Assembly (NCBI GenBank): GCA_036522835.1 | Contig: DATDFB010000034.1 | Coordinates: 4,383-68,382, forward strand | DNA: 64,000 nt | Source of the DNA: Thermoanaerobaculia bacterium | GTDB taxonomy: Bacteria > Acidobacteriota > Thermoanaerobaculia > Gp7-AA8 | Reading direction: 5' to 3' | Part shown: in pieces, positions 1-64,000 of the stretch | Position numbering within the stretch: position 1 is the stretch's first letter | Layout: each line of letters opens with the position of its first letter | Program-made: the position numbers and the translations under genes | Notes under the pieces: model-generated | Told to the model about the DNA's origin: nothing | Seen by the model: only the letters and a program-made list of their open reading frames with translations | Databases searched by the model: none

Positions 1-279
1 ACGTCGATCAGCACGATCTGCCTCTACCTCGCCTACGGCATCCCCATCCTGCTCCACCTCCGCCACCGCCTCCCGCGCGAGGAGACGCCGTGGACGCTCG
101 GCGGCGCCGGGCCGCTCGTGAACGTCGTCGCCGTCGTCTGGATCGCCATCATCACCGTCGTCTTCATGCTCCCGCCGAACGAGCTGGTGCTCTGGACGAT
201 GCTCGCCGTCGCCGTGGCGCTGACGGTTTACTGGCTGCTCGCGGCGCGGCGGAGCTTTCGCGGTCCCGTCGGCGGCTGA
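1..279 (+). CDS. amino acid permease (APC superfamily), C-terminal fragment; 5' end lies outside the window
   Basis: Frame 1 translates without stops to hydrophobic TM-like segments (..ICLYLAYGIPILLHLRHRLPREETPWTLGGAGPLVNVVAVVWIAIITVVFMLPPNE..) ending at TGA 277-279. This pattern is typical of APC-family permease C-termini. Confidence 0.5.
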   Translation, partial: TSISTICLYLAYGIPILLHLRHRLPREETPWTLGGAGPLVNVVAVVWIAIITVVFMLPPNELVLWTMLAVAVALTVYWLLAARRSFRGPVGG

Positions 280-281
280 TC

Positions 282-1037
282 TCAGGCCGAGGCGGTCTGC
301 ATCTCCGCGAGCGCCATCTCTAGCGCGGCGCTCTTGAGCTGTTCCTGCTCGGAGAGATGTTCGACCTGCGCCTGGCGCAGCGCCGAGGCGCGCAGCTCGC
401 GTTGGCCGAGGATGCAGCCCCAGACGAGAAAGACGTCTTCGAACGCCACCCAGGCGGCGTGCTCGAGGAACCGCCACCACTCCGGATTGGCGATGCCGTA
501 GACCGACTCGGGCCAGAAGATGCCGCGCAGGAAGTGATCCGCGGCCACGACGACCGTCGCCGTCACCAGCACCGGCCAGTCGAGATAGAAAGCCAGGAAA
601 GCGAGCGAGCCGAAGACGTGGAAGTGCGTCTCGATCCGGCCGCCGGTGAGATGGATGAGCAGCGCCGACGACAACATCTGCGACGCCGCGATCACGTGGC
701 GCGTGATGGCCGCGCCGGGCTTGAGCCACGCCAGGAGCAGCGGCAGGAGGACGATTCCGCCGCCGCCGAGGATGGCCACCCAGACGTGCATGTGCAGGAC
801 GCGCACTTTTCCTTCCCACGCGTAGGGGGAGACGAAGAGCGCGCCGAGAATGCCGGCCACGTATTGAATGGCCAGCAAGACCGCGAACATCCTGTCGATG
901 CGTTTCCGGCGCGCATCCAACTGTGCGTCGCGCAGCTCCGCCGCGCGGTCCTCGACCGCCGGAGTCGTTTCGTTCATCGTCATGGTCGTCATCGTCGGCC
1001 CCCCTGGTTTCACTTGTTGATGGCGCAGCCGAACACC
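282..1037 (-). CDS. His-rich polytopic membrane protein, function unknown
   Basis: Start MTTMTMNETT chosen inside the longer ORF 282..1550. Multiple hydrophobic helices and conserved-looking His motifs (HMHVW, HLTGG, HFHVFGS). Overlaps the upstream gene by 28 bp (operon). Confidence 0.5.
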   Translation of the reverse strand, partial: GVRLRHQQVKPGGPTMTTMTMNETTPAVEDRAAELRDAQLDARRKRIDRMFAVLLAIQYVAGILGALFVSPYAWEGKVRVLHMHVWVAILGGGGIVLLPLLLAWLKPGAAITRHVIAASQMLSSALLIHLTGGRIETHFHVFGSLAFLAFYLDWPVLVTATVVVAADHFLRGIFWPESVYGIANPEWWRFLEHAAWVAFEDVFLVWGCILGQRELRASALRQAQVEHLSEQEQLKSAALEMALAEMQTASA

Positions 1038-1603
1038 GGATGCGTGCCGGCTCCGGCCTTCGATTTCGCGATCTCGATCACCTCGGCGCTGCCGCTGTTG
1101 AAGCCGGCGTGGCCGCGCAGCAGCGTGATGCCGCCCGAGAAGCGCAGCTTGCCGTCGCCGTCGTAGAGATACGTCTGCCCCGAGGTGAAGCCGCGGAAGA
1201 GACGCGCTTCGTGGCCGTCTTGGTCGAGCACGATGCGCGTACGCGGAAGACGCGACGCCGACGTGAAGACGTCGGTCTTCTCCCACCCCTTGGCGAAGTC
1301 GCTCGGCCGGTAGACGACGATGTACGTCCGCAGCGACGGAGGCGAATGCTCGATGATGCGCTCCAGCTCCGTGATGCTGGCCCGGCTGCACGAGCAGTGC
1401 GGGTGGATGAGCATCACCAGCCGCCACTCGCCCGGCGCGCGCGGAATCCGGCTCGCCGCCGGCCACGAGCCGAGCGCGTCGGCGGCGCGGCCGGGAGTGC
1501 TCTCGAACCGGCGGATGGCGTGCACCATCGCGCCGATGGTGGTGGTCCACAGCAGTGCGGCGAGAATCAGGGCGGCGGCGACGGCGATGCGGCGGGCGCT
1601 CAT
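1010..1603 (-). CDS. thioredoxin-fold-like protein with N-terminal membrane anchor (putative redoxin)
   Basis: Start MSARRIAVAAALILAALLW (TM anchor). Central HPHCSCS cysteine motif. Its stop overlaps the start of the 282..1037 gene and its start overlaps the stop of the 1600..1776 gene. Confidence 0.45.
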   Translation of the reverse strand: MSARRIAVAAALILAALLWTTTIGAMVHAIRRFESTPGRAADALGSWPAASRIPRAPGEWRLVMLIHPHCSCSRASITELERIIEHSPPSLRTYIVVYRPSDFAKGWEKTDVFTSASRLPRTRIVLDQDGHEARLFRGFTSGQTYLYDGDGKLRFSGGITLLRGHAGFNSGSAEVIEIAKSKAGAGTHPVFGCAINK

Positions 1604-1776
1604 TTCTTTTTCAAGGCCTCCATCGCCGTGATCTGCTGCCGGTCTCTCTCGAACTTGATCCGGCCGCCCGTGAGCAGCTCGATCCGCTCCGAGAGCGGAA
1701 TTGCATAAAACTCGCTCTGCGTGAGCTCCACCCGTTTTCCGTCGGGATAGTTCACGGTGGCGCGATCGAAGTTCAT
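1600..1776 (-). CDS. small hypothetical protein (58 aa), first gene of a 3-gene minus-strand operon
   Basis: MNFDRATVNYPDGKRVELTQSEFYAIPLSERIELLTGGRIKFERDRQQITAMEALKKK. ATGA start/stop overlap with the downstream gene. An AT-rich putative promoter region lies at 1800-1900. Confidence 0.35.
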   Translation of the reverse strand: MNFDRATVNYPDGKRVELTQSEFYAIPLSERIELLTGGRIKFERDRQQITAMEALKKK

Positions 1777-1939
1777 CGAGGCGACCCCTTGCTGGTTGTG
1801 ATTGGGTTGGTGCCGGAAGTGTACGAGCGGGCGGCGGATTACGCAATAAGTTGTTTTAATGCAGTAACTTGCGTATTGACGTGAAGACTGAAAGCATGCG
1901 ATCCGGTTACCCGGCAATGCGGTGCTGCGTCCAACTTGC

Positions 1940-2707
1940 ATGCGAACAGCGCTCGCCGTCGTCCTGGCGTTCCTCACCGTCGCCGCTGCCGGCGAGGAGA
2001 TCGTTCCGCAGAAGTTCGTCTGCCGCTATCCACTTTCGCTGCCGACGCCGCCACCGCCGTGCCTTACGCCGGCGACGGTCTGGGACAAGCCGTCGTGCGA
2101 CGACGAGCGATTCGACGCCGCGCTGATCGAGAGCGCGGCGAGCGGCGACCGCTCCGCGATCGAACTGCTGCAGCGCCGCTACGCCGCGGCCGCCACGCAC
2201 GCCGAGCGGATCGCCATCGGCGCGGCGCTCCTCGGCCGCGTCCGCGACGACGGCGCGATCTGGAAGGATCTCGCCGGCTGGGCCGAGCACGCCGTCGAAT
2301 TCCATTTCGACCCCGACGCCGCGGCGGAGAAGCTCGCCGCGTATTGCAAACAGCACGATTGCGCGCCGGACGACTACGACCGGCTGTCGTGGCAAGCCCT
2401 CGATGCGATCTCCGGCGACCGCCGCGCCCGTCCGCTGCTCCTGCGCGCGCTCACGGCCATCGACACCGACGTCGTCAACGAGGGCATCGGCGGCCTGGCC
2501 GCGCAGCACGACGAGACGTCGCTGCCGGAGATCGAGAAGGCGCTGCAACGCTTGCCCGAAGCGGCGTCGATGCTGGCGCTGGCGCTCGTCGATTTCCAAT
2601 CCGACGCCGCCGACAAGATCGCCATCAAGTATCTCGCCGACGACGACCGCGAAGCGTACGCCGAGGAACGTCAACCGCCCGGCGGCGGCACCGGCTCCGT
2701 GAGGTGA
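1940..2707 (+). CDS. secreted hypothetical protein (signal peptide, helical-repeat-like)
   Basis: MRTALAVVLAFLTVAAAGEE signal peptide; no recognisable catalytic motif. Confidence 0.5.
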   Translation: MRTALAVVLAFLTVAAAGEEIVPQKFVCRYPLSLPTPPPPCLTPATVWDKPSCDDERFDAALIESAASGDRSAIELLQRRYAAAATHAERIAIGAALLGRVRDDGAIWKDLAGWAEHAVEFHFDPDAAAEKLAAYCKQHDCAPDDYDRLSWQALDAISGDRRARPLLLRALTAIDTDVVNEGIGGLAAQHDETSLPEIEKALQRLPEAASMLALALVDFQSDAADKIAIKYLADDDREAYAEERQPPGGGTGSVR

Positions 2708-3507
2708 CGGTTGGGCCGGAGGTAGAGCTTGCCGTGCGCGACGTCGAACGTCGTGGTGAAGCGCCGGAGCATCTCCATGCCCATGGCCGGGAACGGCGTC
2801 GCCGGGCCCCAGGAATCGCGAAACGTGAACGGCCCGAGGTGCACGGCGTCGAAGCGGCCGGAGACGGACTGGTAATCGCTGCCGAGTCCTCGGCCGAGCG
2901 TCGACTGGCGCACGACGCGCGCGCGCTTTGCGGCCTCGTCGCCGACGGCGTCGCTCGAGCCGGTGTCGATGCGCACGCGGCGCTCCACGCGCTCCTTGTC
3001 GTTCACGTCGATCGTCACGTTGACGAAGAGACGGTGGTTCGTCTCCTCCAGCGGCAACGCCACGGCATCGTTTGGCGGCCGGAACGTCCGCGGATCGAAG
3101 AAGCGGACGGTGGAGCGCTCGGGATCGAGCTCCACGACGAACGCCTCAAAGAAGTCGGCGCCGACGAGGCCGTGCGTCGTCTTCGGGATCGGGACGCCGC
3201 TGAGGTCGATCACCCACGGCTCCGCGATCCGCAGCGTCACCTTGCCGATGGCCATGTCGAGCGGCGGAGCCTTCTGCATGGCGACGTCGCCCTGGCCGGT
3301 GCCCTTGACCGGCGGCGCCGCCGTGACGGTCAGGCCGAGCTCTTTGACGAGGAACGGATCGATGACGCTGTGCGGCGCGCCGCTGTCGACCGCAAACCAG
3401 TAGGGGCCGTGGCCGGCCACGCGCACCGGGACGAAGAAGAGCCGGTCGTTGCGCCGCGCGTGTACCGAGCCGAGCAGGAGAACTGAAGCGAGAACGATTC
3501 GTAACAT
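2671..3507 (-). CDS. secreted retropepsin-like (pepsin-fold) aspartyl protease family protein
   Basis: Signal peptide MLRIVLASVLLLGSVHA. Two aspartyl-protease active-site-like motifs, AVDSGAP and RIDTGSS. Confidence 0.7.
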   Translation of the reverse strand: MLRIVLASVLLLGSVHARRNDRLFFVPVRVAGHGPYWFAVDSGAPHSVIDPFLVKELGLTVTAAPPVKGTGQGDVAMQKAPPLDMAIGKVTLRIAEPWVIDLSGVPIPKTTHGLVGADFFEAFVVELDPERSTVRFFDPRTFRPPNDAVALPLEETNHRLFVNVTIDVNDKERVERRVRIDTGSSDAVGDEAAKRARVVRQSTLGRGLGSDYQSVSGRFDAVHLGPFTFRDSWGPATPFPAMGMEMLRRFTTTFDVAHGKLYLRPNRHLTEPVPPPGG

Positions 3508-3537
3508 GCCCTCGAATCTCGGCTCAGGCCAGGGTGA

Positions 3538-4326
3538 ATGTCGATGGATGAACGATTGAATTTGCGTAGATTCGGCCCCTTCACGCTCGATCTGGAGAAC
3601 GAGCTGCTGCTGCGCGGCGGCGAGCGCGTGCCGCTGCAGCCGCAGCCGATGAAGGTGCTCCTGCTCCTAGGGGCGCGCGCCGGCGAGCTGGTGACGCGGC
3701 AGGAGCTGCAGCGCGCGGTGTGGGGCGAGGAGACGTTCGTCGACTTCAACCAGGGGCTGAACTGGTGTGTTGCCCGGATCCGCGACGTCCTCGGCGACGA
3801 CGCCGAGCACCCGCGCTTCATCGAGACCGTGCCGCGGAAGGGCTACCGCTTCATCGCGCCGGCCGAGGCGCCGGGGCCGGCGCGCCGGCCATGGCTGGCC
3901 GCCGTGGCGGTGCTCGCCGTCGTCTGCCTCGCGGTCATGCACCGGCAGGCGCCGGTGACGGTCGTGATCCTGCCCTTCGACAACTTCACCGGCGATCCGC
4001 GCAACGAAGCCGTGGCCGGCGCGGCGACGGAGGAGGTGATCAACCGCGTCGGCAGCGCCGATCCGTCGCGCCTCAAGGTCATCGACCGCCTGACCGCGGC
4101 AAAGTTCAAGCGCACCAACGAGTGCATCATCCACATCGGCCGCGCCTTGGGCGCCGACTTCGTCATGGAAGGATCGGTTCTCGACGGCCGTACCACCGCG
4201 GCGCTTTACCGCGTCGCCGACAATACCCAGGTGTGGGCGACGGCGGCGGAGACGCGCGCTTCCGCGGCGGCGATCTCCGCCAAGATCGCCACGACGTTTC
4301 TCGGCAATCCCTCACCGCACGGATAG
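3538..4326 (+). CDS. CadC/OmpR-family winged-helix transcriptional regulator with TM segment and periplasmic domain
   Basis: N-terminal OmpR/PhoB-type DNA-binding signature (FGPFTLDLENELLLRGGERVPLQPQPMKVLLLL...VPRKGYRF), followed by the hydrophobic segment WLAAVAVLAVVCLAV. Confidence 0.7.
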   Translation: MSMDERLNLRRFGPFTLDLENELLLRGGERVPLQPQPMKVLLLLGARAGELVTRQELQRAVWGEETFVDFNQGLNWCVARIRDVLGDDAEHPRFIETVPRKGYRFIAPAEAPGPARRPWLAAVAVLAVVCLAVMHRQAPVTVVILPFDNFTGDPRNEAVAGAATEEVINRVGSADPSRLKVIDRLTAAKFKRTNECIIHIGRALGADFVMEGSVLDGRTTAALYRVADNTQVWATAAETRASAAAISAKIATTFLGNPSPHG

Positions 4327-4329
4327 AAA

Positions 4330-4585
4330 TTCAGCAAACTCGCTGAAAACGGAAGAGCGCACGCTTGCAATGTAAGCAAACTCGCTGAAAATCGAAGAGC
4401 GCACGCTTGCAACGGAAGAGCGCACGCTTGCATCCGAAGCATTTTTCCTTGAGATCGAAGCGTGCGTCCTTCGATTTTCAGCGAACTCGCTTAACTTGGA
4501 AGCGTGCGCTCTTCCATTTTCAGCGAGTTTGCTGACGTTGCAAGCGGCCGTTCTTCGGTTGCAAGCGTCCGTTCTTCGGTTGCAT
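4330..4585. repeat. complex array of a ~37-bp unit (GCAAACTCGCTGAAAA-CGGAAGAGCGCACGCTTGCAA) in direct and inverted orientation
   Basis: There are 2.5 direct copies at 4330-4435, 2 inverted copies at 4450-4540, and 2 diverged inverted partial copies (GTTGCAAGCG-CCGTTCTTCG x2) at 4545-4585. The array lies in the 3'-3' intergenic region. Confidence 0.8.
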
Positions 4586-4613
4586 GGGGGACAGGCGCCC
4601 TCGCCTGTCCCCC
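4586..4613. repeat. perfect 12-bp-stem hairpin GGGGGACAGGCG-CCCT-CGCCTGTCCCCC (GGACAGGC-core hairpin family, copy 1)
   Basis: Seen directly. The same core recurs at 8772-8798 and 28627-28658. Confidence 0.85.
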
Positions 4614-4628
4614 GATCAAAGCGGGTCG

Positions 4629-5228
4629 TTAGTACTTCGGCGCGTAGGCGTTGACCATCACATTGCCGCCGTTCGTGGCCACGGTGGCGGTCACGACCTG
4701 CGGCGGGTACTGCGACGTGTAGCCCCAGAAGTAGCTCGAGTCGCCGTTACAGCCGTTCGTCGAGCCCCACACCGGAGCGCTGAAGTTGAAGCCGGAGTAG
4801 CCGGCGAACCAGTTGGCCCACGACAGGCCGACCGTGCCGAGGCCGCCGGCCGTCACGACGAAGACATGATCCGTGGCGTTCGCGTCGAAGTTGTAGTCGT
4901 ACGACAGGATCGGGCCGGTGGCCAGCGACACCGACGTCGCGCTCGGCGGATTCACCGCCCCCATCGCGCAGCGCAGATCGAGCCGGTATTCGTAGACCCA
5001 CTTCCCCGCCGCCGGCGAGCCCGCCTCCCCCTGGAAGATGCGCGACTGCAGGAACCCGCCGTTGAGCAGCGGCGACGACAGGTCGGTGACGGTCACGGTG
5101 CCGTCGGTGCTGAAGACGTAGTTGACGGCGGGGGCGGAGGTGTTGACCACGTTGAGCGCCGCCCGCGCCGGCGCGGCCACCATCGTCGAGGCGGCGATGG
5201 CGAGCATGATGAGATAGAGGCGAGTCAT
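4629..5228 (-). CDS. secreted hypothetical protein
   Basis: Start MTRLYLIMLAIAASTMVAAPARA (signal peptide) within the longer ORF 4629..5462. Gly/Ser/Thr-rich mature part. Confidence 0.5.
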   Translation of the reverse strand: MTRLYLIMLAIAASTMVAAPARAALNVVNTSAPAVNYVFSTDGTVTVTDLSSPLLNGGFLQSRIFQGEAGSPAAGKWVYEYRLDLRCAMGAVNPPSATSVSLATGPILSYDYNFDANATDHVFVVTAGGLGTVGLSWANWFAGYSGFNFSAPVWGSTNGCNGDSSYFWGYTSQYPPQVVTATVATNGGNVMVNAYAPKY

Positions 5229-5351
5229 TGTTTTTTCGATTCCTTCCTTTCGTCCGTTTTCGTGGGACGCGAAGTAGTGCAGAAACCGATGTAACCGTTT
5301 CCATCGATTGGTGACGCGCATCACGGTCGCGGTAAAATTCTTTTTCCACCC

Positions 5352-9413
<4,062 letters not shown>

Positions 9414-9516
9414 CCGGTGCTGGCGGCGGCATAGGTCGGCAACGCCGCCGCACGACGCTGGCTAATCGCTGTTAGCCGGACTGCCGCGATTTCCGACACT
9501 TAATGGGGCAACTACG

Positions 9517-9918
9517 CTATCTTCGATCGGAATCAGACGTTGTCCTCGGCGCCGGCTTATGCTCAAGTGTCACATTGAAATGCGACGACGGTGCCTTTAC
9601 GATTTTGGTGCTTCCATGGGTTTTCCAACCAGAAGCAATCACCTGTAAAGCAATATCGCCAACCGGCACACCTGAGAATTGGGCTCGGCCGCGTTTGTCA
9701 GTAAACAGCGACTCATTATATGAATCATCAGTGGTCGTTAAAAGCACGTTGGCGTTCTGAACTGCCTTGCTGTCACCAGTCACCAAGACCACGACGGCGG
9801 CTGTTATCGTCTTGGCGTCTTTCTCTTTGTCCTTATCTTTGGCTTTAGCCTTGCCCTGGGCGGCCGCATCCACCACGGAGCAAATGCAAATGATGACGCT
9901 GAGTAGGATCGTTAGCAT
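9517..9918 (-). CDS. small secreted protein with carboxypeptidase-regulatory-like (Ig-like) domain
   Basis: Start MLTILLSVIICICSVVDAAAQ (signal peptide). ..VLVTGDSKAVQNANVLLTTTDDSYNESLFTDKRGRAQFSGVPVGDIALQVIASGW.. resembles the CarboxypepD_reg fold. Lower GC than the flanks. Confidence 0.45.
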   Translation of the reverse strand: MLTILLSVIICICSVVDAAAQGKAKAKDKDKEKDAKTITAAVVVLVTGDSKAVQNANVLLTTTDDSYNESLFTDKRGRAQFSGVPVGDIALQVIASGWKTHGSTKIVKAPSSHFNVTLEHKPAPRTTSDSDRR

Positions 9919-9943
9919 CCGAAATCGACCGACGTCAACACGT

Positions 9944-10930
9944 CTATTGGCGTGCAACCAGCTTCTGGAAGATTTCGTCATAATAAGGTTTCTCCTTCAA
10001 AGCTGCACGGGAGCCCGGGAAGTATATCAACGTCACTTCAACCGAAACATCTCGCAGCTTCGTAACTACTAGTGCGCATCGTTCGCCGCCCAATAGCGGT
10101 ATATTTCGAATCATCGGGAAATCGAAAATTCCCACGTCCAAAACAGAATCGAGTTCATCGTCTGAATTATTACCGCGAACCGTTAGTCGAACCCGGATTG
10201 TCTTTTGTTTGATGTCGACTCGTAGTACGTCAACGGAAAACCGACGTGGTTGCTCACCGCCGCGCAAGGCGAGAGTCACGGAATCCAATGCCTGAATTCC
10301 TTCTGGCGGAACCTGTTTGTTCTCGTCTAAGTTAATAGTGCTATCTCGTTTAGCTCCTACCGATTCAAGCGCAGCCAGCTGCTGCTGATTCACCTTACTT
10401 GCGAGGGACTCGACCCGACGGCGCAATGGTTCGTTCTCCAGACCCTTCGCGCTCAACTCTGAGTATAAATGTTCAAAGAGCGGCGCCAAATCGAGCGAAT
10501 TGTGAAAATTGCGTGCAAGAAGATCCAGTTTGATAACCTTTTCACGAGCGGAGCTGTCATGCGTACTGGTAAGGAACGCATTCAGAGTCGTATTGAACAT
10601 CTCTTTTCGCAGCGCACTATCCGCAGCCTCTCGACTGCTCATTAACTGTGCGTACAAATTCACGCTAGCGGCTAGGCGTTGTTGTCGATCAAGATAGTCG
10701 GACGCCAAAACGCCGAGATAGGCAGTTAATCCAGCGACCAAAAGAGCGCCAACTGGCTTAAAAAGTATGTCAATCTTATCCCAGATGTCTTTTCCGGAAG
10801 GCGGCCCCTTCCCCTCGTCATTATTTGCCGCGGCACGCGCTTCCTCTGTCAACTTTGGCGGTTCGTTCACGCCCGCCGCCGATGTGGCGGCAGTCGAGCT
10901 CTCACTACCGACGGGCAAGGCCGTAGCCAT
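9944..10930 (-). CDS. hypothetical membrane-anchored protein (island gene)
   Basis: ORF 9944..10957 with a TM segment (LFKPVGALLVAGLTAYLGVLASDYL). Start set at MATALPV; 10957 is an alternative start. Lower-GC codon usage. Confidence 0.45.
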   Translation of the reverse strand: MATALPVGSESSTAATSAAGVNEPPKLTEEARAAANNDEGKGPPSGKDIWDKIDILFKPVGALLVAGLTAYLGVLASDYLDRQQRLAASVNLYAQLMSSREAADSALRKEMFNTTLNAFLTSTHDSSAREKVIKLDLLARNFHNSLDLAPLFEHLYSELSAKGLENEPLRRRVESLASKVNQQQLAALESVGAKRDSTINLDENKQVPPEGIQALDSVTLALRGGEQPRRFSVDVLRVDIKQKTIRVRLTVRGNNSDDELDSVLDVGIFDFPMIRNIPLLGGERCALVVTKLRDVSVEVTLIYFPGSRAALKEKPYYDEIFQKLVARQ

Positions 10931-11255
10931 GTGGGCCCCCCACAATCTCAAAGTCATACCTGACGGGCTCGTCGTAGGAATGCACTTTTGCGCGAGGTGT
11001 TACTTCCGGCGAGCCGATAAGTACTCGTAAGGTGCATGAGCCTTGTTCACGGACGTAAATTTTATAACCGCCGCCGGACTGCACAATGCCCGTATACACG
11101 TATTCGCCACTGCATCGTATTTCTAAATGTGCGCCATTCGCAGGGCGACCATCGCCGAAACGAATACTGCCGTAGATTACGTCAGCTTTCAGTTCCCCCA
11201 GCGAAAGTATAAGAAACACAATGCAACTTGTGATACCTATGCGCATCAAAAGCAT
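10905..11255 (-). CDS. small secreted hypothetical protein (island gene)
   Basis: MLLMRIGITSCIVFLILSLGELKA signal peptide. AGGAGA Shine-Dalgarno sequence 6 nt upstream on the minus strand. Confidence 0.5.
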   Translation of the reverse strand: MLLMRIGITSCIVFLILSLGELKADVIYGSIRFGDGRPANGAHLEIRCSGEYVYTGIVQSGGGYKIYVREQGSCTLRVLIGSPEVTPRAKVHSYDEPVRYDFEIVGGPHGYGLARR

Positions 11256-11354
11256 GGCTATCTCCTGCGGCAAACATGGACCGATTTGCGATTTGTATAT
11301 TGTGCCGCCGCCGTGATTGCGAGTCAATGCATTTAAAACGGAGCCTACAAGGCC

Positions 11355-11380
11355 GGCTAACTACCCTCACAAGCTGACAA
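11355..11380. repeat. left copy of 26-27-bp direct repeat GGCTAACT[A/G]CCCTCACAAGCTGACAA
   Basis: Matches 13063-13089 with 2 mismatches. Together the two copies bracket the non-coding region plus the DUF3800-like gene. Confidence 0.85.
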
Positions 11381-11405
11381 AAACCGCCGAGCCCTGGCTC
11401 GGCGG
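11377..11405 (-). terminator. intrinsic-terminator-like hairpin on the minus strand (CCGCCGAGCC-agg-GGCTCGGCGG followed by TTTTTGT)
   Basis: 10-bp GC stem with a 3-nt loop, followed by a T-run when read on the minus strand. This would terminate a minus-strand transcript coming from the 11400-12060 non-coding region. Confidence 0.5.
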
Positions 11406-11674
11406 CGGAGCCGCCTCGGGCGGCTCGAACTGCACGCACGCGGCACGTCGGCTGCAGTTCGCTCCCGCCAATTCGTGTTGGTCGCGGCAGCCGCCGCGCC
11501 GCTTTCGGGAGGCCGGCATGGTGGGCGGTTTTTGCAGCTTAGAGTGAGCGCGTTAGGCCGGCGCGCGACTTGCTCGAGAATCACGATGCACTAAGCACGA
11601 CACTCGCAAGCCTCGCGGACGCCGAAAATCCAGTTCATCGCCAGCGTCACGTTCCGCCCTCGCAGCGCCGCAGG

Positions 11675-11847
11675 GTGAGGAACGGGCCGCGACCAGCAAG
11701 ACGCGCCGCCGCCGAAGCGACAGTTTGGGCACTCGATCTGTGGGACTTGCATAATTGCACGCTCAGCGCAAAGTCGAGTGCCCAAACAGTCGCTTCACCG
11801 TCCGCCCGGCGCACGCTCGTCGCGGCCCGTTCCTCACGCGCCGCCCA
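11675..11847. repeat. nested long imperfect palindrome (~173 bp) inside a ~690-bp ORF-free region; possible structured RNA or recombination site
   Basis: Outer arms GTGAGGAACGGGCCGCGAC (11675-11693) and GTCGCGGCCCGTTCCTCAC (11829-11847). Inner arms CGACAGTTTGGGCACTCGA (11718-11736) and TCGAGTGCCCAAACAGTCG (11774-11792). Centre TTGCATAATTGCA. Confidence 0.8.
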
Positions 11848-12068
11848 CCCCTGCGCGTTCGGGCCATCCAGTTGGCTGTCACGCCGCTCGCAATCTCGCA
11901 CCTCAGTGCTCGCACCTGCGGCGCGGCGAGCGGCGCACCAGCCAACAGCATGGCCCTCGGCGCGCCCCACCGGCGCCGTCGCTGCTCCCGCCCGTTCATC
12001 CGCGATGGTCGGTTGAGGAAACATCAGCCGGCTGCGTTACGGGCTCCAAAGCGTATCCTTCTAGTAGG

Positions 12069-13046
12069 ATGCTAGAGCTCTACCTTGACGAAAGCGGAAC
12101 CCATGATACGAAGGACGAGCCACTCCTGATCATGGCGGGGTATCTGGCCGAGGAAGCGAAGTGGTCGCGGTTTAACCAGCGCTGGTCCGAGGTCCTTAGG
12201 CAATTCCAAATTGACCGTTTCCACATGAAGGATCTTAGGAATCTTCGCCACAAGCGGCTTAGGCACTTGTCTAGAACGCAGCGCTTAGAGCTGCTCACCG
12301 CATTAATCGCTATCACAGCCGAAACGGCGCTCATCGGCACGATAGCTTTTCTGCGACCTTCAGATTATCTCGCCGTGACTGATAAAAAATTCCGGAGCAG
12401 GTACGGTAGCGCATACGGGATGCTCGTTACGCTAACGCTTCTCAAGCTGGATTCGATTCTACTCAACCAAATCCATGAGCCAGATACAATCCGGGTGTTT
12501 ATCGAAGAAGGCCACGTAAACGCCGCTGACGTACTACGTCTGCTTCGATATTGGCAGGAGGATACCGCCGCAGCGCCGATAATATATGAAGGAGAGCCAG
12601 TAGAGACAATCCTTTCTGATCCCAGCCGAACATCTCGTATGCGAATCGCCGAGTTCGGCCTCGGATCAAAGACGGCAACGTATCCGCTCCATGCCTCTGA
12701 CATGCTCGGCTATTTCGCATCATTATCTCTGTCGTTTCGAATCGACGACGAATTCACAGCTGTATTCGACACTCTCCTGGGCCGCATACCCCACATTTCG
12801 ACTTTTTGGAATCGCAGCAGCCTGGAAGAACTCGTTCAACTCGTTCTGGCTGACGAGCGCGAAAAACAGGAAATTCGCGACGGCTGGAATGATATTCGGC
12901 GTTACCTCGCGTCGTATGACGTTAAGCTCAATGTTTTACCGTGGGGCGTGACCATGGATGCTCGCCATCTGTCCGAGGAAAAGTGGGCAGAGGTGCGTGC
13001 TCACATAAAAGGTGATTTAGAAAATCAGCAGAACCTAAAACGCTAG
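12069..13046 (+). CDS. DUF3800-like protein (N-terminal LYLDESG motif; predicted RNase-H-like fold family)
   Basis: Start MLELYLDESGTHDTKDEPLLIMAGYL matches the hallmark N-terminal motif of DUF3800. 325 aa, moderate GC. Start chosen within ORF 11778..13046 because the upstream part lies in the palindromic non-coding region. Confidence 0.65.
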   Translation: MLELYLDESGTHDTKDEPLLIMAGYLAEEAKWSRFNQRWSEVLRQFQIDRFHMKDLRNLRHKRLRHLSRTQRLELLTALIAITAETALIGTIAFLRPSDYLAVTDKKFRSRYGSAYGMLVTLTLLKLDSILLNQIHEPDTIRVFIEEGHVNAADVLRLLRYWQEDTAAAPIIYEGEPVETILSDPSRTSRMRIAEFGLGSKTATYPLHASDMLGYFASLSLSFRIDDEFTAVFDTLLGRIPHISTFWNRSSLEELVQLVLADEREKQEIRDGWNDIRRYLASYDVKLNVLPWGVTMDARHLSEEKWAEVRAHIKGDLENQQNLKR

Positions 13047-13062
13047 TCACAACCTCGGTAGC

Positions 13063-13089
13063 GGCCTAACTGCCCTCACAAGCTGACAA
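13063..13089. repeat. right copy of 26-27-bp direct repeat GGCCTAACTGCCCTCACAAGCTGACAA
   Basis: See left copy at 11355-11380. Lies immediately before the duplicated lhr 3' remnant. Confidence 0.85.
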
Positions 13090-13101
13090 CGGCCGCGTCA
13101 A

Positions 13102-13204
13102 CGTCATCAGCGCCGCCGACCCCCTCAACCTCGCCGGCGTCCGCGCACACCCCTCCACCCGCCGGGCGGCGGGTGCCGGTGGCGGCGGGGTTCGTGGGAC
13201 GCTA
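13102..13204 (+). pseudogene. degenerate duplicate of the lhr 3' end (displaced target copy / attR-like remnant)
   Basis: Matches lhr 9215-9275 and 9371-9413, including the synonymous differences gcc/gca and agg/cgc. Lacks ~95 bp internally and is out of frame. Confidence 0.75.
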
Positions 13205-13587
13205 GCAGTCTGCCAACTCGATCCTGAGAGCGGCTGCTGCTTCGCGCATTCGTCGATCGTAGCTGGCCAGGCTGATCTCTACGCCGAGCCCGCGGAGAAA
13301 GAGCAGCGTCGACAATGCAGCGCGTCGAGGGTGCGTACGGGCGATGGGAATGGCTCCGTCGCCCGCTGCAGTACATGCCGCGAAAGCTCGGCGATGGCCA
13401 GCGATTCGATGATTCTGCGCGCCGCTTCGCCGTGGGAGCGCTCCGCCCGCTGGCGATGAATCGCATTCCAGATTTCGTAATCGATGAGCCGGCTCGAAGC
13501 CAACTCTTCATCCCAAAAGGTGGGCGGCGGGCAACGGTCCTCTGCGAACAGCTCCGCGAGTACGACCGGGGTATCGACGTAGATCAT
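13202..13587 (-). pseudogene. vapC: PIN-domain toxin VapC with single-base frameshift near 13305
   Basis: ORF 13279..13689 gives MIYVDTPVVLAELF...RTLDALHC then stops. A -1 frame continues LSTLLFLRGLGVEISLASYDRRMREAAAALRIELADC to the stop at 13202-13204 (typical VapC C-terminus). Consistent with a 1-nt deletion in a TT run at ~13305, or with a sequencing error. Confidence 0.6.
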
Positions 13588-13880
13588 CGGTCTTCGCGGT
13601 CTGCGTCGAGATTCTGGAGAATCTTCTCCAGGGGAGCGATCGGACGTCGCGCAGGCGGCCGTTGACGCGCGACAGGTGGGGTCAGCCATTCGCGGCGGAT
13701 CGCGTCGGCAAGGATCGCGTCTTCGAGCGCTTCCGCCCGTCCCGTCGCGGGCGGCCCGATCTCCGCGACGACGCGATCGCGGTCGGAGACGAGAATCGTT
13801 TCACCCTGCGAAGCAAGCCGAATGTATTCACTCAGCTTGTTCTTGAGCACTTTGATGCCGACGGCACGCATGCGTGGCAA
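13584..13880 (-). CDS. Phd/YefM-family antitoxin (VapB partner of the frameshifted VapC)
   Basis: MRAVGIKVLKNKLSEYIRLASQGETILVSDRDRVVAEI. 4-bp overlap with the vapC start. Confidence 0.6.
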   Translation of the reverse strand: MPRMRAVGIKVLKNKLSEYIRLASQGETILVSDRDRVVAEIGPPATGRAEALEDAILADAIRREWLTPPVARQRPPARRPIAPLEKILQNLDADREDR

Positions 13881-13904
13881 CGTAGCTCCCGGTGGCTACT
13901 TTGT

Positions 13905-13942
13905 CAAAGCGCCCGGTACCCGCTCCCGCTTTCCGGGATCGC
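13905..13942. repeat. 38-bp direct repeat GTCAAAGCGCCCGGTACCCGCTC.CGCT.TCCGG.ATCGC, left copy
   Basis: Matches 14957-14993 with 3 mismatches. The right copy is the 3' end of the minus-strand gene 14957..15208. Confidence 0.8.
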
Positions 13943-13959
13943 ACTGGCGCGGTTCTTCG

Positions 13960-14145
13960 ATGCTCGTGCTCAAACGCCTGCGGAACTGGAGCTACGATAC
14001 GCTGGAGCAGGAGGTCCGCGCGAATCTGGTGTATCGGCAGTTCACGCGCGTCGGGACGGAGCGGGTGCCGGACGCAAAGTCGCTGATCCAGATTGGGCAG
14101 ATCCGATTCAACAACCGCAGGATGATGACGGCGGGCGCTTCCTGA
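13960..14145 (+). pseudogene. IS5-family (DUF772-type N-terminus) transposase fragment
   Basis: MLVLKRLRNWSYDTLEQEVRANLVYRQFTRVGTERVPDAKSLIQIGQ resembles IS5-family transposase N-terminal regions. Truncated after 61 aa with no DDE domain. Confidence 0.5.
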
Positions 14146-14339
14146 AAGCGCTGGCAATGGCTCCTACCGCGCGCCTGACCTACAAGGATCTCATCCGAGC
14201 AGAGCAGGCGTGAAGCGGCAGGGACGGGAAAACGTTTCCCGGGAGCGCAATCTGGTTCACTTTGACGGCGACTTCTGGAACGCCCAGCCGCTTGCGCTCC
14301 GCCAAGGTCATATGTACAGTCATCAGGTACAGGTGAGAC

Positions 14340-14621
14340 ATGGCCACAGAAACAACCTACACGCATGCTCGTGCAAACCTCAAAGCTCTTCTCGACGAGG
14401 CGTCAGACGGCCGCGACATCGTCATCATCCATCGCCGTGGCGCCGACGATGTTGCACTCATCGCGGTAGACGAACTGCGAAGCCTCATCGAGACGGCACA
14501 CCTACTTCGGTCTCCGAAGAACGCCGAGCGGCTGCTTCGTGCCTTAGCTCGTGCAAAGCGACGTAAGGGCCGTGCCCAGACGATGGCTAAACTGCGTCGC
14601 GATGTCGGTCTGGACGAGTAG
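14340..14621 (+). CDS. yefM: YefM/Phd-family type II antitoxin
   Basis: MATETTYTHARANLKALLDEASDGRDIVIIHRRGADDVALIAVDELRSLIETAHLLRSPKNAERL. Confidence 0.75.
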   Translation: MATETTYTHARANLKALLDEASDGRDIVIIHRRGADDVALIAVDELRSLIETAHLLRSPKNAERLLRALARAKRRKGRAQTMAKLRRDVGLDE

Positions 14622-14629
14622 CGCCGGCC

Positions 14630-14902
14630 GTGCCCAAGCAGAAAAGTCGTGCCGCTGTTTTCCAGGACGAGTTTCGTGAGGATCTTCGCTATTGGGTTCA
14701 GAACGATCGCAAGATTGCGCTCCGTGTCATCGACCTTGTCGAGGCCGTCATGCGCGACCCATTTATAGGAATCGGCAAGCCAGAGCCGCTGAAGTATCTC
14801 GCGTCGGGTGCGTGGTCTCGCCGTCTCACGCAGGAACATCGAATCGTATATGTCGTGTCAGACGACCGCATCGATTTTCTCCAAGCCAAATATCACTACT
14901 AA
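14630..14902 (+). CDS. yoeB: YoeB/Txe-family type II toxin (mRNA interferase)
   Basis: ..GIGKPEPLKYLASGAWSRRLTQEHRIVYVVSDDRIDFLQAKYHY matches the YoeB C-terminal signature. Lies immediately downstream of yefM. Confidence 0.75.
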   Translation: MPKQKSRAAVFQDEFREDLRYWVQNDRKIALRVIDLVEAVMRDPFIGIGKPEPLKYLASGAWSRRLTQEHRIVYVVSDDRIDFLQAKYHY

Positions 14903-14956
14903 ATAGGCCGCCCAGCGATCTTCCGAGTCGCAGGCGGGCGAAGCTCCGCGACGGCG

Positions 14957-14993
14957 TCAAAGCGCCCGGTACCCGCTCTCGCTCTCCGGAATC
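14957..14993. repeat. 38-bp direct repeat, right copy (native 3' end of gene 14957..15208)
   Basis: See 13905-13942. Confidence 0.8.
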
Positions 14994-15208
14994 GCGCTCT
15001 TTCTCCGCTCGAGCTTCGTCACGCGCCAGTCGCCGTGCTCGCGCACGACCTCGACGTGCACGGACGTGTGCTCGTCCACGTTGCCGGCCCAGGCGTAGCG
15101 CGCGCCGTCCCACTGCTCCGGCGCGAGGCCGCGCTCGCGCAGGCGCTCCTCGGCGTACTCGACGACCTGCTCGGGACCGATGTGATCGCAATTTGGCATG
15201 ATGGCCAA
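14957..15208 (-). CDS. small hypothetical protein
   Basis: MAIMPNCDHIGPEQVVEYAEERLRERGLAPEQWDGARYAWAGNVDEHTSVHVEVVREHGDWRVTKLERRKSAIPESESGYRAL. Its 3' end is duplicated at 13905-13942. Confidence 0.4.
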   Translation of the reverse strand: MAIMPNCDHIGPEQVVEYAEERLRERGLAPEQWDGARYAWAGNVDEHTSVHVEVVREHGDWRVTKLERRKSAIPESESGYRAL

Positions 15209-15210
15209 GT

Positions 15211-16179
15211 ATGCAACACCTTTTCCTCGCCCTGGCCCTGCTCCTTCCCGTCGAGCACGACTTCGTCGTCCGCGACTTCCACTTCAAGAGCGGCGAGACC
15301 CTCGCGGAGGTGCGGATCCACTACGTCACCCTCGGCGATCCCGCGGGAAAGCCCGTGCTCATCCTCCACGGCACCGGCGGCTCGTCGAAGCAGTTTCTGA
15401 ACGACCACTTCGCGGACGTCCTTTTCAAGGAAGGGGGCGCGCTCGACGCGCGGACGCACTTCATCGTCATCCCCGACAACGTCGGGCACGGGCAGTCGTC
15501 CAAGCCGAGCGACGGCCTGCGCGGGCGCTTCCCGCACTACGACTACGACGACATGGTCGAGCTCCAGCACCGCCTCCTCGTCGACGGCCTGCACCTCCAT
15601 CGCGTTCACCTCGTCATGGGCACGTCGATGGGCGGCATGCAGACGTGGATGTGGGGCGAGCATTGGCCGACGTTCATGGACGCGCTCCTGCCGCTGGCCA
15701 GCGCGCCGGCGCAGATCGCGGGGCGCAACCGCGTCTGGCGGAAGATGGCCATCGACGACCTGAAGCGCGGCGACGTCGCCGGCGCCGTGCAGCTCCTGAT
15801 GATCGCGACCTCGAGCCCGCTGCAGTGGCAGAAGAGCGGGCCGACGCGCGACGACGCCGACCGCTGGCTCGCCGAGCAGATGAAGAGTCGGCTGGCGAAT
15901 ACCGACGCCGACGACCTCCTCTACGCCCTCGAAGCGTCGCGCAACTACGACCCCGCGCCGGAGCTCGAGAACATCGCCGCGCCGCTCATCGCCATCAACT
16001 CCGCCGACGACTTCGTCAATCCGCCGGAGCTCGGCATCCTCGAGCGCGCCATCCAGCGCGTCAAGCGCGGGCGCTACGTCCTCATCCCCACGAGCGAGGC
16101 CACGCGCGGGCACGGCACGCACACGTGGGCGGCGCTGTGGCAGCAATACGTCAGGGAGCTCGATACACCACCGCGTTGA
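15211..16179 (+). CDS. alpha/beta-hydrolase, homoserine O-acetyltransferase (MetX)-like family
   Basis: ..VLILHGTGGSSKQF..HFIVIPDNVGHGQSSKP..GTSMGGMQTW.. matches the MetX-like alpha/beta hydrolase pattern. Confidence 0.65.
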   Translation: MQHLFLALALLLPVEHDFVVRDFHFKSGETLAEVRIHYVTLGDPAGKPVLILHGTGGSSKQFLNDHFADVLFKEGGALDARTHFIVIPDNVGHGQSSKPSDGLRGRFPHYDYDDMVELQHRLLVDGLHLHRVHLVMGTSMGGMQTWMWGEHWPTFMDALLPLASAPAQIAGRNRVWRKMAIDDLKRGDVAGAVQLLMIATSSPLQWQKSGPTRDDADRWLAEQMKSRLANTDADDLLYALEASRNYDPAPELENIAAPLIAINSADDFVNPPELGILERAIQRVKRGRYVLIPTSEATRGHGTHTWAALWQQYVRELDTPPR

Positions 16180-17230
16180 TGTGCATCCCCGCGCCGACGG
16201 AGGCGAAGACCACCACGTCGCCGCTCTTGATCTCGTGCGGCGGCAGCTTCCCCTTCGTAATCAGGTCGAGCAGCGTCGGCACCGTGGCCACGGAGCTGTT
16301 GCCGAGCCAGGAGATCGTCATCGGCATCACCTCGTCGTGCGGCGCCTTGTCGATCCCGTACAGCTTGTACAGCGCGTCGAGGATGGCCTCGTCCATCTTG
16401 CCGTTGGCCTGGTGGATCAGCACCTTCTTGACGTCGCCGATCGAGAGGCCGGCGCGGTCGAGCGTCTCCTTGATCGCCCCGGCCACGTTGTTGAGCGCGT
16501 ACTTGTAGAGCTTGCGCCCCTCCATCTTCAGGAAGAGCGCCTCGAGGAACACCTCTTCGTTGTACGACGGCCCCATGAAGAGCATGCCGGAGTGCTCGAT
16601 CGTGTCGGAGCGGACGGCGTGGGCGAGGATGCCGCCGCTCGTGTCGCGCGCTTCGAGGATCGTCGCGCCGGCGCCGTCGGCGTAGATCAGGCTGTCGCGG
16701 TCGTGCGGGTCGGAGATGCGCGAGAGCGTGTCGGCGCCGATGACCATGGCCCGCTTGATGTCGCCGGCGCGGATCATGGCGTCGGCCATGATCACTCCTT
16801 GCAGCCAGCCGGGGCAGCCGAAGATGACGTCGACGGCGACGGTCTTCGGGTTCCCGATCTTCAGCTTGGCCTTCACGCGCGCGGCGAGCGCCGGCACGAG
16901 GTCGGAGCGATGGCTGCGGGCCCTGACGTCGCCGAAGTTGTGGCCGAAGATGATGTAGTCGAGCGACTCGGGGTCGGTGCCGGACGACTCGATCGCGGCC
17001 TGCGCGGCCAGGAACCCGAGGTCCGAGGTGACCTGGTCCTTCTCCGCCCAGCGCCGCTCGCGGATCGTCGTGATGGCCTCGAACTGCTGGAGGATCTCCG
17101 CGTTCGGCTTGTCGATCGCCTTGCGGTCGGGGCCGCGGAACTCGTGGTGCAGAAAATGGTCGTTCGGGACGGCGTGTGACGGGATATGGCTCCCGGTGCC
17201 GGCTATCACGGAGCGCATGACGGGAATCAT
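16151..17230 (-). CDS. 3-oxoacyl-ACP synthase III (KAS III, FabH-like)
   Basis: VIAGTGSHIP..; CPGWLQG active-site Cys region; HQANGKMDE and GNSSVATVP motifs typical of FabH-family condensing enzymes. Start at MIPVMRSV. Confidence 0.8.
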   Translation of the reverse strand: MIPVMRSVIAGTGSHIPSHAVPNDHFLHHEFRGPDRKAIDKPNAEILQQFEAITTIRERRWAEKDQVTSDLGFLAAQAAIESSGTDPESLDYIIFGHNFGDVRARSHRSDLVPALAARVKAKLKIGNPKTVAVDVIFGCPGWLQGVIMADAMIRAGDIKRAMVIGADTLSRISDPHDRDSLIYADGAGATILEARDTSGGILAHAVRSDTIEHSGMLFMGPSYNEEVFLEALFLKMEGRKLYKYALNNVAGAIKETLDRAGLSIGDVKKVLIHQANGKMDEAILDALYKLYGIDKAPHDEVMPMTISWLGNSSVATVPTLLDLITKGKLPPHEIKSGDVVVFASVGAGMHINAVVYRAP

Positions 17231-17278
17231 AATGTCGTTGCAACCATTCACTCATCCAATCGTTCAATAGGGTTCGGT

Positions 17279-18601
17279 ATGGAACAAAAGCGCTCGCGTA
17301 AACGGCTGTTTTGGCTGGTCGGTCTGGCTGTCCTCGTCGTCATCGCCCTCGTGGCGATGGTGGCGTCGAAAAAGAAGGACAAACCGATCTTCGTCACCAC
17401 CGACAAGGCCTTCCGCAAGAACGTTACGCAGCTGGTGACGGCGACGGGGAAGATCCAGCCCGAGGTCGAGGTGAAGATCGCCCCGGAGGTCTCGGGGGAG
17501 ATCGTCGATCTTCCGGTCAAGGAAGGGGACCTCATCCACCGCGGGCAGCTCTTGCTGCGCATCAAGCCCGACGCCTACAAGGCGCAAGTGGAGTCGCAGC
17601 AGGCGGCGCTGAGCGGGGCGCGCTCGGCGAGCGTGCGGAACCGCGCGGAGCTGGCGAAGGCGGAGCAGGACTACAAGCGCGCCCAGCAGCTCTTCAACGC
17701 CAAGCTTCTGCCGGAGTCGGACCGCAACACGGCCCAGACGCAGTACGACATGGCCAAGGCCGCGCTCGAGTCCTCGCTGTTCGAGATCCAGCGCGCCGAG
17801 GGGGCGCTGCGGCAGATCACCGACGCGCTGTCGAAGACGACGATCTATTCACCGGCCGACGGCACGATCAGCTCGCTCACCAGCCGCCTGGGGGAGCGCG
17901 TGGTCGGCACGAGCCAGTTCGCCGGCACGGAGATCATGCGCATCGCCAATCTCGACAACATGGAAGCGGTGGTGAACGTCAACGAGAACGACATCCCCAA
18001 CGTTCACCTCGGACAGACCGTGCGCATCAGCGTCGATGCCTATCCCGACAAGGTCATTCAGGGCGTCGTGCGCGAGATCGCCAGCACGGCCACGACGAAG
18101 AACGCCGGCAGCCAGGAAGAGGTGACGAACTTCGAGGTGAAGATCCGCATCCCCGACCGCACGCTGCGCCTCCGCCCCGGCATGAGCACGACGGCGGACA
18201 TCGAGACGGCCACGGTGCAAAACGCGGTGGTGGTGCCGATCCAGGCCGTGACCGCGCGCATCGCCGGTAGCAAGCAGTCGCCCGAGGAGCGGGAGAGGAA
18301 CACGGCGCAGCAGGCCGCGCGCGACGGCGGCGACAACAAGGCCGACGTCACCAACCAGACCCAGGAAAAGCAGAAGCAGCGCGAGCTGCGCGAGCAGTTG
18401 CAGCGCGTCGTGTTCGTGAAGAACGGCGACAAGGTCCGCCAGCAGAAAGTCGAGACCGGGATCGCCGACTCGACCTACATCGAGATCAAGAACGGCATCA
18501 AGCCGGGCGACGAGGTCGTCTCCGGCTCGTACACGGCGATCTCGCGGCGGCTGAAGGACGGGGCGAAGGTGGCGATCGAGAAGCCGGGGAAGGGGTCGTA
18601 G
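17279..18601 (+). CDS. efflux transporter periplasmic adaptor subunit (HlyD/MFP family)
   Basis: N-terminal TM anchor (LFWLVGLAVLVVIALVAMVA), coiled-coil region, then beta-barrel/lipoyl motifs (VSGEIVDLPVKEGDLIHRGQLLLRI; ...FVKNGDKVRQQKVETG). Confidence 0.8.
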   Translation: MEQKRSRKRLFWLVGLAVLVVIALVAMVASKKKDKPIFVTTDKAFRKNVTQLVTATGKIQPEVEVKIAPEVSGEIVDLPVKEGDLIHRGQLLLRIKPDAYKAQVESQQAALSGARSASVRNRAELAKAEQDYKRAQQLFNAKLLPESDRNTAQTQYDMAKAALESSLFEIQRAEGALRQITDALSKTTIYSPADGTISSLTSRLGERVVGTSQFAGTEIMRIANLDNMEAVVNVNENDIPNVHLGQTVRISVDAYPDKVIQGVVREIASTATTKNAGSQEEVTNFEVKIRIPDRTLRLRPGMSTTADIETATVQNAVVVPIQAVTARIAGSKQSPEERERNTAQQAARDGGDNKADVTNQTQEKQKQRELREQLQRVVFVKNGDKVRQQKVETGIADSTYIEIKNGIKPGDEVVSGSYTAISRRLKDGAKVAIEKPGKGS

Positions 18602-18696
18602 TTCTTGGTTCTTAGTTCTTGGTTCTTAGGTTCTTAGGTTCTTAAGTTCTCCAGGGGATTCAAACTAAGAACTAAGAACCTAAGAACTAAGAACCG
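18602..18696. repeat. hairpin built from tandem heptamers (unit GTTCTTAG / CTAAGAAC), AT-rich, copy H1
   Basis: TTCTTGG TTCTTAG TTCTTGG TTCTTAG GTTCTTAG GTTCTTAA ...loop... CTAAGAA CTAAGAAC CTAAGAA CTAAGAAC. Lies directly after the stop of the adaptor gene. Confidence 0.85.
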
Positions 18697-18731
18697 GCGG
18701 CGTCGTACGAAGGCTGTCGTACTATTCGGTC

Positions 18732-20030
18732 ATGCACCGTCCGCTCGCATTGCTTGCCCCGCTCCTTCTCGCCGCCTGTGCGCACGTGGCGCCGTCGCCG
18801 TCGTGCGACTTCGTGCCGGCGGCCGATCACCATCAGCACCTGATCAGCGCCGAGGCGGCGAAGCTCGGCGGCGATCATCCGCTGCCGGCGGTCGCCGCGC
18901 CGCCGGAGCTCGCGCGCTTGCTCGCCGACCGCACGGCGCACTGGAACGACGCGAAAGCGCTCGCCGATCTCTTCACCGAGGACAGCGTCGTCTACTCGAC
19001 CGATCACAATTGGATCCGTGGCCGTGCCGCCGTCGCCGACTACCTCGGCGGGCGCTTCGCGCGGCCGTACGACGTCACGCCCGCCGTCGTGCAACTCGAC
19101 GGCAACTCCGGTGTTCTCGTCGGCTACTTCACGCGAGCGGGGAAACCGTTCGGCGAGGTGCAGATGGCGCTGCGCAAAGCCAGCGACGGCGCCTGGCGCA
19201 TCGCCGCGGAGTCGCCGGTCTTTCCGGGGCCGGACACGCGGAGCGAGTACACGGCGGAGCAGCTCATTGCCAAGCTCGACGCCGCCGGCATCCGCCGCGC
19301 GGCGGTGCTGTCGACGGCGTACTGGTTCGGCAGCCCGTTCCACCCGAACATCGAGAACGAGCTCGCCAAGGTGCGCGCGGAGAACGACTGGACGGCGGAG
19401 CAGGTCGCGCGCTACCCCGACCGTCTCATCGCCTTCATGAGCGTGAATCCGCTGAAGGACTACGCGCTCTCGGAGCTCGAGCGCTGCGCCAAGAGCGGCC
19501 GCTTCAAAGGGATCAAGCTGCACTTCGGCAACTCCCAGGTCGACGTGAAGAACCCGCAGCACGTGGAAACGATGAAGCAGTTCTTCCGCGCCGCGAACCG
19601 CCTGCGAATGCCGATCGTCGTGCACCTCTGGACGCGCGACCGCACGTACGGCCGCGAGCACGCGGAGATTTTTCTGAATCAGATCCTGCCCGAGGCGCCC
19701 GACATCGTCGTGCAGATCGCGCACTTCGCCGGCGGCGGCCCCGGTTACACGGACGCGGCCCTGGGCGTCTACGCCGAGGCCATTCAGAAGGGGGATCCGC
19801 ACACGAAGAAGCTCTACTTCGACGTGGCCACGGTGGCCGACGAGCAGCCGGAGGCGGAGCTCAAGCGCTTCGCCGAGCGCATCCGCCAGGTCGGCCTCGA
19901 CCGCGTGCTCTTCGGCAGCGACCTCGGCCCGCCGTACGCGAAGCAGGAGTGGATGACGTTCCGCATGACGGTCCCGCTGACGAGCGAGGAGATGCGGACG
20001 ATCGCGGCGAACGTCGCGCCGTATTTCTAA
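18732..20030 (+). CDS. lipoprotein; amidohydrolase-2 (metal-dependent hydrolase) family with N-terminal SnoaL-like domain
   Basis: Lipobox LLLAAC; TIM-barrel amidohydrolase-like C-terminal half (..IVVHLWTRD..HFAGGGPGY..LFGSDLGP). Confidence 0.6.
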   Translation: MHRPLALLAPLLLAACAHVAPSPSCDFVPAADHHQHLISAEAAKLGGDHPLPAVAAPPELARLLADRTAHWNDAKALADLFTEDSVVYSTDHNWIRGRAAVADYLGGRFARPYDVTPAVVQLDGNSGVLVGYFTRAGKPFGEVQMALRKASDGAWRIAAESPVFPGPDTRSEYTAEQLIAKLDAAGIRRAAVLSTAYWFGSPFHPNIENELAKVRAENDWTAEQVARYPDRLIAFMSVNPLKDYALSELERCAKSGRFKGIKLHFGNSQVDVKNPQHVETMKQFFRAANRLRMPIVVHLWTRDRTYGREHAEIFLNQILPEAPDIVVQIAHFAGGGPGYTDAALGVYAEAIQKGDPHTKKLYFDVATVADEQPEAELKRFAERIRQVGLDRVLFGSDLGPPYAKQEWMTFRMTVPLTSEEMRTIAANVAPYF

Positions 20031-20055
20031 CCTTCGCGAATCGTGAGCGTCCGGA

Positions 20056-20934
20056 GTGATCGTGAAGATCACTCCGTGTCTGCTCATCCTCGCCGCCGTC
20101 GCGCCGCTGATCGCCCAACAAGTCGCCGATCCGGACTTTGATGCTCGCGTCGAGCGCCCGGCGTTCGTCCGCGCGCATCCGAAGGTGCTCTTCGATGAAG
20201 GGCATCACAACGTGCACAAGAGCGACTCGACGTATCGGGCCTTCGTCGCGCTGCTGCGCAATGACGGCTGCTCCGTCGACGTCAACGCGGGTCCGTTCAC
20301 GGCGGAGACGCTTCGCGGCTATCGGCTGCTCGTCATCGCCGGCGCGCTGGGGGCGCCGCTCGACGACGAAAAGCACGCACAGGAGCCCGCTTTCACGAAC
20401 GAAGAAGCCAGCGTCGTTCGCGAGTGGGTACGAGGCGGCGGTTCTCTTCTCCTCCTGACCGATCACGAGCCGGTGGCCTCGGCGGAGGAGGCATTGGTGC
20501 GCGCCTTCGGCGTCCAGCCGATGAAGGCCGTCGTGATTGACGAAGAGCATCACTTCGAGACCTACTATCCCTCCAACGTCCTGGCGAGCCGCGACAACGG
20601 CCTGCTCGCCGGCCATCCGGTCACGCGCGGCGTGAAACGCGTGGTGATCTTCGGCGGACAATCGCTGCTCTTTCCGAAGACCGCCACGGTTTTGGTCCGC
20701 GTCGGAAAGCGCGCGCACGCGGCGGCTCTGGGGAACGGCCAGGCCGGCGCGCTGCCCTTCGGGCGCGGCCGCGTCGTCATCACCGGCGACATGGGCATGC
20801 TGTCGGCGCAGCTCATCACGGAAAACGGCAGGACGGGGAAGTGGGGGATGAACGTGCCGGGCATCGACAACCGGCAGCTCGTGCTCAACGTCGAGCGCTG
20901 GCTGCTCAGTGCCGGAAGTGCCGCTCGCCGGTGA
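20056..20934 (+). CDS. secreted hypothetical protein
   Basis: GTG start with signal peptide ([19 protein letters not shown]). Its 3' end overlaps purH by 29 bp (convergent). Confidence 0.45.
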
Positions 20935-22360
20935 GCACCATGGCCACGCCGCGCTCGTTCGCCGCGGCGATCACCTCGGCGTCGCGTACGGAGCCGCCGG
21001 GCTGGATGACGGCGCGGACGCCGGCGTCGGCGAGGATGTCGAGGCCGTCGCGGAAGGGGAAGAAGGCGTCGGACGCGGCGTAGGCGCCGGCGGTCGGCCG
21101 CGTCGCCTTCGTCACGGCGAGCTTGGCGGCGTCGACGCGGCTCATCTGCCCGGCGCCGATGCCGATCGACTGCGCCTCGCTCGTGATCACGATGGCGTTC
21201 GACTTCACGTGCGCGCAGACGATCCAGGCGAACTCGAGGCCCCGAAGCTCTTCCTTGCTCGGCTGACGCTCAGTGACGACGCGCCAATTCTCGCGCGGGC
21301 CGATGCGGTCGACGCTCTGCTCGAGAATGCCGCCGGCGGCGGAGCGAAGCTCGACGTCGTTTTGCGGCGGCGGCGCCTCGATCAAACGCAAGTTTTTCTT
21401 CTTCGCCAGAATCGCCCGCGCGCCTTCGCTGAATGACGGCGCGACGATGACTTCGAGAAAGAGCGTCTCGATGACGCGCGCGGCGTCGTCGTCGAACTCG
21501 CGGTTCGCGCCGACGATGCCGCCGTAGGCCGACACGGGGTCGGCCTCCACCGCCGCCCGCAGCGCTTCGGCGTAGGTCTCGCGCCGCGCCACGCCGCACG
21601 GGTTCGTGTGCTTGATCACCGCGGCGGCCGGCTCGCGGAACGCATGGGCAAGACGCATGGCCGCATCGAGGTCGAGGAGGTTGTTGTACGACAGCTCCTT
21701 CCCCTGCAGCTGCGTGAACGAGCCGCCGTGGAACGTCGCCGACTGCTGCGGGTTCTCGCCGTAACGCAACGTCATCCCTCCGCCGGAGAGGAACCGCGCG
21801 ATCGCGGCGTCGTAGCGCGAGGTCTTCTCGAACACGGCCACGGCGCAGCGGCGGCGGAAGTCGTCGGAAATCGCGCCGCTCTCGAATTCGCGCAGGAAGC
21901 CGGCGTAGAGCGACGGATCGGGGAGCGGCAGGACGTGCTTGTGGTTCTTCGCCGCGGCGCGGAGCATCGACGGGCCGCCAATGTCGATCTGCTCGATCGC
22001 CTCGTCGACCGTAACGCCTTCGCGCGCGATCGTTGCCTCGAACGGGTAGAGGTTGACGACGACGAGGTCGATCGGCGGAATCGACAGGCGCTCGACGTCG
22101 CCGCGATGCGCGTCGTTGTCGCGGTCATAGAGAATCGCCCCGAAGACGCGCGGGGTGAGCGTCTTCACGCGTCCGCCGAGGATCTCGGGCGCGCCCGACC
22201 ACGCCGCGATCGGCGTCACGGCGACGCCGTTGGCGGCGAGGTGTTTGGCCGTACCGCCGGTGGAGAGGATCTCCACGCCGCGCGCGTGGAGGGCGCGGGC
22301 GAGCTCGATGATGCCGGTCTTGTCGGAGACGGAGAGGATCGCGCGCTCAATGTTTCGCAT
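20906..22360 (-). CDS. purH: bifunctional AICAR formyltransferase / IMP cyclohydrolase
   Basis: Full-length match to the PurH pattern ([35 protein letters not shown]..; C-terminal AICARFT domain). Confidence 0.95.
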
Positions 22361-22982
22361 TCGGAACGACGCCGCCGGCCTCCCGCCAGATGTAGGTGAA
22401 GAGATTCGCCGTGTCGGTGACAGCGTGGGAGTAGCAGACGGAGGCGACGCCGAACGCGGTGGAATGATCGTCGAACGTCGCCGACGTCCCGCGCGTGTAC
22501 TCCTCGGTGACCAGCGGCGTCAGCTTGGCCGTGCGTGCCAGGATGCGGTCGACGAACATGCCGAGGCGGAGCTGCGGCTCGGCGCCGTAGAAGACGGTGG
22601 GGAACTTGGCGATGCGCATCTCGAAAAAGTGCGCGTAGTCGGCGTCGCGGTAGGGATTGTTGGCATCGGCGATGAGATGGGCGAGGAGGCCGAGGTGCTC
22701 GGCGACGTCGCTCATCGGCTGGTTGGCCTTGAGCATGGCGATGGCGGTGTGCGTCTCCTTTTCGATGCGCTCCCGCAGCACGCCGTGCTGCCCCTCCTCG
22801 GCCACGGCTTTCTCCACGCCGCGCGCGTAGTCGCGGTGAAAGTCTTGGATGACGACGTAGAGGTCGGGCGGGGAGAGCTTTGCGCCGGCCGAGGCGATCT
22901 GGCGGTCGGCGGCGAGCGTCCAGGCGTGCGCGTTGAATGGGAGGAGAGCGAGAATCAGCAGCAGTCGCTTCACGTCTCGCAT
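22347..22982 (-). CDS. secreted hypothetical protein (His/Asp-rich, possible Zn-dependent phospholipase C / P1-nuclease-like fold)
   Basis: Signal peptide MRDVKRLLLILALLPFNAHA. Motif assignment is weak. Confidence 0.4.
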   Translation of the reverse strand: MRDVKRLLLILALLPFNAHAWTLAADRQIASAGAKLSPPDLYVVIQDFHRDYARGVEKAVAEEGQHGVLRERIEKETHTAIAMLKANQPMSDVAEHLGLLAHLIADANNPYRDADYAHFFEMRIAKFPTVFYGAEPQLRLGMFVDRILARTAKLTPLVTEEYTRGTSATFDDHSTAFGVASVCYSHAVTDTANLFTYIWREAGGVVPNAKH

Positions 22983-22987
22983 CGTAC

Positions 22988-23632
22988 ATGAATTTCGATG
23001 AGCATCTGGCCGCGCTCGCCGCGTGCCGCCTCTGCCCGAACGTGCTCGGCGCGCCGGTCATCGGCGCCGTCGCCGGCGCGACGGTGATGCTCGTCGGGCA
23101 GGCGCCGGGACCGCGCGAGATGGAGCAGCGCCGCCCCTTCGCCTTCACCGCCGGCCGGCGCATGTTCGCCTGGTTCGAGCGCCTCGGCGTGAGCGAAGAG
23201 GAGTTCCGCGCGAGCGTGCACATGTGCGCGGTGATCCGCTGCTTTCCGGGACGCGATCCGAAGGCGGGCGGCGACCGCGTGCCGTCACCCGAGGAGATCG
23301 CAAACTGCGCCGGACACCTCGACCGCGAGATCGCGCTGCTCGCCCCGAAGCTGGTGATCGCGGTGGGGACGCTCGCGGCGGCGGCGCTGGGTGTCACCCC
23401 GAGCGTGAGCGAGGGGGCCCCTCGCTTCGCTCGGGGTGACACCAAGCTCAAGGACGTCGTCGGCCGCGTTCACCGCGTCAAGCGCGCCGGCAAGGCGTTC
23501 GACGTGGTCGTCCTACCGCATCCCTCGGGACGCTCGACGTGGACGAACAAGCCGGAGAATGCCGCCCTGCTGCAGCGGTCGCTCGAGCTGATCGGCGCGC
23601 ACGCGGCGTGGCGGAAGACGTTTCAGAAATGA
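22988..23632 (+). CDS. uracil-DNA glycosylase, family 4/5
   Basis: LCPNVLGAPVIGAVAG..MLVGQAPG..HPSGRS motifs. Carries an in-frame 55-bp palindrome at 23390-23444. Confidence 0.8.
   Translation: MNFDEHLAALAACRLCPNVLGAPVIGAVAGATVMLVGQAPGPREMEQRRPFAFTAGRRMFAWFERLGVSEEEFRASVHMCAVIRCFPGRDPKAGGDRVPSPEEIANCAGHLDREIALLAPKLVIAVGTLAAAALGVTPSVSEGAPRFARGDTKLKDVVGRVHRVKRAGKAFDVVVLPHPSGRSTWTNKPENAALLQRSLELIGAHAAWRKTFQK
23390..23444. repeat. 55-bp nested palindrome inside the UDG CDS
   Basis: GGTGTCACCCCGAGCG-TGAGCGAGGGG-GCC-CCCTCGCTTC-GCTCGGGGTGACACC. Encodes LGVTPSVSEGAPRFARGDT in-frame. Confidence 0.8.
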
Positions 23633-23791
23633 TCACTTCGTCGGCTCGTCCGACGCCTTCTGCTCGTCGAGCAACTTCTGCAGCTCGCGGCGCAACCGCA
23701 CCGACTTCCGCACCGTCCAGATGTTGTACGCCGTCCAGGCGATGATCAGGACGAAGGAGACGGCGAGGAAGACGATGGCGCCGCCGTCCAT
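23633..23791 (-). CDS. small membrane protein (52 aa)
   Basis: MDGGAIVFLAVSFVLIIAWTAYNIWTVRKSVRLRRELQKLLDEQKASDEPTK. Below the ORF-track cutoff. Directly abuts the downstream gene (operon). Confidence 0.35.
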   Translation of the reverse strand: MDGGAIVFLAVSFVLIIAWTAYNIWTVRKSVRLRRELQKLLDEQKASDEPTK

Positions 23792-24274
23792 CTATTTCTT
23801 CCGTGAATTCCAGGCCATGCTCGGCGCGAACGCCTCGGGTTTCCCGGCCGGGGCGATGTCGACCTTCGCGGCCAGCACGCCGTTCGCGCCTAGGGTGTAG
23901 GTGAGGCGGGCGCGGTTCACTCCGGGCATGGCGTCGCTCGTCAGCACGATCGTGTTCTTCGCCGGCGCCGTCACCTCGTAGCCGACGACGTAGCCGCTGC
24001 TGTCGTAGTACGCGGCGCGCAGGTGATCGCCGTACGGAAAGATCACCAGCAGGTCTTCGTGCTTCATGGGCTTGCCGCCGGCGCCCGGGATCGTCGCCCA
24101 GCTTTTGCGGAGGATGACGTGATTGTCGAGCGCGCGCTCGAACGTGGCCGCGCCGCTGCCGCTGTCGGCGTTCCAGGTGCCGAGGAGGAAGGCGAGGCGG
24201 TTGAGATCGGGCGCGGCGGCGTGAATGGGGAGGGCGGCGAACAGGAGCAGACCGAGGAGCATCCGTCGAGTCAT
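23792..24274 (-). CDS. secreted hypothetical protein
   Basis: Signal peptide MTRRMLLGLLLFAALPIHAAAP. 4-bp overlap with ltaE-like gene. Confidence 0.5.
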   Translation of the reverse strand: MTRRMLLGLLLFAALPIHAAAPDLNRLAFLLGTWNADSGSGAATFERALDNHVILRKSWATIPGAGGKPMKHEDLLVIFPYGDHLRAAYYDSSGYVVGYEVTAPAKNTIVLTSDAMPGVNRARLTYTLGANGVLAAKVDIAPAGKPEAFAPSMAWNSRKK

Positions 24275-25302
24275 TGGGCACCTCCTCCGACAATCTTAGC
24301 CGCGAACGCATCGACATCCGCTTCCGTTGTGGCCCAGCCGGTCACGAGGCGATAGACGTCGTCGCCTAGGATTGGCCAGGCCGCGAATTGGAATCCATCC
24401 TCTTGCAAAGCATCGGCGAGCGCCGGCGCGAAGCGGACGAAGACGATGTTCGCGTCGACGCGGCGGACGATCTCGACGGGCGGCGCGATTCGATCGGCGA
24501 GACGCGCGGCCATGAGGTTCGCGTGGCGCGCGTGGCGCAGCCAGAGGCCGTCGGTCAGGTATGCCTCGAGCTGCGCGGAGAAGAAGCGCATCTTCGACGG
24601 ACGATGGCCGCCGCGGTGGATGCGGATCGACAGCTCCTCGGCGAGCTCCTTGCGAAACAGGACGATGAGGTCGGCCGACATGGCGCCGTTCTTCGTCGCG
24701 CCGAAGGCGAGGGCGTCGACGCCGGCGCGCCACGACATCTCCGCCGGCGAGGCGCCGCTCGCGGCGACGGCGTTGGCGAAGCGCGCGCCGTCCATCTGCA
24801 CGCGGAGATTCGCCGATCTGGCAAGCTCGCCCAGGGCTTGCAGCTCCGCGACGGAGTAGACCGTGCCGGCTTCCGTCGCGTTCGTGATGCTGAGGCACGC
24901 CGGCACGGCCACGTCGCTCTTGCGCATCGACGCCAGCGCCTCGGCGACCGCGCCCGGAACGAGCTTGCCGTCCGCGCCGTCGATCGGCACGAGCTTCGCG
25001 CCGTTGCTGAAGAACGTGACGGCACCGAGCTCTTCGCGCTCGATGTGCGCGTTCGCGTGACAGAACACCGCGCCCCACGGCGCCGTCAGCGCGGCGACGG
25101 AGAGGGCGTTGCCGGCGATGCCGCTGAGGATCGGGAAGACTTCGACGTCGGTCTCGAAGATCTCGCAGCACTGCCGGCGCACGCGCGCGGTGATGTCGTC
25201 GCCGCCGTACGAGCTCATCGAGCCGGCGTTCGCGCGCACGACCGCGTCGAGGATCTCCGGCGCGGCGGGCAAAACGTTGTCGGAACGAAAGTCTTGTGTC
25301 AC
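24271..25302 (-). CDS. ltaE: low-specificity L-threonine aldolase (PLP-dependent, beta-eliminating lyase family)
   Basis: MTQDFRSDNV..; Beta_elim_lyase-like pattern including the ..GGHRPSKMRF.. region. GTG start at 25302. Confidence 0.8.
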   Translation of the reverse strand: MTQDFRSDNVLPAAPEILDAVVRANAGSMSSYGGDDITARVRRQCCEIFETDVEVFPILSGIAGNALSVAALTAPWGAVFCHANAHIEREELGAVTFFSNGAKLVPIDGADGKLVPGAVAEALASMRKSDVAVPACLSITNATEAGTVYSVAELQALGELARSANLRVQMDGARFANAVAASGASPAEMSWRAGVDALAFGATKNGAMSADLIVLFRKELAEELSIRIHRGGHRPSKMRFFSAQLEAYLTDGLWLRHARHANLMAARLADRIAPPVEIVRRVDANIVFVRFAPALADALQEDGFQFAAWPILGDDVYRLVTGWATTEADVDAFAAKIVGGGAQ

Positions 25303-25326
25303 GCGCGCTTCATACCACGCCGCACC

Positions 25327-25403
25327 GAGTCCTGAGTCCTGGTCCTGGGTCCTGAGTGTTGCGGCAACTCAGGACTCAGGACGCAGGACCCAGGACCCAG
25401 GAC
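25327..25403. repeat. hairpin built from tandem heptamers (unit GAGTCCT / GGTCCTG), copy H2, in the divergent promoter region
   Basis: GAGTCCT GAGTCCT GGTCCT GGGTCCT GAGT - GTTGCGGCAAC - ACTCAGG ACTCAGG ACGCAGG ACCCAGG ACCCAGG. Confidence 0.85.
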
Positions 25404-25424
25404 TTGTACAATGCCGCGTCCTTC

Positions 25425-27425
25425 ATGTGCGGCGTGATCGGCTTCATCAGCGAAGCGCACCGCGATGACCTCGGCGTCGTCGCCGCGGAGCTCCTCAAGA
25501 CCCTCGAGTACCGCGGCTACGACTCCACCGGCGCGGCCGTGCAGGACTCCGGCGAATCGATCATCCTGCGCAAGGGCGTCGGCGCGCCGTCGGTGATGGT
25601 CGAGACGCTCGGCATCACCGCGCTGGCCGGGTCGATCCTTTGCGGCCAGGTGCGCTGGGCGACGTTCGGTTCGGTCGACGACCTCAACGCGCAGCCGCAC
25701 GAAGTCCGCTGCAAGACGCACATCTACGGCGCGCACAACGGCAACGTGACGAACTGCGACGACCTCAAGACATGGCTGACGGCGGAGGGACACGACGTCG
25801 TCTCCGATAACGACGGCGAGATGCTCGTGCACACGGTCGAGCACGAGCTCGCCGCCGCGTTGCGCGACGACGGCGGCGACCGCCGCGCCGCGATGCGCCG
25901 CGCGATCGTGAAGGCAGGCACGCGGCTGAAGGGCTCGTACGCCGCCGTGGTGGTCGATCCGGTCTCGCGCACGGTGTGGGCGATCAAGCAGGGCTCGAGC
26001 CTCTACTTCGGCCTCGGCGACGATTTCGCCATCGCCTCGTCGGATCTCTCCTCGGTGCTGAAGCTGACGCAGCTCCTCGTGCCGATGTCCGAGGGCGAGT
26101 TCGCCGAGTACACGGCGGCGGCGCACGCGCTCTACCGCGTGCGCGACGGCGCGCCGGTCGAGCGCGCGCCGGTGCGCAGCACGCTGCAGGCGAAGGACGC
26201 GGAGCTCTTGCCGCAGTTCCGCACGTTCATGGAGCAGGAGATCGACGCGCAGGACGAGACGTGCCGGCGCATCGCCGCGCTGTTCGACGCGGGAAGCGAG
26301 TTTCTGGCGTCGGCCGACGCGGTGCTCGACGCTTTCCGCCATGCGCTCGCGCACAACGGCCGCGTCTTTTTCGTCTGCTGCGGCAGCTCGTATCACGCCG
26401 CACTCGCCGGCGCGGTCTTTTTCAACGAGCTCGCGCATGCGGAGATCGTCCCGGTGCTGCCGGGCGACTTCCGCGGCCGCTTCGCCGCGTCGCTGCGCCC
26501 GACCGACGTCGTCGTCGCGGTGAGCCAAAGCGGCGAGACGAAGGATCTGATCGACGTGATGAATCACGTCATCGCCACAGGACTCCCGATCCGCCGCATC
26601 GGCATCGTCAACAACGTCTCGTCGACGCTGGGGCAGGAGAAGTGCGACACGGTGCTGCCGCTGCGCTGCGGCCTGGAGATTGCGGTGCCGGCGACGAAGA
26701 GCTACATCAATCAACTGGCGATGATGTATGGCCTCGCGGCGCGCCTCGGCGGAGGCGCGGGCGCGCTCTCCGCGCTGCCGGCGCTGATCCGCGAGACGTT
26801 GACGACGACCACGGATGCCGTCGACGACGCCGCGCGCCTGCTCTATCTCAAGCCGAGCATGCACATCCTCGCCACGCGTCTCCTCGCCGTGGCGAAGGAG
26901 GGGGCGCTGAAGATCCGCGAGGTGGTGCTCAACCACACCGAGGGCTACGAGGCCTCGGAGTTCAAGCACGGCCCGAACACGATCCTCGGCGTGAACACGG
27001 TCTTCGGCATCGAGGCGGTGCTGCGCTACGCCGAGTCGCGCGACTTCGCCAGCCTGTACGAAGACTATCCGCTGATCTTCGTCACCGGCCCCGACGCCAC
27101 CGACGTCGACCTGACGGTCTCGCAGATCAACACGCACAAGATCCGCGGCGCAACGTGCGTGATGATTGCCGAGGAGAACGCGGCGCTGCGGCAGGCGATC
27201 GCGAAGCCGCCGGCGGGCAATCCGTCGTATCAATCGGCATACATCGTCCTGCCGGCCACCGGCGACAACCTGATGACCGTGTTCACCGCGACGGTGGTCC
27301 TGCAGCGCCTGGCACTGCGGATGTCGGAGATGAAGGCGGAGTTCCTTGACGGCCTCGGCCTCGAGGACCACGGCGTGCACCCGGACGTGCCGAAGAACGT
27401 GAGCAAGTCGATCACGGTCGACTGA
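25425..27425 (+). CDS. glutamine-fructose-6-phosphate aminotransferase (isomerizing)-like protein (class-II GATase + 2 SIS domains)
   Basis: MCGVIGFIS N-terminal nucleophile; SIS motifs (CGSSYHAALAG, SQSGETKD). 666 aa. Confidence 0.7.
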   Translation: MCGVIGFISEAHRDDLGVVAAELLKTLEYRGYDSTGAAVQDSGESIILRKGVGAPSVMVETLGITALAGSILCGQVRWATFGSVDDLNAQPHEVRCKTHIYGAHNGNVTNCDDLKTWLTAEGHDVVSDNDGEMLVHTVEHELAAALRDDGGDRRAAMRRAIVKAGTRLKGSYAAVVVDPVSRTVWAIKQGSSLYFGLGDDFAIASSDLSSVLKLTQLLVPMSEGEFAEYTAAAHALYRVRDGAPVERAPVRSTLQAKDAELLPQFRTFMEQEIDAQDETCRRIAALFDAGSEFLASADAVLDAFRHALAHNGRVFFVCCGSSYHAALAGAVFFNELAHAEIVPVLPGDFRGRFAASLRPTDVVVAVSQSGETKDLIDVMNHVIATGLPIRRIGIVNNVSSTLGQEKCDTVLPLRCGLEIAVPATKSYINQLAMMYGLAARLGGGAGALSALPALIRETLTTTTDAVDDAARLLYLKPSMHILATRLLAVAKEGALKIREVVLNHTEGYEASEFKHGPNTILGVNTVFGIEAVLRYAESRDFASLYEDYPLIFVTGPDATDVDLTVSQINTHKIRGATCVMIAEENAALRQAIAKPPAGNPSYQSAYIVLPATGDNLMTVFTATVVLQRLALRMSEMKAEFLDGLGLEDHGVHPDVPKNVSKSITVD

Positions 27426-27470
27426 AGCGGCATTTCGGTTGCAATTCCTTCCATCGAAAGGAGCTCTTCG

Positions 27471-27653
27471 ATGGCAGGCAAACGGGAGCTGATCGAGCCG
27501 CACAGCGGCGACAAACGCTACGTACGGCGGGACGCGCAGGGACGTTTCAGCGAGGTCGACGACGTCGGCCGCTCGCTGACGCAGGACCGGCGGCGCCACG
27601 CGAAGACATCGTCGAAGCCGGGCTACGGCGACCGCGGCGACCGCAAGCGGTAA
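27471..27653 (+). CDS. small basic disordered protein (stress-protein-like)
   Basis: AAAGGAG RBS 7 nt upstream. MAGKRELIEPHSGDKRYVRRDAQGRFSEVDDVGRSL... Confidence 0.4.
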   Translation: MAGKRELIEPHSGDKRYVRRDAQGRFSEVDDVGRSLTQDRRRHAKTSSKPGYGDRGDRKR

Positions 27654-27701
27654 CGGTTTTCTTTTCGACGATCGCGTGTCTCATCCAGCCAGGAGGCTGC
27701 G

Positions 27702-28421
27702 ATGAGAAAGAGTTTGATGACGGCAATGGCGCTCGCGCTCGTCTGCGCGAGCGCCTCCGCGTCGATGGAGGTGCTGGTCGAGGGCGCCCCCGTCCGCGAA
27801 TACCACCACAACGGCACGGTCTACATCGAGGCGCTGCGCGGACGCGACTTCTCGATCCGCCTGTCGAATCCGACACCGTACCGCGTCGCGGTGGCGCTGT
27901 CGGTCGACGGCCTGAATACGATCGACGCGCGCCACACCAGCGCCTGGAGCGCGCGCAAGTGGGTGCTCGACCCGTGGGAGTCGACGGTGATCTCCGGCTG
28001 GCAGGTCGACATGGGCACGGCGCGCCGCTTTTTCTTCACCGGCGAGCGCAACTCCTACGGCGCCGCGCTCGGCCAGACGCAGAACCTCGGCGTGATCGAA
28101 GCGGTGTTCTACCGCGAGCGGCCGCGCCGCCGCGACGCGAAGGTGGCGCCGCCGTCCCCGCCGGCGAGCGGGTCGGCCGCCGCGCCGAGGGAGATGGAGT
28201 CGAACAAGGGGATGGCGGACGAGTACGCGGCCACCGGCATGGGCGAGCGCGACCGCCACGAAGTCGAAGCCGTCGACATCGATCTCGACTCGACGCCCAT
28301 CGCCTCCGCGCGCGTCCGCTACGAGTTCCGCCCGCAGCTCGTGAGGTTGGGCGTGCTGCTGGAGCCGTCGCCGCTCGAGCGCCGGGAGGGGGCGCGGGGG
28401 TTCTGTCCGGAGCCGCGGTGA
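27702..28421 (+). CDS. secreted hypothetical protein
   Basis: CAGGAGG RBS; signal peptide MRKSLMTAMALALVCASASA. Confidence 0.5.
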   Translation: MRKSLMTAMALALVCASASASMEVLVEGAPVREYHHNGTVYIEALRGRDFSIRLSNPTPYRVAVALSVDGLNTIDARHTSAWSARKWVLDPWESTVISGWQVDMGTARRFFFTGERNSYGAALGQTQNLGVIEAVFYRERPRRRDAKVAPPSPPASGSAAAPREMESNKGMADEYAATGMGERDRHEVEAVDIDLDSTPIASARVRYEFRPQLVRLGVLLEPSPLERREGARGFCPEPR

Positions 28422-28423
28422 TG

Positions 28424-28480
28424 TGGAGTGCGCCGGCCATGCCGGCGCTGTGAGTGCGGCGGCATGGCCGCCGCACTCCA
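28424..28480. repeat. 57-bp nested palindromic element TGGAGTGCGSCGGCCATGCCGSCGCT-GTGAG-AGCGGCGGCATGGCCGCCGCACTCCA (family A, copy 1)
   Basis: Perfect 26-bp arms, each itself hairpin-forming around CCATGG/GCATGC. Full copies also at 46982-47038, 51860-51916 and 62465-62521. Half-copies at 34945-34958, 41435-41463 and 55734-55759. Confidence 0.9.
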
Positions 28481-28626
28481 TAATGCCGCGTCTGCGGCTC
28501 CGAGCTTCGCGCGATTCAGACGAATCTGCCGTTCGAGACCTCCGAGCGCACGATCGTGATCGTCAAAGACGCGTGGAGGAGATGCGCGCGCGCGCTCGAA
28601 ATAGTTCCCTTCGCCGCGTAAATGGC

Positions 28627-28658
28627 GTGGAGGACAGGCAAGAGTGCCTGTCCTCCAC
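28627..28658. repeat. GGACAGGC-core hairpin, copy 3 (14-bp perfect stem)
   Basis: GTGGAGGACAGGCA-AGAG-TGCCTGTCCTCCAC. Confidence 0.85.
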
Positions 28659-28664
28659 TGAGCG

Positions 28665-31046
28665 TTACTGTTTCGGGCCGATGGTCGGACCGTCGCCGAC
28701 GACAAAGTACCCCGCCGGCACACCGCTCGCCTGACACTGCGCCGCGGCGGCTGCCGCGGCGGCATTCACGGCGTTGACGTCCGCCGCGCTGTTGCTCTTC
28801 GGCACGACGACGGGAACGCAGCGGCGGGTCGTGTTCAGCGATGGATCCGTGGCCGTCACGACGATGAGATAGACGCGGCCGTCGCCGGTGGCGTTGCGCT
28901 CGGCGCGGAGGCGCAGCGACCCGGCGGCGTCGGGCGACTGATCGCCGTTGGCCGGCGTGACGTCGTCCTCCTTGCTGAAGACGCCCGCGAAGGCAACGCT
29001 CGCGGAGCCGCTGTTGTCCGTTGCGCTGAAGGTCAGGCCGACGTCGACGAGGTCGTGATTCGGCGGCCAGAGCAGGCCGGTCGTCACCGAGGCCGAAAGC
29101 GCCGGCGGCTCGGTGTCGCGCACCGTGATCGTCACCGTCGCCGCAGCGGAGTCGACCGTGCCGTCGTTCGCCTGGTACGTGAACGTGTCGGTGCCGGTGA
29201 AGTGCAGATTCGGCGTGTAGGTGAAGCCGCCGTTCGCGCTGCCCGACACCGTCCCGTGCGACGCCGGCGTGTAGTGCACGGCCGTCAGCGCGTCACCATC
29301 GACATCCGTGTCGTTCGCCAGCACTCCCGGCGCCGTGACCGTCAGCGTCGTGTCCTGATCCATTGCGTACGCGTCGGCGTTCGCCACCGGCGGATCGTTC
29401 ACATTCGTCACCGTGACATGCACCGTGGCCGAGGCCGTGCCGCCGTTTCCGTCGCCGATCGTGTAGGTGAAAGTGTCGCTGCCGAAGAAATTCGCGTTGG
29501 GCGTGTAGCTGACCGATGACGCCGTGAACGTGACCGAGCCGTGCGCTCCCTGAGTGACCGCCGTGACGGTGAGCGTGTCGCCGTCGACGTCGCTGTCGTT
29601 CGCCAGCACGTTCACCGCATTCGCGCCACTGTCCTCAGCGATGGTCGTCGAGTCGTCGACCGCACTCGGCGGATCTTCGACGTTCAGCACCGTTATGCTG
29701 ACCGTGGCCGTGTCGGTGCCGCTGTGGCCGTCGTCGATCGTGTAGGTAAAGGAGTCGGTGCCTTGGAAGTTCGGATTCGGCGTGTAGCTGACGGACGACG
29801 CGCTGAACGTCACCGATCCGTGCGCGCCCTGCGTCACGGCCGTGATCGTGAGCGTGTCGCCGTTCGCGTCCGTGTCATTTGCAAGGACGTTGATCGCGTT
29901 CGCGCCGCTGTCCTCCGTCACTGTCGCCATGTCGTCGACCGCGTCGGGCGGCGAGTTGCTGCATGCCACCTGCCCCTCGAACGCGCCGACGTCCGCACCG
30001 TCGCCGCCCGTCGCATTCGCGATCGTGGCGTCGTCGCACGGCCGGGTCATGCCGCGCTGGTCGGTCGTCTCGCCGCTGCTGTTGCCTTGGTCAATGGCGA
30101 TGCTTCCGGCGAGGAGCGCGTGCGTCGGCGTCGTGCCGCCGTTGTTCTGCAGCGGCCCGAGTGCGACAGAGGCGTCGCTGACGCCGAGCTGGTCGGCCGT
30201 CGCGGCGGCCATCGAGCCGGTGCCGAGCGCGCCGACGACGTTGTAGCCGTTGCTGGTGATCGTGCCGTCGACGTTCGGCGCCGACGTGCCGCTGTTGCCG
30301 GCCACGATGCTGTTGCGCAGCGTGATCGTGCCGCCGGCGTTCTTCACCGCGCCGCCGCTGTTCGCGGTGATGGTGCTGTTCTTGACGTTGACGGTGCTGC
30401 TGCCGTCGGCGAGCACGGCGCCGGCGGACGTCGTGGCGGTGTTGCCGCTGATCGTCGAGTTGACGATGTTCACGATCGCGCCGTTCGTCGCGTAGATCGC
30501 CGCGCCGCTCACCGCGTGCGAGCCGGAGATCGTGCAGTTGATGAGGTTCAGCGTGGCGTGGTTGACGAGGATGGCGCCGCCGCTGCCCGACACCGAGCCG
30601 TGGACGATGTTGAGGTTCTGCAATGTGACGACGACGCCCGCAGCGCCGGCGGGGTTGATGTGGAAGATGCGGTCGAGCGACGCGGCGTCGATGGTCATGC
30701 CGGTGTCGGGGCCGACGATGGTCAGCGACTGGGTGATGTCCATGTCGCCGGTGAGCACGCCGTCCTCGCCGGCGCCCGGGAGCTCGAAGGTGATGGTGTT
30801 GAAGTAGGTGAGGAAGCTGATGGAGTCGGCGCCGCTGCCGGCGGCGCACTGCGGATATGGTGCACTGTCGGCGTTGGCGTTGCCGATGGCTTTGCGCAGC
30901 GTGCAGTGGTTGACGTCGGGGCGTTCGGGCGGCCCGAGGAGCGTGTCCTGCGGACCTTCGACTTGGAGATCGGTGGCGAAGAGTGCGGGAGCGATGACCA
31001 GGAACAGGGCAATGGCAAGACCCGATAGAGAGCGGTTCGGGCGCAT
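28665..31046 (-). CDS. large secreted right-handed beta-helix protein with tandem ~95-aa Ig/cadherin-like (VCBS-type) repeats; adhesin-like
   Basis: Signal peptide; Asn/Ser/Thr/Gly-rich beta-helix repeats (..NSTISGNTATTSAGAV..NSTITANSGG..). Then three or more near-identical repeats (DDxATVTEDSGANAxNVLANDTDxxGDTLTxTAVTQGAHGSVTF..SYTPNxNFxGTDxFTYTIxDG). Confidence 0.75.
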   Translation of the reverse strand: MRPNRSLSGLAIALFLVIAPALFATDLQVEGPQDTLLGPPERPDVNHCTLRKAIGNANADSAPYPQCAAGSGADSISFLTYFNTITFELPGAGEDGVLTGDMDITQSLTIVGPDTGMTIDAASLDRIFHINPAGAAGVVVTLQNLNIVHGSVSGSGGAILVNHATLNLINCTISGSHAVSGAAIYATNGAIVNIVNSTISGNTATTSAGAVLADGSSTVNVKNSTITANSGGAVKNAGGTITLRNSIVAGNSGTSAPNVDGTITSNGYNVVGALGTGSMAAATADQLGVSDASVALGPLQNNGGTTPTHALLAGSIAIDQGNSSGETTDQRGMTRPCDDATIANATGGDGADVGAFEGQVACSNSPPDAVDDMATVTEDSGANAINVLANDTDANGDTLTITAVTQGAHGSVTFSASSVSYTPNPNFQGTDSFTYTIDDGHSGTDTATVSITVLNVEDPPSAVDDSTTIAEDSGANAVNVLANDSDVDGDTLTVTAVTQGAHGSVTFTASSVSYTPNANFFGSDTFTYTIGDGNGGTASATVHVTVTNVNDPPVANADAYAMDQDTTLTVTAPGVLANDTDVDGDALTAVHYTPASHGTVSGSANGGFTYTPNLHFTGTDTFTYQANDGTVDSAAATVTITVRDTEPPALSASVTTGLLWPPNHDLVDVGLTFSATDNSGSASVAFAGVFSKEDDVTPANGDQSPDAAGSLRLRAERNATGDGRVYLIVVTATDPSLNTTRRCVPVVVPKSNSAADVNAVNAAAAAAAAQCQASGVPAGYFVVGDGPTIGPKQ

Positions 31047-31073
31047 GACGATCCTCCTCCGAGGCCGCCAACG

Positions 31074-31358
31074 TTATGTTCGGTTGCGCAGAGCTTCTGT
31101 GACCTGCCGCACGATTTCGCCCGCATCCGCGCCCAAAGCCTCGGCGATCTGCACGAGCTCGATGACGTCGAGCCTGCGCGTGCCGTTCTCGATCTTGGAG
31201 AGGTACGACGCGGGCATGCCGAGGCGCGCGGCGAGATCGGACTGCTTGACGCCGGCGCGCTCGCGAACGTGCGTCAGGACATCGCCGAGGATGCGCAGCT
31301 CCGCGGCGAGCTTGGTCTTTGTCGAGACGCGGTCGCTGCCGCCGTGGCGCGCGGGCAT
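31074..31358 (-). CDS. XRE-family helix-turn-helix transcriptional regulator
   Basis: ..LGDVLTHVRERAGVKQSDLAARLGMPASYLSKIENGTRRLDVIELVQIAEALGA.. canonical HTH_XRE. Start at MPARHGG chosen within ORF 31074..31688. Confidence 0.7.
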   Translation of the reverse strand: MPARHGGSDRVSTKTKLAAELRILGDVLTHVRERAGVKQSDLAARLGMPASYLSKIENGTRRLDVIELVQIAEALGADAGEIVRQVTEALRNRT

Positions 31359-31382
31359 GCGCGTTAGTATGATGCGCGACCC

Positions 31383-31769
31383 ATGCGCTTCGACATTCTT
31401 TCGCGCAGTGAGAGTGGCTTGACGTACGTCCGCGAGCGGCGGAGCGGCATCGTCCGCACGCTGACCGAGGAGGAGCTGCACGACTTCGAAGACCCGAAGC
31501 CGTGCGAGGAGTGCGGCGAGCAGTTTGGCTGCGACCACTACAACTGCGCCGGCGAGCGGCTGCTCGAGGACGGCGAGATTGACGAGGCGGTGCCGGCGGA
31601 GTGGCGCGCGCTGGCGCGCGGCGAGGGGCTGAGCCGCAACGACATAGCGCGGCTGCTGACGATCCGGCGCACGCCGGAGGGGACGCACCAGGTGGCGGCG
31701 GACGCGGCATCGGACATGCGCACGATGGAACTGGCGCTGCTGCTGGACGAGACGCTGCTGGCGCCGTGA
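31383..31769 (+). CDS. hypothetical protein with Cys-rich zinc-ribbon-like motif; divergent from the XRE gene
   Basis: ..KPCEECGEQFGCDHYNCAGE.. First gene of a contiguous plus-strand gene string 31383-34942. Confidence 0.45.
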   Translation: MRFDILSRSESGLTYVRERRSGIVRTLTEEELHDFEDPKPCEECGEQFGCDHYNCAGERLLEDGEIDEAVPAEWRALARGEGLSRNDIARLLTIRRTPEGTHQVAADAASDMRTMELALLLDETLLAP

Positions 31770-31878
31770 CGCTGGCGCATCGCATCGATGGCCCTCCGCT
31801 GCTGCTCAACGGCGGCTTGATGTCGATGGCGGCGTGGCAGCCGTACGCGGAAGCGCCGATCGCGTTGTTGACCGAGGT

Positions 31879-32196
31879 ATGATTTCTGCCATGACCACGA
31901 CGATCGATGCTAGCGGAACGATCACCATTCCCCAGGAGCTGGTCGAAGAGGCGGGGCTGAAGCCGGGGACGGCGCTGGAGATCACCGTTCGCGACGGCCA
32001 TATCGAGATCGAGCCGATGTGGCGGAAGGTGCGATTCGAAAAGCATGGACACGTGATGGTCGCCGTTCCTGTCGAGCCTGTTGAGGAGAAACTGACGAAC
32101 GAGCAGGTGAACGAGATGATCGAGCAGATCCGGGACGAGAGAATGAACGAGATGATTGGCGAGGTCCCGCGAGAGAGCTTTGATCGTCGCCGTTGA
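31879..32196 (+). CDS. AbrB/MazE/SpoVT-family antitoxin (VapB-like)
   Basis: MISAMTTTIDASGTITIPQELVEEAGLKPGTALEI looped-hinge-helix signature. Overlaps the PIN gene. Confidence 0.6.
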   Translation: MISAMTTTIDASGTITIPQELVEEAGLKPGTALEITVRDGHIEIEPMWRKVRFEKHGHVMVAVPVEPVEEKLTNEQVNEMIEQIRDERMNEMIGEVPRESFDRRR

Positions 32197-32596
32197 TACG
32201 AACGTCATCATTGCCGCGGTCGCGCAGTGGCATGAGCAGCACGTTGCCGCACGGCGCTCCATGGATCAGCTTCGGGCGCAGCACTCGCTCGTCGTTCCGC
32301 ACCACGCGCTCATGGAGGCGTATTCGGTTCTAACGAGAGTGCCCGCGGGGATACGGCTCGCGCCCCGCGATGCCCTGCACGTCATCAGACACTTGTTAGA
32401 AGATCTCCCTGTTATCGGCCTCTCTCCGGGCGATATTTGGCCGTTCATCCGAGAGCTCGCCAATCGCGGCATCTTCGGCGGCCGAATCTACGACGCCGCG
32501 ATTGCTCGTGCGGCGCGTGACGCCGGCGCCGAGGCGATCCTGACGTTCAACGTCCGGCATTTCGACGGCGAGGGCCTGCAGGTCCTCACCCCATGA
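32156..32596 (+). CDS. vapC: PIN-domain toxin (VapC family)
   Basis: ..ALIVAVDTNVIIAAV.. acidic PIN motif. C-terminal ..ILTFNVRHF.. Stop overlaps the start of the next gene (ATGA). Confidence 0.75.
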   Translation: MARSRERALIVAVDTNVIIAAVAQWHEQHVAARRSMDQLRAQHSLVVPHHALMEAYSVLTRVPAGIRLAPRDALHVIRHLLEDLPVIGLSPGDIWPFIRELANRGIFGGRIYDAAIARAARDAGAEAILTFNVRHFDGEGLQVLTP

Positions 32597-34215
32597 TCCC
32601 CCGCCTCCAGCGCTTCTTCGCCCAGCTCATCAGCGAAACCTCCGGCCTCGCGCTGGAGGACACGCTCGTCCTGGCGCGGCAGTCGCCGCAGCTCTCCGAC
32701 GAGCCGGACCTCGGCGCGTGCATCGCGGAGTTCCACGACCTCCTGGGCAAGTTCCGGCTGCAGCAAACACCGATCGAGACGCTGCTTGCGCATCCGGTGT
32801 CGAACGCGCTCGAGGCCTTCTTCCGCGCCTTTCCGATTCCGTTTCACGACGAGCACATTCATCTCACCGGCTCGCTCGACGCGGAGTTCGTCTATCCGCG
32901 TCTCGCGGCGCTGCTCGCGGGGCCGCACCGCGCGTTATATGAGAAGAAAATCCGCGACGTCTACGGCGACGAAGCATTGCCGATCAGAGATGCAGCAGAC
33001 GTCGACCGCCTCATTCGTCTCAAGGAAGGGGAGCGCTTCGACCGCTACCTGCGCATCCTCTACCTCCCGAAGCTCATCCTCACCTCGCGCCAGGCGCACC
33101 GCGACGCGGCCAGGCACATGGCCACGCGCCTCCTGCGCGACGGCAACGTCGGCTCGATCCGGCTCAAGTTCACCCTCTTCCGCGAGACCACCGACCCGGC
33201 CGAGCAGATCCCCGGCATCTCCGAGGTCACGCCGGACGACGTCATCCTCGGGCTGACCGAGGGCTTTCGCGACGTACAGGGCTTCCGCTTCATCCTCTCG
33301 CCGGGCTTCCGCAAGGAGCCGGGCTTCTACGACGCGACGCGCTATCCGTCGAAGCGCGCCAGCTTCGACGATCAGGTCGGGCAGATCATCGACCTCTTGA
33401 AGCGCCATCCCGAGCTGTGCGACGTCGTCACCGAGGTCGACACCGTGGGCAACGAGCGCGGGTTCTATCGCAAAGTGCACTTCCAGGAGATGCGCGTCGG
33501 CATCCGCAAGCTGCAGGCGTACGGTTTCCGCACGCGCAGCCATCACGGCGAGACGTGGGACACGCTGCGCCAAGGCGTGCAGGCCGTCGACAACGCCATG
33601 AACATCTGGCACGTCGACGCCGTCGAGCACGGCCTCAGCATGGGCATCAACCCGAACTTCTACTTCCACAGCCTCCTGCAGCGCGTCCTCGGTGCGAACC
33701 GCCGCGGCGAGCCGGTCGAGCCGGGCTCGCGCGAGCATGCCGAGCTCCTCGACATGGACTGGAGCGACCGCGAGGAGATCCGCGACAAGCTCCTCTCCGG
33801 CGCACCGCTCTCGCGCGGCGAGGCCACGCTGGCCACGAAGACGAAGTTCCATCACGCGCGCGAGGTCGAGCACTACCAGCACGACGTCTTGAACCGCATG
33901 ATCGACAAGCGCCTCACCCTCGTGTCGCTGCCGTCGTCGAACAAGAAGCTCACCGGCGCGCTGGCCGACTACGCCGACCATCCGTTCTCCTGGTGGGAGA
34001 AAAAGGGTCTCCGCCTGGGCGTCGGCACGGACAACGACGTCACGCTCTCCACGTCGTTCGTGCGCGAGATGCTCATCCTCCTCTACACTGATCCGACGGA
34101 GCTCAAGATCACGAAGCTGCTCATCGTCACCACCGGCGAGTCGCGCCGCGCGCACCTCAGCCATCTCTTGTGGCAGATGCGGAAGAGCCATGACGAACAT
34201 CCTGATCGTCGATGA
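32593..34215 (+). CDS. adenosine/AMP-deaminase-family metal-dependent hydrolase (540 aa, N-terminal extension)
   Basis: Family metal-ligand motifs in order: ..DEHIHLTGSLD.. (HxH), ..SHHGE.. (H-x-G-E), ..HVDAVEHGL.., ..GVGTDNDV.. (the xTDDP-like motif). Confidence 0.65.
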   Translation: MIPRLQRFFAQLISETSGLALEDTLVLARQSPQLSDEPDLGACIAEFHDLLGKFRLQQTPIETLLAHPVSNALEAFFRAFPIPFHDEHIHLTGSLDAEFVYPRLAALLAGPHRALYEKKIRDVYGDEALPIRDAADVDRLIRLKEGERFDRYLRILYLPKLILTSRQAHRDAARHMATRLLRDGNVGSIRLKFTLFRETTDPAEQIPGISEVTPDDVILGLTEGFRDVQGFRFILSPGFRKEPGFYDATRYPSKRASFDDQVGQIIDLLKRHPELCDVVTEVDTVGNERGFYRKVHFQEMRVGIRKLQAYGFRTRSHHGETWDTLRQGVQAVDNAMNIWHVDAVEHGLSMGINPNFYFHSLLQRVLGANRRGEPVEPGSREHAELLDMDWSDREEIRDKLLSGAPLSRGEATLATKTKFHHAREVEHYQHDVLNRMIDKRLTLVSLPSSNKKLTGALADYADHPFSWWEKKGLRLGVGTDNDVTLSTSFVREMLILLYTDPTELKITKLLIVTTGESRRAHLSHLLWQMRKSHDEHPDRR

Positions 34216-36001
34216 CAACCCGACCTTCCGCGCGCAGGCCGCGCGGATTTGCGAGGCCGAGGGCTTCAGCACGCTCTCGGCGGGATCGCTGTCCGAGCTC
34301 GCGGCGCTGCTCCCGACGGCGTCGCCCGACCTCGTCCTCGTCGACATCGAGCTGCCGGAGATCCCCGGCCATCGCCTCGGCGCGCTGATTCGCTCGCGCC
34401 ACAAAGTGCCGATCGTGCTCGTGTCGGCACTCAAGGAAGAGAGCGTGCGGCGGTTGTTCGACGTGTCGGACGCCGACGGCTGGATCTGCAAGCCGCTGAC
34501 GCGGGAGAAGCTCCTCGGCGCCGTGACGCGGTTCGTGTTGAAGGAGACGCCGCACGGCGCCGCGGCGGTGCCGCAGACGACGACCGGGACAGGCAAGCGT
34601 GTGCTCCTCGTCGAAGACGATCCCGTCATCGCCGCGCGCATCGAGTTCGCCCTCGGCAAGGACTGCGCGGTGACGGTCGTCGAGGACGGCGAGGCGGCGA
34701 TCCGCCACCTTTTGTCGGAGAGCTACGACTGCGTGCTCCTCGACCTCACGCTCGCGCACCTCAGCGGCTTCGACGTGCTGCGGCACATGATCGTGCGCCA
34801 GCCGCACTACCTGAAGTCGACGATCATCATGACCGCGGCGACCGACGAGTCGCTGCAATTCATCGACCGCAAGACCGTCGCCGCGGTGATGCGCAAGCCG
34901 TTCGACCTCGGCGACCTTCACGGCGTGGTCATGGCGACGTGATGTGGAGTGCGGCGGCTCGCCATTGTTTTCCTCTTCGTCGAGAAAGTTTGACACCCCC
35001 AACCCCGCCAGGCGGTAGCGCGCGCTTTCCCCGAACGCAAACTTCCCCAGCAGCTCCGTCCCGACCCGCGCGAGCTCCTCGGCGCTCGCCGGCGGGGCCT
35101 CCAGCGTCGTGCGGCGCGTGGCGGTCTTGAAGTCGCCGGTGCGCAGCTTCACCGTGATCGTGCGGCCGAGGAGCTTGCGCTCCGTGAGCGCGGCGAAGAG
35201 CGACTCCGCTTCGTTGCGGATATAGGCAGCGACTTCATCGAGAGTGATGTCGGTGCGGAACGTGTTCTCGCTCGAGTACGACTTCCGCTCGCGGTTCGGC
35301 TCGACCGGGCTCTCGTCGATGCCGCGCGCCAGCTCCCAGAGGCGCGTGCCCCACTTGCCGAAGCGCTCCACGAGCTGCTCCTGCGTGAAGCGTTGGAGGT
35401 CGCCGACCGTGGCCACGCCCATCTCCGTCATCACCGCCTCGGTGGCCTTGCCGACGCCGGGGATCTTCCGCACCGGCAGCCCCACGAGGAAGCGCTCGAC
35501 CTGGTGCGGGCGGATCACGAACAACCCATCCGGCTTTTTCCAGTCCGAGGCGATCTTGGCGAGGAACTTGTTCGGCGCCACGCCGGCCGACGCCGTCAAC
35601 TGCGTCTCCGCGCGAATCTCCGCGCGGATTTTCTCCGCCGTCTCCGTCGCCGTCGGAATCCCCGTCAGCTCCTGCGTGACATCCAGATAGGCCTCGTCGA
35701 GCGAGAGCGGCTCGACCAGCGGCGTGTGGCGCTCGAAGATCTCGCGGATCTGCCGCGACACGGCGCGGTACTTGTCGAAGTCGGGGTGGATGAACTCCGC
35801 CGCCGGGCAGAGCCGCCGCGCGCGGCTTGCCGGCATGGCCGAGTGCACGCCGAACTTGCGGGCCTCGTACGACGCGGCACAGACCACGCTGCGCTCGCCC
35901 GGCCAGCCGACGATCACCGGTAGCCCACGCAGCTCGGGGCGGTCGCGCTGCTCGACGGATGCGTAGAATGCATCCATATCGATATGGATGATCTTTCTCA
36001 C
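34157..36001 (-). CDS. dinB: DNA polymerase IV (Y-family); the ORF lacks a stop at the expected position and the 3' coordinate is unreliable
   Basis: MRKIIHIDMDAFYASVEQRDRPELRGLPVIV.. classic DinB. The conserved region ends at ~34950 (..LGVSNFLDEE), but the frame stays open for 265 more codons antisense through the REC-REC gene. The half family-A repeat at 34945-34958 sits exactly at this junction. Confidence 0.7.
   Translation of the reverse strand: MRKIIHIDMDAFYASVEQRDRPELRGLPVIVGWPGERSVVCAASYEARKFGVHSAMPASRARRLCPAAEFIHPDFDKYRAVSRQIREIFERHTPLVEPLSLDEAYLDVTQELTGIPTATETAEKIRAEIRAETQLTASAGVAPNKFLAKIASDWKKPDGLFVIRPHQVERFLVGLPVRKIPGVGKATEAVMTEMGVATVGDLQRFTQEQLVERFGKWGTRLWELARGIDESPVEPNRERKSYSSENTFRTDITLDEVAAYIRNEAESLFAALTERKLLGRTITVKLRTGDFKTATRRTTLEAPPASAEELARVGTELLGKFAFGESARYRLAGLGVSNFLDEEENNGEPPHSTSRRHDHAVKVAEVERLAHHRGDGLAVDELQRLVGRRGHDDRRLQVVRLAHDHVPQHVEAAEVREREVEEHAVVALRQKVADRRLAVLDDRHRAVLAEGELDARGDDGIVFDEEHTLACPGRRLRHRRGAVRRLLQHEPRHGAEELLPRQRLADPAVGVRHVEQPPHALFLECRHEHDRHFVARANQRAEAMAGDLRQLDVDEDEVGRRRREQRRELGQRSRRERAEALGLANPRGLRAEGRVVIDDQDVRHGSSASATRDG
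34190..34942 (+). CDS. tandem receiver-domain (REC-REC) response regulator, no output domain
   Basis: Two CheY-like modules: ILIVDDNP..LVLVDIELP..K, and VLLVEDDPV..CVLLDLTLAHLSG..MRKPFD. Overlaps the upstream gene by 26 bp. Confidence 0.75.
   Translation: MTNILIVDDNPTFRAQAARICEAEGFSTLSAGSLSELAALLPTASPDLVLVDIELPEIPGHRLGALIRSRHKVPIVLVSALKEESVRRLFDVSDADGWICKPLTREKLLGAVTRFVLKETPHGAAAVPQTTTGTGKRVLLVEDDPVIAARIEFALGKDCAVTVVEDGEAAIRHLLSESYDCVLLDLTLAHLSGFDVLRHMIVRQPHYLKSTIIMTAATDESLQFIDRKTVAAVMRKPFDLGDLHGVVMAT
34945..34958. repeat. family-A palindromic element, one-arm remnant
   Basis: TGGAGTGCGGCGGC, then divergence. Lies at the dinB / REC-REC gene convergence point. Confidence 0.6.
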
Positions 36002-37093
36002 GGCTTAACCACGCCCGCCTTCCTCGTCGACCCCGTCATTGTCGAACGAAACTGCGCACGCATGCGCCGCAAAGCGCAGCAGGCGGGAACGGCGTTCCGT
36101 CCGCACGTGAAGACGCACAAGACGGTGGAGGTCGCGCGCAAGCAGCACGGCGGCGGATGGGGAGCGATCACGGTGTCGACGCTCGCCGAAGCGGAGCTCT
36201 TTGCCAAGCACGGCTTCCGCGACATCACCTACGCCGTGCCGGTCGCGCCGGACAAGCTGCCGCGCGTGGCCGCGCTGGCGCAGCAGATCGACCGGCTGAA
36301 CGTGCTGGTCGACAGCGAGGCGGCGCTGCGCGCGCTCGAGGAGTTCCACCGCCTGCACGGCACGCGCTTCCACGTCTTTCTGAAAGTCGATTGCGGCTAC
36401 CACCGTGCCGGCGTCGATCCGGCCGATCCCGACAGCGTGCGCCTGGCGATCGCCATCGCCGAGTCGCCCGCGGTGACGTTTCAGGGCCTCCTGACGCACG
36501 CCGGACATTCGTACCACGCCCGCGACGTGGAGGAGATCCGGCGTATCGCCGCCGAGGAGGCCACGTGCCTGACACGGTTCCGCGCTCTACTCGGCGAAGA
36601 GTTCGACGAGGTCGTGCGCAGCATCGGCTCGACGCCCACGCTCTCCGTCATCGACGACTTTTCCGGCGCCGACGAAGTCCGCCCCGGCAACTACGTGTTC
36701 TACGACGCGTTCCAGGCAACCATCGGAGCGTGCGCGCCGGAAGACGTGGCGGTGTCGGTGCTGGCGACGGTCGTCGGCTCGTATCCGGAGCGCCAAAACG
36801 CGATCGTCGACGCCGGCGCGCTCGCGCTGTCGAAGGACCTTGGACCCGATCACCTCGACCCGCACTTCGGCTACGGCGTCGTCTGCGACGTCAACCTGCG
36901 CCCGCTCCCGGCCAGACTCGTGGCGCTGTCACAGGAGCACGGGAAGATCGAGACGAGCGCGCACCTGCCGGTCGGGACGCGCCTGCGCATCGTGCCGAAC
37001 CACTCCTGCCTCACCGCGGCGATGTACGACGTCTACCACGCCGTCGAGGGGGGGCGGGTGGTGGGCGAGTGGCGGCCGGTGCGGGGGTGGTAG
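35984..37093 (+). CDS. alanine-racemase-N-domain PLP enzyme (D-serine deaminase / D-threo-aldolase-like, DSD1 family)
   Basis: ..TPAFLVDPVIVERNCARM..; ..RPHVKTHK.. PLP-lysine motif; C-terminal ..GEWRPVRGW. Its start overlaps the divergent dinB start by 18 bp. Confidence 0.7.
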   Translation: MDDLSHGLTTPAFLVDPVIVERNCARMRRKAQQAGTAFRPHVKTHKTVEVARKQHGGGWGAITVSTLAEAELFAKHGFRDITYAVPVAPDKLPRVAALAQQIDRLNVLVDSEAALRALEEFHRLHGTRFHVFLKVDCGYHRAGVDPADPDSVRLAIAIAESPAVTFQGLLTHAGHSYHARDVEEIRRIAAEEATCLTRFRALLGEEFDEVVRSIGSTPTLSVIDDFSGADEVRPGNYVFYDAFQATIGACAPEDVAVSVLATVVGSYPERQNAIVDAGALALSKDLGPDHLDPHFGYGVVCDVNLRPLPARLVALSQEHGKIETSAHLPVGTRLRIVPNHSCLTAAMYDVYHAVEGGRVVGEWRPVRGW

Positions 37094-37122
37094 CAGGCGC
37101 ACAAGTTGCTCTTTCCGTCCCC

Positions 37123-37434
37123 ATGGCAAGACCAAAGGAACCGCAGAGCTACGGCAGCGGAGGCGACTGGCAGAGCGGCAACGTCGACGAGGAAGTGAAC
37201 CGGCAGAAGGGCCGGCCGAGCTCGCCGCACGGCGCCTTTTACGAGTCGCGCCGCGACTCCGAGCAGACGCACGAGCACCAGGGCGGCAAGGTCTCGCCGG
37301 CGCAGATCGAGGAGAACGCGCCGCCCGGCGGGCCATCCGACGCCGTCGGCGACGCGCCGCCCCGCAACGTCAGCACGCAGGCGGGCGGCGCGAAGCGCCT
37401 GAGCTACTTCCGCGACCGCGATTACAAGCCGTAG
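37123..37434 (+). CDS. small hydrophilic disordered protein (stress-protein-like)
   Basis: MARPKEPQSYGSGGDWQSGNVDEEVNRQKGRPSSPHGAFYESRRDSEQ.. No clear RBS. Confidence 0.3.
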   Translation: MARPKEPQSYGSGGDWQSGNVDEEVNRQKGRPSSPHGAFYESRRDSEQTHEHQGGKVSPAQIEENAPPGGPSDAVGDAPPRNVSTQAGGAKRLSYFRDRDYKP

Positions 37435-37504
37435 CTCGGGAAACGCGTTACAGGGAGCGCAGGGTCTTTTGTTGCAGTGAATTACGCCGCGCGGCGGCGG
37501 CGTA

Positions 37505-40500
37505 TTGCTTGGGACCCAACGTGATCCAGATCACGAAATCGACCGCAGAAGCCGTTACCATGCGGTCACAGGTCCCTGCGTGCCCATTCACACGCTATCC
37601 GCCGGGTTAGCGCGCGATGCTCTTGCACTCGCGACGCTCTTCACCGCCGTGGCCATTTTTCTCCTCGGCGGTGCCGTCATTGCGCGCGGCCGCGCCTCGC
37701 TCCTCTCCAGCCTTTTTTTTCTCATGACTTTCGGCGCGAGCGGGTGGCTGGCCTTCGACGCCGCCACGTTCGTCGCGGGCGACGCCGCCCTCGCTGTAGC
37801 CTTCGCCCGCGCCGCTCTCGCCTCGGCCTGCGTCGTCCCGGCGGCGGTCTTTCACTTCGCCGCCGTCTACACGAAGCGCTCGAGGCGGCTGGCCGGCGTC
37901 GTGGCCGCCTGCTGGATCTTCTGCGCGGCCGTCGCCGTGGCCGCGCTCTTCACGCCGCTGATCATTCCCGGCGTCCACCAATACTCGTGGGGCTTTTACG
38001 GTCGCACGTCCGTCGCCGACCTCGTCTGGATCGCGCTCTTCGTGGCCATGCTCGTCGCCAGCATCCGCCTCATCGCGCGCCTCGCGAAGGAAGACGATCC
38101 GCTGACGCGCGCCGGCGCGCGGGCCATCGTCGTGGCCTGCATCGCCGGCCTCTTCGCCGGGGTCAACCTCCTGCCGGCGTTCGGCGTCGGCATCGTGCCG
38201 CTCGGTTTTCTGGCGCTGCTCGCTTTCGTCGGCCTCTCGGCGAACGCCATCTGGCGCTATGGTCTCGTGCAGCTCACGCCGCAGTTCGCCGCGGAGCAGG
38301 TGCTGGCGACGATGAAGGGCGCCGTCCTCGTCGTCGACCTCGAGGCGAAGATCCGCGTGGCCAACGACGCCGCCTGCTCGATGCTCGGCTACAAGGAAAA
38401 CGATCTCGTCGGGCAACCGCTGAAGAAGATCTTCGACGAGGCCGACAAGATCAGCACCGGAAAGCTGCTGCACAGCATGGGCATCCTGGAGCGGAGCATG
38501 GGATGGCGCGCCGCGGACGGGACGCGCATCGAGGTGGCGGCGACGTCGTCGTTCATCCGCGACCGCGAGGGGACGCCGGTGGGCGTCGTCTACGTGGCCA
38601 CCGATGTCACCGAGCGCCGCCGCGCCGAGCAGGCCATGCGCGAGAGCGAGCACCGCTACCGCACGCTCTTCGACGGCAATCCGCTGCCGATGTGGATCTA
38701 CGACTTCGAGACGCTGCAATTCCTGGCCGTCAACGAGGCGGCCACGCGCACGTACGGCTACTCGAAGAGCGAGTTCCTGCGTATGGGCATCATGGACATT
38801 CGTCCGGCCGAGGATCTGCCGCGGATGCATGCGCGGCTCGCGGAGCTGCGCGAGCGGACGGCGCCGATGCTGTTCCGGCACCGCAAGAAAGACGGGACGA
38901 TTTTCTGGGTCGAGGTCACGTCGTACGAGTTCGTGACCGGCGGACGTCGCGCGCGGCTGGTGATCTCGGTCGACGTCACCGAGCGCCAGCGCGCCGAGCA
39001 GCTCGTGCGCGAGAGCGAGGAGCGCTACCGGAGTCTCGTCGAGCTGTCGCCCGACGCGATCATGCTCCACGCCGACCGCCGCTTCATTTTTCTCAACCAG
39101 GCCGCCGTCGAGCTCCTCGGCGCGAACAGCGCGGACGATCTGATCGGCACGTCGATCATCGACCGCGTCCATCCCGACTCGCGCAACGTCGTGGCCAACC
39201 GCCTGCGCACGCTCGACGAAGGGCACGACGTGCCGATGGTGGAGGAGAAGTTCCTCCGCCTCGACGGCAGCGTGGTGGAGGTCGAGGTGGCGGCGATCTC
39301 CTTCGTCTTCAACGGCCGCCCGGCCGTGCAGGTCGTGGCGCGCGATATCTCGCAGCGCAAGCAGATCGAAGAGCGCTATCGACTGCTCTTCGAGCGCAAC
39401 CTGGCCGGCGTGTTCCGCACCAGCATCGACGGGCGCATCCTCGACTGCAACGACGCCCTGGCGCGCATCTTCGGCTACCGCAACAAGGAAGAGCTGCTGG
39501 CGCGGTCGGCGCCCGACGTGTACTTCGATCTGCAGGACCGCGAGAACGTGCTGAACGAGCTGCGCGAGCACGGGTCGCTGACGAACGTCGAGACGCGCAT
39601 GCGCCGCGCCGACGGCCGCGAGCTGTGGGTGCTGGAGAACGTGACGCTGAGCGAGTCGCGCGGCGAGATGGAAGGGACGATCATCGACATCACCGAGCGC
39701 AAGACGGCGCAGGAACAGATCGAGTATCAGGCCTTCCACGACGTGCTCACCGGGCTGCCGAACCGGCGGCTCTTCCGCGACCGCATCGGCGTGGCCCTGG
39801 CGCACGCGCGGCGGCAGCGCAGCGGCATCGCCGTGATGTTCCTCGACCTCGATCAGTTCAAGCTGGTGAACGACACGCTCGGGCACACGGTGGGCGACGC
39901 GCTGCTGCAGGCCATCGCCGGCCGCCTGGTCGGCTGCGTGCGCGCCGAGGACACGGTGGCGCGCATGGGCGGCGACGAGTTCACCATTCTCGTGTCGAAC
40001 ACGACCGACCGCCGCGCCGCCGGCATCGTCGCCCAGAAGGTGCTGGAGACGGTGGCGCATCCGGCGGTCGTGGACGGACACGAGCTCTTCGTCACGACCT
40101 CGCTCGGCATCTCGATGTTCCCCGACGACGGCACCGACGCGGAGACGCTGCTCAAGAACGCCGACCGGGCCATGTACCGCGCCAAGGAAGCGGGGCGCAA
40201 CAATTTCCAGTACTCGACGACCGACGCGTTCGACACGGCCGTGGGGCGGCTGTCGATCGAGGCCAGCCTGCACCACGCGCTCGAGCGCGAGGAGCTGGTG
40301 GTGCATTACCAGCCGATCATCGACCTCGCTTCGCACGACATCGTCGGCGCCGAGGCGCTGGTGCGCTGGAAGCATCCCGACAACGGGCTGATGGGGCCGG
40401 ACGACTTCATCCACATCGCCGAGGAGTGCGGGCTGATCGTGCCGATGGGGGAGTGGATCCTGCGCACGGCCTGCGGGCAGATGAGGGAGTGGCACGACGC

Positions 40501-41029
40501 CGGGCACGAGGGGCTGCGCATCGCCGTGAACCTCTCGCCGCGGCAGTTCCAGCAGCGCGAGCTGCCGGCCATGATCGAGCGCGTGCTGCGCGACACCGGC
40601 CTGGCGGCGGAGCTGCTCGACATCGAGATCACCGAGTCGGCGGCGATGCAGAACGCCGAGCAGTCGCTGGCGATCATGCGCAAGTTGAAGGAGATGGGGG
40701 TGCGGATCTCGATCGACGACTTCGGTACCGGCTATTCGTCGCTGTCGTACCTGAAGCGGTTTCCCATCGACACGGTGAAGATCGATCAGAACTTCGTGCG
40801 CGACCTCGCCCAGTCGGCGAACGACGCCGCCATCGTGACGGCGGTGATCTCCATGGCCCGCGCCCTGAAGCTCGGCGTGATCGCCGAGGGGGTGGAGACC
40901 GAGGAGCAGCTCGCGTTCCTCAGGCGCGAGCAGTGCGAGACCATCCAGGGGTTCCTCTATAGCCGGCCCGTGCCGGCGGACGAGTTCGGGGCGGCGCTGC
41001 GCAGCGCCGGCGTCGCGCCGGCGTCGTAA
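37505..41029 (+). CDS. membrane sensor PAS(x4)-GGDEF-EAL diguanylate cyclase/phosphodiesterase
   Basis: N-terminal polytopic domain; repeated PAS modules with RRRAEQ linkers; ..RMGGDEFTIL.. (GGDEF); ..EALVRW..DDFGTGYSSL.. (EAL). Start codon uncertain. Confidence 0.85.
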   Translation: MLGTQRDPDHEIDRRSRYHAVTGPCVPIHTLSAGLARDALALATLFTAVAIFLLGGAVIARGRASLLSSLFFLMTFGASGWLAFDAATFVAGDAALAVAFARAALASACVVPAAVFHFAAVYTKRSRRLAGVVAACWIFCAAVAVAALFTPLIIPGVHQYSWGFYGRTSVADLVWIALFVAMLVASIRLIARLAKEDDPLTRAGARAIVVACIAGLFAGVNLLPAFGVGIVPLGFLALLAFVGLSANAIWRYGLVQLTPQFAAEQVLATMKGAVLVVDLEAKIRVANDAACSMLGYKENDLVGQPLKKIFDEADKISTGKLLHSMGILERSMGWRAADGTRIEVAATSSFIRDREGTPVGVVYVATDVTERRRAEQAMRESEHRYRTLFDGNPLPMWIYDFETLQFLAVNEAATRTYGYSKSEFLRMGIMDIRPAEDLPRMHARLAELRERTAPMLFRHRKKDGTIFWVEVTSYEFVTGGRRARLVISVDVTERQRAEQLVRESEERYRSLVELSPDAIMLHADRRFIFLNQAAVELLGANSADDLIGTSIIDRVHPDSRNVVANRLRTLDEGHDVPMVEEKFLRLDGSVVEVEVAAISFVFNGRPAVQVVARDISQRKQIEERYRLLFERNLAGVFRTSIDGRILDCNDALARIFGYRNKEELLARSAPDVYFDLQDRENVLNELREHGSLTNVETRMRRADGRELWVLENVTLSESRGEMEGTIIDITERKTAQEQIEYQAFHDVLTGLPNRRLFRDRIGVALAHARRQRSGIAVMFLDLDQFKLVNDTLGHTVGDALLQAIAGRLVGCVRAEDTVARMGGDEFTILVSNTTDRRAAGIVAQKVLETVAHPAVVDGHELFVTTSLGISMFPDDGTDAETLLKNADRAMYRAKEAGRNNFQYSTTDAFDTAVGRLSIEASLHHALEREELVVHYQPIIDLASHDIVGAEALVRWKHPDNGLMGPDDFIHIAEECGLIVPMGEWILRTACGQMREWHDAGHEGLRIAVNLSPRQFQQRELPAMIERVLRDTGLAAELLDIEITESAAMQNAEQSLAIMRKLKEMGVRISIDDFGTGYSSLSYLKRFPIDTVKIDQNFVRDLAQSANDAAIVTAVISMARALKLGVIAEGVETEEQLAFLRREQCETIQGFLYSRPVPADEFGAALRSAGVAPAS

Positions 41030-41079
41030 CAACGGTTCCTCGGGAGGTTCCGTCAAGGGCCAGGAGGGAACCGTGCGTG

Positions 41080-41402
41080 CCCGGCGTGGCCGCACGCGCG
41101 TCCACGATGTGCCGCAATGCGTCCCGGCGCGGCCGCACGTGCGTCCACGATGTGCCGCAATGCGTCCCGGCGTGGCCGCATGCGCGTCCACGGTGTGCCG
41201 CAATGCGTCCCGCTGTGGCCGCACGCGCGTCCACGGTGTGCCGCAATGCGTCCCGGCGCGGCCGCACGCGCGTCCACGGTGTGCCGCAATGCGTCCCGGC
41301 GTGGCCGCACGTGCGTCCACGGTGTGCCGCAATGCGTCCCGGCGTGGCCGCACGTGCGTCCGCGGTGTGCCGCAATGCGTCCCGGCGTGGCCGCACGTGC
41401 GT
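41080..41402. repeat. tandem array, 43-bp unit CCCGGCGTGGCCGCACGCGCGTCCACGATGTGCCGCAATGCGT x 7.5
   Basis: Eight phased copies with scattered SNPs (g/a, c/t). No unique spacers, so this is not a CRISPR array. Unit length is not a multiple of 3. Confidence 0.9.
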
Positions 41403-41434
41403 CGCCGTCCGGTGCCGGCGGAAGATCTCTCGTG

Positions 41435-41463
41435 TGGAGTGCGGCGGCCGCGCCGCCGCTGTC
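41435..41463. repeat. family-A palindromic element, one-arm copy
   Basis: TGGAGTGCGGCGGCCGCGCCGCCGCT. Confidence 0.7.
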
Positions 41464-41480
41464 GCGGGTGATGGCGTAGG

Positions 41481-41699
41481 TCAGAGCGAACTTAGGACTC
41501 GCTCGTACTGCTCGTGCGGACCAATCCAGAACCACATGCTGGCTACGAGAAAGCCGACTGCGCGATAGCTGGTCCCGATCCTCGCGCAAACGTAGCCACT
41601 CGTGCCGTGAATGCGCTTAAAGACGAGGCTCGAATGCCGCGGATTGCTGCGAAACAGGTCATAGGCAGCGCGCGCCTGATCGCGTATTTCGGGCGGCAA
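41481..41699 (-). CDS. RelE/ParE-superfamily type II toxin
   Basis: ..YRAVGFLVASMWFWIGPHEQYERVL C-terminal pattern typical of the RelE/ParE fold. The N-terminus may start a few codons upstream at a non-ATG codon. Confidence 0.55.
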   Translation of the reverse strand: MPPEIRDQARAAYDLFRSNPRHSSLVFKRIHGTSGYVCARIGTSYRAVGFLVASMWFWIGPHEQYERVLSSL

Positions 41700-41741
41700 C
41701 GCGGCAAAGCGGCTTGCGGAACGCGGCGTTGATGTGCGACT

Positions 41742-41963
41742 TCAAAGCTTCTCGGGGTCAAGCGGCTCCGTGCGGCCGGCACGATAATCTTCGAGCGCCT
41801 CCTCCATCATGCGTCTCAAGGCCGGAGAGACGGGCCGCGAAAAGAGATCATCCCATCGGCGCTCATCCTCGATTTCTTCGAGGAGCCGTGCGCCGACTGC
41901 CTCCTGTGCATCTTCCGGCAGCCGGCGCGCCTCTTCGATCGCCCGTTCCAGTAGTTTGCCCAT
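41742..41963 (-). CDS. type II antitoxin (addiction-module component) partner of the RelE/ParE-like toxin
   Basis: MGKLLERAIEEARRLPEDAQEAVGARLLEEIEDERRWDDLF..ALEDYRAGRTEPLDPEKL. Lies upstream of the toxin on the same strand. Confidence 0.55.
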   Translation of the reverse strand: MGKLLERAIEEARRLPEDAQEAVGARLLEEIEDERRWDDLFSRPVSPALRRMMEEALEDYRAGRTEPLDPEKL

Positions 41964-41970
41964 CGCCTTG

Positions 41971-41986
41971 ATTGTACCGATACAAT
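41971..41986. promoter_or_regulatory. perfect palindrome ATTGTACCGATACAAT immediately upstream of the antitoxin start; candidate TA autoregulatory operator
   Basis: Lies in the 31-bp gap between the divergent antitoxin gene (start 41963) and the peptidase gene (start 41995). Confidence 0.35.
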
Positions 41987-41994
41987 CGCGCCCC

Positions 41995-43641
41995 ATGCCA
42001 AAACTTGCAGTCCTATTCTTCCCGCTCTTTGCTCTCCAGTGGTCCACGGTCGCTCCCGACATCGAGCAGCGTCTCGCCAAGTTCAAGCCCGTGGAGATGC
42101 CGTTCACCTTCGAGGGCTACAGCAAGCGCGAGGTGCGGCTCATCAACGAGCTCGTGGCGGCGCTGCGCGACCTCGAGGACATTTACTGGCGGCAGAACAA
42201 CCCGGACGACATCGCCATCTGGCAGGGGCTGGCGGGCGACAAGACGCCGCGGGGAAAGGCCCTGCGGCGCTACCTCTGGATCAACGGCAGCCGCTTCGAT
42301 CAGATCAAAGAGAACGAGCCGTTCATCGGCCACGAGCCCGATCCGCCGGGGCGCCACCTCTACCCGAAGGGCATCACCCGCGCCGAGATCGAGGCCTACG
42401 TCAAGGCCCATCCGAACGAGAAGGCGAAGATCTACGACGAGCGTACGGTCGTCGAGCTGGTCAGCCGCAGTCCGCTGAAGCTGCGCACGGTGCCGTACCA
42501 CGTCAAGTACAAGAAGTGGCTGGCCTCGGCGGCCAAGCATCTGCGCAACGCCGCGGCCAGCAGCGACGACCAGGCTTTCGCGAAGTTCCTGCGCATGCGC
42601 GCCGACGCGCTCCTCACCGACGACTACTACCCGAGCGACCTGGCCTGGGTGCGCCTCGAGAACCCGAAGTTCGACATCATCTTCGCCCCCTACGAGACCT
42701 ACCTCGACGATCTCCTCGGCATCAAGACCTCCTACGGCGCGTCCCTCCTGATCCGCAACGAGCCGGAGAGCCGGAAGCTGGCCGTGTTCCAGAAGTACGT
42801 GCCCGACATCCAGGACGCGCTGCCGCTCGCGGCCGAGGACCGGCCGTCGAAGAAGGGCTTCGCGTCGCCGATGGAGGTGATGGACGCGCCGTTCCGCGCC
42901 GGCGACCTCCGCCACGGCTATCAGGCCGCCGCCGACAATCTGCCGAACGATCCGCGTATCCACGAGAAGGTCGGCAGCAAGAAGATCTTCTTCAAGAACT
43001 ACATGGACGCGCGCGTCGACTACGTGATTCTCCCCGTCGCCAAGCTGCTGATGCGCCCCGACCAGGCCGCGCGCGCCTCGGCCGAGGGGTACCTGGCCGC
43101 GGTGATGATGCACGAGATCTCCCACGGCCTCGGACCTGCGTTCGCGCGGCAGAACGGCAAGCGCGTCGACATCCGCGAAGCGATCGGCCCGGTGTACTCC
43201 GGCCTCGAGGAAGCGAAGGCCGACGTCACCGGTATGTTCGGGCTGAAGTGGCTCGTCGATCACGGCGCGCTGCCGAAGGAGCGCCTCGAGGAATACTACG
43301 CGTCGTACGTCGGCGGCATCTTCCGCACGGTGCGCTTCGGTACGGCGGAGGCGCACGGCCGCGCGGAGATGATGGAGTTCAACGTCCTCGCCGAGCGCGG
43401 CGCCATCACGCGCGACGCCTCGGGTCGTTACGTCGTCGACTACGGCAGGATCGGCGACGCCATCGCGGCGCTGGCGAAGGAGCTCCTGGAGATCGAAGCG
43501 ACGGGCGACCGCGCGCGCGCCGAGGCCTGGTTCGCGAAGTACGACAAGATGCCGGCGGACTTGCGCGCCGCGCTCGACGCCGCGAAGGATGTGCCCGTCG
43601 ATGTCGATCCGTATCCATCGTTCAAAGAAGGCGTCCGGTAG
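41995..43641 (+). CDS. secreted Zn-dependent peptidase, DPP-III/M49-like
   Basis: Signal peptide MPKLAVLFFPLFAL; ..AVMMHEISHGLGP.. zinc motif with downstream ..EEAKAD... Confidence 0.55.
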   Translation: MPKLAVLFFPLFALQWSTVAPDIEQRLAKFKPVEMPFTFEGYSKREVRLINELVAALRDLEDIYWRQNNPDDIAIWQGLAGDKTPRGKALRRYLWINGSRFDQIKENEPFIGHEPDPPGRHLYPKGITRAEIEAYVKAHPNEKAKIYDERTVVELVSRSPLKLRTVPYHVKYKKWLASAAKHLRNAAASSDDQAFAKFLRMRADALLTDDYYPSDLAWVRLENPKFDIIFAPYETYLDDLLGIKTSYGASLLIRNEPESRKLAVFQKYVPDIQDALPLAAEDRPSKKGFASPMEVMDAPFRAGDLRHGYQAAADNLPNDPRIHEKVGSKKIFFKNYMDARVDYVILPVAKLLMRPDQAARASAEGYLAAVMMHEISHGLGPAFARQNGKRVDIREAIGPVYSGLEEAKADVTGMFGLKWLVDHGALPKERLEEYYASYVGGIFRTVRFGTAEAHGRAEMMEFNVLAERGAITRDASGRYVVDYGRIGDAIAALAKELLEIEATGDRARAEAWFAKYDKMPADLRAALDAAKDVPVDVDPYPSFKEGVR

Positions 43642-43664
43642 AGTTTGACAAGGGCGGTGAGGCG

Positions 43665-44162
43665 ATGCAGATTGTGCGGCGTTCAGCATTGGACGGCAGA
43701 ACGAGGATGACCGCGGAGCAGCAGAAGCGCGTTCTCGTCGTCGACGATGAAGCCGCGATTCGCAAGCTGCTTTGCACGGTCTTGAGCGGGCGTGGCCTCA
43801 GCGTTGACGAAGCGGACGACGGGCAGACCGCGCTCGACTTGATCGAGACGCGGCAGTACGGCGTCGTCGTGCTCGACCTGATCATGCCGGTCGTCGACGG
43901 CTTCGTGGTCTTGGAGAAGCTCGCCAGAGTCACGCCGCGGCCGGTCGTCCTGGTCATCAGCGGCGCGGAGCGCGGCGTGGTCGAGCAGCTCGATCCCGCC
44001 GCGGTGCACGGCATCGTCCGCAAACCCTTCGACCCCGAGGAGCTGGCGAACGTGGTGGCCGCATGCGCGGAGATCCGCGGCCGGATGTCGCTCGAGACGA
44101 TGGCCTTGGCGCTGGTGGCGGGAGGGTCGTTGTTCGCGCTGCTACCACCGGGCCTGACGTAG
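43665..44162 (+). CDS. single-domain response regulator (receiver) with hydrophobic C-terminal tail
   Basis: ..KRVLVVDDEAAIRKLL..VVVLDLIMPVVDG..VRKPFDPEEL... Confidence 0.65.
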   Translation: MQIVRRSALDGRTRMTAEQQKRVLVVDDEAAIRKLLCTVLSGRGLSVDEADDGQTALDLIETRQYGVVVLDLIMPVVDGFVVLEKLARVTPRPVVLVISGAERGVVEQLDPAAVHGIVRKPFDPEELANVVAACAEIRGRMSLETMALALVAGGSLFALLPPGLT

Positions 44163-44603
44163 CAGGTCCGCGATCAGCAGGATCATCGGCGTCGACGTAC
44201 AGAGCATGTTGCCGAACCCGCCGCCGGCCAGGCCGGCGCAGGTCTTCACCGCGTCGATGAATTCGTCGACGTCGAACGGCTTGCGGATCACGCCGAAGAC
44301 GTCGTAGCCGCCGAGGCGCTCGACCTCGCGGTCGTGCAGCGCGGCGCTGACGATGATCACGCGCCGGAGCGTTTCGGGCGAATCCTCGCGCAGGTGCTCG
44401 AGCACGCCGAAGCCGTCCATCTGCGGCATGCGCAGGTCGAGGAGGATGGCGGCGTACTGCCGGGTCTTGAACTGTTCGATGGCTTGGTAGCCGTCGCCGG
44501 CGGTCTCGACGACAAACTCGCGCTGCAGCAGCGCCGTCATCAGCGCGCACGTAGCTTCGTTATCATCGACCAGGAGGACATACGGCTTCTCGATTCGCGA
44601 CAT
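44142..44603 (-). CDS. single-domain response regulator (receiver)
   Basis: ..YVLLVDDNEATCALM..AILLDLRMPQMDG..IRKPFDVDEF.. Convergent with and overlapping the previous receiver gene. Confidence 0.7.
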   Translation of the reverse strand: MSRIEKPYVLLVDDNEATCALMTALLQREFVVETAGDGYQAIEQFKTRQYAAILLDLRMPQMDGFGVLEHLREDSPETLRRVIIVSAALHDREVERLGGYDVFGVIRKPFDVDEFIDAVKTCAGLAGGGFGNMLCTSTPMILLIADLLRQARW

Positions 44604-44653
44604 CGAAGATGCCTCGCTGAACTCGTGATTTGGACGCGGAGACATTGTAAACG

Positions 44654-45712
44654 ATGAGCATTCGCAAGCGCGGACGCGGGGCGCGGGCGAAGAGCGCGCG
44701 CGGCGAGGAGTGGGAGGAGCTGCACGATGACGCGGCGCGCGCGCGCAGACGGGCTCGGCCGTCGGACCAGATCGACGCGCTGCGGCATCTCTTCGACGAT
44801 CCCGGCCTGGCCGGCGTCGACCCCGCCGGCGCGGCGATCGTGATCAACGTTGCCAGCGGACGGTGCCGCGTCTTCCGCGACACGAGGGAGATCGACGCCG
44901 TCGTGCCGCCGGAGATCGCCGCGCGGCAGAAGAGCGCGCTCGCCGTCGGCGACCGCGTGCTCCTCGACGAAGAGCTGCGTCTGGCCGCGATTCTGCCGCG
45001 GCACAGCGTGCTCTCGCGCCCCGACCCGCTGAACCCGCACGTGCAGCGATTGATCGCGGCGAATATCGACGTCGTGGCCAACGTGGTGTCGATGAAGGCG
45101 CCGCCGCTGCGGCCGCGGCTCATCGACCGGTTCCTGATCGCCATCCAGCGCGGCGGCGCGGCGCCGATGATCGTGGTGAACAAGATCGATCTCGACCGCG
45201 ACCTGACTCTGTTGCGCGACTACGAAGACCTCGGCATTCCGGTGATTCCGTGCTCGACGAAGAGCGGCGAAGGCCTCGACGAGCTGCGTGCGGCGCTCGC
45301 CGGGAAGACGTCGGCGCTCGTCGGCCACAGCGGCGTCGGCAAATCGTCGATCCTGAATGCGCTCGACGAGCGCCTGCAGATCGCCACGGGCGATCTCCAC
45401 CGCCGCGGCACCGGCCGCCACACCACGACCTCCTCCACGCTTCACGACCTCGGCGGCGGCACGTTCCTCATCGACACCCCCGGCATCCGCGAGCTCGGCC
45501 TCTGGGAGCTGACGCCGCGTGCGCTGCGGGAGTCGTTCCCCGAGTTCGACGAGGCGGCGGAGCTCTGCCGCTTCAACGACTGCACGCATCTGCACGAGCC
45601 GGCCTGCGAGGTGAAGGAGCGCGTGGAGCGCGGAGAGCTCAGCCGGGCACGGTACGAGACGTACGTGCGGTTGGCGGAGGAGGTGACGGGGCGGGTGACG
45701 GGTGACAGGTAA
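44654..45712 (+). CDS. rsgA: ribosome small-subunit-dependent GTPase A
   Basis: Circularly permuted GTPase motifs: ..VVNKIDL.. then ..LVGHSGVGKSS...DTPG..; C-terminal zinc-finger Cys/His (CRFNDCTHLHEPAC). Confidence 0.9.
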   Translation: MSIRKRGRGARAKSARGEEWEELHDDAARARRRARPSDQIDALRHLFDDPGLAGVDPAGAAIVINVASGRCRVFRDTREIDAVVPPEIAARQKSALAVGDRVLLDEELRLAAILPRHSVLSRPDPLNPHVQRLIAANIDVVANVVSMKAPPLRPRLIDRFLIAIQRGGAAPMIVVNKIDLDRDLTLLRDYEDLGIPVIPCSTKSGEGLDELRAALAGKTSALVGHSGVGKSSILNALDERLQIATGDLHRRGTGRHTTTSSTLHDLGGGTFLIDTPGIRELGLWELTPRALRESFPEFDEAAELCRFNDCTHLHEPACEVKERVERGELSRARYETYVRLAEEVTGRVTGDR

Positions 45713-45767
45713 CAGGTGACAGGTGATTACCCGTGACCTGTGACCCGTCACCTGTGACCCGTCACCT
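45682..45767. repeat. hairpin built from tandem heptamers (unit GGTGACA / GGTGACG), copy H3; overlaps the last 9 codons of rsgA
   Basis: GGTGACG GGTGACA GGTAACA GGTGACA GGTGA-TTAC-CCGTGAC CTGTGAC CCGTCAC CTGTGAC CCGTCACC. Encodes the ..VTGRVTGDR tail of RsgA. Confidence 0.85.
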
Positions 45768-46980
45768 CACGGAAGCAGCCGCGTCGCGCTCGTGCTCTCC
45801 ACGTAAATCAACGCATCCCATCCCGCGACGAGATCGCCGTTGATCGTGAACGTCGGCCGCGCGGCGAAGTTCGCGTTCGTCGCGGCGATCCGCCACTGCT
45901 GTTTGCCGTTGAGCCAGCGCGGGGCGTTGCGAAGCGGAACGATCATCAGCGGCATCGCGCCGCGGGCGAGCGTTTGCGTGACGTCGGTGGCGGGCGGCGG
46001 GACGATGTCGACGGCGGCGACGCCGGTGGGGAGGAGGATGCTGACGCGGCCGCTGTAGGTCGCGGAGGCGAACGCGACGTAGCCGGCGCCGAGCTCCTTG
46101 GCGAGAAGCTCGCCGGCGGAGACGATCACGGGGCCGTTGAAGTCGTAGTCGATGCGGCCGAAGTGGACCATGTGGCCGATGACGACCGTCTTCGCCCGCG
46201 CGGCGTTCCAGAGGATGTTCTCCGCGAGGTGAGCGTCGCGGCTCAGGCGCGCCGTCTCGAAATCTTCTTCCGCCTGCTCGGCGCGGCGCACGGCGTGCAG
46301 CGCGTGTTCGTCAGGGTGGGCTTCGACGTCCGCGCGCACAGCGAGCACATTCTCGCGGCACTGCGCGTGGTACTCGGGGGGATAGGCGTAATACGAGTTG
46401 TTCGTCCAGTAGCTGTCGAGGCAGTCGTAGCGCGCGGCGGCGCGGTCGGCGGCGGCGGGATCGACGCCGCGGAGGTAGTCGACGACGGCGGCGGTTGCGC
46501 CGTTCGGGACGGTCGAGTCGATGGAGGCGATGCTCACGGCCGGATTGCCGGCGGCGTTCCAGGCCCGGATCCACTGCACGAGCTCGAGCGCTTCCTCGAC
46601 GTGCCAGAAGAAGTACGCCTCGACCTGCAGCGCGGCGGCGGGATCGCCTTCGCCGGTCTTCACGTATTTGTCGAGCGCTTCGAGGTCGTACGGACCTTCG
46701 AGCGCGACCGTGCGGAAGCCGGCGTGCTCGATGAGGTACTTGGCCAGGCGGTTGTGCAGCGTGAAGAACTCGTGCGTGCCGTGCGTGGCGTCGCCGAGCG
46801 CGACGACGCGAGCGTCGGCGACGAGAGGGAGGACAGGCGCGAGATCGCTGTCGTCCGGCGTCGGCTCGGTCGTGCGCAGGGCGATGGCGTGCTGCGGCAG
46901 CCACGTCTGCGGCGGCGGGTCGCCCGGCGGCACCATGGCGCGGTGCCGGATGGCGGCGGCGAGGAGGATTCCGAGGAGCA
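45767..46980 (-). CDS. erythromycin-esterase-family (EreA-like) protein
   Basis: ..VVALGDATHGTHEFF..RLAKYLIEHAGFRTVALE.. characteristic of the erythromycin esterase family. Start MLLGILLAAA chosen just downstream of the repeat-derived N-terminal extension. Confidence 0.7.
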
Positions 46981-46981
46981 T

Positions 46982-47038
46982 GTGGAGTGCGCCGGCCATG
47001 CCGGCGCTGTGAGAGCGGCGGCATGGCCGCCGCACTCC
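46982..47038. repeat. family-A 57-bp palindromic element, copy 2
   Basis: TGGAGTGCGCCGGCCATGCCGGCGCTGTGAGAGCGGCGGCATGGCCGCCGCACTCCA. Confidence 0.9.
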
Positions 47039-47041
47039 AGA

Positions 47042-47500
47042 TCACCAACGATGGTACGCGGGATGTCCTTCCTTCACGGCCACGAACGTGCCGCGGCACG
47101 TGGCCGTCACCTTCTCGTTCGCCGTCATCGTCGCTTCGACGACGGCGCGGTCTTCGCCGGACTCGACGATGCGCGCGCGGAGGTGCACTGGCACGTTCAT
47201 CGGCGTCGGGCGTTTGAGAAAGACGTGGAAGTCCGCCGTCACCGTGCAGGGCGGCGTGGCGCTGCCGCTCTTGCGCATCAGGTGCACCGTCGCGGCCCAA
47301 TTGCTGTGGCAGTCGAGCAGTGCGCCGATGATGCCGCCGTTGAGCACATCGTCGAACGCGGCGTGGTGCGGCTCGGGCGACCACGTGCAGACGAGGTCGT
47401 CGCCCTCCTCGAAGCTCTGGATGCGCAGCCCTTTGTCGTTGGCCGGGCCGCAGCCGAAGCAGCGGTTCTGCGGCGCGTAGGTTTCCTGGACGCTTTTCAT
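47042..47500 (-). CDS. hotdog-fold thioesterase (PaaI/YbgC-like)
   Basis: MKSVQETYAPQNRCFGCGPANDKGLRIQSF.. with NGGIIGALLD motif. Confidence 0.6.
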   Translation of the reverse strand: MKSVQETYAPQNRCFGCGPANDKGLRIQSFEEGDDLVCTWSPEPHHAAFDDVLNGGIIGALLDCHSNWAATVHLMRKSGSATPPCTVTADFHVFLKRPTPMNVPVHLRARIVESGEDRAVVEATMTANEKVTATCRGTFVAVKEGHPAYHRW

Positions 47501-47510
47501 GCGCCCAAGC

Positions 47511-48623
47511 CTATCGCGAGGCGCGCCTCCGCGTCGGCGCGACCGTGATCGCTCCGGGGTAGGTGACGGTGCCGAGGACCGGATCGCTATTGTCGATGAC
47601 GCCGTTGCGGTTGCGGTCGCGCCAGACCGTGGCGGTGAGGTCGTACGTGCCGGCGGCGAGGTTCGCCGGCACCGCGAACGAGCGCACCGCGGCGTTCGAT
47701 CCGCTCTTGAGGGCCACGCGCCGGTCGTCGGGCATGAGACCGAGGTTCTCGAGCGCGGCGCCGACGATGACGTCATCGTCGAGCGTGGCGTCGATGGTGA
47801 AGGCGACGGTCAGCGTCGACGGCGCCGTGACCGTTGCGGACGACGCCGACGCGGAGCGCAGCGTCGTCGCCGACTGCGCGCGTCCCGGCCCGCCGAAGAA
47901 GAACCTGCCGCCGATCCACGCCGTCTGGTATTGGCCGGGCGTCGTGGTCGTGAGCGACGTCGCGTCGTGGTACGCGCCGCCCATGTCGGCGTATTGAATC
48001 GCGCGGACGTACGCGGCGTGGCCGTAGCCGTCGCACGGCGCGCCGCCGCTGCCCATGCTCGTCGTCGTGTGGAGGCCGGCGGCGGATTGGTTGACGATCT
48101 CGCCGCCCGCTTCGACCGTTACGGCATTGCGGCCTAGGCCTGCGGGATCGAAGCGCGCCGCGGGGTAGTAGCCGACCCAGATGCCGTCGACCTCGAGCCA
48201 CCAGTCGCCCGTGTCGGCGCGCGCGAACTCGAGGGCGATCTCGCACTGCGGGCCGCCGTCGACGCTCGTGCAGTTCAAGGAGCCGCCGAGAACGACGTCG
48301 AAGTTCGTCTGCACGAAGTGGCCGCACTGGAGGTTGTAGCACTCGCCGTCGTAGATGAAGAGATGCGTCTTGGTGTCGCCGTAGAGATTCGGGAAGACGT
48401 GCCATCCGACCTCGAGCGACTGCTGCCCCTTCGCCGTGCCGGCGATGAGCCAGAGCTGGGCGAGCGAGAATTCGCCCGGCTGCTCGACGTAGGGGTTCCA
48501 GACGTTGAAGATCGCGCGGGCGCCGCGGGCCTCGACGTTCTGGTAGGCGACGGCCCACTCGTGCGGCGCCGCGGCGGCCGCGGGGAGAGCGATGAAGATG
48601 GTGAGAAGGAGACGTCGGCGCAT
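47511..48623 (-). CDS. secreted neprosin/DUF239-family protein
   Basis: Signal peptide; ..QLWLIAG...SLEVGWHVFPNLYGDTKTHLFIYDGECYNLQCGHFVQTN.. matches the neprosin (DUF239) core. Confidence 0.6.
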   Translation of the reverse strand: MRRRLLLTIFIALPAAAAAPHEWAVAYQNVEARGARAIFNVWNPYVEQPGEFSLAQLWLIAGTAKGQQSLEVGWHVFPNLYGDTKTHLFIYDGECYNLQCGHFVQTNFDVVLGGSLNCTSVDGGPQCEIALEFARADTGDWWLEVDGIWVGYYPAARFDPAGLGRNAVTVEAGGEIVNQSAAGLHTTTSMGSGGAPCDGYGHAAYVRAIQYADMGGAYHDATSLTTTTPGQYQTAWIGGRFFFGGPGRAQSATTLRSASASSATVTAPSTLTVAFTIDATLDDDVIVGAALENLGLMPDDRRVALKSGSNAAVRSFAVPANLAAGTYDLTATVWRDRNRNGVIDNSDPVLGTVTYPGAITVAPTRRRASR

Positions 48624-48707
48624 GACGGCGACTGGTGGTGTCCAATCGCCGGACCACTGCTAACTGTTTGAATATGCTAGTGTGACGTTCTTGGCCGTGT
48701 TCAGAAA

Positions 48708-49274
48708 TCAGACGGTCGTCGAGAATTCGATCACGTCGGGGAAGAAGTCGTGGAACCGCCGCTCCAGCTCCCGCCGCGAGTCCGCGAGGTGGTGCGTCGC
48801 CGTCTCGAGATGCGGTTGACGCGAGAGGCGCCGAGAGAGATTCGTCAGCGCGAGGTGGATGCCGGCGACGTCGCGGTACGACAGGAGCCACTGCTGGTCG
48901 CGCATGTACGGATAGACGAGGCGCAGCCGTCCCGGCAGCTCGTGCGCGTACGGGTCGAGCGCCGCGTGCACGCGCGCGACGAACGCTTCCAGCGTCTCAT
49001 CGCTGTAGCGCCCGAAGTCGTTGGCGAGGAAGTGATCGAAGAAGACGTCGGCGATGACGCGCGCGTAGTGGCCGTGGTCGGGGATGAGCACGCGGCGGAA
49101 GGCGGCCACGCTCGGATGCGCATCGGTAAAGGCGTCGATCTTTCGATGCTTGCGAATGCCGGCCGAAATCGCATCGTCGCCGTGGATCGGCCCTTTGACG
49201 AAGTCGCCCGCGAGGTTGCCGATCATCGACTCCGCGCCCTCGCCGGCGAGAAAGAGGTGCGCGAGATAGTTCAT
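48708..49274 (-). CDS. acpH: acyl carrier protein phosphodiesterase
   Basis: MNYLAHLFLAGEGAESMIGNLAGDFVKGP.. canonical AcpH N-terminus. 4-bp overlap with the upstream LMF gene. Confidence 0.75.
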   Translation of the reverse strand: MNYLAHLFLAGEGAESMIGNLAGDFVKGPIHGDDAISAGIRKHRKIDAFTDAHPSVAAFRRVLIPDHGHYARVIADVFFDHFLANDFGRYSDETLEAFVARVHAALDPYAHELPGRLRLVYPYMRDQQWLLSYRDVAGIHLALTNLSRRLSRQPHLETATHHLADSRRELERRFHDFFPDVIEFSTTV

Positions 49275-50677
49275 TGCTTGGCGATCGCCGGCGCGTACTC
49301 GCCGAGGAACTTGCGGTTCCACCAGGCGCCGGTGCGCGCGCGCTCGGCGGGGGTGGTGAACCAGTATTGCCACTTCACCGCGCGCACCATCGCCGGCGGG
49401 CGCGCCGCGAAAGGATTGCCGGCGAAGAGGCGCAGCACCTGCGGCGAGCTCTCCAGCAGTTGCGCTTCGCAGTTGAGGACGAACGGGTTCTCGTAATAGT
49501 CGCCGAGAGAGGCGAACCAGAGGTTCCAGTCGAAGCGCGGCTGGTACGGCGCGTAGATGCCCGGCGCCTTCATCGGGTCCTGCGGCTTGAAGCGGAACGG
49601 ATAGGCGATCCAATGCTCGCCGTCGTAGGAGCCCTGGAGCTCGATCTCGTAGCGGGCGCGGGTCATGACGGCGAAGAGGCCGAAGCGGTTTGTGATGCGG
49701 AAGGGCTCGAGGAGCGGGACGAGCGGGAAGGAGGGGACGAGGAAGCCGGCGATGGTGGTGACGAAGAGGATGGCGAAGAAGACTTTTTGAATGACGAAGG
49801 GCGCACGCCGTGCGCCCCTACCGGTGGGAGCGTCGTCGGTAGGGGCGCACGGCGTGCGCCCCCCGTCCAACAAGAGCACGCCGAGGAACAACACGAGATA
49901 GTTCAGAAACGCATAGTTCGCCGTGAGAATGATGGCGATCTGCAGCGGCGTCGTCAGAACGAACGCGATGAGCCGCGACTGCTTCGGCAAAAACACCAGC
50001 CACGCGATCAAGAGCTCGGCGACGAGCGTGTACGCCACGGTGGCGGCGTGGAAGCCATGCGGCAGACGCTGCTGCGTGTACCAGCCGATCCACGTCGGCA
50101 GCGGGCCGTTCTCGTAGTACTTGTCCATGGCCGTGAAGTCGCGCCACTGCGTCTCGCCGCTCAGGATCTTCACCACGCCCGACTCGAAGTAGATGCGGAA
50201 CCACAGCCAGCGGAGCATGAAGAGCGCGCCGGCGTTGACCGGCTGCGCGCCGGCGAGTCCCGGCCGCAGGCCGCGCGGCGCGAGGAAGATCGACAAGAGG
50301 GCCGCCTCGAGGAGCATGCCGTCGGACTGGTAGCCGCTGAAGTCCTGCGCCGCGGCGACGAAGGAGAGGAACGCCACTGCCGCGACGGCGATCGACACGC
50401 GCGGCCAGAGGTTGGCGATGATCGCAACGGAGGCCAGAAGTCCGATCCAGACGATGGCCATGAGCATCGCGTCGTCGGTGTTGATCCACAGCAGCGTCGG
50501 CACGAACCAGAAGCGCTTCAGACCGAGCACGCGCAGTTGTTGCAGGTACGTCTGCGCCGGCAGCAGGCCGCGCGAGCCGATCAATCCTTCGATCTGGAAG
50601 TGGAGCGAGACGAACGCGGAAAGGAAAATCGCGCCGAGCGCGCGGAGCCAGATCCAACGCGCGCGGGCGCCGGTCAT
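49271..50677 (-). CDS. lipase maturation factor (LMF1-like) family membrane protein
   Basis: Polytopic; ..FVPTLLWINTDDAMLMAIVWIGLLAS..; C-terminal ..YENPFVLNCEAQLL.. Contains an in-frame 63-bp palindrome at 49799-49861. Confidence 0.7.
   Translation of the reverse strand: MTGARARWIWLRALGAIFLSAFVSLHFQIEGLIGSRGLLPAQTYLQQLRVLGLKRFWFVPTLLWINTDDAMLMAIVWIGLLASVAIIANLWPRVSIAVAAVAFLSFVAAAQDFSGYQSDGMLLEAALLSIFLAPRGLRPGLAGAQPVNAGALFMLRWLWFRIYFESGVVKILSGETQWRDFTAMDKYYENGPLPTWIGWYTQQRLPHGFHAATVAYTLVAELLIAWLVFLPKQSRLIAFVLTTPLQIAIILTANYAFLNYLVLFLGVLLLDGGRTPCAPTDDAPTGRGARRAPFVIQKVFFAILFVTTIAGFLVPSFPLVPLLEPFRITNRFGLFAVMTRARYEIELQGSYDGEHWIAYPFRFKPQDPMKAPGIYAPYQPRFDWNLWFASLGDYYENPFVLNCEAQLLESSPQVLRLFAGNPFAARPPAMVRAVKWQYWFTTPAERARTGAWWNRKFLGEYAPAIAKQ
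49799..49861. repeat. 63-bp palindrome inside the LMF CDS
   Basis: GCGCACGCCGTGCGCCCCTACCG ... CGGTAGGGGCGCACGGCGTGCGC. Encodes GGRTPCAPTDDAPTGRGARRAP in-frame. Confidence 0.8.
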
Positions 50678-52359
50678 CGCCGCTCCACGATGATGATGCC
50701 GCGATGCGCGTAGATGCGGCGGAAGAGGCGCAGCGGCGCGCCGTCATACGCGCGTTTCCACACGGTCGAGCGCGGCACCAGCTCCGGATCGAGGCCGAGG
50801 ATCGTCGCGGCGGAGAGCATGCCGCGCGGCCCCTCGTAGATGACGAAGCGGACGCCTTGCTCGTCGCAATAGCGCGCCAGCGACTCCTCGTGCGTGGTGA
50901 GGAAGGCGTCGTGCGCACGCTCGAAGGCGATGCGGTCGGGCATGGTGCCGAAGTTGTCGATGACGACGGGGCGCCCCGCCACGACGTCGAGCAGATGCCC
51001 GACCGACCACGGCGCGAGTACGCGTCCCGGCGGCTGCGTCTGCAGAAATCGTGCGGCCTCGAACCACGGCCGGAATGCCAGCGACGGCGGCCGCACGGGG
51101 TGCAGCATCCAGAGGGCGAATTGCACGGGCGGGGCGATGGCCACGGCGGCCAGCGCGAGCTGCCGCAGCCAGCGGCGCTCGAACGATACGGCGGCGATCG
51201 CGCCGGCGATGGCCAGAAGCGGCACGCCGACGCTCCAGAATCGCCGCGAAGTGATGGCGAGCAATAGATAGAGGATGGCGAACGGCGCGACGACGCGGTC
51301 CCGCCGCACGAGCGACCAGACGAGCACGGCGCCGATGCCGAGCCCCACCACGATCGAGAGGATGTCCTCGGTCGACCCGCGCCAGAGCGGCTGAAATTCC
51401 TGGATCGTACGCAGCCACGGCTCGCCGCCGAAGAAGGTCGAGCCTTCGAGGAGAGCTCCCGGCGCGGAGGGCGTGGCGAGGACGACACACGCGCCGGCGA
51501 GGAGGGCGAAAAAAGATCCCTCGCCCCGCTTGCGGGGAGAGGGTGGCGCCGAAGGCGCCGGGTGAGGGGCGATGCCTGCAGGATGGCGCCCCTCATCCGG
51601 CGCTGCGCGCCACCTGTACGCGCACGCCACCGCCGCCGCCCCGAAGAGCGCGGCGTGCGTCCAGCCGAGGAACCAGGCGTTGTCGGGGTAGCCGGGCGGG
51701 CGGGTGACGCGGTAGAGCGCGATGGCAACGGCGCCGATGCCGAAGGCGATCGCGCCGGCCCGGCCGTCGGTGCTGAAGAAGAGGATGACGAACACGAGTG
51801 CGGCGGCGACGAGGAGGGCGGTCTGCACGAACATGGCGGCGGTCAATGCCAGCGCGATCTGGAGTGCGGCGGCCATGCCGCCGCTGTCAGAGCCGCGGCA
51901 TGCCCGCCGCACTCCACAAATCATCCCCACCACGAAAATCGGCTCCGTCCAATGGTGGTCGATGCTGCCGATCCACGACTGCGTCACCACGAACGGCGAC
52001 GCCGCCAGCGCCGCGCCCGCCGCGATCGCCACCGCGCGTCCGAAGCGCCGGTCCATCCACAGCACGACCGCCGCGACGAAGAGCGCCGAGCCGATCGGCG
52101 GGATCCACTTCACGCGCGCCAGCACCTCGGCCTGCGTCGTCGCGCCGGTCAGATGGGCGATGCCGCCAAGGAGGCGGTCGTAGAGCGGAGGCCAGGGGCA
52201 GAAGGCGTTGCGGTCGGCGTCGAAGTCGACGAAGTGCGTCATCCGCTTGAGGTGATACAGCTCGTCGACCGGCGAGAGCTCCCACCACGCGGCGTTGCTC
52301 ACCCGGAAAGCCAGCGCGGTGGCGAACGCGACGATGACCAGAAACATCCTCACGCGCAC
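50674..52359 (-). CDS. polytopic membrane glycosyltransferase-like protein (PMT/ArnT/STT3-like fold, assignment tentative)
   Basis: 561 aa with 10 or more hydrophobic helices. The ORF is continuous across two in-frame repeat elements (family D at 51515-51615; family A at 51860-51916). ATGA overlap with the LMF gene. Confidence 0.5.
   Translation of the reverse strand: MRVRMFLVIVAFATALAFRVSNAAWWELSPVDELYHLKRMTHFVDFDADRNAFCPWPPLYDRLLGGIAHLTGATTQAEVLARVKWIPPIGSALFVAAVVLWMDRRFGRAVAIAAGAALAASPFVVTQSWIGSIDHHWTEPIFVVGMICGVRRACRGSDSGGMAAALQIALALTAAMFVQTALLVAAALVFVILFFSTDGRAGAIAFGIGAVAIALYRVTRPPGYPDNAWFLGWTHAALFGAAAVACAYRWRAAPDEGRHPAGIAPHPAPSAPPSPRKRGEGSFFALLAGACVVLATPSAPGALLEGSTFFGGEPWLRTIQEFQPLWRGSTEDILSIVVGLGIGAVLVWSLVRRDRVVAPFAILYLLLAITSRRFWSVGVPLLAIAGAIAAVSFERRWLRQLALAAVAIAPPVQFALWMLHPVRPPSLAFRPWFEAARFLQTQPPGRVLAPWSVGHLLDVVAGRPVVIDNFGTMPDRIAFERAHDAFLTTHEESLARYCDEQGVRFVIYEGPRGMLSAATILGLDPELVPRSTVWKRAYDGAPLRLFRRIYAHRGIIIVERR
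51515..51615. repeat. ~100-bp structured repeat element, copy 2 (same family as 8073-8190), in-frame inside the membrane GT-like gene
   Basis: CTCGCCCCGCTTGCGGGGAGAGGGTGGCGCCGAAGGCGCCGGGTGAGGGGCGATGCCTGCAGGATGGCGCCCCTCATCCGGCGCT. Read on the minus strand it encodes ..HPAPSAPPSPRKRGEGSFF... Confidence 0.8.
51860..51916. repeat. family-A 57-bp palindromic element, copy 3, in-frame inside the membrane GT-like gene
   Basis: TGGAGTGCGGCGGCCATGCCGCCGCTGTCAGAGCCGCGGCATGCCCGCCGCACTCCA. Encodes ..RRACRGSDSGGMAAALQ.. on the minus strand. Confidence 0.85.
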
Positions 52360-52442
52360 AGAATAAATTCACTTGCCATTTTGTCCCGCTTGCCGCACGC
52401 TGTTGCAGTCGTCCAAGACGTTCCGACAATCGAGGAATCAAA

Positions 52443-53735
52443 GTGCGAAAGACGTTGGCCGCGTCTGCGGCCTGTTTCTTATTCGCTGTTTCTCTGCTCG
52501 CGGCCACGCCGGAGTCGATCTCCACGCACTGCCGCGAGACGGAAGTCCCCCTCGATGAAACGCACAGCGTCTCCCGCCTCGGCGACTGCGGCGATCCGGC
52601 CGCGCCCGACCTCCTCTGGCACCTCGACCGGATCGACCAGACCAACGCCGACCTCGACGGCATCTACCATCATCGTTTAGGCGGTGCCGGCAGCGTCGTC
52701 TACGTCATGGACACCGGCGTCATGGCCGGGCACGACGAGTTCGCCACGCCGTCCGGTCCGCGCGTCATCGCCGGCATCGACGCGGCGTCGGTAGCGATCG
52801 GCGCGTCGCACTGCACGAGCGCGAACAAGGCCATGATGCCGTGCTACGAGAACCTGACTGAGCTCATCGGCGCCTCGCACGGCACGAGCGTGGCGTCGCT
52901 CATCGCCGGCGCGCGCGTCGGCGTGGCGCCCGAGGCGAAGATCGTGTCCGTGCGGGTGATGAATGAGTCGGCCCTGGCGACGACGCGCACGTACCTCGAC
53001 GGCCTCAACGCCATCGTCAAGCACGCCTTCGATCCGGCCACGCCGCAGTTCCGGACCGCCATCGTCAACATCAGCGGCTGGGTGCTGGAGCGGCTGCAGG
53101 GCGAAACGGAGAAGTCGGTCGTGCCGTTCGCCGCGGTGGAGAAGAAGATCCGCGAGATGGTGGCCGGCGTCGACGCCGACGGCAAGCCCGACCCGAACGG
53201 CAAGAAGTTTCTCTTCGTCGTGGCCGGCAACAACATCGACAACGGCTGCGGCCGCGCCGGCATGGTCGACCGTTTCCCGGCCACGCTCGGACGCTCCATC
53301 GACGGCGTCATCACCGTCGGCGGGATGACGGCGGACAACAGCTGGTGGCCGGGCGCCTGCCGCGGCGGGCTGGAGATCCTCGCGCCGAGCGAAGGGGTGT
53401 TCAGCGCCACGATCACGGCGAAGGACGAGTACCGCGGGACGAAGCCGAACCTCCGCTCCGGCACGTCGTTCGCCGCGCCGATCATCGCCGGCATCGCGGC
53501 GCGGCTTTTGTCGCAGAAGCCGGCGCTGACGCCGGCGGAGCTCGAGTCGGCGATCGTGGCCACGCCGTCGCGCATCGTCAATCCCGACGCCCAGCACGCC
53601 GACGGCAAGGTCGCCTTCCTCAACGACGTGCCGGTCGTGCAGAGCGCGGGGGGGACGGAGAAGGTTGCGCCGAGCGTGACTCCGGCGGCGGTCACGGCCG
53701 TGGCGCCGATGACGTCGGCGGGCAATCGGCCGTGA
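52443..53735 (+). CDS. secreted subtilisin-like serine peptidase (S8 family)
   Basis: Signal peptide; catalytic-triad contexts VYVMDTGV (Asp), SHGTSVASL (His), GTSFAAPIIAG (Ser). Confidence 0.8.
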   Translation: MRKTLAASAACFLFAVSLLAATPESISTHCRETEVPLDETHSVSRLGDCGDPAAPDLLWHLDRIDQTNADLDGIYHHRLGGAGSVVYVMDTGVMAGHDEFATPSGPRVIAGIDAASVAIGASHCTSANKAMMPCYENLTELIGASHGTSVASLIAGARVGVAPEAKIVSVRVMNESALATTRTYLDGLNAIVKHAFDPATPQFRTAIVNISGWVLERLQGETEKSVVPFAAVEKKIREMVAGVDADGKPDPNGKKFLFVVAGNNIDNGCGRAGMVDRFPATLGRSIDGVITVGGMTADNSWWPGACRGGLEILAPSEGVFSATITAKDEYRGTKPNLRSGTSFAAPIIAGIAARLLSQKPALTPAELESAIVATPSRIVNPDAQHADGKVAFLNDVPVVQSAGGTEKVAPSVTPAAVTAVAPMTSAGNRP

Positions 53736-53737
53736 GA

Positions 53738-53814
53738 GGTTCTTAGGTTCTTGAGTTGTTAGGTTCTTACGTTTCGCGAAACTCAAGAACTAAGAACCTA
53801 AGAACCTAACAACC
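53738..53814. repeat. hairpin built from tandem heptamers (unit GGTTCTTA / TAAGAACC), copy H4
   Basis: GGTTCTTA GGTTCTTGA GTTGTTA GGTTCTTAC-GTTTCGCGAAAC-TCAAGAAC TAAGAACC TAAGAACC TAACAACC. Same unit as H1, AT-rich. Confidence 0.85.
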
Positions 53815-53835
53815 CCTTATCATCCCGCCCGCACG

Positions 53836-55731
53836 ATGACCGCCTCCTACGACTCCTCTTCCATCGAAGTCCTCACCGGCCTGGAGCCCGTCCGCAAGCG
53901 CCCCGGCATGTACACGACCACGGAGCGGCCGAACCATCTCGCGCAGGAGGTGATCGACAACTCCGCCGACGAAGCCATTGCCGGCTTCGCCAAGGAGATC
54001 GTCGTCACGCTGCACGACGACGGCTCCGTCACCGTCGCCGACGACGGCCGCGGCATGCCGGTCGACCGCCACGCCAAGGAAGGCGTCAGCGGCGTCGAGG
54101 TCATCCTCACGCGTCTGCACGCCGGCGCGAAGTTCACCGACAAGAACTACCGCTTCTCCGGCGGCCTGCACGGCGTCGGCGTCTCCGTCGTCAACGCGCT
54201 GTCGAAGAAGCTGCAGGTGTGGGTGCGCCGCGACGGCAACGAGTACTTCATGTGGTTCGCCGACGGGAAGAAGAAACAGGAGCTCAAGCCCGTCGGCACC
54301 GTCGGCCGGCGCAACACCGGCACGACCATCCGCTTCTGGCCCGACGAGAAGTTCTTCGACTCCGCGAAGTTCAACATCCCGCGCCTCAAGCACGTCATGC
54401 GCGCCAAGGCCGTGCTCGCGCCGGGGCTGCGCATGCGCTTCGTGAGCGAAGTCGACCCGGCCGAGAGCGAGGAGTGGTACTACGAGAACGGTCTCCCGGC
54501 GTACCTCATGTCGGAGCTCGCCGGCGCCGAGACGATTCCGGTCGAGCCGTACGTCGGGCACTTCAAAGGAACGAACGAAGAGGTCGACTGGGCGGTCGTC
54601 TGGGTGCCGGACGAGGGCGATCTCGTCACCGAGTCGTACGTGAACCTCATTCCGACGGCGCAGGGCGGCACGCACGTCAACGGCTTCCGCACGGGCTTGA
54701 CCGAGGCCATCCGCGAGTTCTGCGAGCTGCGCAATCTGTTGCCGCGCGGCGTGAAGCTGACGCCCGACGACGTCTGGTCGCGCTGCAGCTACATCCTCTC
54801 GCTGCGCATGACCGAGCCGCAGTTCACGGGACAGACGAAGGACCGCCTCTCGTCGCGCGAAGCGTCGGCGTTCGTGCATGGCGTGACGCAGGACGCGTTC
54901 TCGATCTGGCTCAACAACAACGTCGCCGACGCGGAGCGCATCGCCCAGGTGGCGATCGCCGCGGCGATGACGCGGCTGCGGCAGGGGAAGAAGGTCGAGC
55001 GGAAGAAGATCGGCGCCGGCCCGGCACTCCCCGGCAAGCTCGCCGACTGCACGGCGAGCGATCTCGGGCAGACGGAGCTGTTTCTCGTCGAAGGCGACTC
55101 CGCCGGCGGCTCGGCCAAGCAGGCCCGCGACCGCGAGTTCCAGGCCATCATGCCGCTGCGCGGCAAGATCCTGAACACGTGGGAAGTCGACCCGAACGAA
55201 GTGCTCTCCTCGCAGGAGGTGCACGACATCGCGGTGGCCCTCGGCGTCGATCCCGGCTCGAACGATCTGAAAGGGCTGCGCTACGGCAAGGTCTGCATCC
55301 TGGCCGACGCCGACTCCGACGGCGCGCACATCGCCACGCTCCTGACCGCGCTCTTCGTCCGCCACTTCCGCAAGCTGGTGGAGGAGGGGCACGTCTACGT
55401 GGCCATGCCGCCGCTGTACCGCATCGACGTCGGCAAGAATGTCTACTACGCGCTCGACGACCACGAGCGCGACGGCATTCTCGAGCGCATCGCCGCCGAG
55501 GGGATCAAAGCGAAGCCGAACATCCAGCGCTTCAAAGGCCTCGGCGAGATGAACGCCACGCAACTGCGCGAGACGACGATGTCGCCCGACACGCGCCGCC
55601 TCGTGCGCCTGACTCTCGACGCCGGCGACGGCGCGGAGTCGGTGATCGATATGTTGCTCGCGAAAAAGCGAGCAGATGACCGCAAGCAGTGGCTGACCGA
55701 GGAAGGGAACAAGGCGGAGATCCTGGAGTAA
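53836..55731 (+). CDS. parE: DNA topoisomerase IV subunit B
   Basis: GHKL ATPase motifs (..EVIDNSADEA..DDGRGMP..) and Toprim (..LVEGDSAGGSAKQ..). 631 aa, i.e. short (ParE-type) rather than GyrB length. Confidence 0.9.
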   Translation: MTASYDSSSIEVLTGLEPVRKRPGMYTTTERPNHLAQEVIDNSADEAIAGFAKEIVVTLHDDGSVTVADDGRGMPVDRHAKEGVSGVEVILTRLHAGAKFTDKNYRFSGGLHGVGVSVVNALSKKLQVWVRRDGNEYFMWFADGKKKQELKPVGTVGRRNTGTTIRFWPDEKFFDSAKFNIPRLKHVMRAKAVLAPGLRMRFVSEVDPAESEEWYYENGLPAYLMSELAGAETIPVEPYVGHFKGTNEEVDWAVVWVPDEGDLVTESYVNLIPTAQGGTHVNGFRTGLTEAIREFCELRNLLPRGVKLTPDDVWSRCSYILSLRMTEPQFTGQTKDRLSSREASAFVHGVTQDAFSIWLNNNVADAERIAQVAIAAAMTRLRQGKKVERKKIGAGPALPGKLADCTASDLGQTELFLVEGDSAGGSAKQARDREFQAIMPLRGKILNTWEVDPNEVLSSQEVHDIAVALGVDPGSNDLKGLRYGKVCILADADSDGAHIATLLTALFVRHFRKLVEEGHVYVAMPPLYRIDVGKNVYYALDDHERDGILERIAAEGIKAKPNIQRFKGLGEMNATQLRETTMSPDTRRLVRLTLDAGDGAESVIDMLLAKKRADDRKQWLTEEGNKAEILE

Positions 55732-55733
55732 TC

Positions 55734-55759
55734 TGGAGTGCGGCGGCCATGCCGCCGCT
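55734..55759. repeat. family-A palindromic element, one-arm copy
   Basis: TGGAGTGCGGCGGCCATGCCGCCGCT, starting 3 nt after the parE stop. Confidence 0.75.
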
Positions 55760-55761
55760 CT

Positions 55762-57549
55762 ATGCTCCTCGCAATCGTCGCCGCGCTTTATATCAACGAC
55801 GCCTCCTGCACTTCCTGCCACGCGAACATCGTCCACACCTACCACGCGGTGGGGATGTCGAAGTCGTTCTACCGCCCGCGGCAGGACGACGCCATCGAGG
55901 ACTTCTCGAAGCTGCCCTTCAAGCACGCGAAGTCGGGCGACGTGATGGAGCTGCGCTGGCGCAACGGGCGGCTGATCTTCCGCCGCGTGAACGGCCGGAG
56001 CGTGTTCGAGCAGCCGGTCGACTGGATTCTCGGCTCGGGCCACCACGCGCGCACATACCTCTACCAGACGCCGAACGGCGAGCTCTATCAGCTCCCGCTC
56101 GCGTGGTACACGCAGACAAAGGAATGGGGGATGGCCCCCGGCTACGACCGGCGCGACCACGACGGCGTGCTGCGCCGCGCGCGGCACGAGTGCCTCTTTT
56201 GCCACAACGCGTATCCGGGTGACGGGTTTCAGGTGACGGGTGACAAGGTTTCTCACCCGTCACCTGTCACCCGTGACCTGTCACCTGGGAACGCGTATCC
56301 GGACGGGTCCCAGGCCACGGGTGACAAGGCTTCTCACCCGTCACCTGTCACCCGTTCCCTGTCACCCGGCTACTGGAGCAATCAAGGCCTGCCGGCGCAG
56401 CTCCCCGAGGGGATCGGCTGCCAGCGCTGCCACGGGCCGGGATCAGAACACGTGGCGCTCGCCTCGGCCGGCGCCGGCAACGCGCAACTGCGCGCGGCAA
56501 TCGTGAATCCGGCGCACCTCGACGCGCAGCGCCGCAACGACGTCTGCTACGAGTGCCACATGCAGCCGTCCGTGGCCATCCCCGGCCTGCGCCGCTTCGG
56601 GCGCGACATTTACTCGTATCGGCCAGGGCAGCCGCTGCACGACTACCTCGCGCGCGTCGACATCGTCGACGGCGAGATCCCGCGGCCGGAGCGCTTCGAG
56701 ATCAACCATCATCCGTATCGGCTCGAGCAGAGCCGCTGCTTCCGCGAGAGCGGAACGCTGTCGTGTCTCACGTGCCACGACCCGCATCGCAAGACGTCGA
56801 ATGTCTCGCCGGTCTGCCTGCAGTGCCACGCCGAGGCGCATCGCGCGAGCGAGAACTGTGCAACCTGTCACATGCCGAAACGCCGCACGCAGGACGTCGT
56901 TCACGTCGTGATGACGGACCATCGCATCGGCGTCTATCGCGACCTTCCGAAGCTCCTCTCGCCGCGCGAAGAGCGAGACCCGGTCATCGACGACATCGAG
57001 GTCGACGATCCGCTCTACCGCGCCGTCGCCGGCGTGCGCGCCGGCTCGACGTCTGCTGCGCGGCAGCTCGAGACGTTGCTGGCGGACACGCCGTCAAAGG
57101 AGGTCGAGCCGTATCTCGATCTCGCCGCCGCGCAGTTGCGGCAGAAACGCTACGACGCCGTCGAGGCGACGGCGCGCCTCATTCTCGCCCGGGCGCCCGA
57201 CCACCCGCTGGCGCTAGAGTGGCTCGGCCTCGCGCGCGCGAACCTCGGCGCGCGCGACGAAGGGATCGAGCTGCTGCGCAAGGCCGCGGCGCTCGATCCG
57301 CAGCGCGTCGAGACGCTCTACAACCTCGGACTGCAGCTCGCCGCGCGCGGCAGCCGCGACGAGGCCATCGCAGTGTTCGCGCGTGCCGTGGCCGGCCGTC
57401 CGAACTTCGTCCTGGCCTGGTTCCACCTCGGCAATGCCCGCGCCGCCAAGGGCGATCGCGACGGCGCCGTCGCCGCCTGGCGGCGCGCGCTCGACATCGA
57501 TCCGCGTTTCGCCCGCGCCGCCGCCGCTCTCAGTAATCCGCCACCGTGA
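55762..57549 (+). CDS. multiheme c-type cytochrome (7 CxxCH) with C-terminal TPR repeats
   Basis: CTSCH, CLFCH, CQRCH, CYECH, CLTCH, CLQCH, CATCH. TPR-like C-terminal third. Contains an in-frame duplicated heptamer-hairpin element at 56218-56368. Confidence 0.75.
   Translation: MLLAIVAALYINDASCTSCHANIVHTYHAVGMSKSFYRPRQDDAIEDFSKLPFKHAKSGDVMELRWRNGRLIFRRVNGRSVFEQPVDWILGSGHHARTYLYQTPNGELYQLPLAWYTQTKEWGMAPGYDRRDHDGVLRRARHECLFCHNAYPGDGFQVTGDKVSHPSPVTRDLSPGNAYPDGSQATGDKASHPSPVTRSLSPGYWSNQGLPAQLPEGIGCQRCHGPGSEHVALASAGAGNAQLRAAIVNPAHLDAQRRNDVCYECHMQPSVAIPGLRRFGRDIYSYRPGQPLHDYLARVDIVDGEIPRPERFEINHHPYRLEQSRCFRESGTLSCLTCHDPHRKTSNVSPVCLQCHAEAHRASENCATCHMPKRRTQDVVHVVMTDHRIGVYRDLPKLLSPREERDPVIDDIEVDDPLYRAVAGVRAGSTSAARQLETLLADTPSKEVEPYLDLAAAQLRQKRYDAVEATARLILARAPDHPLALEWLGLARANLGARDEGIELLRKAAALDPQRVETLYNLGLQLAARGSRDEAIAVFARAVAGRPNFVLAWFHLGNARAAKGDRDGAVAAWRRALDIDPRFARAAAALSNPPP
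56218..56368. repeat. two tandem copies of a GGTGACN-heptamer hairpin element (H5), inserted in-frame in the cytochrome c gene, each preceded by AACGCGTATCCGG
   Basis: 13-bp direct repeat AACGCGTATCCGG at 56207-56219 and 56290-56302. The element encodes ..GDGFQVTGDKVSHPSPVTRDLSPG NAYPDGSQATGDKASHPSPVTRSLSPG... Confidence 0.8.
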
Positions 57550-59104
57550 GCGGCCCGCCCTTCCACGCCGCACGGAACGCCGCCGCCGTCTTCGTCGCGT
57601 CCTTCTTCTGCGCTTTCAGCGCCTGCGCCAGCCCGTAGAGCGAGCGCGGGTTGTTGCGGTTGCGGGCGAGGTCGTCGCGGAAGACGCGCTCGGCGTCTGC
57701 GGGCCGGCCGGCGCGCAAGAGCGCGGCGCCGAGCGTCTCGCGCACCGGGTTCCACCAGTCCTGCGGCTCGTTGTAGTCGAGCGCGTCCTCCATAGCCACG
57801 GCTTTTTCCAGCGCGGCGATGCCGTCGTTGGTACGGCCCGAAGCGATGGCGATGCGCGCGTCGAGCACCTGCGCGGCGAGCGCGCCGAGAGCTTTGTACG
57901 AGTTCTGCAGCATGCCCACGTCGTCCGGCAGCTTCACGAGCCACGGCTCCATCGCCTTGCGGTCCGACGTCGCGCCGCTGGCGTCGCCGAGCTGCGCGAG
58001 CGCGCTGCCGTGCGCGTAGAGCCAGAGCGCCGCCGAGAGCGGCCCGGCGTCGACCGGCTTGGTCTTCAGCACATCGCGCCAGCGGCCGAAGCGCGTCAGC
58101 ACCTGCGCCGGATAGGCCTCGGCGATCTCCAGCGGCGGCATGTCCTTCAACATCGGCGCCGCGTTGTGCGCGGTCTCGTTCGCCAGCTTCATGGCCGCGC
58201 CGAAGTTCCCGGTCATGGCGTGCGAGGCCGCGCCGAACTGCAGGTTGTGGTTGTAGTACATCATCGCGTAGACGTTCTCGCCGCCGTTCTTCTTGATGAA
58301 CTCGCGGTCGGCCGCGGCCGCGCGCTCGTTCGCCGTCGCGGCGGCGGCGTAGTCGCCGGTGCGCTCGTAGACGTGCGCCGGCATGTGCACGAGGTGGCCG
58401 GCCGACGGCGCGAGCTTCGGCAACCGCTCCGCCGCCGCGACGGCGCGCTCCGGATGCGGCGAGGCCTCGAGCATGTGGATGAGATAGTGGTTCGCGCCGA
58501 GGTGGTTCGGGTTGCGCTTCAGAACTCTCTGCAGCACGGCCACGCCTTCCTCCGTGCCGGGCGCCGGCTTGCCGTCGTGCGACCAGAACTTCCACGGGCG
58601 AAGGTCCATGACGCTCTCGGCGTAGAGCACGGCGACGTCGTCGTCGTTCGGATACTTTTTCGCTAGCTCGCCCATGGCCTGGCTGTAGTCGGCAGCGAGC
58701 TTCTTCAAGTCGCCCTGCGGATCGTTCGTGTAGCGCTTCGTCAGCGCGGCGACGAGGTCGCGCTCTTTCGCTGAGGCGTGCCCGAGGTGCTGCGCGGCGG
58801 CGTGGATGGCGTCGTAGGCCTTCTTCTCGCGCTCGGGATCGACGTCGAGGTTGATGTTCGGCCCGAGCGCGAGCGCGGCGCCCCAGTAGCCCATGGCCAG
58901 CTCCGGATCGCGGCGCGTGGCCTCTTCGAACGAGCGGACGGCCTGCTCGTGGTTGAACGCGTAGACGTACTTCATCCCCTGATCGAAGTACTTCTGGGCC
59001 ATGGCGTTTTTCGTCGAGACGGTCCAGTGCAGCGTGCCGAGTCCCGGGTCGAGCTCGGGCGCGGCGGTGGCGGCAGCGAGAAGGACGGCTAAGATGAAGT
59101 GCAT
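57530..59104 (-). CDS. secreted TPR-repeat protein
   Basis: Start MHFILAVLLAAATAAP (signal). Repeated TPR-like helices. Convergent with the cytochrome gene, 20-bp overlap. Confidence 0.55.
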   Translation of the reverse strand: MHFILAVLLAAATAAPELDPGLGTLHWTVSTKNAMAQKYFDQGMKYVYAFNHEQAVRSFEEATRRDPELAMGYWGAALALGPNINLDVDPEREKKAYDAIHAAAQHLGHASAKERDLVAALTKRYTNDPQGDLKKLAADYSQAMGELAKKYPNDDDVAVLYAESVMDLRPWKFWSHDGKPAPGTEEGVAVLQRVLKRNPNHLGANHYLIHMLEASPHPERAVAAAERLPKLAPSAGHLVHMPAHVYERTGDYAAAATANERAAAADREFIKKNGGENVYAMMYYNHNLQFGAASHAMTGNFGAAMKLANETAHNAAPMLKDMPPLEIAEAYPAQVLTRFGRWRDVLKTKPVDAGPLSAALWLYAHGSALAQLGDASGATSDRKAMEPWLVKLPDDVGMLQNSYKALGALAAQVLDARIAIASGRTNDGIAALEKAVAMEDALDYNEPQDWWNPVRETLGAALLRAGRPADAERVFRDDLARNRNNPRSLYGLAQALKAQKKDATKTAAAFRAAWKGGPLTVADY

Positions 59105-59480
59105 GGTGCGAATGCTACGCTCGATCCCCATCGTCCGGATTTTCGACGAGGCCAAGGCGCGCGAGTTCTACGTCGGCTTCCTCGGCTTCTCCGTCGACTG
59201 GGAGCACCGCTTCGCCGCCGACGCGCCGCTCTACATGCAGGTCTCGCGCGGCGATTGCGTCCTGCACCTGTCGGAGCACTACGGCGACGCCTCGCCCGGC
59301 GCCGGCATCCGCATCGACACGACCGAGCTCGACGCCTTCCACGCCGAGCTGACGGCGAAGCGGTACAAGTACGCGCGGCCGGGGATCAACGAGCAGCCGT
59401 GGGGGAGGGAGGTGGCGGTGAAGGACCCGTTCGGGAATCGGCTGATCTTCGGGGAGGCTAAAATGGATGCGAATCCATGA
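59103..59480 (+). CDS. VOC-family (glyoxalase/bleomycin-resistance fold) protein
   Basis: ..IPIVRIFDEAKAREFYVGFLGFSVDWEHRF..VLHLSEHYGD..GNRLIFGE. Confidence 0.65.
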   Translation: MVRMLRSIPIVRIFDEAKAREFYVGFLGFSVDWEHRFAADAPLYMQVSRGDCVLHLSEHYGDASPGAGIRIDTTELDAFHAELTAKRYKYARPGINEQPWGREVAVKDPFGNRLIFGEAKMDANP

Positions 59481-59650
59481 GCGAGCCGCACAGCAGCATC
59501 GACGACATCATCGAGCTCTACAAAAAAGACGTAGACCGCTCGCTGATCCGCGAAAATCTCGAGCTGACGCCAACGCAGCGGCTGGAGCGGATCGAGGAGG
59601 CGCAGCGGTTGGTCGATGAGCTGCGGAAGAACCGTCGCGACAAGCAATGA
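59477..59650 (+). CDS. small coiled-coil protein (57 aa), possible antitoxin-like partner
   Basis: [57 protein letters not shown]. Below the ORF-track cutoff. Its stop overlaps the next start (ATGA). Confidence 0.4.
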   Translation: MSEPHSSIDDIIELYKKDVDRSLIRENLELTPTQRLERIEEAQRLVDELRKNRRDKQ

Positions 59651-60135
59651 CCATTGATTTCAGCCGGCTCCTGCGCGCTCTGAAATCTGTTGACGCCGAA
59701 TTTCTCATCGTTGGCGGTGTGGCGGCTGCGGTTCACGGTTCGGCGCGAACGACGTTGGATCTCGACATTCTCTACCGCCGGACACGGGAGAACATCGAGC
59801 GGCTCGTCGCGGCGCTGACGCCGTTGCATCCATATCTTCGCGGCGCGCCTCCAGGGCTGCCGTTCCGTTTCGACACCGAGACGATCCGGCGTGGCTGCAA
59901 CTTCACCTTCACCACGGACGCCGGTCCGCTCGATTGTCTCGGCGAGCTCACGGCGGTCGGCGGCTACGAAGACGTTGCGCCGAATGCCATGACTTCGGAA
60001 GCGCACGGCGTCGAGTGTCGCATTCTCAGTCTCGACGACTTGATCGCGGCCAAACGCGCGGCTGGCCGTCCCAAAGACTTCGAAGCCCTTGCGGAGCTCG
60101 AAGTCATCCGCGAAGAGCTCCGCCGCCTCGGCTAA
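59647..60135 (+). CDS. minimal nucleotidyltransferase-fold protein
   Basis: ..[25 protein letters not shown].. matches the GS...DhD NTase motif. Confidence 0.5.
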
Positions 60136-60152
60136 ACTGCGCCCCGCAACCG

Positions 60153-62462
60153 ATGCCCACCCGCAAATCGAAAGACCAGCTCCCCCTCGCTCCGCCGCCG
60201 CCCACCCTCGCTGACATCGAAGCGCAGCCGGTGGCGACGTTCGCCCGGAAGGCCTACCTCGACTACTCGATGTACGTCATCCTCGACCGGGCCCTCCCGC
60301 ACATCGCCGACGGGCTCAAGCCGGTGCAGCGGCGCATCATCTACTCCATGTCGGAGCTCGGCCTGGGGCCGAGCTCGAAGCCGAAAAAGTCGGCGCGCAC
60401 CGTCGGCGATGTCATCGGCAAATACCACCCCCACGGCGACAGCGCCTGCTACGAGGCCATGGTCCTCTTGGCACAGCCGTTCTCGATGCGCTATCCGCTC
60501 ATCGAAGGGCAGGGAAACTTCGGCTCGATGGACCGGCCCAAAGAGTTTGCGGCGATGCGCTACACCGAGTCGAAGCTCGCCCGCTTCTCGCAGACGCTGC
60601 TCTCCGAGCTCGACCAGGGCACCGTCGCGTGGGGCCAGAACTTCGACGGCACGCTGCGCGAGCCGAAGCTTCTGCCGTCGCGCCTCCCGCACGTGCTGCT
60701 CAACGGCGCGTCGGGCATCGCCGTCGGCATGGCCACCGACATCCCCTCGCACAACCTGCGCGAGGTCGTGAACGCCTGCATCGAGCTCCTCGACAACCCC
60801 GAGGCGAACATCGCGCAGATCACCAAACACGTCAAAGGTCCCGATTATCCGACTGAGGCGGAGATCATCACGCCGCTCGCGGAGATCCGGGAGATGTACA
60901 AGACCGGTTACGGAAGCGTGCGCCAGCGCGCGAAGTGGGAAGTCGAGGACGGCGACATCGTCATCACCGCGCTGCCGTATCAGGTCTCGGGCGAGCGGGT
61001 GCTGGAACAGATCGCCCAGCAGCATCAGGCCAAGAAGCTGCCCATGGTCGACGACTACCGCGACGAGTCCGACCACCAGAACCCCACGCGCCTGGTCATC
61101 ATCCCGCGCTCGCGCAACGTCGATCTCGACGAGCTCATGACCCACCTCTTCGCCACGACCGACCTCGAGCGCACCTACCGCGTCAACATGAACATGATCG
61201 GTCTCGACGGCCGGCCGCGCCTGTTCGCGCTCAAGGACCTCCTCCTGGAGTGGCTCGACTTCCGGATCGAGACTGTGCGCCGCCGCCTGCAGCACCGCTA
61301 CGACCACGTCAACGCGCGGCTGCACATCCTCGACGGCTACCTCGTCGCCTATCTCAACGTCGACGAGGTGATCAAGATCATCCGCCGCGAGGACGAGCCC
61401 AAACCGGTCTTGATGAAGCGCTTCAACCTGTCGGAGCTGCAGGCCGAGGCCATCCTCGAGCTGAAGCTGCGGTTCCTGAACAAGCTCGAGGAGATGCAGA
61501 TCAAAGGCGAGCAGGCCAAGCTGCAGACCGAGCGCGCGGAGCTCGAGAAAATCCTCGGGTCGAAGGCCCGGCTGCGCAAGCAGGTGCGCGAGGAGCTGCT
61601 GAAGGACGCCGACGAATTCGGCGACAAACGCCGCTCGCCCATCGTCGAGCGCGAGGCGGCCAAAGCCCTCGACGCCACGGCCCTGATCCCGAGCGAGCCG
61701 GTCACGGTCGTGCTGTCGGAGAAGGGATGGATCCGCGCCGGAAAGGGCCACGACCTCGACCCGAGCGCGCTGCAGTACAAGTCGGGCGACGCGTACCTCC
61801 ACTCGGCGCGCGGCCGCAGCAACCAGCTCGCCGTCGTGATCGACTCCACCGGCCGCGCGTACTCGCTGCCGGCGCACGAGCTGCCGTCGGCGAAGAGCCA
61901 CGGCGAGCCGCTGACGGCATTCCTGGCACCGCCCGCCGGCGCCAGCTTCATCGGCGTGATGATGGGGGAGGCCGACGATCTTTGGCTCCTCTCGACGGAC
62001 GACGGCTACGGCTTCGTCATCCGCCTCGAGGAGATGATGACGCGGCTCAAAGCCGGGAAGTCGATCGTGAACGTCGGCAAAGGCGCGGCCGTGCTGCGCC
62101 CGCAGCGCGTGCACGACATGAGCACCGACTGGATCGCCGCCGCGACGACGACCGGCAAGCTGCTGCTCTTCGGCGCCGACGAGCTGCCGCAGCTCGCCCG
62201 CGGCAAAGGCGTGCAGACGATCAAGCTGCACAAGACCGAGCTCTTCCCGGAGAAGGTGATTGCGACGGCGGTCGTGCCGCAGGACGGGACGCTCGTCGTG
62301 CACGCCGGGAAGCGCTACACGAACCTGAAAGGCGACGACCTGGCCACGTACGCGGGCAAGCGCGCGCAGCGCGGCCTCAAGCTGCCGCGCGGCTTCCAGA
62401 GCGTTTCGACGATCCGCTCCTGGAGCGAGCGCGAAGGGCGCGTGCCGGAGACGGTGATGTGA
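60153..62462 (+). CDS. parC: DNA topoisomerase IV subunit A
   Basis: ..[25 protein letters not shown]..; active-site region ..[10 protein letters not shown]..; C-terminal beta-pinwheel domain. 769 aa. Confidence 0.9.
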
Positions 62463-62464
62463 TA

Positions 62465-62521
62465 TGGAGTGCGGCGGCCATGCCGCCGCTGTGAGAGCGG
62501 CGGCATGGCCGCCGCACTCCA
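62465..62521. repeat. family-A 57-bp palindromic element, copy 4
   Basis: TGGAGTGCGGCGGCCATGCCGCCGCTGTGAGAGCGGCGGCATGGCCGCCGCACTCCA, between parC and lspA. Confidence 0.9.
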
Positions 62522-62522
62522 C

Positions 62523-63029
62523 ATGATGAGACGCATTAGCTACGCAACGATCATCGCGGCGGTCTTGCTCGTCGATCAGGCGACGAAGGCGCTCGTCCGC
62601 GCCACGCTGACCGACTTCATGCCGCGCCACGTCCTCGGACGCCTGATCACGCTCGTCTACACCGAGAACGCCGGCGCGTTTCTGTCGCTCGGCGACAACC
62701 TGCCGGCGCACGTCCGCACGATCATCTTCGACGTCGTCGTGGCCATCGGCCTCGTCGCCGCGATCGTCGTGTTGTTCCGCGGGAAAGTGACGGCGCACGG
62801 CGACGACATCGCCCTCGCTTTCATCGTCGGCGGCGGCATCGGGAACCTCATCGACCGCATCCGCTTCGGCGGTAAGGTCACGGACTTCATCTACATGCAG
62901 GCCGGCCCGCTGCACACGGGTGTCTTCAACGTGGCCGACATGGCCATCACCTTCGGCGTGCTCTGGCTCTTGGGAACGTGGGCGTTCGCGCGGAAAAAGG
63001 CGGAGGCGCCGCCGCCTACGGCTTCCTGA
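62523..63029 (+). CDS. lspA: lipoprotein signal peptidase (signal peptidase II)
   Basis: ..GGGIGNLIDR.. and ..FNVADMAITFG.. catalytic Asp contexts; four TM segments. Confidence 0.85.
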   Translation: MMRRISYATIIAAVLLVDQATKALVRATLTDFMPRHVLGRLITLVYTENAGAFLSLGDNLPAHVRTIIFDVVVAIGLVAAIVVLFRGKVTAHGDDIALAFIVGGGIGNLIDRIRFGGKVTDFIYMQAGPLHTGVFNVADMAITFGVLWLLGTWAFARKKAEAPPPTAS

Positions 63030-63402
63030 GCGCGACGTTCACGACGTCGTTCTTTGCCTTGAAGACGAGAATCGGATTCTCCTGCGGCCCGAACGCGCCG
63101 AGGTAGCGGGAGGCCGGAACGGGTTCGACGGCGACCTCCTGTTTTTGCGTCTCGCTCGGCGGCTGCACCACGTTGGGCGGCACGACGACGTCGCGCCGCA
63201 CCGTCAATCGCCGGCGTTTGGCCGCGCGGAAGGCGAAGACGTTGCGCTTCGGCTGCGCGGTCGTGGGCGGCGGAAACGACGCGATCACCGCGGGCGCGGA
63301 AATCGACGGTGCGGGTGGGGGAGCGGTGATGCGAGCGACCGGCACCGCCGCCGGCCGGCAGCATCCCGCCACGAGAAGGAGCAGAATCGCTGAGGTCTTC
63401 AT
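63016..63402 (-). CDS. hypothetical Pro-rich lipoprotein
   Basis: MKTSAILLLLVAGCCRP lipobox-like; Pro/Ala-rich. Confidence 0.4.
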   Translation of the reverse strand: MKTSAILLLLVAGCCRPAAVPVARITAPPPAPSISAPAVIASFPPPTTAQPKRNVFAFRAAKRRRLTVRRDVVVPPNVVQPPSETQKQEVAVEPVPASRYLGAFGPQENPILVFKAKNDVVNVALRKP

Positions 63403-63610
63403 CGCTCTTGCGACGGCCGCCTCGGCTGCCAGGTTTCGCATTTTTCACGGCGTCGCGAACGCTCCTTTGACGCACCCCGGTGCATCCTTCGCCTCAGTCC
63501 AATCATTGAGGTCGTAGCCCGCAGCGCCCCCCTTTCCCTTCGGGCGTAGAATCCCTCCGTTTTCGTCGTCTCACCCCACCGTTGAATTTTTCGCGAGAAG
63601 GGAGATGCCC

Positions 63611-64000
63611 ATGTCGAAACGGACCATCGACAAAATCAGCCGGAGAAAATTCGTCAGGATCACGGGCGGCGCCGCCGCGGCGGCAGGTCTCACCACCGGC
63701 TTCCTCTTTCCCCGGCGCGCGCTGGCGCAGCAGAAGACGCTGAAGATCATCCAGTGGAGCCACTTCGTTCCGGGCTACGACAAGTGGTTCGACAACGTCT
63801 TCACCAAGGAGTGGGGCGCCAAGAACAACTGCAACGTCGTCGTCGACCACATCGCCATCGGCGAGATCAACGCGCGCGCGGCCGCCGAGGTCGCGGCGAA
63901 GAAGGGGCACGACCTCTTCATGTTCCTCGCCCCGCCGGCCGCGTACGAAAAGCAGGTCATCGACCACCGCGAGATCTACGACACCGTGCAGAAGAAGCAC
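63611..64000 (+). CDS. ABC-transporter periplasmic solute-binding protein (TAT signal); 3' end outside the window
   Basis: GGGAGA RBS; twin-arginine motif SRRKFVRITGGAAAAAGL. Confidence 0.6.
   Translation, partial: MSKRTIDKISRRKFVRITGGAAAAAGLTTGFLFPRRALAQQKTLKIIQWSHFVPGYDKWFDNVFTKEWGAKNNCNVVVDHIAIGEINARAAAEVAAKKGHDLFMFLAPPAAYEKQVIDHREIYDTVQKKH

What the first reader, a model, noticed from the sequence alone, without database searches (positions are those of the whole stretch)
9414..13205. Low-GC ~3.7-kb island integrated at the 3' end of lhr, with a displaced degenerate copy of the lhr 3' terminus
The last ~200 bp of lhr (9215-9275 and 9371-9413) recur at 13102-13204, immediately before the convergent vapC stop. 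The distal copy lacks ~95 bp internally and is out of frame. The two copies differ by synonymous changes (gcc/gca at Ala; agg/cgc at the final Arg), as expected if an incoming element supplied a replacement 3' end and the native end was displaced.

Between the two copies the sequence is visibly AT-richer than the ~70% GC flanks. It carries three small secreted/membrane proteins on the minus strand plus the DUF3800 cassette. No integrase or transposase is present.

A protein-gene 3' end used as an integration target with 3'-end restoration is the tRNA-island logic applied to a helicase gene.
Basis: seen in the sequence. Interest (0 to 1): 0.6.

Follow-up and report, generated by a model that had tools for sequence, protein, structure and literature searches.

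The report
Integron cassettes beside duplicated lhr end
The low-GC "island" after the lhr helicase gene is two integron gene cassettes with unusually long 204-nt recombination sites, joined by an irregular recombination event onto a neighbouring toxin-antitoxin version of the same locus, which left a broken spare copy of the helicase gene's end; it is a clear natural example of a known kind of element, not a new integration system.

Summary
The last 213 bp of lhr (9202-9414) recur at 13089-13206 with a 95-bp internal deletion. The DNA between the copies is foreign: GC3 is 0.52-0.57 against 0.90 in host genes. A 97%-identical relative (L132) has lhr abutting vapC with nothing in between.

The island is not an integrase-type island. 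It is two integron gene cassettes: 9472-11552 and 11553-~13089. They are bounded by members of a 204-nt attC family (RYYYAAC...GTTRRRY). This family forms same-strand arrays of up to 8 sites in more than 120 soil-metagenome contigs. In 101 of 106 neighbouring pairs, the bases after G|TT of one site are the reverse complement of the bases before AAC of the next site. That is the signature of a cassette circle junction.

A second relative (L134) has the same lhr end (AGG TAG) and the same ~58-bp post-lhr segment. It diverges from the window exactly at G|TT (9471/9472). That segment therefore acts as an attI-like insertion site.

The window is a hybrid. A cassette-bearing allele, cut at nt ~26 of its second attC, is joined illegitimately to a vapBC allele. 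No integrase lies in the 64 kb.

Cassette 2 carries a conserved, covarying 335-nt hairpin element of unknown function.

The parts
5352..9413 (+). lhr (Lhr-type helicase, 1353 aa), intact; ends GGA AGG TAG
   Evidence: Pfam DEAD, Helicase_C, DEAD_assoc, WH_Lhr, WH3/WH4_Lhr. GC3 0.90.
9202..9414 (+). Proximal (functional) copy of the repeated lhr 3' end
   Evidence: the repeat finder D1/D2. The same AGG TAG end occurs in L134 and L009.
9415..9471 (+). Post-lhr segment with an attI-like or secondary cassette insertion site. It holds the inverted pair GGCTAAT (9460-9466) / GTTAGCC (9471-9477). The crossover lies between G9471 and T9472.
   Evidence: L134 shares this segment and diverges from the window exactly after G|TT. 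GTTAGCCGG is the reverse complement of the bases before the TAAC of attC1. It has no similarity to the 204-nt attC profile.
9472..11552 (+). Cassette 1 (2081 bp including attC1), GC 0.51. It carries three minus-strand genes.
   Evidence: Boundaries from the G|TT rule. ORFs. GC3 0.52-0.56.
9517..9981 (-). Secreted CarboxypepD_reg-domain protein (154-aa ORF; probably 133 aa, starting at 9918, with a signal peptide)
   Evidence: Pfam PF13620, 3.9e-9. The 133-aa gene call is in L133.
9944..10957 (-). 337-aa protein with one predicted membrane helix; no family match
   Evidence: No hit in Pfam, NCBIfam or PADLOC.
10905..11255 (-). 116-aa protein with an N-terminal signal-like segment. A promoter-like TTGACT-17-CACAAT lies at 11327-11299.
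   Evidence: Gene calls in L001, L002 and L133. Promoter scan.
11355..11558 (+). attC1: a complete 204-nt attC (R'' GGCTAAC at 11355-11361; R' GTTAGGC at 11552-11558). It contains a minus-strand terminator-like hairpin at 11406-11383.
   Evidence: nhmmer E=3.6e-62 against a profile of 114 attCs. DNA fold z = -4.6. Covarying internal stems. Terminator scan.
11553..13089 (+). Cassette 2, truncated inside its own attC
   Evidence: The R' of attC1 (GTTAGGCCG) is the reverse complement of the bases before the TAAC of attC2.
11656..11991 (+). Conserved 335-nt GC-rich multi-hairpin leader element (module A about 11673-11837, module B about 11861-11956)
   Evidence: nhmmer E=1.7e-94. There are 20 full copies and many half copies in other cassettes with unrelated cargo. 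17 of 92 pairs show compensatory changes, against 3.8 in shuffles. No Rfam match.
12069..13046 (+). DUF3800-family protein (325 aa), the cargo of cassette 2
   Evidence: Pfam PF12686, 21.1 bits at a cut-off of 21. GC3 0.57.
13064..13089 (+). attC2 remnant: only profile positions 1-26 (R'' and left arm)
   Evidence: nhmmer alignment. D3 repeat.
13089..13206 (+). Displaced native lhr 3' remnant (CGC TAG) with a 95-bp internal deletion at 13162/13163 and two private substitutions
   Evidence: The CGC end overlapping the vapC stop is as in L132 and L003.
13202..13587 (-). vapC (PIN), frameshifted by a 1-nt deletion near 13314/13315
   Evidence: Pfam PIN. Alignment with L003. The same truncated gene call appears in L010.
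13584..13871 (-). vapB / Phd-type antitoxin (95 aa)
   Evidence: Weak Pfam PhdYeFM hit. Source name 'prevent-host-death protein'.

Best explanation
**What it is.** The island is a short integron cassette array with no integrase nearby (CALIN-type). It sits at an attI-like site 58 bp after the lhr stop codon.
- Cassette 1 (9472-11552) carries three secreted or membrane proteins, read from their own promoter on the opposite strand.
- Cassette 2 (11553-~13089) carries a structured 335-nt leader and a DUF3800 gene.
- Each cassette ends in a 204-nt attC hairpin of a homogeneous family typical of a sedentary chromosomal integron of soil Thermoanaerobaculia/Acidobacteriota.

**How the cassettes moved (shown indirectly).** Cassettes of this family have moved as circles by recombination at G|TT.

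**How the present locus arose (inferred).** In this species group the lhr-to-geneX intergenic spot exists in alternative alleles:
- Allele A: lhr(AGG TAG) - site - cassettes (L134).
- Allele B: lhr(CGC TAA) overlapping vapC-vapB (L132, L003).
- An empty form (L009).

The window is a hybrid of A and B. DNA of one allele recombined with a chromosome carrying the other, through one homologous exchange and one illegitimate joint. That joint links nt ~26 of the second attC to lhr position 9202. This could have happened by homology-facilitated illegitimate recombination, or equivalently by Campbell insertion of a circle closed at that joint.

The result kept an intact lhr from allele A and stranded allele B's last 213 bp of lhr next to vapC. 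The stranded copy then decayed, gaining a 95-bp deletion and two substitutions.

The integrase that moves the cassettes must act in trans from elsewhere in the genome.
For: **The units are attC sites and the segments are cassettes**
- The left-arm motif occurs in more than 120 metagenome contigs.
- A profile search finds 261 sites in 120 loci. 64 loci have 2 or more sites, the maximum is 8, and sites within a locus are never on both strands.
- Median spacing is 1346 bp.
- The ends are RYYYAAC and GTTRRRY.
- The 5 nt after GTTA of site i match the reverse complement of the bases before TAAC of site i+1 in 101/106 pairs. For the same site the figure is 19/152, and for site i+2 it is 9/64.
- The window obeys the same rule at 9471, 11552 and 13064.

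**The DNA is foreign**
- GC3 is 0.52-0.57 against 0.90 in host genes.

**Empty site**
- L132, 97% identical downstream, has a full in-frame lhr end (CGC TAA) overlapping vapC. L003 has the same arrangement.

**Allele A exists independently**
- L134 (94-96% identical) has AGG TAG, the same post-lhr segment, and a different sequence from G|TT onward.
- L132 and L134 come from the same sample.

**The right junction is illegitimate**
- Only nt 1-26 of the attC profile remain, and microhomology is at most 2 nt.

**No integrase**
- tblastn with an IntI1 probe finds nothing in the window or in 130 loci.

**Same style of scar nearby**
- 13903-13945 repeats 14956-14998 (the 3' end of geneX). These copies flank a DUF772 transposase fragment plus yefM-yoeB.

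**Literature**
- CALINs and single cassettes outside integrons are common, and IntI can insert cassettes at GWT genome sites (10.1101/2022.09.11.507474).
- Acidobacteria chromosomal attCs are known (PMC8352920).
Against: - No cognate IntI was found, so integrase activity on these sites is inferred only from sequence signatures.
- The window holds just one complete and one truncated attC.
- Continuity between cassettes 1 and 2 runs through attC1. Three other assemblies (L001, L002, L133) end inside attC1 and L010 begins there. Cassettes could therefore have been collapsed in the window's assembly.
- Which allele was donor and which recipient cannot be decided, nor whether the intermediate was linear or circular.
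- Both lhr copies share a TAG stop, whereas L132, L003 and L009 have TAA. The two parents were therefore very close, or the copies have undergone gene conversion.
- The 58-bp post-lhr segment has no homologue in the other loci. It could be a remnant of an unrelated attC rather than an attI-type site.
- No recombination breakpoint is visible inside lhr.
Confidence: 0.78

Rival explanations
1. One reading: an integrative island that uses the lhr 3' end as its attachment site. The island carries a replacement 3' end in its attP and is moved by a site-specific integrase encoded elsewhere.
For: Direct repeats of the gene end flank foreign DNA. The gene is restored and the native end displaced. An empty site exists in relatives.
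Against: The right repeat abuts a truncated attC with no shared core. The 'replacement end' plus its 58-bp tail is a chromosomal allele in L134 carrying a different cassette. The internal units are integron cassettes with their own boundaries. A second, unrelated duplication scar at geneX has the same style.
Confidence: 0.05
2. A purely intragenomic origin. The lhr 3' end was first duplicated in tandem in a vapBC-type chromosome. Cassettes were then inserted between the copies by the integron integrase at a secondary GTT site.
For: The two copies are nearly identical and share a private TAG stop. IntI can insert cassettes at GWT sites.
Against: This does not explain the truncated attC2 fused directly to lhr nt 9202. 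It does not explain the AGG codon plus the 58-bp tail, which exist together in L134 without vapBC.
Confidence: 0.1
3. An assembly chimera of co-occurring strains (allele A and allele B), joined through the shared lhr end or through the repeated attC.
For: This is a metagenome-assembled contig. Alleles A and B co-occur in one sample. Three other assemblies break inside attC1.
Against: The attC2-stub::lhr joint, the 95-bp deletion and the geneX-fragment::DUF772 joint share no k-mers that could mislead a de Bruijn assembler. They also lie on an independent contig, L010. The DUF3800 protein with the same neighbours is on three contigs, held by NCBI, ENA and JGI. Only the join inside attC1 is uncertain.
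Confidence: 0.04
4. The 204-nt units are a palindromic repeat or MITE family unrelated to integrons, and the low-GC segments are ordinary variable genes between them.
For: No integrase was found. The units are about twice the consensus length of the published Acidobacteria attC model (106 nt) and have a conserved core rather than a variable loop.
Against: A MITE or REP element would have self-complementary ends. Here the outer bases pair with the next unit (101/106), not with the same unit (19/152). The units also show strict same-strand arrays, about one gene per spacer, and RYYYAAC/GTTRRRY ends.
Confidence: 0.03

Closest known systems
CALIN / SALIN (clusters of, or single, attC sites lacking an integron integrase; Cury et al. 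2016, PMC4889954; Loot et al., 10.1101/2022.09.11.507474)
   Same: Cassettes with attC sites in a chromosome with no intI nearby, in a small array (two cassettes, the commonest CALIN size), inserted at a G|TT site.
   Different: One attC is truncated. The array is welded to a duplicated host-gene end. The insertion site carries different first cassettes in different strains, which is attI-like behaviour. The attCs are 204 nt long.
Sedentary chromosomal integron arrays with homogeneous attCs (e.g. the Vibrio cholerae superintegron with VCR repeats; PMC12614218)
   Same: A highly homogeneous attC family (about 80% mean column identity). Long same-strand arrays of about 1.3-kb cassettes in related contigs. 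Cargo is mostly of unknown or nuclease-like function.
   Different: No integrase or attI platform was seen in any fetched contig. The attC is about 204 nt with a conserved multi-hairpin core, whereas the variable part reported for known attCs is 20-100 nt. The published Acidobacteria attC model has a 106-nt consensus.
Genomic islands integrated at gene or tRNA 3' ends by tyrosine integrases
   Same: An intact gene end is supplied by incoming DNA, a partial native copy lies at the far side, and relatives have an empty site.
   Different: There is no integrase and no att core. The junction lies inside a truncated attC. The supplied end belongs to an alternative chromosomal allele.
Homology-facilitated illegitimate recombination / Campbell-type single-crossover insertion (de Vries & Wackernagel 2002; cited from my own knowledge, not read here)
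   Same: One homologous anchor plus one joint with little or no microhomology. The anchor segment ends up duplicated.
   Different: Inferred from the end product only. The process, donor and recipient were not observed.

Membership tests
Integron gene cassette / attC site | Imperfect palindrome bounded by R'' RYYYAAC and R' GTTRRRY | tested here: met
   attC1 has GGCTAAC...GTTAGGC. The family consensus is GCCTAAC...GTTAG[G/C]C in 60-114 aligned sites. DNA fold z = -4.6.
Integron gene cassette / attC site | Crossover at G|TT, so that the bases after GTT belong to the next cassette and pair with that cassette's own R'' | tested here: met
   101/106 neighbouring pairs match, against 19/152 for the same site and 9/64 for site i+2. 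The window's three boundaries obey the rule. L134 diverges from the window exactly at G|TT.
Integron gene cassette / attC site | Arrays of co-oriented attCs, each following about one ORF | tested here: met
   261 sites in 120 loci, none with mixed strands, median spacing 1346 bp. The largest ORF is co-oriented in 13 of 15 cassettes examined. Cassette 1 of the window is an exception, with three reverse-oriented genes.
Integron gene cassette / attC site | Asymmetric extrahelical bases and an unpaired spacer between the R and L boxes in the folded strand | tested here: inconclusive
   Conserved asymmetries are visible: a 3-nt AGA/TCT bulge and a 1-nt A/T bulge between the arms. Their equivalence to canonical extrahelical bases was not established.
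Complete integron | intI gene with an adjacent attI and Pc promoter next to the array | tested here: not met
Upstream of the array is lhr.
Complete integron | Recombination of the sites by the cognate IntI | not testable with these tools
   This needs in vivo or in vitro recombination assays.
CALIN (Cury et al. 2016) | At least two attC sites within a few kb with no integron integrase nearby | tested here: met
   One complete attC and one truncated attC lie 1.7 kb apart, with a further G|TT boundary at 9471. No integrase was found. Membership is borderline because the second site is only a 26-nt stub.
Integrase-mediated island at a gene 3' end | A site-specific recombinase gene at or near one island border | tested here: not met
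   The only transposase-like piece is a DUF772 fragment outside the island, at about 13960-14100.
Integrase-mediated island at a gene 3' end | Direct repeats that are the att core and delimit the mobile unit | tested here: not met
   The repeats are 213 and 118 bp of coding sequence. The right repeat abuts a broken attC. The mobile-unit boundaries are the G|TT sites.

The most novel reading that the evidence does not exclude
Two readings remain possible.

(1) The ~58-bp segment after lhr is a free-standing attI-type docking site. It recruits different cassettes in different strains with no integrase of its own, making it a 'satellite' integron platform served in trans.

(2) The conserved, covarying 335-nt two-hairpin element that heads cassette 2, and whose full form or half-modules occur 43 times in 34 of the 120 related loci, is a new class of cassette-associated structured nucleic acid (RNA or folded single-stranded DNA). 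It would control expression or recombination of cassettes in a lineage whose 204-nt attCs exceed the 20-100-nt variable-part range reported for known attCs.
Probability: 0.3. Interest if true: 0.65.

Novelty: new member of a known kind. Interest (0 to 1): 0.42.

Why it matters
- **Origin of CALINs.** How cassette clusters come to lie outside integron platforms is still debated. The options are integrase loss, rearrangement, or insertion at genome sites. This locus offers all the pieces in closely related strains: the empty allele, the cassette-bearing allele with a variable first cassette, the toxin-antitoxin allele, and a hybrid joined by one illegitimate junction. It shows that cassettes also spread by ordinary homologous and illegitimate recombination between alleles of a hotspot.
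- **A hard-to-detect attC family.** The locus points to an abundant soil Acidobacteriota attC family of about 204 nt. From memory, and not verified here, IntegronFinder's default maximum attC size is 200 bp, so these sites may sit at or beyond that limit.
- **An uncharacterised element.** It also points to a conserved structured element in cassette leaders that has not been described.

For the original claim of a new way of targeting a protein-gene 3' end, the result is negative.

Tried and rejected
- **Integrase search.** tblastn with an IntI1 probe found nothing in the window or in any of 130 loci. An earlier regex search for tyrosine-recombinase motifs also found nothing.
- **RNA families.** Rfam at gathering threshold over the whole window, and in E-value mode over 11300-12150, gave only chance miRNA-like hits. 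There are no tRNA or tmRNA genes.
- **Cargo function.** PADLOC and NCBIfam gave no hit for the four cassette proteins.
- **Other contexts for the cargo.** blastn and tblastn of both cassettes against all loci hit only the same locus.
- **The 58-bp post-lhr segment.** It has no homologue apart from L001, L002 and later L134, and no similarity to the attC profile.
- **Recombination breakpoint in lhr.** Sliding identity against L009 and L003 is flat, so no breakpoint is visible.
- **Exact VapB look-up.** This returned only the same arrangement. Cluster members were needed to reach L132 and L134.
- **A peptide in the leader element.** The conserved start MALGAPHRRRRCSRP is followed by tails of 16-105 aa, so the conservation is judged to be at nucleotide level.
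- **Strand of the leader element.** A-C mismatches are as common as G-U pairs, so the functional strand is undecided.
- **Published Acidobacteria attC model.** Reading it yielded only its length (106) and its 30% sensitivity.

Full report
**1. Observation**

The window comes from an 81,973-bp contig of a soil 'MAG TPA: Thermoanaerobaculia bacterium'. lhr (5352-9413, +) is an intact Lhr-type helicase gene.

The repeat finder shows that 9202-9275 and 9369-9414 recur at 13089-13162 and 13161-13206, at 97% and 96% identity. The distal copy lacks 95 bp, with a 2-nt GC overlap at the deletion ends, and is out of frame.

The copies differ in four ways:
- A synonymous Ala change at 9260/13147.
- AGG versus CGC in the last codon.
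- The 95-bp deletion itself.

The distal TAG overlaps the stop codon of a convergent vapC.

The intervening DNA is compositionally foreign. GC3 is 0.52-0.57 for its four ORFs against 0.90-0.93 for lhr, geneX and the hydrolase. Cassette 1 has GC 0.512, while no 1900-nt window outside the locus falls below 0.640. The island is not homogeneous, though. Positions 11355-11558 and 11559-12068 have host-like GC of about 0.68.

**2. What the island is made of**

A second repeat, TAACTRCCCTCACAAGCTGACAA, occurs at 11358 and 13067. The first copy is the left arm of a 204-nt imperfect palindrome (11355-11558) whose ends read GGCTAAC...GTTAGGC. This matches the RYYYAAC/GTTRRRY cores of integron attC sites, and the DNA fold has z = -4.6.

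Many hold 2-7 copies on one strand, 1.2-1.8 kb apart. A profile built from 114 unique units (model length 204; unit lengths mostly about 199-207) finds 261 sites in 120 loci. 64 loci have two or more sites, 23 have four or more, the maximum is 8, and no locus has sites on both strands.

The decisive test separates integron cassettes from ordinary palindromic repeats. The five bases after GTTA of one site equal the reverse complement of the bases before TAAC of:
- the next site in 101 of 106 cases,
- the same site in only 19 of 152 cases,
- the site after next in 9 of 64 cases.

This is what results when each cassette was once a circle closed at G|TT.

The window obeys the rule three times. GTTAGCCGG at 9471 pairs with the left flank of attC1. 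GTTAGGCCG at 11552 pairs with the left flank of the second site at 13064.

The island therefore consists of:
- Cassette 1 (9472-11552), with three minus-strand genes: a secreted CarboxypepD_reg protein, a 337-aa membrane protein and a small secreted protein. A promoter-like site lies at 11327-11299.
- Cassette 2 (11553 to about 13089), with a GC-rich leader and a DUF3800 gene.

The second attC is cut after profile position about 26 and fused to lhr sequence with at most 2 nt of microhomology.

No IntI-like gene lies in the window or in any fetched locus. Chromosomal attCs in Acidobacteria are documented, but the published model has a 106-nt consensus. The variable part of known attCs is reported as 20-100 nt. 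This family is therefore unusually long, and its internal hairpins are conserved and covary.

**3. Comparative evidence for how the locus arose**

Four relatives give four states of the same locus.

| Relative | Similarity to window | State after lhr |
|---|---|---|
| L009 | Lhr 91% | lhr(AGG TAA) runs straight into the downstream small gene |
| L003 | Lhr 84% | lhr(CGC TAA) overlaps vapC-vapB |
| L132 | 97% nt identity to window 13394-17000 | Complete, in-frame lhr end (CGC TAA) overlapping vapC, then vapB, a geneX fragment, yefM-yoeB, geneX and the hydrolase. This is the empty site in a very close relative. |
| L134 | 94-96% nt identity to window 2786-9481; same sample as L132 | lhr ends AGG TAG, followed by the same post-lhr segment. 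It diverges from the window exactly after G|TT (9471/9472) into a different low-GC sequence. |

Three conclusions follow:
- The functional lhr end of the window, plus its 58-bp tail, is a pre-existing chromosomal allele ('A'). Its tail is a cassette docking site used differently in different strains.
- The distal remnant is the native end of a vapBC allele ('B'). Its CGC supplies the C of the vapC stop codon.
- The window is A joined to B by one illegitimate junction, between the attC2 stub and lhr nt 9202.

One homologous exchange plus this junction suffices to produce the structure. The route could be homology-facilitated illegitimate recombination after DNA uptake, or Campbell insertion of a circle closed at that junction. 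Donor and recipient cannot be assigned. No breakpoint is visible within lhr, and both copies share a private TAG stop, so the parents were close.

A second scar of the same style lies 0.7 kb to the right. The last 43 nt of geneX (14956-14998) recur at 13903-13945. These copies flank a DUF772 transposase fragment and yefM-yoeB. L132 shares this scar, so it is older. The locus looks like a hotspot where alternative alleles have been stacked repeatedly.

**4. Reliability**

The attC2-stub::lhr joint, the 95-bp deletion and the geneX-fragment joint are present on an independent contig, L010. They share no sequence that could mislead a de Bruijn assembler.

The one weak link is continuity through attC1. 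Contigs L001, L002 and L133 all end inside it, and L010 starts inside it. Cassettes may therefore be missing between cassettes 1 and 2 in the window's assembly.

**5. The leader element**

The GC-rich stretch 11656-11991 of cassette 2 is a conserved 335-nt element. It occurs at 82-87% identity in 20 full copies, and in all 43 times (full copies plus separate half-modules) in 34 loci. It is always co-oriented with the attCs. The profile starts about 100 nt after R' in most copies (70 to about 235 nt in four copies).

The cargo downstream of it is unrelated from copy to copy. Examples are EVE, Mrr_cat and HNH domains, DUF3800, and proteins of unknown family.

Its stems are conserved while its terminal loops share no similarity. 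17 of 92 predicted pairs carry compensatory changes, against 3.8 +/- 1.6 in shuffles and 1-4 in slid controls. Rfam has nothing like it. The strand and the function are unresolved.

**6. Verdict**

The proposed mechanism, integrase-type use of a protein-gene 3' end, is not supported.

The feature is a new member of a known kind: integron cassettes outside a platform (CALIN-like). It has three notable peculiarities: 204-nt attCs, an integrase-less docking site with strain-variable first cassettes, and an uncharacterised structured leader.

Noticed in passing
window 11656-11991 (also L061, L075, L125, L027, L129, L093, L116, L090, L050, L082, L121, L040, L112, L111, L107 and others): A conserved 335-nt GC-rich two-hairpin element sits in the 5' part of many otherwise unrelated cassettes. 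Its stems are conserved with compensatory changes (17 pairs against 3.8 expected) and its loops are hypervariable. The half-modules also occur alone. There is no Rfam match, and strand and function are unknown.
   Followed up: partly
window 13903-13945 and 14956-14998, with the insert at 13946-14955: A second duplication scar at the same locus. The last 43 nt of the minus-strand geneX (14957-15208) are repeated at 91% identity on either side of a DUF772 transposase fragment plus an intact-looking yefM-yoeB pair. L132 shares it, with a longer 104-nt fragment.
   Followed up: partly
window 13202-13587 (-); L132: vapC is frameshifted by a 1-nt deletion near 13314/13315, and the same is seen in the independent contig L010. 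In the close relative L132, vapC has a separate internal deletion of about 80 nt. vapB is intact in both. The toxin is decaying independently in two lineages.
   Followed up: partly
window about 8070-8186 within lhr; also 51521-51539: The window's lhr carries an in-frame insertion of about 110 nt. It is built of palindromic CTCCCCGCAAGCGGGGAG units and encodes ...PLPASGERVAEGRVRG...SPQAGRR. The insertion is absent from L134, whose Lhr is 37 aa shorter (1316 vs 1353 aa). L009 and L003 also show a local identity drop at about 8008-8300, consistent with its absence there, but this was not checked directly. Another copy of the unit lies at 51.5 kb. It looks like a small MITE/REP-like repeat tolerated inside the helicase gene.
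   Followed up: partly
window 11406-11383 (-), inside attC1; conserved in the attC family: Each attC contains a GC-rich hairpin followed by TTTTTG on the strand opposite to the cassettes (CAAAAACCGCC...GGCGGTTTTTG symmetry). It looks like an intrinsic terminator against antisense transcription, and possibly acts in both directions. If so, each cassette would need its own promoter.
   Followed up: no
First ~35 nt of many cassettes (e.g. window 11553-11590; L075, L069, L093, L050): Right after G|TT there is a semi-conserved motif, TTAGGCCGATCGCACGAGnTGCGCGnAATCACGA. It contains a small palindrome followed by a -10-like AATCAC/TATAAT. It may be a cassette-borne promoter or a protein-binding site.
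   Followed up: no
L026, L028, L055, L070, L088, L052, L045: Single or few cassettes of the same attC family (GC 0.54-0.57) sit between high-GC core genes at several other chromosomal sites. Each starts at a GTTAG that matches its own attC flank. Dispersal of cassettes outside large arrays therefore seems common in this lineage.
   Followed up: partly
L001, L002, L133 (ends) and L010 (start), equivalent to window ~11404: Three independent metagenome contigs (L001, L002, L133) end at attC profile position ~51, and a fourth (L010) begins there. This is a practical sign that the repeat family fragments short-read assemblies of these genomes.
   Followed up: yes

What the first reader, a model, noticed from the sequence alone, without database searches (positions are those of the whole stretch)
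11355..13089. Direct-repeat-bounded 1.7-kb cassette: ~690-bp structured non-coding region plus a single DUF3800-like gene
Imperfect 26-27-bp direct repeats GGCTAACT[A/G]CCCTCACAAGCTGACAA (11355-11380 and 13063-13089) bracket a unit that has no credible ORF for ~690 bp (11381-12068) and then one gene (12069-13046).

The ORF-free part is GC-rich and heavily structured:
- A nested ~173-bp palindrome: outer arms 11675-11693 and 11829-11847, inner arms 11718-11736 and 11774-11792, centre TTGCATAATTGCA.
- Two adjacent GC hairpins at 11384-11430.
- A minus-strand hairpin plus T-run (11377-11405) positioned to terminate a transcript read leftward across the region.

The protein begins MLELYLDESGTHD, the hallmark N-terminus of DUF3800, a family predicted to have an RNase-H-like nuclease fold. 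A repeat-bounded module made of a long structured RNA-like region and a lone nuclease-fold protein, sitting inside a horizontally acquired island, resembles RNA-associated mobile or defence modules (IS110/bridge-RNA, OMEGA, retron-like). I cannot match it to any described one.
Basis: partly seen in the sequence, partly recalled or inferred. Interest (0 to 1): 0.78.

Follow-up and report, generated by a model that had tools for sequence, protein, structure and literature searches.

The report
Integron gene cassette carrying DUF3800 nuclease
The "repeat-bounded cassette" is an integron gene cassette: the repeats are the left arms of two unusually long (about 203 nt) attC recombination sites common in soil metagenomes, the gene is one cargo among many, and only a 360-nt structured element in the spacer remains unexplained.

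Summary
The RNA-plus-nuclease reading is not supported.

- **The repeat.** The 26-nt repeat (11355-11380, 13064-13089) is the R''-L'' arm of an integron attC site about 203 nt long. Its 24-nt core occurs in more than 120 soil-metagenome contigs, in same-strand arrays of up to 8 sites. I recovered 149 complete cassettes with 131 unrelated cargo clusters.
- **Decisive test.** In 143 of 148 cassettes the 5' GTTRRRY is perfectly complementary to that cassette's own 3' R''. For R''/R' of one site the figure is 59 of 177, which is the chance level. Both window cassettes obey the rule.
- **The locus.** The window holds a decayed integrase-less cluster: attC stub, cassette 1, complete attC, DUF3800 cassette, truncated attC. 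It sits between a duplicated lhr 3' end and is absent from two relatives.
- **The 690-bp spacer.** It consists of the attC, a leader, and a roughly 360-nt structured element. That element recurs at the 5' end of about 20% of cassettes in this family, upstream of unrelated genes, and is absent next to DUF3800 homologues.

Verdict: a new member of a known kind. The 360-nt element is the only open lead.

The parts
5352..9413 (+). lhr (large helicase-related) gene, intact. Its last 213 nt (9202-9414) form the left copy of the duplication that brackets the island.
   Evidence: ORF of 1353 aa. Relatives were found with its C-terminus. The left copy carries the L036-type allele ...GGGAAGGTAG.
9460..9477 (+). 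attC stub: R''-like GGCTAAT joined to the last 11 nt of an attC (TCGCTGTTAGCC) containing R' GTTAGCC (9471-9477). This is the start point of cassette 1.
   Evidence: Read directly from the sequence. GTTAGCC is the exact complement of the R'' GGCTAAC that ends cassette 1 at 11355-11361.
9472..11552 (+). Cassette 1 (about 2.1 kb, GC about 52%). It carries three overlapping minus-strand ORFs: 9517-9981 (154 aa, CarboxypepD_reg), 9944-10957 (337 aa) and 10905-11327 (140 aa). Its own attC is at the 3' end.
   Evidence: The ends TTAGCC...GGCTAA are complementary, following the rule tested.
11355..11558 (+). Complete attC site (204 nt). R'' is GGCTAAC (11355-11361), followed by the L'' arm, a multi-hairpin central region and the L' arm. 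R' is GTTAGGC (11552-11558).
   Evidence: nhmmer E = 4e-63 against a profile built from the 174 distinct sites, which included this window site. The bottom strand folds as an imperfect hairpin, z = -5.4. Alignment of 80 copies shows invariant L arms and compensatory changes in the inner hairpins.
11553..13089 (+). Cassette 2, the DUF3800 cassette. It starts at TTAGGC and ends in a truncated attC.
   Evidence: The 5' core GTTAGGC (11552-11558) is perfectly complementary to the cassette's own R'' GCCTAAC (13064-13070), following the rule.
11635..11998 (+). Recurrent structured element of about 360 nt. It has a closing helix GCAGC/GCTGC, hairpin 1 (11675-11837), a small hairpin, hairpin 2 (11861-11956) and another small hairpin. 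Function unknown.
   Evidence: About 45 full or partial copies lie in array loci and none in 1.2 Mb of lhr-linked genome loci. The consensus fold has 96 pairs, 16 of them with compensatory changes, and the loops are hypervariable. No Rfam match.
12023..12029 (+). Degenerate R'-like core (ATCAGCC) 25 nt after the element. An exact GTTAG[GC]C occupies the same relative position in 5 of 24 other element-bearing cassettes.
   Evidence: binomial P about 1e-7 against the cassette-interior background.
12069..13046 (+). DUF3800-family gene (325 aa) with an RNase H-like fold.
13064..13089 (+). Truncated attC: R'' GCCTAAC plus the L'' arm only. It is fused directly to the lhr fragment.
   Evidence: nhmmer matches model positions 1-33 only. 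Junction alignment.
13089..13206 (+). Displaced remnant of the resident lhr 3' end. It has a 95-bp internal deletion and is frameshifted. It is continuous with the native downstream DNA.
   Evidence: Repeat families D1 and D6 (97% and 96% identity). It carries the L015-type allele GGGACGCTAG, and the sequence after it aligns with L015 downstream of lhr.

Best explanation
The region is a small, decayed integron cassette cluster with no integron integrase nearby (CALIN-like).

Shown: the 26-nt 'direct repeats' are the R''-L'' arms of two attC sites. These sites belong to a long (about 203 nt), GC-rich, highly conserved attC family found in soil metagenomes. The unit between them is an integron gene cassette whose cargo is a DUF3800 RNase H-like protein.

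Mechanism of mobility, inferred from established integron biology and supported here by end complementarity:
- An IntI-type tyrosine recombinase encoded elsewhere recombines folded single-stranded attC sites at G|TT.
- This excises the cassette as a circle that reconstitutes its own attC, and re-inserts it elsewhere.
- In this window the DUF3800 cassette can no longer be excised through its own site, because that attC is cut after the L'' arm.

Origin of the island (inferred): the two-cassette block reached this genome attached to a foreign lhr 3' end. It was joined by homologous recombination in lhr on the left and by an illegitimate join (attC L'' arm to lhr codon about 1284) on the right. 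This displaced the resident lhr 3' end, which has since decayed.

The 690-bp 'structured non-coding region' is composite: 204 nt of attC belonging to the upstream cassette, a leader of about 75 nt, a 360-nt structured element shared by about 20% of cassettes in this family, and about 70 nt of degenerate R'-like core plus leader.

My best guess for the 360-nt element is a fossil or variant attC-type single-stranded DNA structure marking a former cassette boundary, so that the present unit is a fused cassette. This last step is weakly supported.
For: - The 24-nt core occurs in more than 120 metagenome contigs, often 2-8 copies on one strand spaced 1.1-3.7 kb apart.
- I extracted 180 complete sites. 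Their modal length is 203 nt. R'' is GCCTAAC, GGCTAAC or GCCCAAC, and R' is GTTAGGC, GTTAGCC or GTTGGGC.
- There are 149 complete cassettes with a median length of 1136 nt. Their longest ORFs fall into 131 clusters, and 114 of 149 lie in the sense orientation.
- Cassette ends are perfectly complementary in 143 of 148 cassettes. For the R''/R' of a single site the figure is 59 of 177. Shuffling gives a mean of 54 and a maximum of 73 in 2000 shuffles.
- Both window cassettes obey the rule: GTTAGCC 9471-9477 pairs with GGCTAAC 11355-11361, and GTTAGGC 11552-11558 pairs with GCCTAAC 13064-13070.
- The bottom strand folds into an imperfect hairpin with bulged bases, and the L arms are invariant in 80 copies.
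- No IntI-like gene lies in the 64-kb window.
- The island is absent in relatives L015 and L036, whose Lhr C-terminal 400 residues are 85% and 93% identical. The right lhr copy carries the resident-type allele and the left copy the other allele.
- A DUF3800 homologue (P0010, locus L014) lies 1.1 kb from an IntI-like fragment that is 47% identical to IntI1 residues 121-335. It is flanked by its own 40-nt direct repeats.
- An attC family specific to Acidobacteria has been described (PMC8352920).
Against: - No integron integrase or attI was found in the window or in any of the 120 array loci fetched, so the recombinase that acts on this attC family is not identified.
- At about 203 nt the site is longer than the usual 57-141 nt. 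That range is my own knowledge, not a tool result.
- Cassette 1 carries three antisense ORFs, which is atypical.
- The attC-derivative reading of the 360-nt element rests on a positional enrichment of the R' core (5 of 24) and on resemblance by eye. A profile of R' plus leader did not detect it.
- Wobble-versus-mismatch counts show no strand bias, so an RNA versus DNA role is undecided.
Confidence: 0.85

Rival explanations
1. One reading: the 690-bp region encodes a structured guide or partner RNA that works with the DUF3800 nuclease as one RNA-associated mobile or defence module. On this view it is analogous to IS110 bridge RNA, to IscB/TnpB omega RNA, to retrons, or to the DUF3800-associated RNA motifs.
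For: - The region is strongly structured (z = -7.6), with compensatory changes across copies.
- The protein has an RNase H-like fold close to RNase HII and PIWI.
- The literature reports 11 unrelated structured RNA motifs next to DUF3800 genes, of unknown function (PMC5737381).
Against: - None of the homologue loci (L002-L014) shares any upstream or downstream sequence with the window. Their upstream gaps are 118-325 bp.
- The element precedes unrelated genes, and no other element-bearing cassette encodes a DUF3800 protein (hmmsearch E<=10; Pfam).
- No Rfam hit at E<=1 in the window or E<=0.1 around the homologues.
- No transposase, reverse transcriptase or TnpB/IscB gene is present.
Confidence: 0.04
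2. The 360-nt element acts as RNA rather than DNA. It would be a cis-acting leader carried by a subset of cassettes, for example a transcript stabiliser, an attenuator or an antitoxin-like RNA for toxic nuclease cargo, giving expression control independent of the integron promoter.
For: - It always lies at the 5' end of the cassette in the sense orientation, upstream of the ORF.
- It forms a closed multi-helix fold with covariation and hypervariable loops.
- Several downstream cargos are nucleases (HNH, Mrr_cat, DUF3800).
Against: - No conserved sigma-70-type promoter was found. The only predicted one uses a non-conserved loop.
- G-U pairs and A-C mismatches show no strand bias (59 against 39; 25 against 39 once two invariant G-U pairs are set aside).
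- Partial copies lacking whole hairpins are common.
- There are no transcript data.
Confidence: 0.25
3. The 26-nt repeats and the 203-nt palindromic unit are a REP/MITE-like dispersed repeat, or the ends of a non-autonomous transposon, unrelated to integrons.
For: - The unit is a dispersed, GC-rich imperfect palindrome.
- No integrase was found nearby.
- Single copies are embedded in ordinary chromosomal contexts.
Against: - REP or MITE elements do not give same-strand arrays separated by unrelated units that mostly hold a single ORF.
- They also do not explain why a unit's first 7 nt are complementary to the core of the next site downstream rather than to the site they touch.
- The cores match RYYYAAC / GTTRRRY.
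Confidence: 0.04
4. Origin of the island: it is the remnant of a larger integrative element inserted by its own site-specific recombinase into the lhr 3' end. The two lhr copies would then be attL and attR. This is the alternative to homology-facilitated illegitimate recombination of foreign DNA.
For: - A direct duplication of a gene's 3' end flanking low-GC DNA is the classic signature of such islands.
- Two relatives have empty sites.
Against: - There is no integrase or other element gene in the 3.9 kb.
- The right junction falls inside an attC L'' arm with only about 2 nt of microhomology.
- The two copies carry different alleles, as expected if one end came in with donor DNA.
Confidence: 0.3

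Closest known systems
Integron gene cassettes and attC sites in sedentary chromosomal integrons and CALIN clusters (Cury et al. 2016, PMC4889954)
   Same: - RYYYAAC...GTTRRRY cores.
- An imperfect hairpin with bulged bases.
- Same-strand arrays of diverse cassettes, most with one main ORF.
- Crossover at G|TT, shown by end complementarity.
- High within-family attC conservation, as in sedentary chromosomal integrons.
- No nearby integrase, as in CALIN.
   Different: - The site is about 203 nt with a multi-hairpin centre, against the usual 57-141 nt.
- Cassettes are rather large (median 1.1 kb).
- The window copy has only one complete site, plus a stub and a half site.
- No IntI has been linked to this family yet.
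Acidobacteria-specific attC family modelled by Ghaly et al. 2021 (PMC8352920)
   Same: - The host of the window is an Acidobacteriota (Thermoanaerobaculia) MAG.
- The attC GC content (69%) matches the host genome (about 68-70%) rather than the cargo (about 55%).
   Different: I could not run their covariance model, so identity with their family is untested.
DUF3800-I to DUF3800-XI RNA motifs (Weinberg et al. 2017, PMC5737381)
   Same: A structured non-coding element lies next to a DUF3800 gene. The function of those motifs is also unknown.
   Different: - No Rfam model matches.
- The element here is not linked to DUF3800 but to cassette 5' ends with many different cargos.
DUF1874 motif (Weinberg et al. 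2017), a multistem motif in consecutive intergenic regions proposed to be an unusual attC
   Same: A nucleic-acid structure more complex than a simple hairpin, occurring in cassette-like arrays without a nearby integrase.
   Different: This is a different sequence. Here the attC nature is backed by core sites and by the end-complementarity test.
RNase HII / RNase H3 / PIWI / Endonuclease V (RNase H-like fold)
   Same: - Acidic and histidine residues D7, E8, E146, H149 and D211 are conserved.
   Different: - Only 6-15% sequence identity.
- The protein has an extra helical C-terminal half.
- Substrate and activity are unknown.
- There is no hit in PADLOC, NCBIfam or PDB by sequence.

Membership tests
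Integron attC site / gene cassette | Inverse core R'' (RYYYAAC) at the 5' end and core R' (GTTRRRY) at the 3' end of the site | tested here: met
   In the window the cores are GGCTAAC (11355-11361) and GTTAGGC (11552-11558). Among the 174 distinct sites of the family, R'' is GCCTAAC (86), GGCTAAC (56) or GCCCAAC (20), and R' is GTTAGGC (67), GTTAGCC (50) or GTTGGGC (27).
Integron attC site / gene cassette | Imperfect dyad symmetry (L''/L') that folds one strand into a hairpin with extrahelical bases and a variable central part | tested here: met
   The bottom-strand DNA fold has z = -5.4, with a single bulged T and a 3-nt bulge in the L stem. The L-arm pairs are invariant in 80 copies, and the central hairpins show compensatory changes in 10 pairs.
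Integron attC site / gene cassette | Recombination at G|TT, so that each cassette's first bases (TTRRRY) belong with its own R'' and not with the site they abut | tested here: met
   143 of 148 cassettes have perfectly complementary ends, against 59 of 177 for the R''/R' of one site. Shuffles give a mean of 54 and a maximum of 73. Both window cassettes conform.
Integron attC site / gene cassette | Same-strand arrays of sites separated by diverse cassettes that mostly hold a single ORF | tested here: met
   Arrays reach 8 sites per contig (L191). There are 149 cassettes and 131 protein clusters. The window itself holds only two cassettes.
Integron attC site / gene cassette | Site length in the usual range (about 57-141 nt; own knowledge) | tested here: not met
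   The modal length is 203 nt and the range is 176-231 nt.
Complete integron | An intI integrase gene, attI and promoter adjacent to the first cassette | tested here: not met
The rest of the genome is not available.
CALIN (cluster of attC sites lacking integron integrase; PMC4889954) | At least two attC sites on one strand less than 4 kb apart, with no nearby intI | tested here: inconclusive
   The window has one complete site (11355-11558), one left arm only (13064-13089) and one stub (9460-9477). This is best described as a decayed CALIN.
Integron attC site / gene cassette | IntI-catalysed recombination of the folded bottom strand | not testable with these tools
   This needs a cognate integrase and a recombination assay.
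DUF3800 (Pfam PF12686) | Match to the family profile at or above the gathering score | tested here: met
   The score is 21.1 bits against a cut-off of 21 for the window protein, which is borderline. However, 9 of 10 close homologues and 39 of 60 distant relatives match, with a best E-value of 2.5e-11.
RNase H-like fold superfamily | Core fold superposable on RNase H-type nucleases, with conserved acidic residues | tested here: met
   [not shown]
DUF3800-associated RNA motifs in Rfam | Match to one of the Rfam covariance models near the gene | tested here: not met
   No match at E<=1 in window 9000-14000. No match at E<=0.1 in five homologue loci.
IS110/IS1111 bridge-RNA elements, IscB/TnpB omega-RNA elements, retrons | A signature protein (DEDD/RuvC-like transposase, TnpB/IscB, or reverse transcriptase) whose gene co-occurs with a conserved non-coding RNA | tested here: not met
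   Pfam finds none of these proteins. The non-coding region does not co-occur with the protein's homologues.

The most novel reading that the evidence does not exclude
The 360-nt element (11635-11998) may be a new class of structured nucleic-acid element specific to integron cassettes. Two forms of this reading remain open. It could be a giant variant recombination site or 'landing pad' at which ORF cassettes are inserted, which would explain the R' core that follows it. Or it could be a cis-acting RNA that controls toxic nuclease or defence cargo. Either way it would be a functional cassette component beyond the usual ORF plus attC.
Probability: 0.3. Interest if true: 0.65.

Novelty: new member of a known kind. 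Interest (0 to 1): 0.4.

Why it matters
The finding resolves an apparently exotic "RNA plus nuclease" module into ordinary integron biology.

It also documents a large, poorly charted attC family in soil metagenomes; the window's host is an Acidobacteriota (Thermoanaerobaculia) MAG. These sites are about 203 nt long, and their cassettes carry many nuclease and defence-like genes of unknown function. Integron cassettes are currently being mined as reservoirs of phage-defence and other adaptive genes (PMC12614218). A family with atypically long sites may be under-sampled by standard attC searches.

The recurrent 360-nt structured element at cassette 5' ends is not in Rfam. It is a concrete, testable lead on what else cassettes carry besides an ORF and an attC.

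The locus also shows that DUF3800 genes, already linked in the literature to eleven enigmatic RNA motifs, travel as integron cargo.

Tried and rejected
- **Conserved RNA next to DUF3800.** I fetched the contexts of four of the homologue clusters (P0003, P0008, P0009, P0010) and compared flanks by BLAST. Nothing is shared. Rejected.
- **Rfam.** Scans of the window and of the homologue loci gave nothing.
- **tRNA or tmRNA as integration target.** None in the window.
- **Pseudogene or coding reading of 11381-12068.** No Pfam match. Loop indels are not multiples of three and the sequence is symmetric. Rejected.
- **Promoter inside the element.** Only a non-conserved loop matches a promoter consensus. 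Not supported.
- **Integrase search.** tblastn with IntI1 and with the L014 fragment found none in the window or the array loci. Array flanks in the long contigs are ordinary GC-rich chromosomal genes.
- **Test for a second R'-plus-leader after the element.** The profile search was negative. A simple core-motif enrichment was positive. I therefore treat this as weak evidence.
- **Cassette pairs with and without the element** (a test for a mobile insertion). No informative pairs exist among the 149 cassettes.
- **RNA versus DNA strand bias in wobble pairs.** No bias.
- **First AlphaFold model.** With 10 close homologues it was unusable (pLDDT 50). Adding four distant members raised pLDDT to 88.
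- **PADLOC, NCBIfam and PDB sequence searches for the protein.** All empty or insignificant.
Full report
**1. What is in the sequence**

- The two copies of the repeat are real: 11355-11380 and 13064-13089, matching at 25 of 26 positions. No shuffle of the window gave a match.
- Between them lie a GC-rich stretch (68% GC) without credible ORFs, and one gene at 12069-13046.
Hairpin 1 has arms at 11675-11697 / 11815-11837 and 11702-11736 / 11774-11808.
- The region folds far better than shuffles (z = -7.6).

**2. Surroundings**

- The gene upstream (5352-9413) is an Lhr-type helicase.
- Its last 213 nt (9202-9414) recur at 13089-13206, immediately after the second repeat. The identity is 96-97%, with a 95-bp internal deletion.
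- The DNA between the two copies has about 52% GC, against 68-72% around it.
- The source is a Thermoanaerobaculia (Acidobacteriota) MAG.
- In two relatives the island is absent. L036 and L015 have Lhr C-termini 93% and 85% identical to the window's. In both, lhr runs straight into DNA that in the window lies after 13206.
- The right lhr copy carries the L015-type end (GGGACGCTAG) and is continuous with native downstream DNA. The left, intact copy carries the L036-type end (GGGAAGGTAG). The island therefore arrived together with a foreign lhr 3' end.

**3. Test of the RNA-plus-DUF3800 idea**

- The protein has nine homologues at 53-73% identity.
- I fetched contexts for four of these homologue clusters. 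Upstream gaps are 118-325 bp.
- Nucleotide similarity to the window is confined to the coding region.
- The flanks of these loci share nothing with each other either.
- Rfam finds nothing in the window or near the homologues, including the DUF3800-associated motifs it holds.
- This matters because Weinberg et al. 2017 described eleven unrelated RNA motifs next to DUF3800 genes (PMC5737381). The idea was reasonable, but it does not hold here.

**4. What the repeat is**

Many carry 2-8 copies on one strand, 1.1-3.7 kb apart.
- Each copy is the left arm of a unit of about 203 nt that ends ...GCAGCTTAGAGTGAGCACGTTAGGC.
- The unit starts with GCCTAAC, GGCTAAC or GCCCAAC and ends with GTTAGGC, GTTAGCC or GTTGGGC. 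These are the integron inverse-core (RYYYAAC) and core (GTTRRRY) sites.
- The window has a complete unit at 11355-11558 (nhmmer E = 4e-63).
- Its bottom strand folds into an imperfect hairpin with bulged bases.
- In 80 aligned copies the L arms are invariant, while the inner hairpins vary with compensatory changes.
- Between sites lie 149 complete cassettes (median 1136 nt). Their longest ORFs form 131 clusters.

**5. The decisive test**

In an integron the crossover is at G|TT. The six bases after the G therefore belong to the next cassette and should pair with that cassette's own R''.

| Comparison | Perfectly complementary | Out of |
|---|---|---|
| Cassette 5' core against its own 3' R'' | 143 | 148 |
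| R'' against R' of a single site | 59 | 177 |
| Shuffled cassette ends (mean; maximum over 2000 shuffles) | 54; 73 | 148 |

Both window cassettes conform:
- GTTAGCC (9471-9477) pairs with GGCTAAC (11355-11361).
- GTTAGGC (11552-11558) pairs with GCCTAAC (13064-13070).

I regard this as proof that these are integron-type cassettes.

**6. Anatomy of the window locus**

In order along the + strand:
1. lhr (5352-9413).
2. 46 nt of unknown sequence.
3. An attC stub at 9460-9477: GGCTAAT joined to the last 11 nt of a site.
4. Cassette 1 (9472-11552), with three antisense ORFs, one carrying a CarboxypepD_reg domain.
5. Its complete attC (11355-11558).
6. Cassette 2, carrying DUF3800 (11553-13089).
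7. An attC cut after the L'' arm (13064-13089).
8. The displaced lhr fragment (13089-13206).

No IntI-like gene occurs in the 64 kb. The locus is therefore a decayed CALIN-like cluster in the sense of PMC4889954.

**7. The remaining 360-nt element**

- Window 11635-11998 recurs in about 30 of 149 cassettes, full or partial. It is always near the 5' end and in the sense orientation, at 77-87% identity.
- A profile search finds about 45 copies in 0.45 Mb of array loci and none in 1.2 Mb of lhr-linked genome loci.
- Nineteen full copies give a consensus of 96 pairs, 16 of them with compensatory changes. The fold has a closing helix and hypervariable hairpin loops.
- Downstream genes are unrelated: an HNH endonuclease, an Mrr_cat restriction endonuclease, a DUF7336 protein and several unknowns. 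None is a DUF3800 protein.
- An exact R' core (GTTAG[GC]C) lies 10-80 nt after the element in 5 of 24 distinct cassettes, where 0.5% per window is expected (P about 1e-7). Degenerate versions occur in others, including ATCAGCC at 12023-12029 in the window.
- By eye, the 5' flank resembles the R''-L'' arm. A profile of R' plus leader did not pick it up.
- Wobble counts show no strand bias, and no conserved promoter is seen.
- My best guess is a fossil or variant attC-type structure marking a fused cassette boundary. An RNA leader is the main rival. Neither is established.

**8. The protein**

- Pfam DUF3800 is borderline for the window protein (21.1 bits against a cut-off of 21). It matches 9 of 10 close and 39 of 60 distant relatives.
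- The wider family has 4508 representatives at E<=0.001.
- A model built with four added distant members reached pLDDT 88.
- Conserved residues D7, E8, H52, E146, H149 and D211 fit a metal-dependent nuclease. That functional reading is an inference.
- A homologue in L014 sits 1.1 kb from an IntI-like fragment and is flanked by its own direct repeats. This family probably travels as integron cargo elsewhere too.

**9. How the island formed (inferred)**

- The right junction joins the attC L'' arm (...GCTGACA) to lhr at the equivalent of position 9202, with about 2 nt of microhomology.
- The left side is a clean continuation of lhr with a different allele.
- This pattern fits homologous recombination at one end of incoming DNA and an illegitimate join at the other.
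- Site-specific integration of a larger element that has since decayed is the alternative.

**10. Verdict**

Its core claim, an RNA-protein module, is wrong.
- The thing is a new member of a known kind. It has two unusual traits, a 203-nt multi-hairpin attC and a recurrent 360-nt structured element, that merit follow-up.

Noticed in passing
window 13207-15000: Two type II toxin-antitoxin pairs lie between lhr and the abhydrolase gene: PIN/Phd (13279-13880, minus strand) and YefM/YoeB (14340-14902, plus strand). The YefM/YoeB module is bracketed by 43-nt direct repeats at 13903-13945 and 14956-14998 (91% identity). Relative L015 has only the PIN/Phd part and L036 has neither. The spot downstream of lhr looks like an insertion hot spot.
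   Followed up: partly
window 8061-8097 and 8153-8189 (inside lhr): Two copies of a palindromic repeat, CTCTCCCCGCAAGCGGGGAGAGG, sit inside the lhr coding region and are translated in frame (...PLPASGERVAEGRVRG...). This looks like a REP-like repeat inserted into a gene (D15/I3).
   Followed up: no
window 9517-11327, minus strand: Cassette 1 carries three overlapping ORFs antisense to the array. The 154-aa ORF has a CarboxypepD_reg domain. The 337-aa and 140-aa ORFs have no family match. This is unusual content for a single integron cassette.
   Followed up: partly
L014 4265-8386: The DUF3800 homologue P0010 lies 1.1 kb from an IntI-like fragment (47% identical to IntI1 residues 121-335). It is flanked by 40-nt direct repeats of a different sequence. 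A canonical-looking attC (GCATAAC...GTTAGGC, about 109 nt) follows the next gene at 8050-8158.
   Followed up: partly
L026 17528-17724, minus strand: A degenerate copy of the 203-nt attC (R'' GCCCAAC, R' lost) lies about 6 kb downstream of lhr in another Thermoanaerobaculia MAG.
   Followed up: partly
window 11383-11406 and 11520-11535 (inside the attC): The attC carries hairpin-plus-T-run features on both strands, conserved across the family: CCGCC...GGCGG followed by TTTTTG. Each site could double as a terminator between cassettes. This was not tested.
   Followed up: no
L001 (ENA contig k141_2205305), start = window about 11404: An independent assembly of the same locus breaks inside attC1. 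This is consistent with the 203-nt site being a high-copy repeat that fragments short-read assemblies.
   Followed up: no
first 70-95 nt of many cassettes in L094-L213, e.g. window 11553-11630: Many cassettes start with a semi-conserved leader after the R' core, GTTAGGCCGAT.GCGCGAG...CGCGC.AATCACGA. It contains a short inverted repeat. Its role is unknown.
   Followed up: no

What the first reader, a model, noticed from the sequence alone, without database searches (positions are those of the whole stretch)
18602..18696. Hairpins whose arms are tandem heptamers with locus-specific unit sequence (5 loci)
Five loci share one architecture: an arm of 4-7 tandem 7-8-nt units, a short palindromic loop, then the reverse-complement arm. 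The unit differs between loci.
- 18602-18696: GTTCTTAG units, loop ..GGGGATTCAAA.., 3' of the efflux-adaptor gene.
- 25327-25403: GAGTCCT/GGTCCTG units, loop GTTGCGGCAAC, in a divergent promoter.
- 45682-45767: GGTGACA/GGTGACG units, loop TTAC, forming the last codons of rsgA.
- 53738-53814: GGTTCTTA units, loop GTTTCGCGAAAC, 3' of the S8 protease gene.
- 56218-56368: GGTGACN units, duplicated in-frame inside a cytochrome c gene.

Two of them are ~40% GC in a ~70% GC genome. Conserved architecture with a variable unit is not the usual MITE picture of one consensus sequence. It suggests a generating mechanism such as slippage on a hairpin template, or a family recognised by structure rather than sequence.
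Basis: seen in the sequence. Interest (0 to 1): 0.6.

Follow-up and report, generated by a model that had tools for sequence, protein, structure and literature searches.

The report
Hairpin repeats built from tandem heptamers
The five loci are real members of an abundant class of small palindromic repeats in soil Acidobacteria (Thermoanaerobaculia). Their arms are runs of 7-9-base units, they resemble heptamer repeat pairs already described in Xanthomonas, and their function is still unknown.

Summary
All five hairpins exist as described. They fold far better than shuffles (z -5.8 to -8.8). A paired-array detector finds 5 in the window and 0 in 100 simulated windows.

They are not five locus-specific inventions. 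The window holds three unit families (GTTCTTAG twice, GGTGACN twice, GAGTCCT once). Across 782 kb of related Thermoanaerobaculia loci I found 42 such hairpins, against 1 in 452 kb of gammaproteobacterial controls. Of 95 tandem arrays there, 69 have period 7.

- **Symmetry:** the arms are usually mirror images, variant units included.
- **Polarity:** the 5' arm is C-poor in 40 of 41 hairpins.
- **Position:** many hairpins abut a stop codon.
- **Growth in place:** one site in a cytochrome gene shows the series no array, one arm, full hairpin, duplicated hairpin.
- **Copying:** two copies on one contig are 92% identical, loop included, with unrelated flanks.

Best reading: slippage-built heptamer arrays are turned into palindromes by inverted duplication and then copied between sites. 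A role as RNA 3'-end structures is inferred only.

The closest precedent is the convergent GGGAATC pairs of Xanthomonas, so this is a new variant of a known kind.

Caveat: the window is probably chimeric or recombinant exactly at locus 1.

The parts
18599..18695 (.). Hairpin 1, GTTCTTAG family. 5' arm 18599-18650 (about 7 units; its first TAG is the stop codon of the upstream ORF), centre 18651-18662, 3' arm 18663-18695 (about 4.5 units).
   Evidence: (-50.2 kcal/mol, z -7.4). The inner arm, loop, 3' arm and right flank are identical in L203 and L204. The left flank differs in other assemblies.
17279..18601 (+). HlyD-family membrane-fusion protein gene whose TAG stop abuts hairpin 1. In another assembly the identical protein is followed by a different GTTCTTAG hairpin and two macB-type permease genes.
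25327..25404 (.). Hairpin 2, GAGTCCT/GGTCCTG family. 5' arm 25327-25357, near-palindromic centre GTTGCGGCAAC, 3' arm 25367-25404. It fills 78 of the 122 nt between the lyase start (25302, - strand) and the glmS ATG (25425).
   Evidence: (-62.6 kcal/mol, z -8.1). Identical in two independent assemblies.
45682..45767 (.). Hairpin 3, GGTGACN family. It contains the last roughly 10 codons and the TAA stop (45710-45712) of rsgA. Its 3' edge abuts the stop of the convergent erythromycin-esterase-like gene (45767-47035, - strand).
   Evidence: (-67.7 kcal/mol, z -8.8). Identical in L001 and L002.
53737..53814 (.). Hairpin 4, GGTTCTTA family. It starts 2 nt after the TGA stop of the S8 peptidase gene and ends 4 nt before a TATCAT box that lies 12 nt upstream of the gyrB ATG (53836). 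Its centre GTTTCGCGAAAC is palindromic.
   Evidence: (-35 kcal/mol, z -5.8). An orthologous hairpin of the same family, with different unit counts and loop, is in L004. L003 has a 1-kb ORF there instead.
56216..56287 (+). Hairpin 5a, GGTGACN family, in frame inside the multihaem cytochrome/TPR gene (55762-57549). The one unit that would place TGA in frame reads GGTTTCA instead.
   Evidence: (-55.1 kcal/mol, z -6.9).
56297..56368 (+). Hairpin 5b, the second copy made by an 81-nt (27-codon) tandem duplication spanning 56206-56366. Its 5' arm is degraded. Its 3' arm is identical to that of the single hairpins in L208 and L209.
   Evidence: period 81, 2.0 copies, 87% matches; z -3.1. The whole insert is 154 nt where L003 has 16 nt, a net gain of 138 nt or 46 codons.

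Best explanation
The five loci belong to a class of small palindromic simple-sequence repeats that is abundant in this soil Thermoanaerobaculia (Acidobacteriota) lineage. Each consists of two inverted arrays of 3-8 tandem 7-9-nt units around a short, fast-changing centre.

**How they arise**
1. Heptamer arrays form and change unit number by replication slippage. The lineage shows a strong excess of period-7 arrays; slippage itself is inferred.
2. A single array, G-rich on the sense strand, becomes a palindrome by inverted duplication through fold-back or template switching. The state series and the mirrored variant units are shown; the mechanism is inferred.
3. Arrays or whole hairpins are copied to other sites, giving a few unit families per genome and at least 20 in the lineage. 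The copies are shown; the copying route is unknown.
4. Hairpins are lost again or duplicated.

**Where they persist**
They survive where they do little harm: immediately after stop codons, in short spacers and, rarely, in frame inside a tolerant protein loop.

**What they might do**
When transcribed they would form very stable stem-loops. A role as 3'-end, terminator-like or mRNA-protecting structures, as proposed for REP elements, is plausible but purely inferred. The fixed polarity (C-poor 5' arm on both strands) is shown and only partly explained by the stop codons the 5' arm carries.
For: **Lineage-wide class**
- 42 hairpins with tandem 7-9-nt arms in 782 kb of Thermoanaerobaculia gyrB loci, against 1 in 452 kb of gammaproteobacterial gyrB loci.
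- Among arrays with >=3 copies and score >=40, period 7 occurs 69 times, period 8 11 times, period 9 7 times and every other period <=3 times. The controls have no period-7 array.
- They also occur on multi-megabase contigs (L007 on a 5.9-Mb chromosome, L040 on a 5.0-Mb contig), so they are not short-read artefacts.

**True palindromes**
- Variant units are mirrored between the arms in many hairpins, for example L024, L008, L031, L042 and L029.

**Growth in place**
- After the CHNAY motif of the cytochrome gene, relatives have 18 nt with no array (L003), 36 nt with four heptamers (L210, L211, L004) or a 75-nt hairpin (L208, L209). In the hairpin the variant unit AGGGAAC is mirrored as GTTCCCT. 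The window has 156 nt.
- These states are patchy on the protein tree, which indicates repeated gain and loss.

**Copying between sites**
- L161a and L161b are 74/80 identical, loop included, with unrelated flanks.
- The two hairpins flanking gyrB in L007 share the same order of variant units.
- GTTCTTA-family hairpins occur on about 13 high-GC metagenome contigs.

**Turnover at fixed slots**
- The S8 peptidase-gyrB, gyrB-downstream and gyrB-gyrA spacers carry different unit families in different species.
- Filled and empty gyrB 5' UTRs both exist.

**Placement**
- 13 of 15 GTTCTTA-family hairpins have a gene stop ending within 4 nt of their outer edge.
- 12 of 42 periodic hairpins lie within 5 nt of a stop, against 7 of 96 ordinary hairpins.
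- By rough gene calls only 2 of about 36 sit between divergent genes.

**Polarity**
- The 5' arm has G>C in 40 of 41 hairpins, p = 2e-12.

**Selection on locus 5**
- The insert is in frame and its in-frame TGA has been removed.
Against: - No transcript or 3'-end data exist, so any function is unproven.
- No T-run follows any 3' arm, so these are not canonical intrinsic terminators.
- Arm mismatches show no excess of G.U-compatible changes on the sense strand (24 against 22) and transversions are as common. This gives no sign of RNA-level selection.
- Some copies are visibly decaying (L007a -33.8 kcal/mol against its orthologue L029a -67.8).
- The direction of the state series (gain against loss of the 3' arm) is inferred from a rough NJ tree only.
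- The route by which copies reach new sites is unknown. No target-site duplication was found and no transposase was seen in the window.
- Slippage alone explains neither the period of 7 nt nor the polarity.
Confidence: 0.7

Rival explanations
1. They are non-autonomous mobile elements of the MITE or REPIN type. Whole hairpins would be moved by a trans-acting transposase (for example a RAYT-like Y1 enzyme) that recognises the arm sequence, with one enzyme or specificity per unit family. The internal heptamer periodicity would then be a set of reiterated binding sites.
For: - Discrete whole-element copies with sharp boundaries and unrelated flanks exist (L161a/b).
- Several families occur per genome, and the same families recur across species at different sites.
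- Presence/absence polymorphism is seen at fixed sites.
Against: - No target-site duplication at three filled/empty or copy/copy comparisons.
- No terminal motif is shared between families.
- No transposase gene is in the window.
- One-arm arrays and the stepwise series at a single site are not expected from cut- or copy-and-paste of a complete element.
- Loops differ greatly between copies that share the same arms.
Confidence: 0.15
2. They are selected RNA elements: bidirectional transcription terminators or 3'-end mRNA stabilisers, plus translation stop pads. Selection would maintain the long stem, and the periodic arms would be only the cheapest way to build and lengthen a stem.
For: - They sit at gene 3' ends, often touching the stop codon, and are depleted between divergent genes.
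- The predicted stems are very stable.
- The 5' arm closes all three reading frames in 16 of 41 hairpins, against 5 of 41 for the 3' arms and 11.3 +/- 2.1 for a unit-permutation null.
- Ordinary hairpins show the same polarity faintly.
Against: - No U-tract follows the stem.
- There is no G.U bias towards the sense strand.
- Some hairpins lie in a 5' UTR (gyrB of L007 and L029), in a divergent promoter region (locus 2) or inside a coding sequence (locus 5).
- Close relatives lack them at the same site without any replacement (L003).
- Some copies are decayed.
Confidence: 0.3
3. The arrays are reiterated binding sites for a sequence-specific nucleic-acid-binding protein. This was proposed for TAACTGA heptamers upstream of start codons in Beggiatoaceae. 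Alternatively they could act through G-quadruplexes, as proposed for GGGAATC in Xanthomonas.
For: - Units are regularly spaced, and there are literature precedents (PMC4679880, PMC4692102).
- Some arrays are G-run rich (GGGGGAC in L210 and L211; GGGGTGT in L015).
Against: - At least 20 unrelated unit sequences occur in one lineage and 3 in one 64-kb window, which would need many different binders.
- Most units have no G-run (GTTCTTA, GAATGTT, AATTGAA, GATTTTG), so quadruplexes cannot be general.
- Pairing of the two arms would compete with binding of a single strand.
Confidence: 0.07
4. The hairpins, or their periodicity, are chance palindromes or assembly artefacts.
For: - Assemblies break or join differently inside the arrays at locus 1. 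The Logan contig L204 starts inside the array, and the window's left flank differs from L203 and L205.
Against: - Loci 2-5 are identical in independent assemblies from ENA, JGI and Logan.
- Hairpins are present on 5-6-Mb contigs.
- 100 simulated windows give 0 hits.
- The period distribution is sharply peaked at 7.
Confidence: 0.02

Closest known systems
Convergent inverted pairs of GGGAATC heptamer arrays in Xanthomonas, and GGGGA(C/T)T arrays in Nostoc (Rehm et al. 2015, PMC4692102)
   Same: - Tandem heptamers that are mostly intergenic, close to stop codons on the sense strand and rare between divergent genes.
- 70-75 pairs per genome in convergent orientation that can form stem-loops, which I read as the G-rich strand lying in the 5' arm.
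- Position conserved but length and sequence variable between related species.
- Function unknown.
   Different: - Xanthomonas has essentially one G-tract unit, interpreted through G-quadruplexes.
- Here there are at least 20 unrelated units, most without G-runs, with 3 families in 64 kb.
- Whole hairpins, loop included, occur as dispersed copies.
- The host is a different phylum.
Heptamer long simple-sequence repeats in bacteria (Mrazek et al. 2007, as summarised in PMC4692102 and PMC4679880); cyanobacterial STRR heptamers; tandem heptamers hosting small dispersed repeats in Nostoc (Elhai et al. 2008, recalled from memory because the paper is not held); (GATAGRA)n in Chloroflexus (PMC6749651)
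   Same: - A strong genome-specific excess of period-7 arrays in intergenic DNA.
- Polymerase slippage proposed as the source.
   Different: - Those reports concern mainly direct arrays.
- The mirror-image pairing, the polarity rule and the stepwise array-to-hairpin series are not part of those descriptions, as far as I could read.
TAACTGA intergenic heptamer direct repeats of Beggiatoaceae, cyanobacteria and Bacteroidetes (MacGregor 2015, PMC4679880)
   Same: - A heptamer unit carrying stop codons, so that arrays close all three frames and can overlap gene ends by only a few nucleotides.
- Arrays packed tightly against neighbouring genes.
   Different: - TAACTGA arrays are direct (one inverted case in 170 sets), consist of a single unit and lie mostly just upstream of start codons.
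REP / BIME / REPIN elements
   Same: - Small, abundant, imperfectly palindromic intergenic repeats at gene 3' ends.
- Different families occupy orthologous spacers in related species.
- Proposed roles in mRNA 3'-end protection.
   Different: - REP arms are not internally periodic.
- The GTAG/CGTC tag and an associated RAYT gene were not found or could not be tested.
- The window has a separate, ordinary REP-like family (GGAGTGCGGCGGCCATGCCGCCGCT...).
Rickettsia palindromic elements (recalled from general knowledge)
   Same: - A palindromic repeat inserted in frame into a protein-coding gene and tolerated, as at locus 5.
   Different: - No sequence relationship.
- RPEs are not built from tandem units.
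- Locus 5 seems to have grown in place from a four-unit array.

Membership tests
Inverted pairs of heptamer long-SSR arrays (Xanthomonas type, PMC4692102) | Arms are head-to-tail arrays of about 7-nt units. | tested here: met
   TRF on the window. Lag census 17x7, 2x8, 2x9. Period census 69 arrays of period 7.
Inverted pairs of heptamer long-SSR arrays (Xanthomonas type, PMC4692102) | Two arrays close together in convergent orientation, with the G-rich strand in the 5' arm. | tested here: met
   5' arm has G>C in 40 of 41 hairpins. [quoted passage not shown]
Inverted pairs of heptamer long-SSR arrays (Xanthomonas type, PMC4692102) | Intergenic, near stop codons on the sense strand, rare between divergent genes. 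| tested here: met
   Contexts: 26 co-directional, 8 convergent, 2 divergent, 1 inside a gene, by rough gene calls. Stop-codon distances.
Inverted pairs of heptamer long-SSR arrays (Xanthomonas type, PMC4692102) | The unit is a G-tract motif (GGGNATC) able to form a G-quadruplex. | tested here: not met
   Units GTTCTTAG, GAGTCCT, GGTGACN in the window and GAATGTT, AATTGAA, GATTTTG and others in relatives lack G3 runs.
REP / REPIN | A conserved GTAG or CGTC tetranucleotide at one end of the palindrome. | tested here: not met
   GTAG occurs at the 5' edge of only some GTTCTTA copies, where it comes from a G followed by the TAG stop. It is absent in the other families.
REP / REPIN | An associated RAYT (Y1 transposase) gene in the genome. 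| not testable with these tools
   Only 64 kb plus roughly 20-kb loci are available. No transposase domain was found in the ORFs scanned.
MITE | Terminal inverted repeats flanked by a target-site duplication. | tested here: not met
   No direct repeat at the edges in L161a/b, locus 5 against L003 or the gyrB 5' UTR filled against empty.
MITE | A related autonomous insertion sequence with the same ends. | not tested
   This needs whole genomes.
Intrinsic (Rho-independent) terminator | A short G+C-rich stem followed by a U-tract. | tested here: not met
   The 15 nt after each 3' arm contain no T-run. Stems are about 30 bp, and two are only 38-40% GC.
Contingency-locus SSR (phase variation) | Unit number varies between closely related strains and switches a gene on or off. 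| tested here: not met
   Loci 2-5 are identical in strains or assemblies at >=99.9% identity. The only difference (+1 unit in L203) is confounded by the flank change. Most arrays lie after stop codons.
Any Rfam RNA family | A match at the family's gathering score. | tested here: not met
   0 matches in the whole window.

The most novel reading that the evidence does not exclude
Heptamer-array palindromes with an obligatory C-poor 5' arm could be a general, so far unnamed class of bacterial genome element shared by Acidobacteria, Xanthomonas and perhaps cyanobacteria and Chloroflexi. A dedicated process would make them. One candidate is fold-back copying of a nascent G-rich array at gene ends, coupled to transcription termination or fork stalling. 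Another is a trans-acting factor that templates the units. The polarity would then reflect a real functional constraint, such as keeping C-rich nascent RNA away from Rho until it is paired.
Probability: 0.12. Interest if true: 0.75.

Novelty: new variant of a known kind. Interest (0 to 1): 0.5.

Why it matters
- **Heptamer excess.** The excess of heptamer repeats in some bacterial genomes has been known since 2007 without a mechanism or a function. This lineage offers an unusually rich natural experiment: dozens of unit families, a strict polarity rule and intermediate states at a single site. These make the questions of how arrays become palindromes, and why the 5' arm is C-poor, directly testable by genome census and by reporter or Term-seq experiments.
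- **G-quadruplex explanation.** The data show that the explanation proposed for Xanthomonas cannot be general, because most units here lack G-runs.
- **Assembly quality.** These repeats break or mis-join metagenome assemblies. The window itself is probably chimeric or recombinant at 18.6 kb, which matters for MAG quality in soil Acidobacteria.

Tried and rejected
- **Ungapped periodicity scan.** It missed most loci because 7- and 8-nt units are mixed.
- **5-mer cluster scan.** It was swamped by CG-only words. I replaced both scans by TRF arrays paired by local alignment.
- **Independent synthesis of the two arms (for example telomere-like addition at a break).** Rejected because variant units are mirrored between the arms.
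- **Loop as the original target sequence.** Rejected for locus 5, because L003 has unrelated sequence there.
- **Target-site duplications.** None found.
- **G.U bias test for RNA-level selection.** Null result, 24 against 22.
- **Palindrome extension into unique flanks as a signature of fold-back copying.** Suggestive in L161a (GGGGGATT / AATCCCCC). It is ambiguous for the CGCAGAT family and the cytochrome site, because the flank bases could be partial units, so I do not rely on it.
- **Rfam.** No hit.
- **Pfam on the low-GC stretch at 10-17 kb.** Nothing relevant.
- **Elhai et al. 2008.** Could not be read and is cited from memory only.
- **First look-up of the HlyD protein.** It failed because the longest ORF start was wrong. 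The 17279 start worked.
- **Literature search for the phenomenon in Acidobacteria.** Found nothing.

Full report
**1.

- Folded as single strands they give one long stem-loop each: -50.2, -62.6, -67.7, -35.0 and -55.1 kcal/mol, with z-scores of -5.8 to -8.8 against 200 dinucleotide shuffles. The second copy inside locus 5 is degraded (z -3.1).
- Tandem Repeats Finder shows that every period-7/8 array scoring 37 or more in the 64-kb window is an arm of one of these hairpins.
- A detector that pairs neighbouring TRF arrays by reverse-complement alignment finds 5 in the window and none in 100 third-order Markov simulations of it.
- Loci 1 and 4 are 38-40% GC in a 66.8% GC window.

**2. Gene context**

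Pfam scans and translations confirm the contexts.
- Locus 1 begins at the TAG stop of an HlyD-family gene.
- Locus 2 fills 78 of the 122 nt between a beta-eliminating lyase gene (- strand) and glmS (+ strand).
- Locus 3 provides the last codons (…VTGRVTGDR) and the TAA stop of rsgA. Its other edge touches the stop of a convergent esterase-like gene.
- Locus 4 starts 2 nt after the S8 peptidase stop and ends just before a TATCAT box 12 nt upstream of the gyrB ATG.
- Locus 5 lies in frame in a multihaem cytochrome/TPR gene as an 81-nt tandem duplication.
- None is followed by a T-run, and Rfam has no match anywhere in the window.

**3. Organism and scale**

The window comes from a soil-metagenome Thermoanaerobaculia bacterium (Acidobacteriota). 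A GyrB-based scan gave about 50 loci from related species and about 30 gammaproteobacterial loci that serve as controls.
- In 782 kb of the former I found 42 hairpins with tandem 7-9-nt arms, plus roughly as many unpaired arrays. In 452 kb of the latter I found 1.
- Among arrays with at least 3 copies and score at least 40, the Thermoanaerobaculia loci have 69 of period 7, 11 of period 8, 7 of period 9 and at most 3 of any other period. The controls have none of period 7.
- Among hairpins whose arms are periodic without gaps, the best lag is 7 in 17 cases, 8 in 2 and 9 in 2, and never another value.
- The class is therefore real, lineage-wide and heptamer-dominated.

**4. Units define families, not loci**

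- The window has three families: GTTCTTAG (loci 1 and 4), GGTGACN (loci 3 and 5) and GAGTCCT (locus 2).
- Relatives carry many others, including GAATGTT, CACAGAG, CGCAGATGA, ACGCGGAG, GTTGTCA, GACTGAG, TAGTGGT, GATTTTG, AATTGAA and ATAGGAC. The same family recurs in several species at non-orthologous sites.
- A metagenome scan for GGTTCTTAGGTTCTT found about 13 further high-GC contigs with GTTCTTA hairpins.
- On one contig, two copies 1.7 kb apart are 74/80 identical, loop included. Their flanks are unrelated, and each abuts a different gene's stop codon.
- The two GAATGTT hairpins flanking gyrB in L007 share the same order of variant units.
- Within a family, then, these are dispersed repeats with a consensus.

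**5. Anatomy and rules**

- *Mirror symmetry.* Variant units are usually mirrored between the two arms (L024, L008, L031, L042, L029). The hairpins are true palindromes rather than two independently made arrays. Copy numbers in the two arms can differ (L016, locus 1).
- *Polarity.* Counting G in the 5' arm plus C in the 3' arm against the reverse, 40 of 41 distinct hairpins have a G-rich, C-poor 5' arm (946 against 299; p = 2e-12). A and T show no polarity. Because the element is an inverted repeat, this property is the same on both strands. Ordinary hairpins in the same loci show it only faintly (55 against 35).
- *Stop codons.* The 5' arm closes all three reading frames in 16 of 41 hairpins, against 5 of 41 for the 3' arms and 11.3 +/- 2.1 for a unit-permutation null. 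This explains part of the polarity at most, since 12 of the 5' arms have no stop at all.
- *Placement.* 13 of 15 GTTCTTA hairpins have a gene stop ending within 4 nt of an outer edge. Over all families, 12 of 42 lie within 5 nt of a stop, against 7 of 96 ordinary hairpins. With my rough gene calls only 2 lie between divergent genes.

**6. Turnover and growth in place**

- The nearest species (L003, about 90% nucleotide identity) lacks locus 5, with 16 nt in place of 154 nt (a net 46 codons). It has a 1-kb ORF where locus 4 sits.
- L004 has an orthologous GTTCTTA hairpin at locus 4, with different unit counts and a different loop.
- The gyrB-gyrA spacer consists almost entirely of a hairpin in five species, each with a different unit (GAATGCA, GAATTGG, GACTGAG, GATTTTG, AATTGAA).
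- A GAATGTT hairpin sits in the gyrB 5' UTR of L007 and L029 and is absent from six relatives. No target duplication is visible.
- The most informative evidence is a single site after the CHNAY haem motif of the cytochrome gene:
  - Most homologues have a 10-residue segment (PALAENTRDG).
  - Some have 6-8 residues with no array (L003).
  - Three have 36 nt made of four heptamers (GGGGGAC-type; L210, L211, L004).
  - Two have a 75-nt hairpin whose 3' arm mirrors the 5' arm, including the variant AGGGAAC/GTTCCCT (L208, L209).
  - The window has 156 nt, the hairpin plus an 81-nt duplication.
- On a rough NJ tree these states are patchy, which indicates repeated gain and loss.
- In the window, the one unit that would put TGA in frame reads GGTTTCA. 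That is what selection on an inserted array would produce.

**7. A caveat about the window itself**

- The identical amidohydrolase downstream of locus 1 is found on another assembly (L203). There it has the same loop, 3' arm and right flank (99.87% identity over 4.4 kb), but a different gene (DUF4097 family) to the left, whose TAG also abuts the array.
- The identical HlyD protein is found on a JGI contig (L205). There it is followed by a different, more symmetrical GTTCTTAG hairpin (loop TAAAAA) and two macB-type permease genes, the expected operon partners.
- The window therefore equals L205-left plus L203-right, joined inside a 49-nt stretch of array shared by both.
- A Logan contig starts inside the same array.
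- The window is probably a chimeric assembly, or a genuine recombinant, at 18.6 kb. The hairpin core itself is supported.
- Loci 2-5 have the same flanks and unit numbers in independent assemblies.

**8. What it most likely is**

- The evidence fits a life cycle. Heptamer arrays arise and change by slippage, which is inferred from the period excess; the polymerase-footprint idea of Mrazek et al. is reported in PMC4692102 and PMC4679880.
- A sense-strand G-rich array is then converted to a palindrome by inverted duplication. The states and the mirroring are shown; the mechanism is inferred.
- Arrays or hairpins are copied to other sites. The copies are shown; the route is unknown.
- They are later lost, decay or duplicate.
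- They persist where they are harmless.
- A function as RNA 3'-end structures is plausible from position and stability but untested. The null G.U test (24 against 22), the decayed copies and the clean absences in close relatives argue that many copies are neutral passengers.

**9. Comparison with what is known**

- The closest precedent is Rehm et al. 2015 (PMC4692102). GGGAATC heptamer arrays in Xanthomonas include 70-75 convergent inverted pairs per genome. They have the same positional biases and length variation between species, and no known function. The unit there is a single G-tract motif interpreted through G-quadruplexes, which most units here cannot form.
- MacGregor 2015 (PMC4679880) described TAACTGA direct heptamer arrays that close all three frames and hug gene ends.
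- Heptamer satellites are also noted in Chloroflexus and Burkholderia (PMC6749651).
- Cyanobacterial STRR heptamers and the small dispersed repeats embedded in tandem heptamers (Elhai 2008) are recalled from memory only, because that paper is not held.
- REP/REPIN and MITE membership tests fail or cannot be done (no tag, no target duplication, no transposase seen). The intrinsic-terminator definition is not met.
- I found nothing on this in Acidobacteria.

**10. Verdict**

The finding is a real, statistically solid repeat class. The picture of a unit unique to each locus is not. The class is a new, unusually diversified variant of a known but unexplained kind. The polarity rule and the array-to-hairpin series are the parts most worth following up. 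Interest 0.5.

Noticed in passing
window 4331-4584: A 250-nt palindrome whose arms are tandem 21/42-nt units (AACGGAAGAGCGCACGCTTGC...), between two co-directional genes. It has the same 'tandem units in inverted arms' architecture at three to six times the unit length.
   Followed up: partly
window 41074-41403: A tandem array of a 43-nt unit, 7.7 copies at 94% identity, immediately after the 1174-aa ORF 37505-41029. It has no spacers, so it is not CRISPR-like.
   Followed up: no
window 28403-28507, 46978-47044, 51855-51921, 62460-62526; partial copies near 41435 and 55735: An ordinary REP-like hairpin family (GGAGTGCGGCGGCCATGCCGCCGCT, 5 nt, reverse complement) at gene ends. The copy at about 46980-47044 is absent from the 90%-identical relative L003.
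   Followed up: partly
window 49794-49866, 23385-23448, 28622-28663, 11672-11840: Further strong non-periodic hairpins. One is a nearly perfect 29-bp stem that is missing in L003. Another is a 169-nt hairpin in a 57-58% GC stretch (10-14 kb) whose ORFs have no Pfam hits. The lineage has about 1 long hairpin per 5 kb, against 1 per 18 kb in the gammaproteobacterial controls.
   Followed up: no
window about 18600-18650 (junction): The window matches L205 to the left and L203 to the right of a 49-nt shared array. Neither of those assemblies has the window's gene order, so this is a probable assembly chimera or a strain-level recombination at the repeat.
   Followed up: yes
L006-L029 and others, about 60 nt upstream of gyrB; absent in window, L003 and L004: A conserved gyrB leader: a TAGAAT box followed by CCCGCGCGGG..GATGCGCGGAGCGGG, invariant across many species. 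This is a candidate cis-regulatory RNA or DNA element. The window's group instead has a TATCAT box about 12 nt before the ATG.
   Followed up: no
L016 1597-1770: A 174-nt hairpin whose arms carry three different heptamer blocks in series (GAATGTT, GAATGC[TA], GAAGTTC...). The block order is the same in both arms but the copy numbers differ, a snapshot of unit turnover inside one element.
   Followed up: partly
L036 11894-12028; L025 10066-10494: L036 has a 135-nt unpaired TGAGTCC/TGAGTGC array (19 units) right after gyrB. L025 has an approximately 349-nt segmental duplication that carries the gyrB 3' end together with its GAATTGG hairpin.
   Followed up: no
window 14279-14900 region / L205 62-624: A PhdYeFM antitoxin and YoeB toxin gene pair lies upstream of the HlyD gene in the JGI contig that matches window 14279 onwards.
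   Followed up: no
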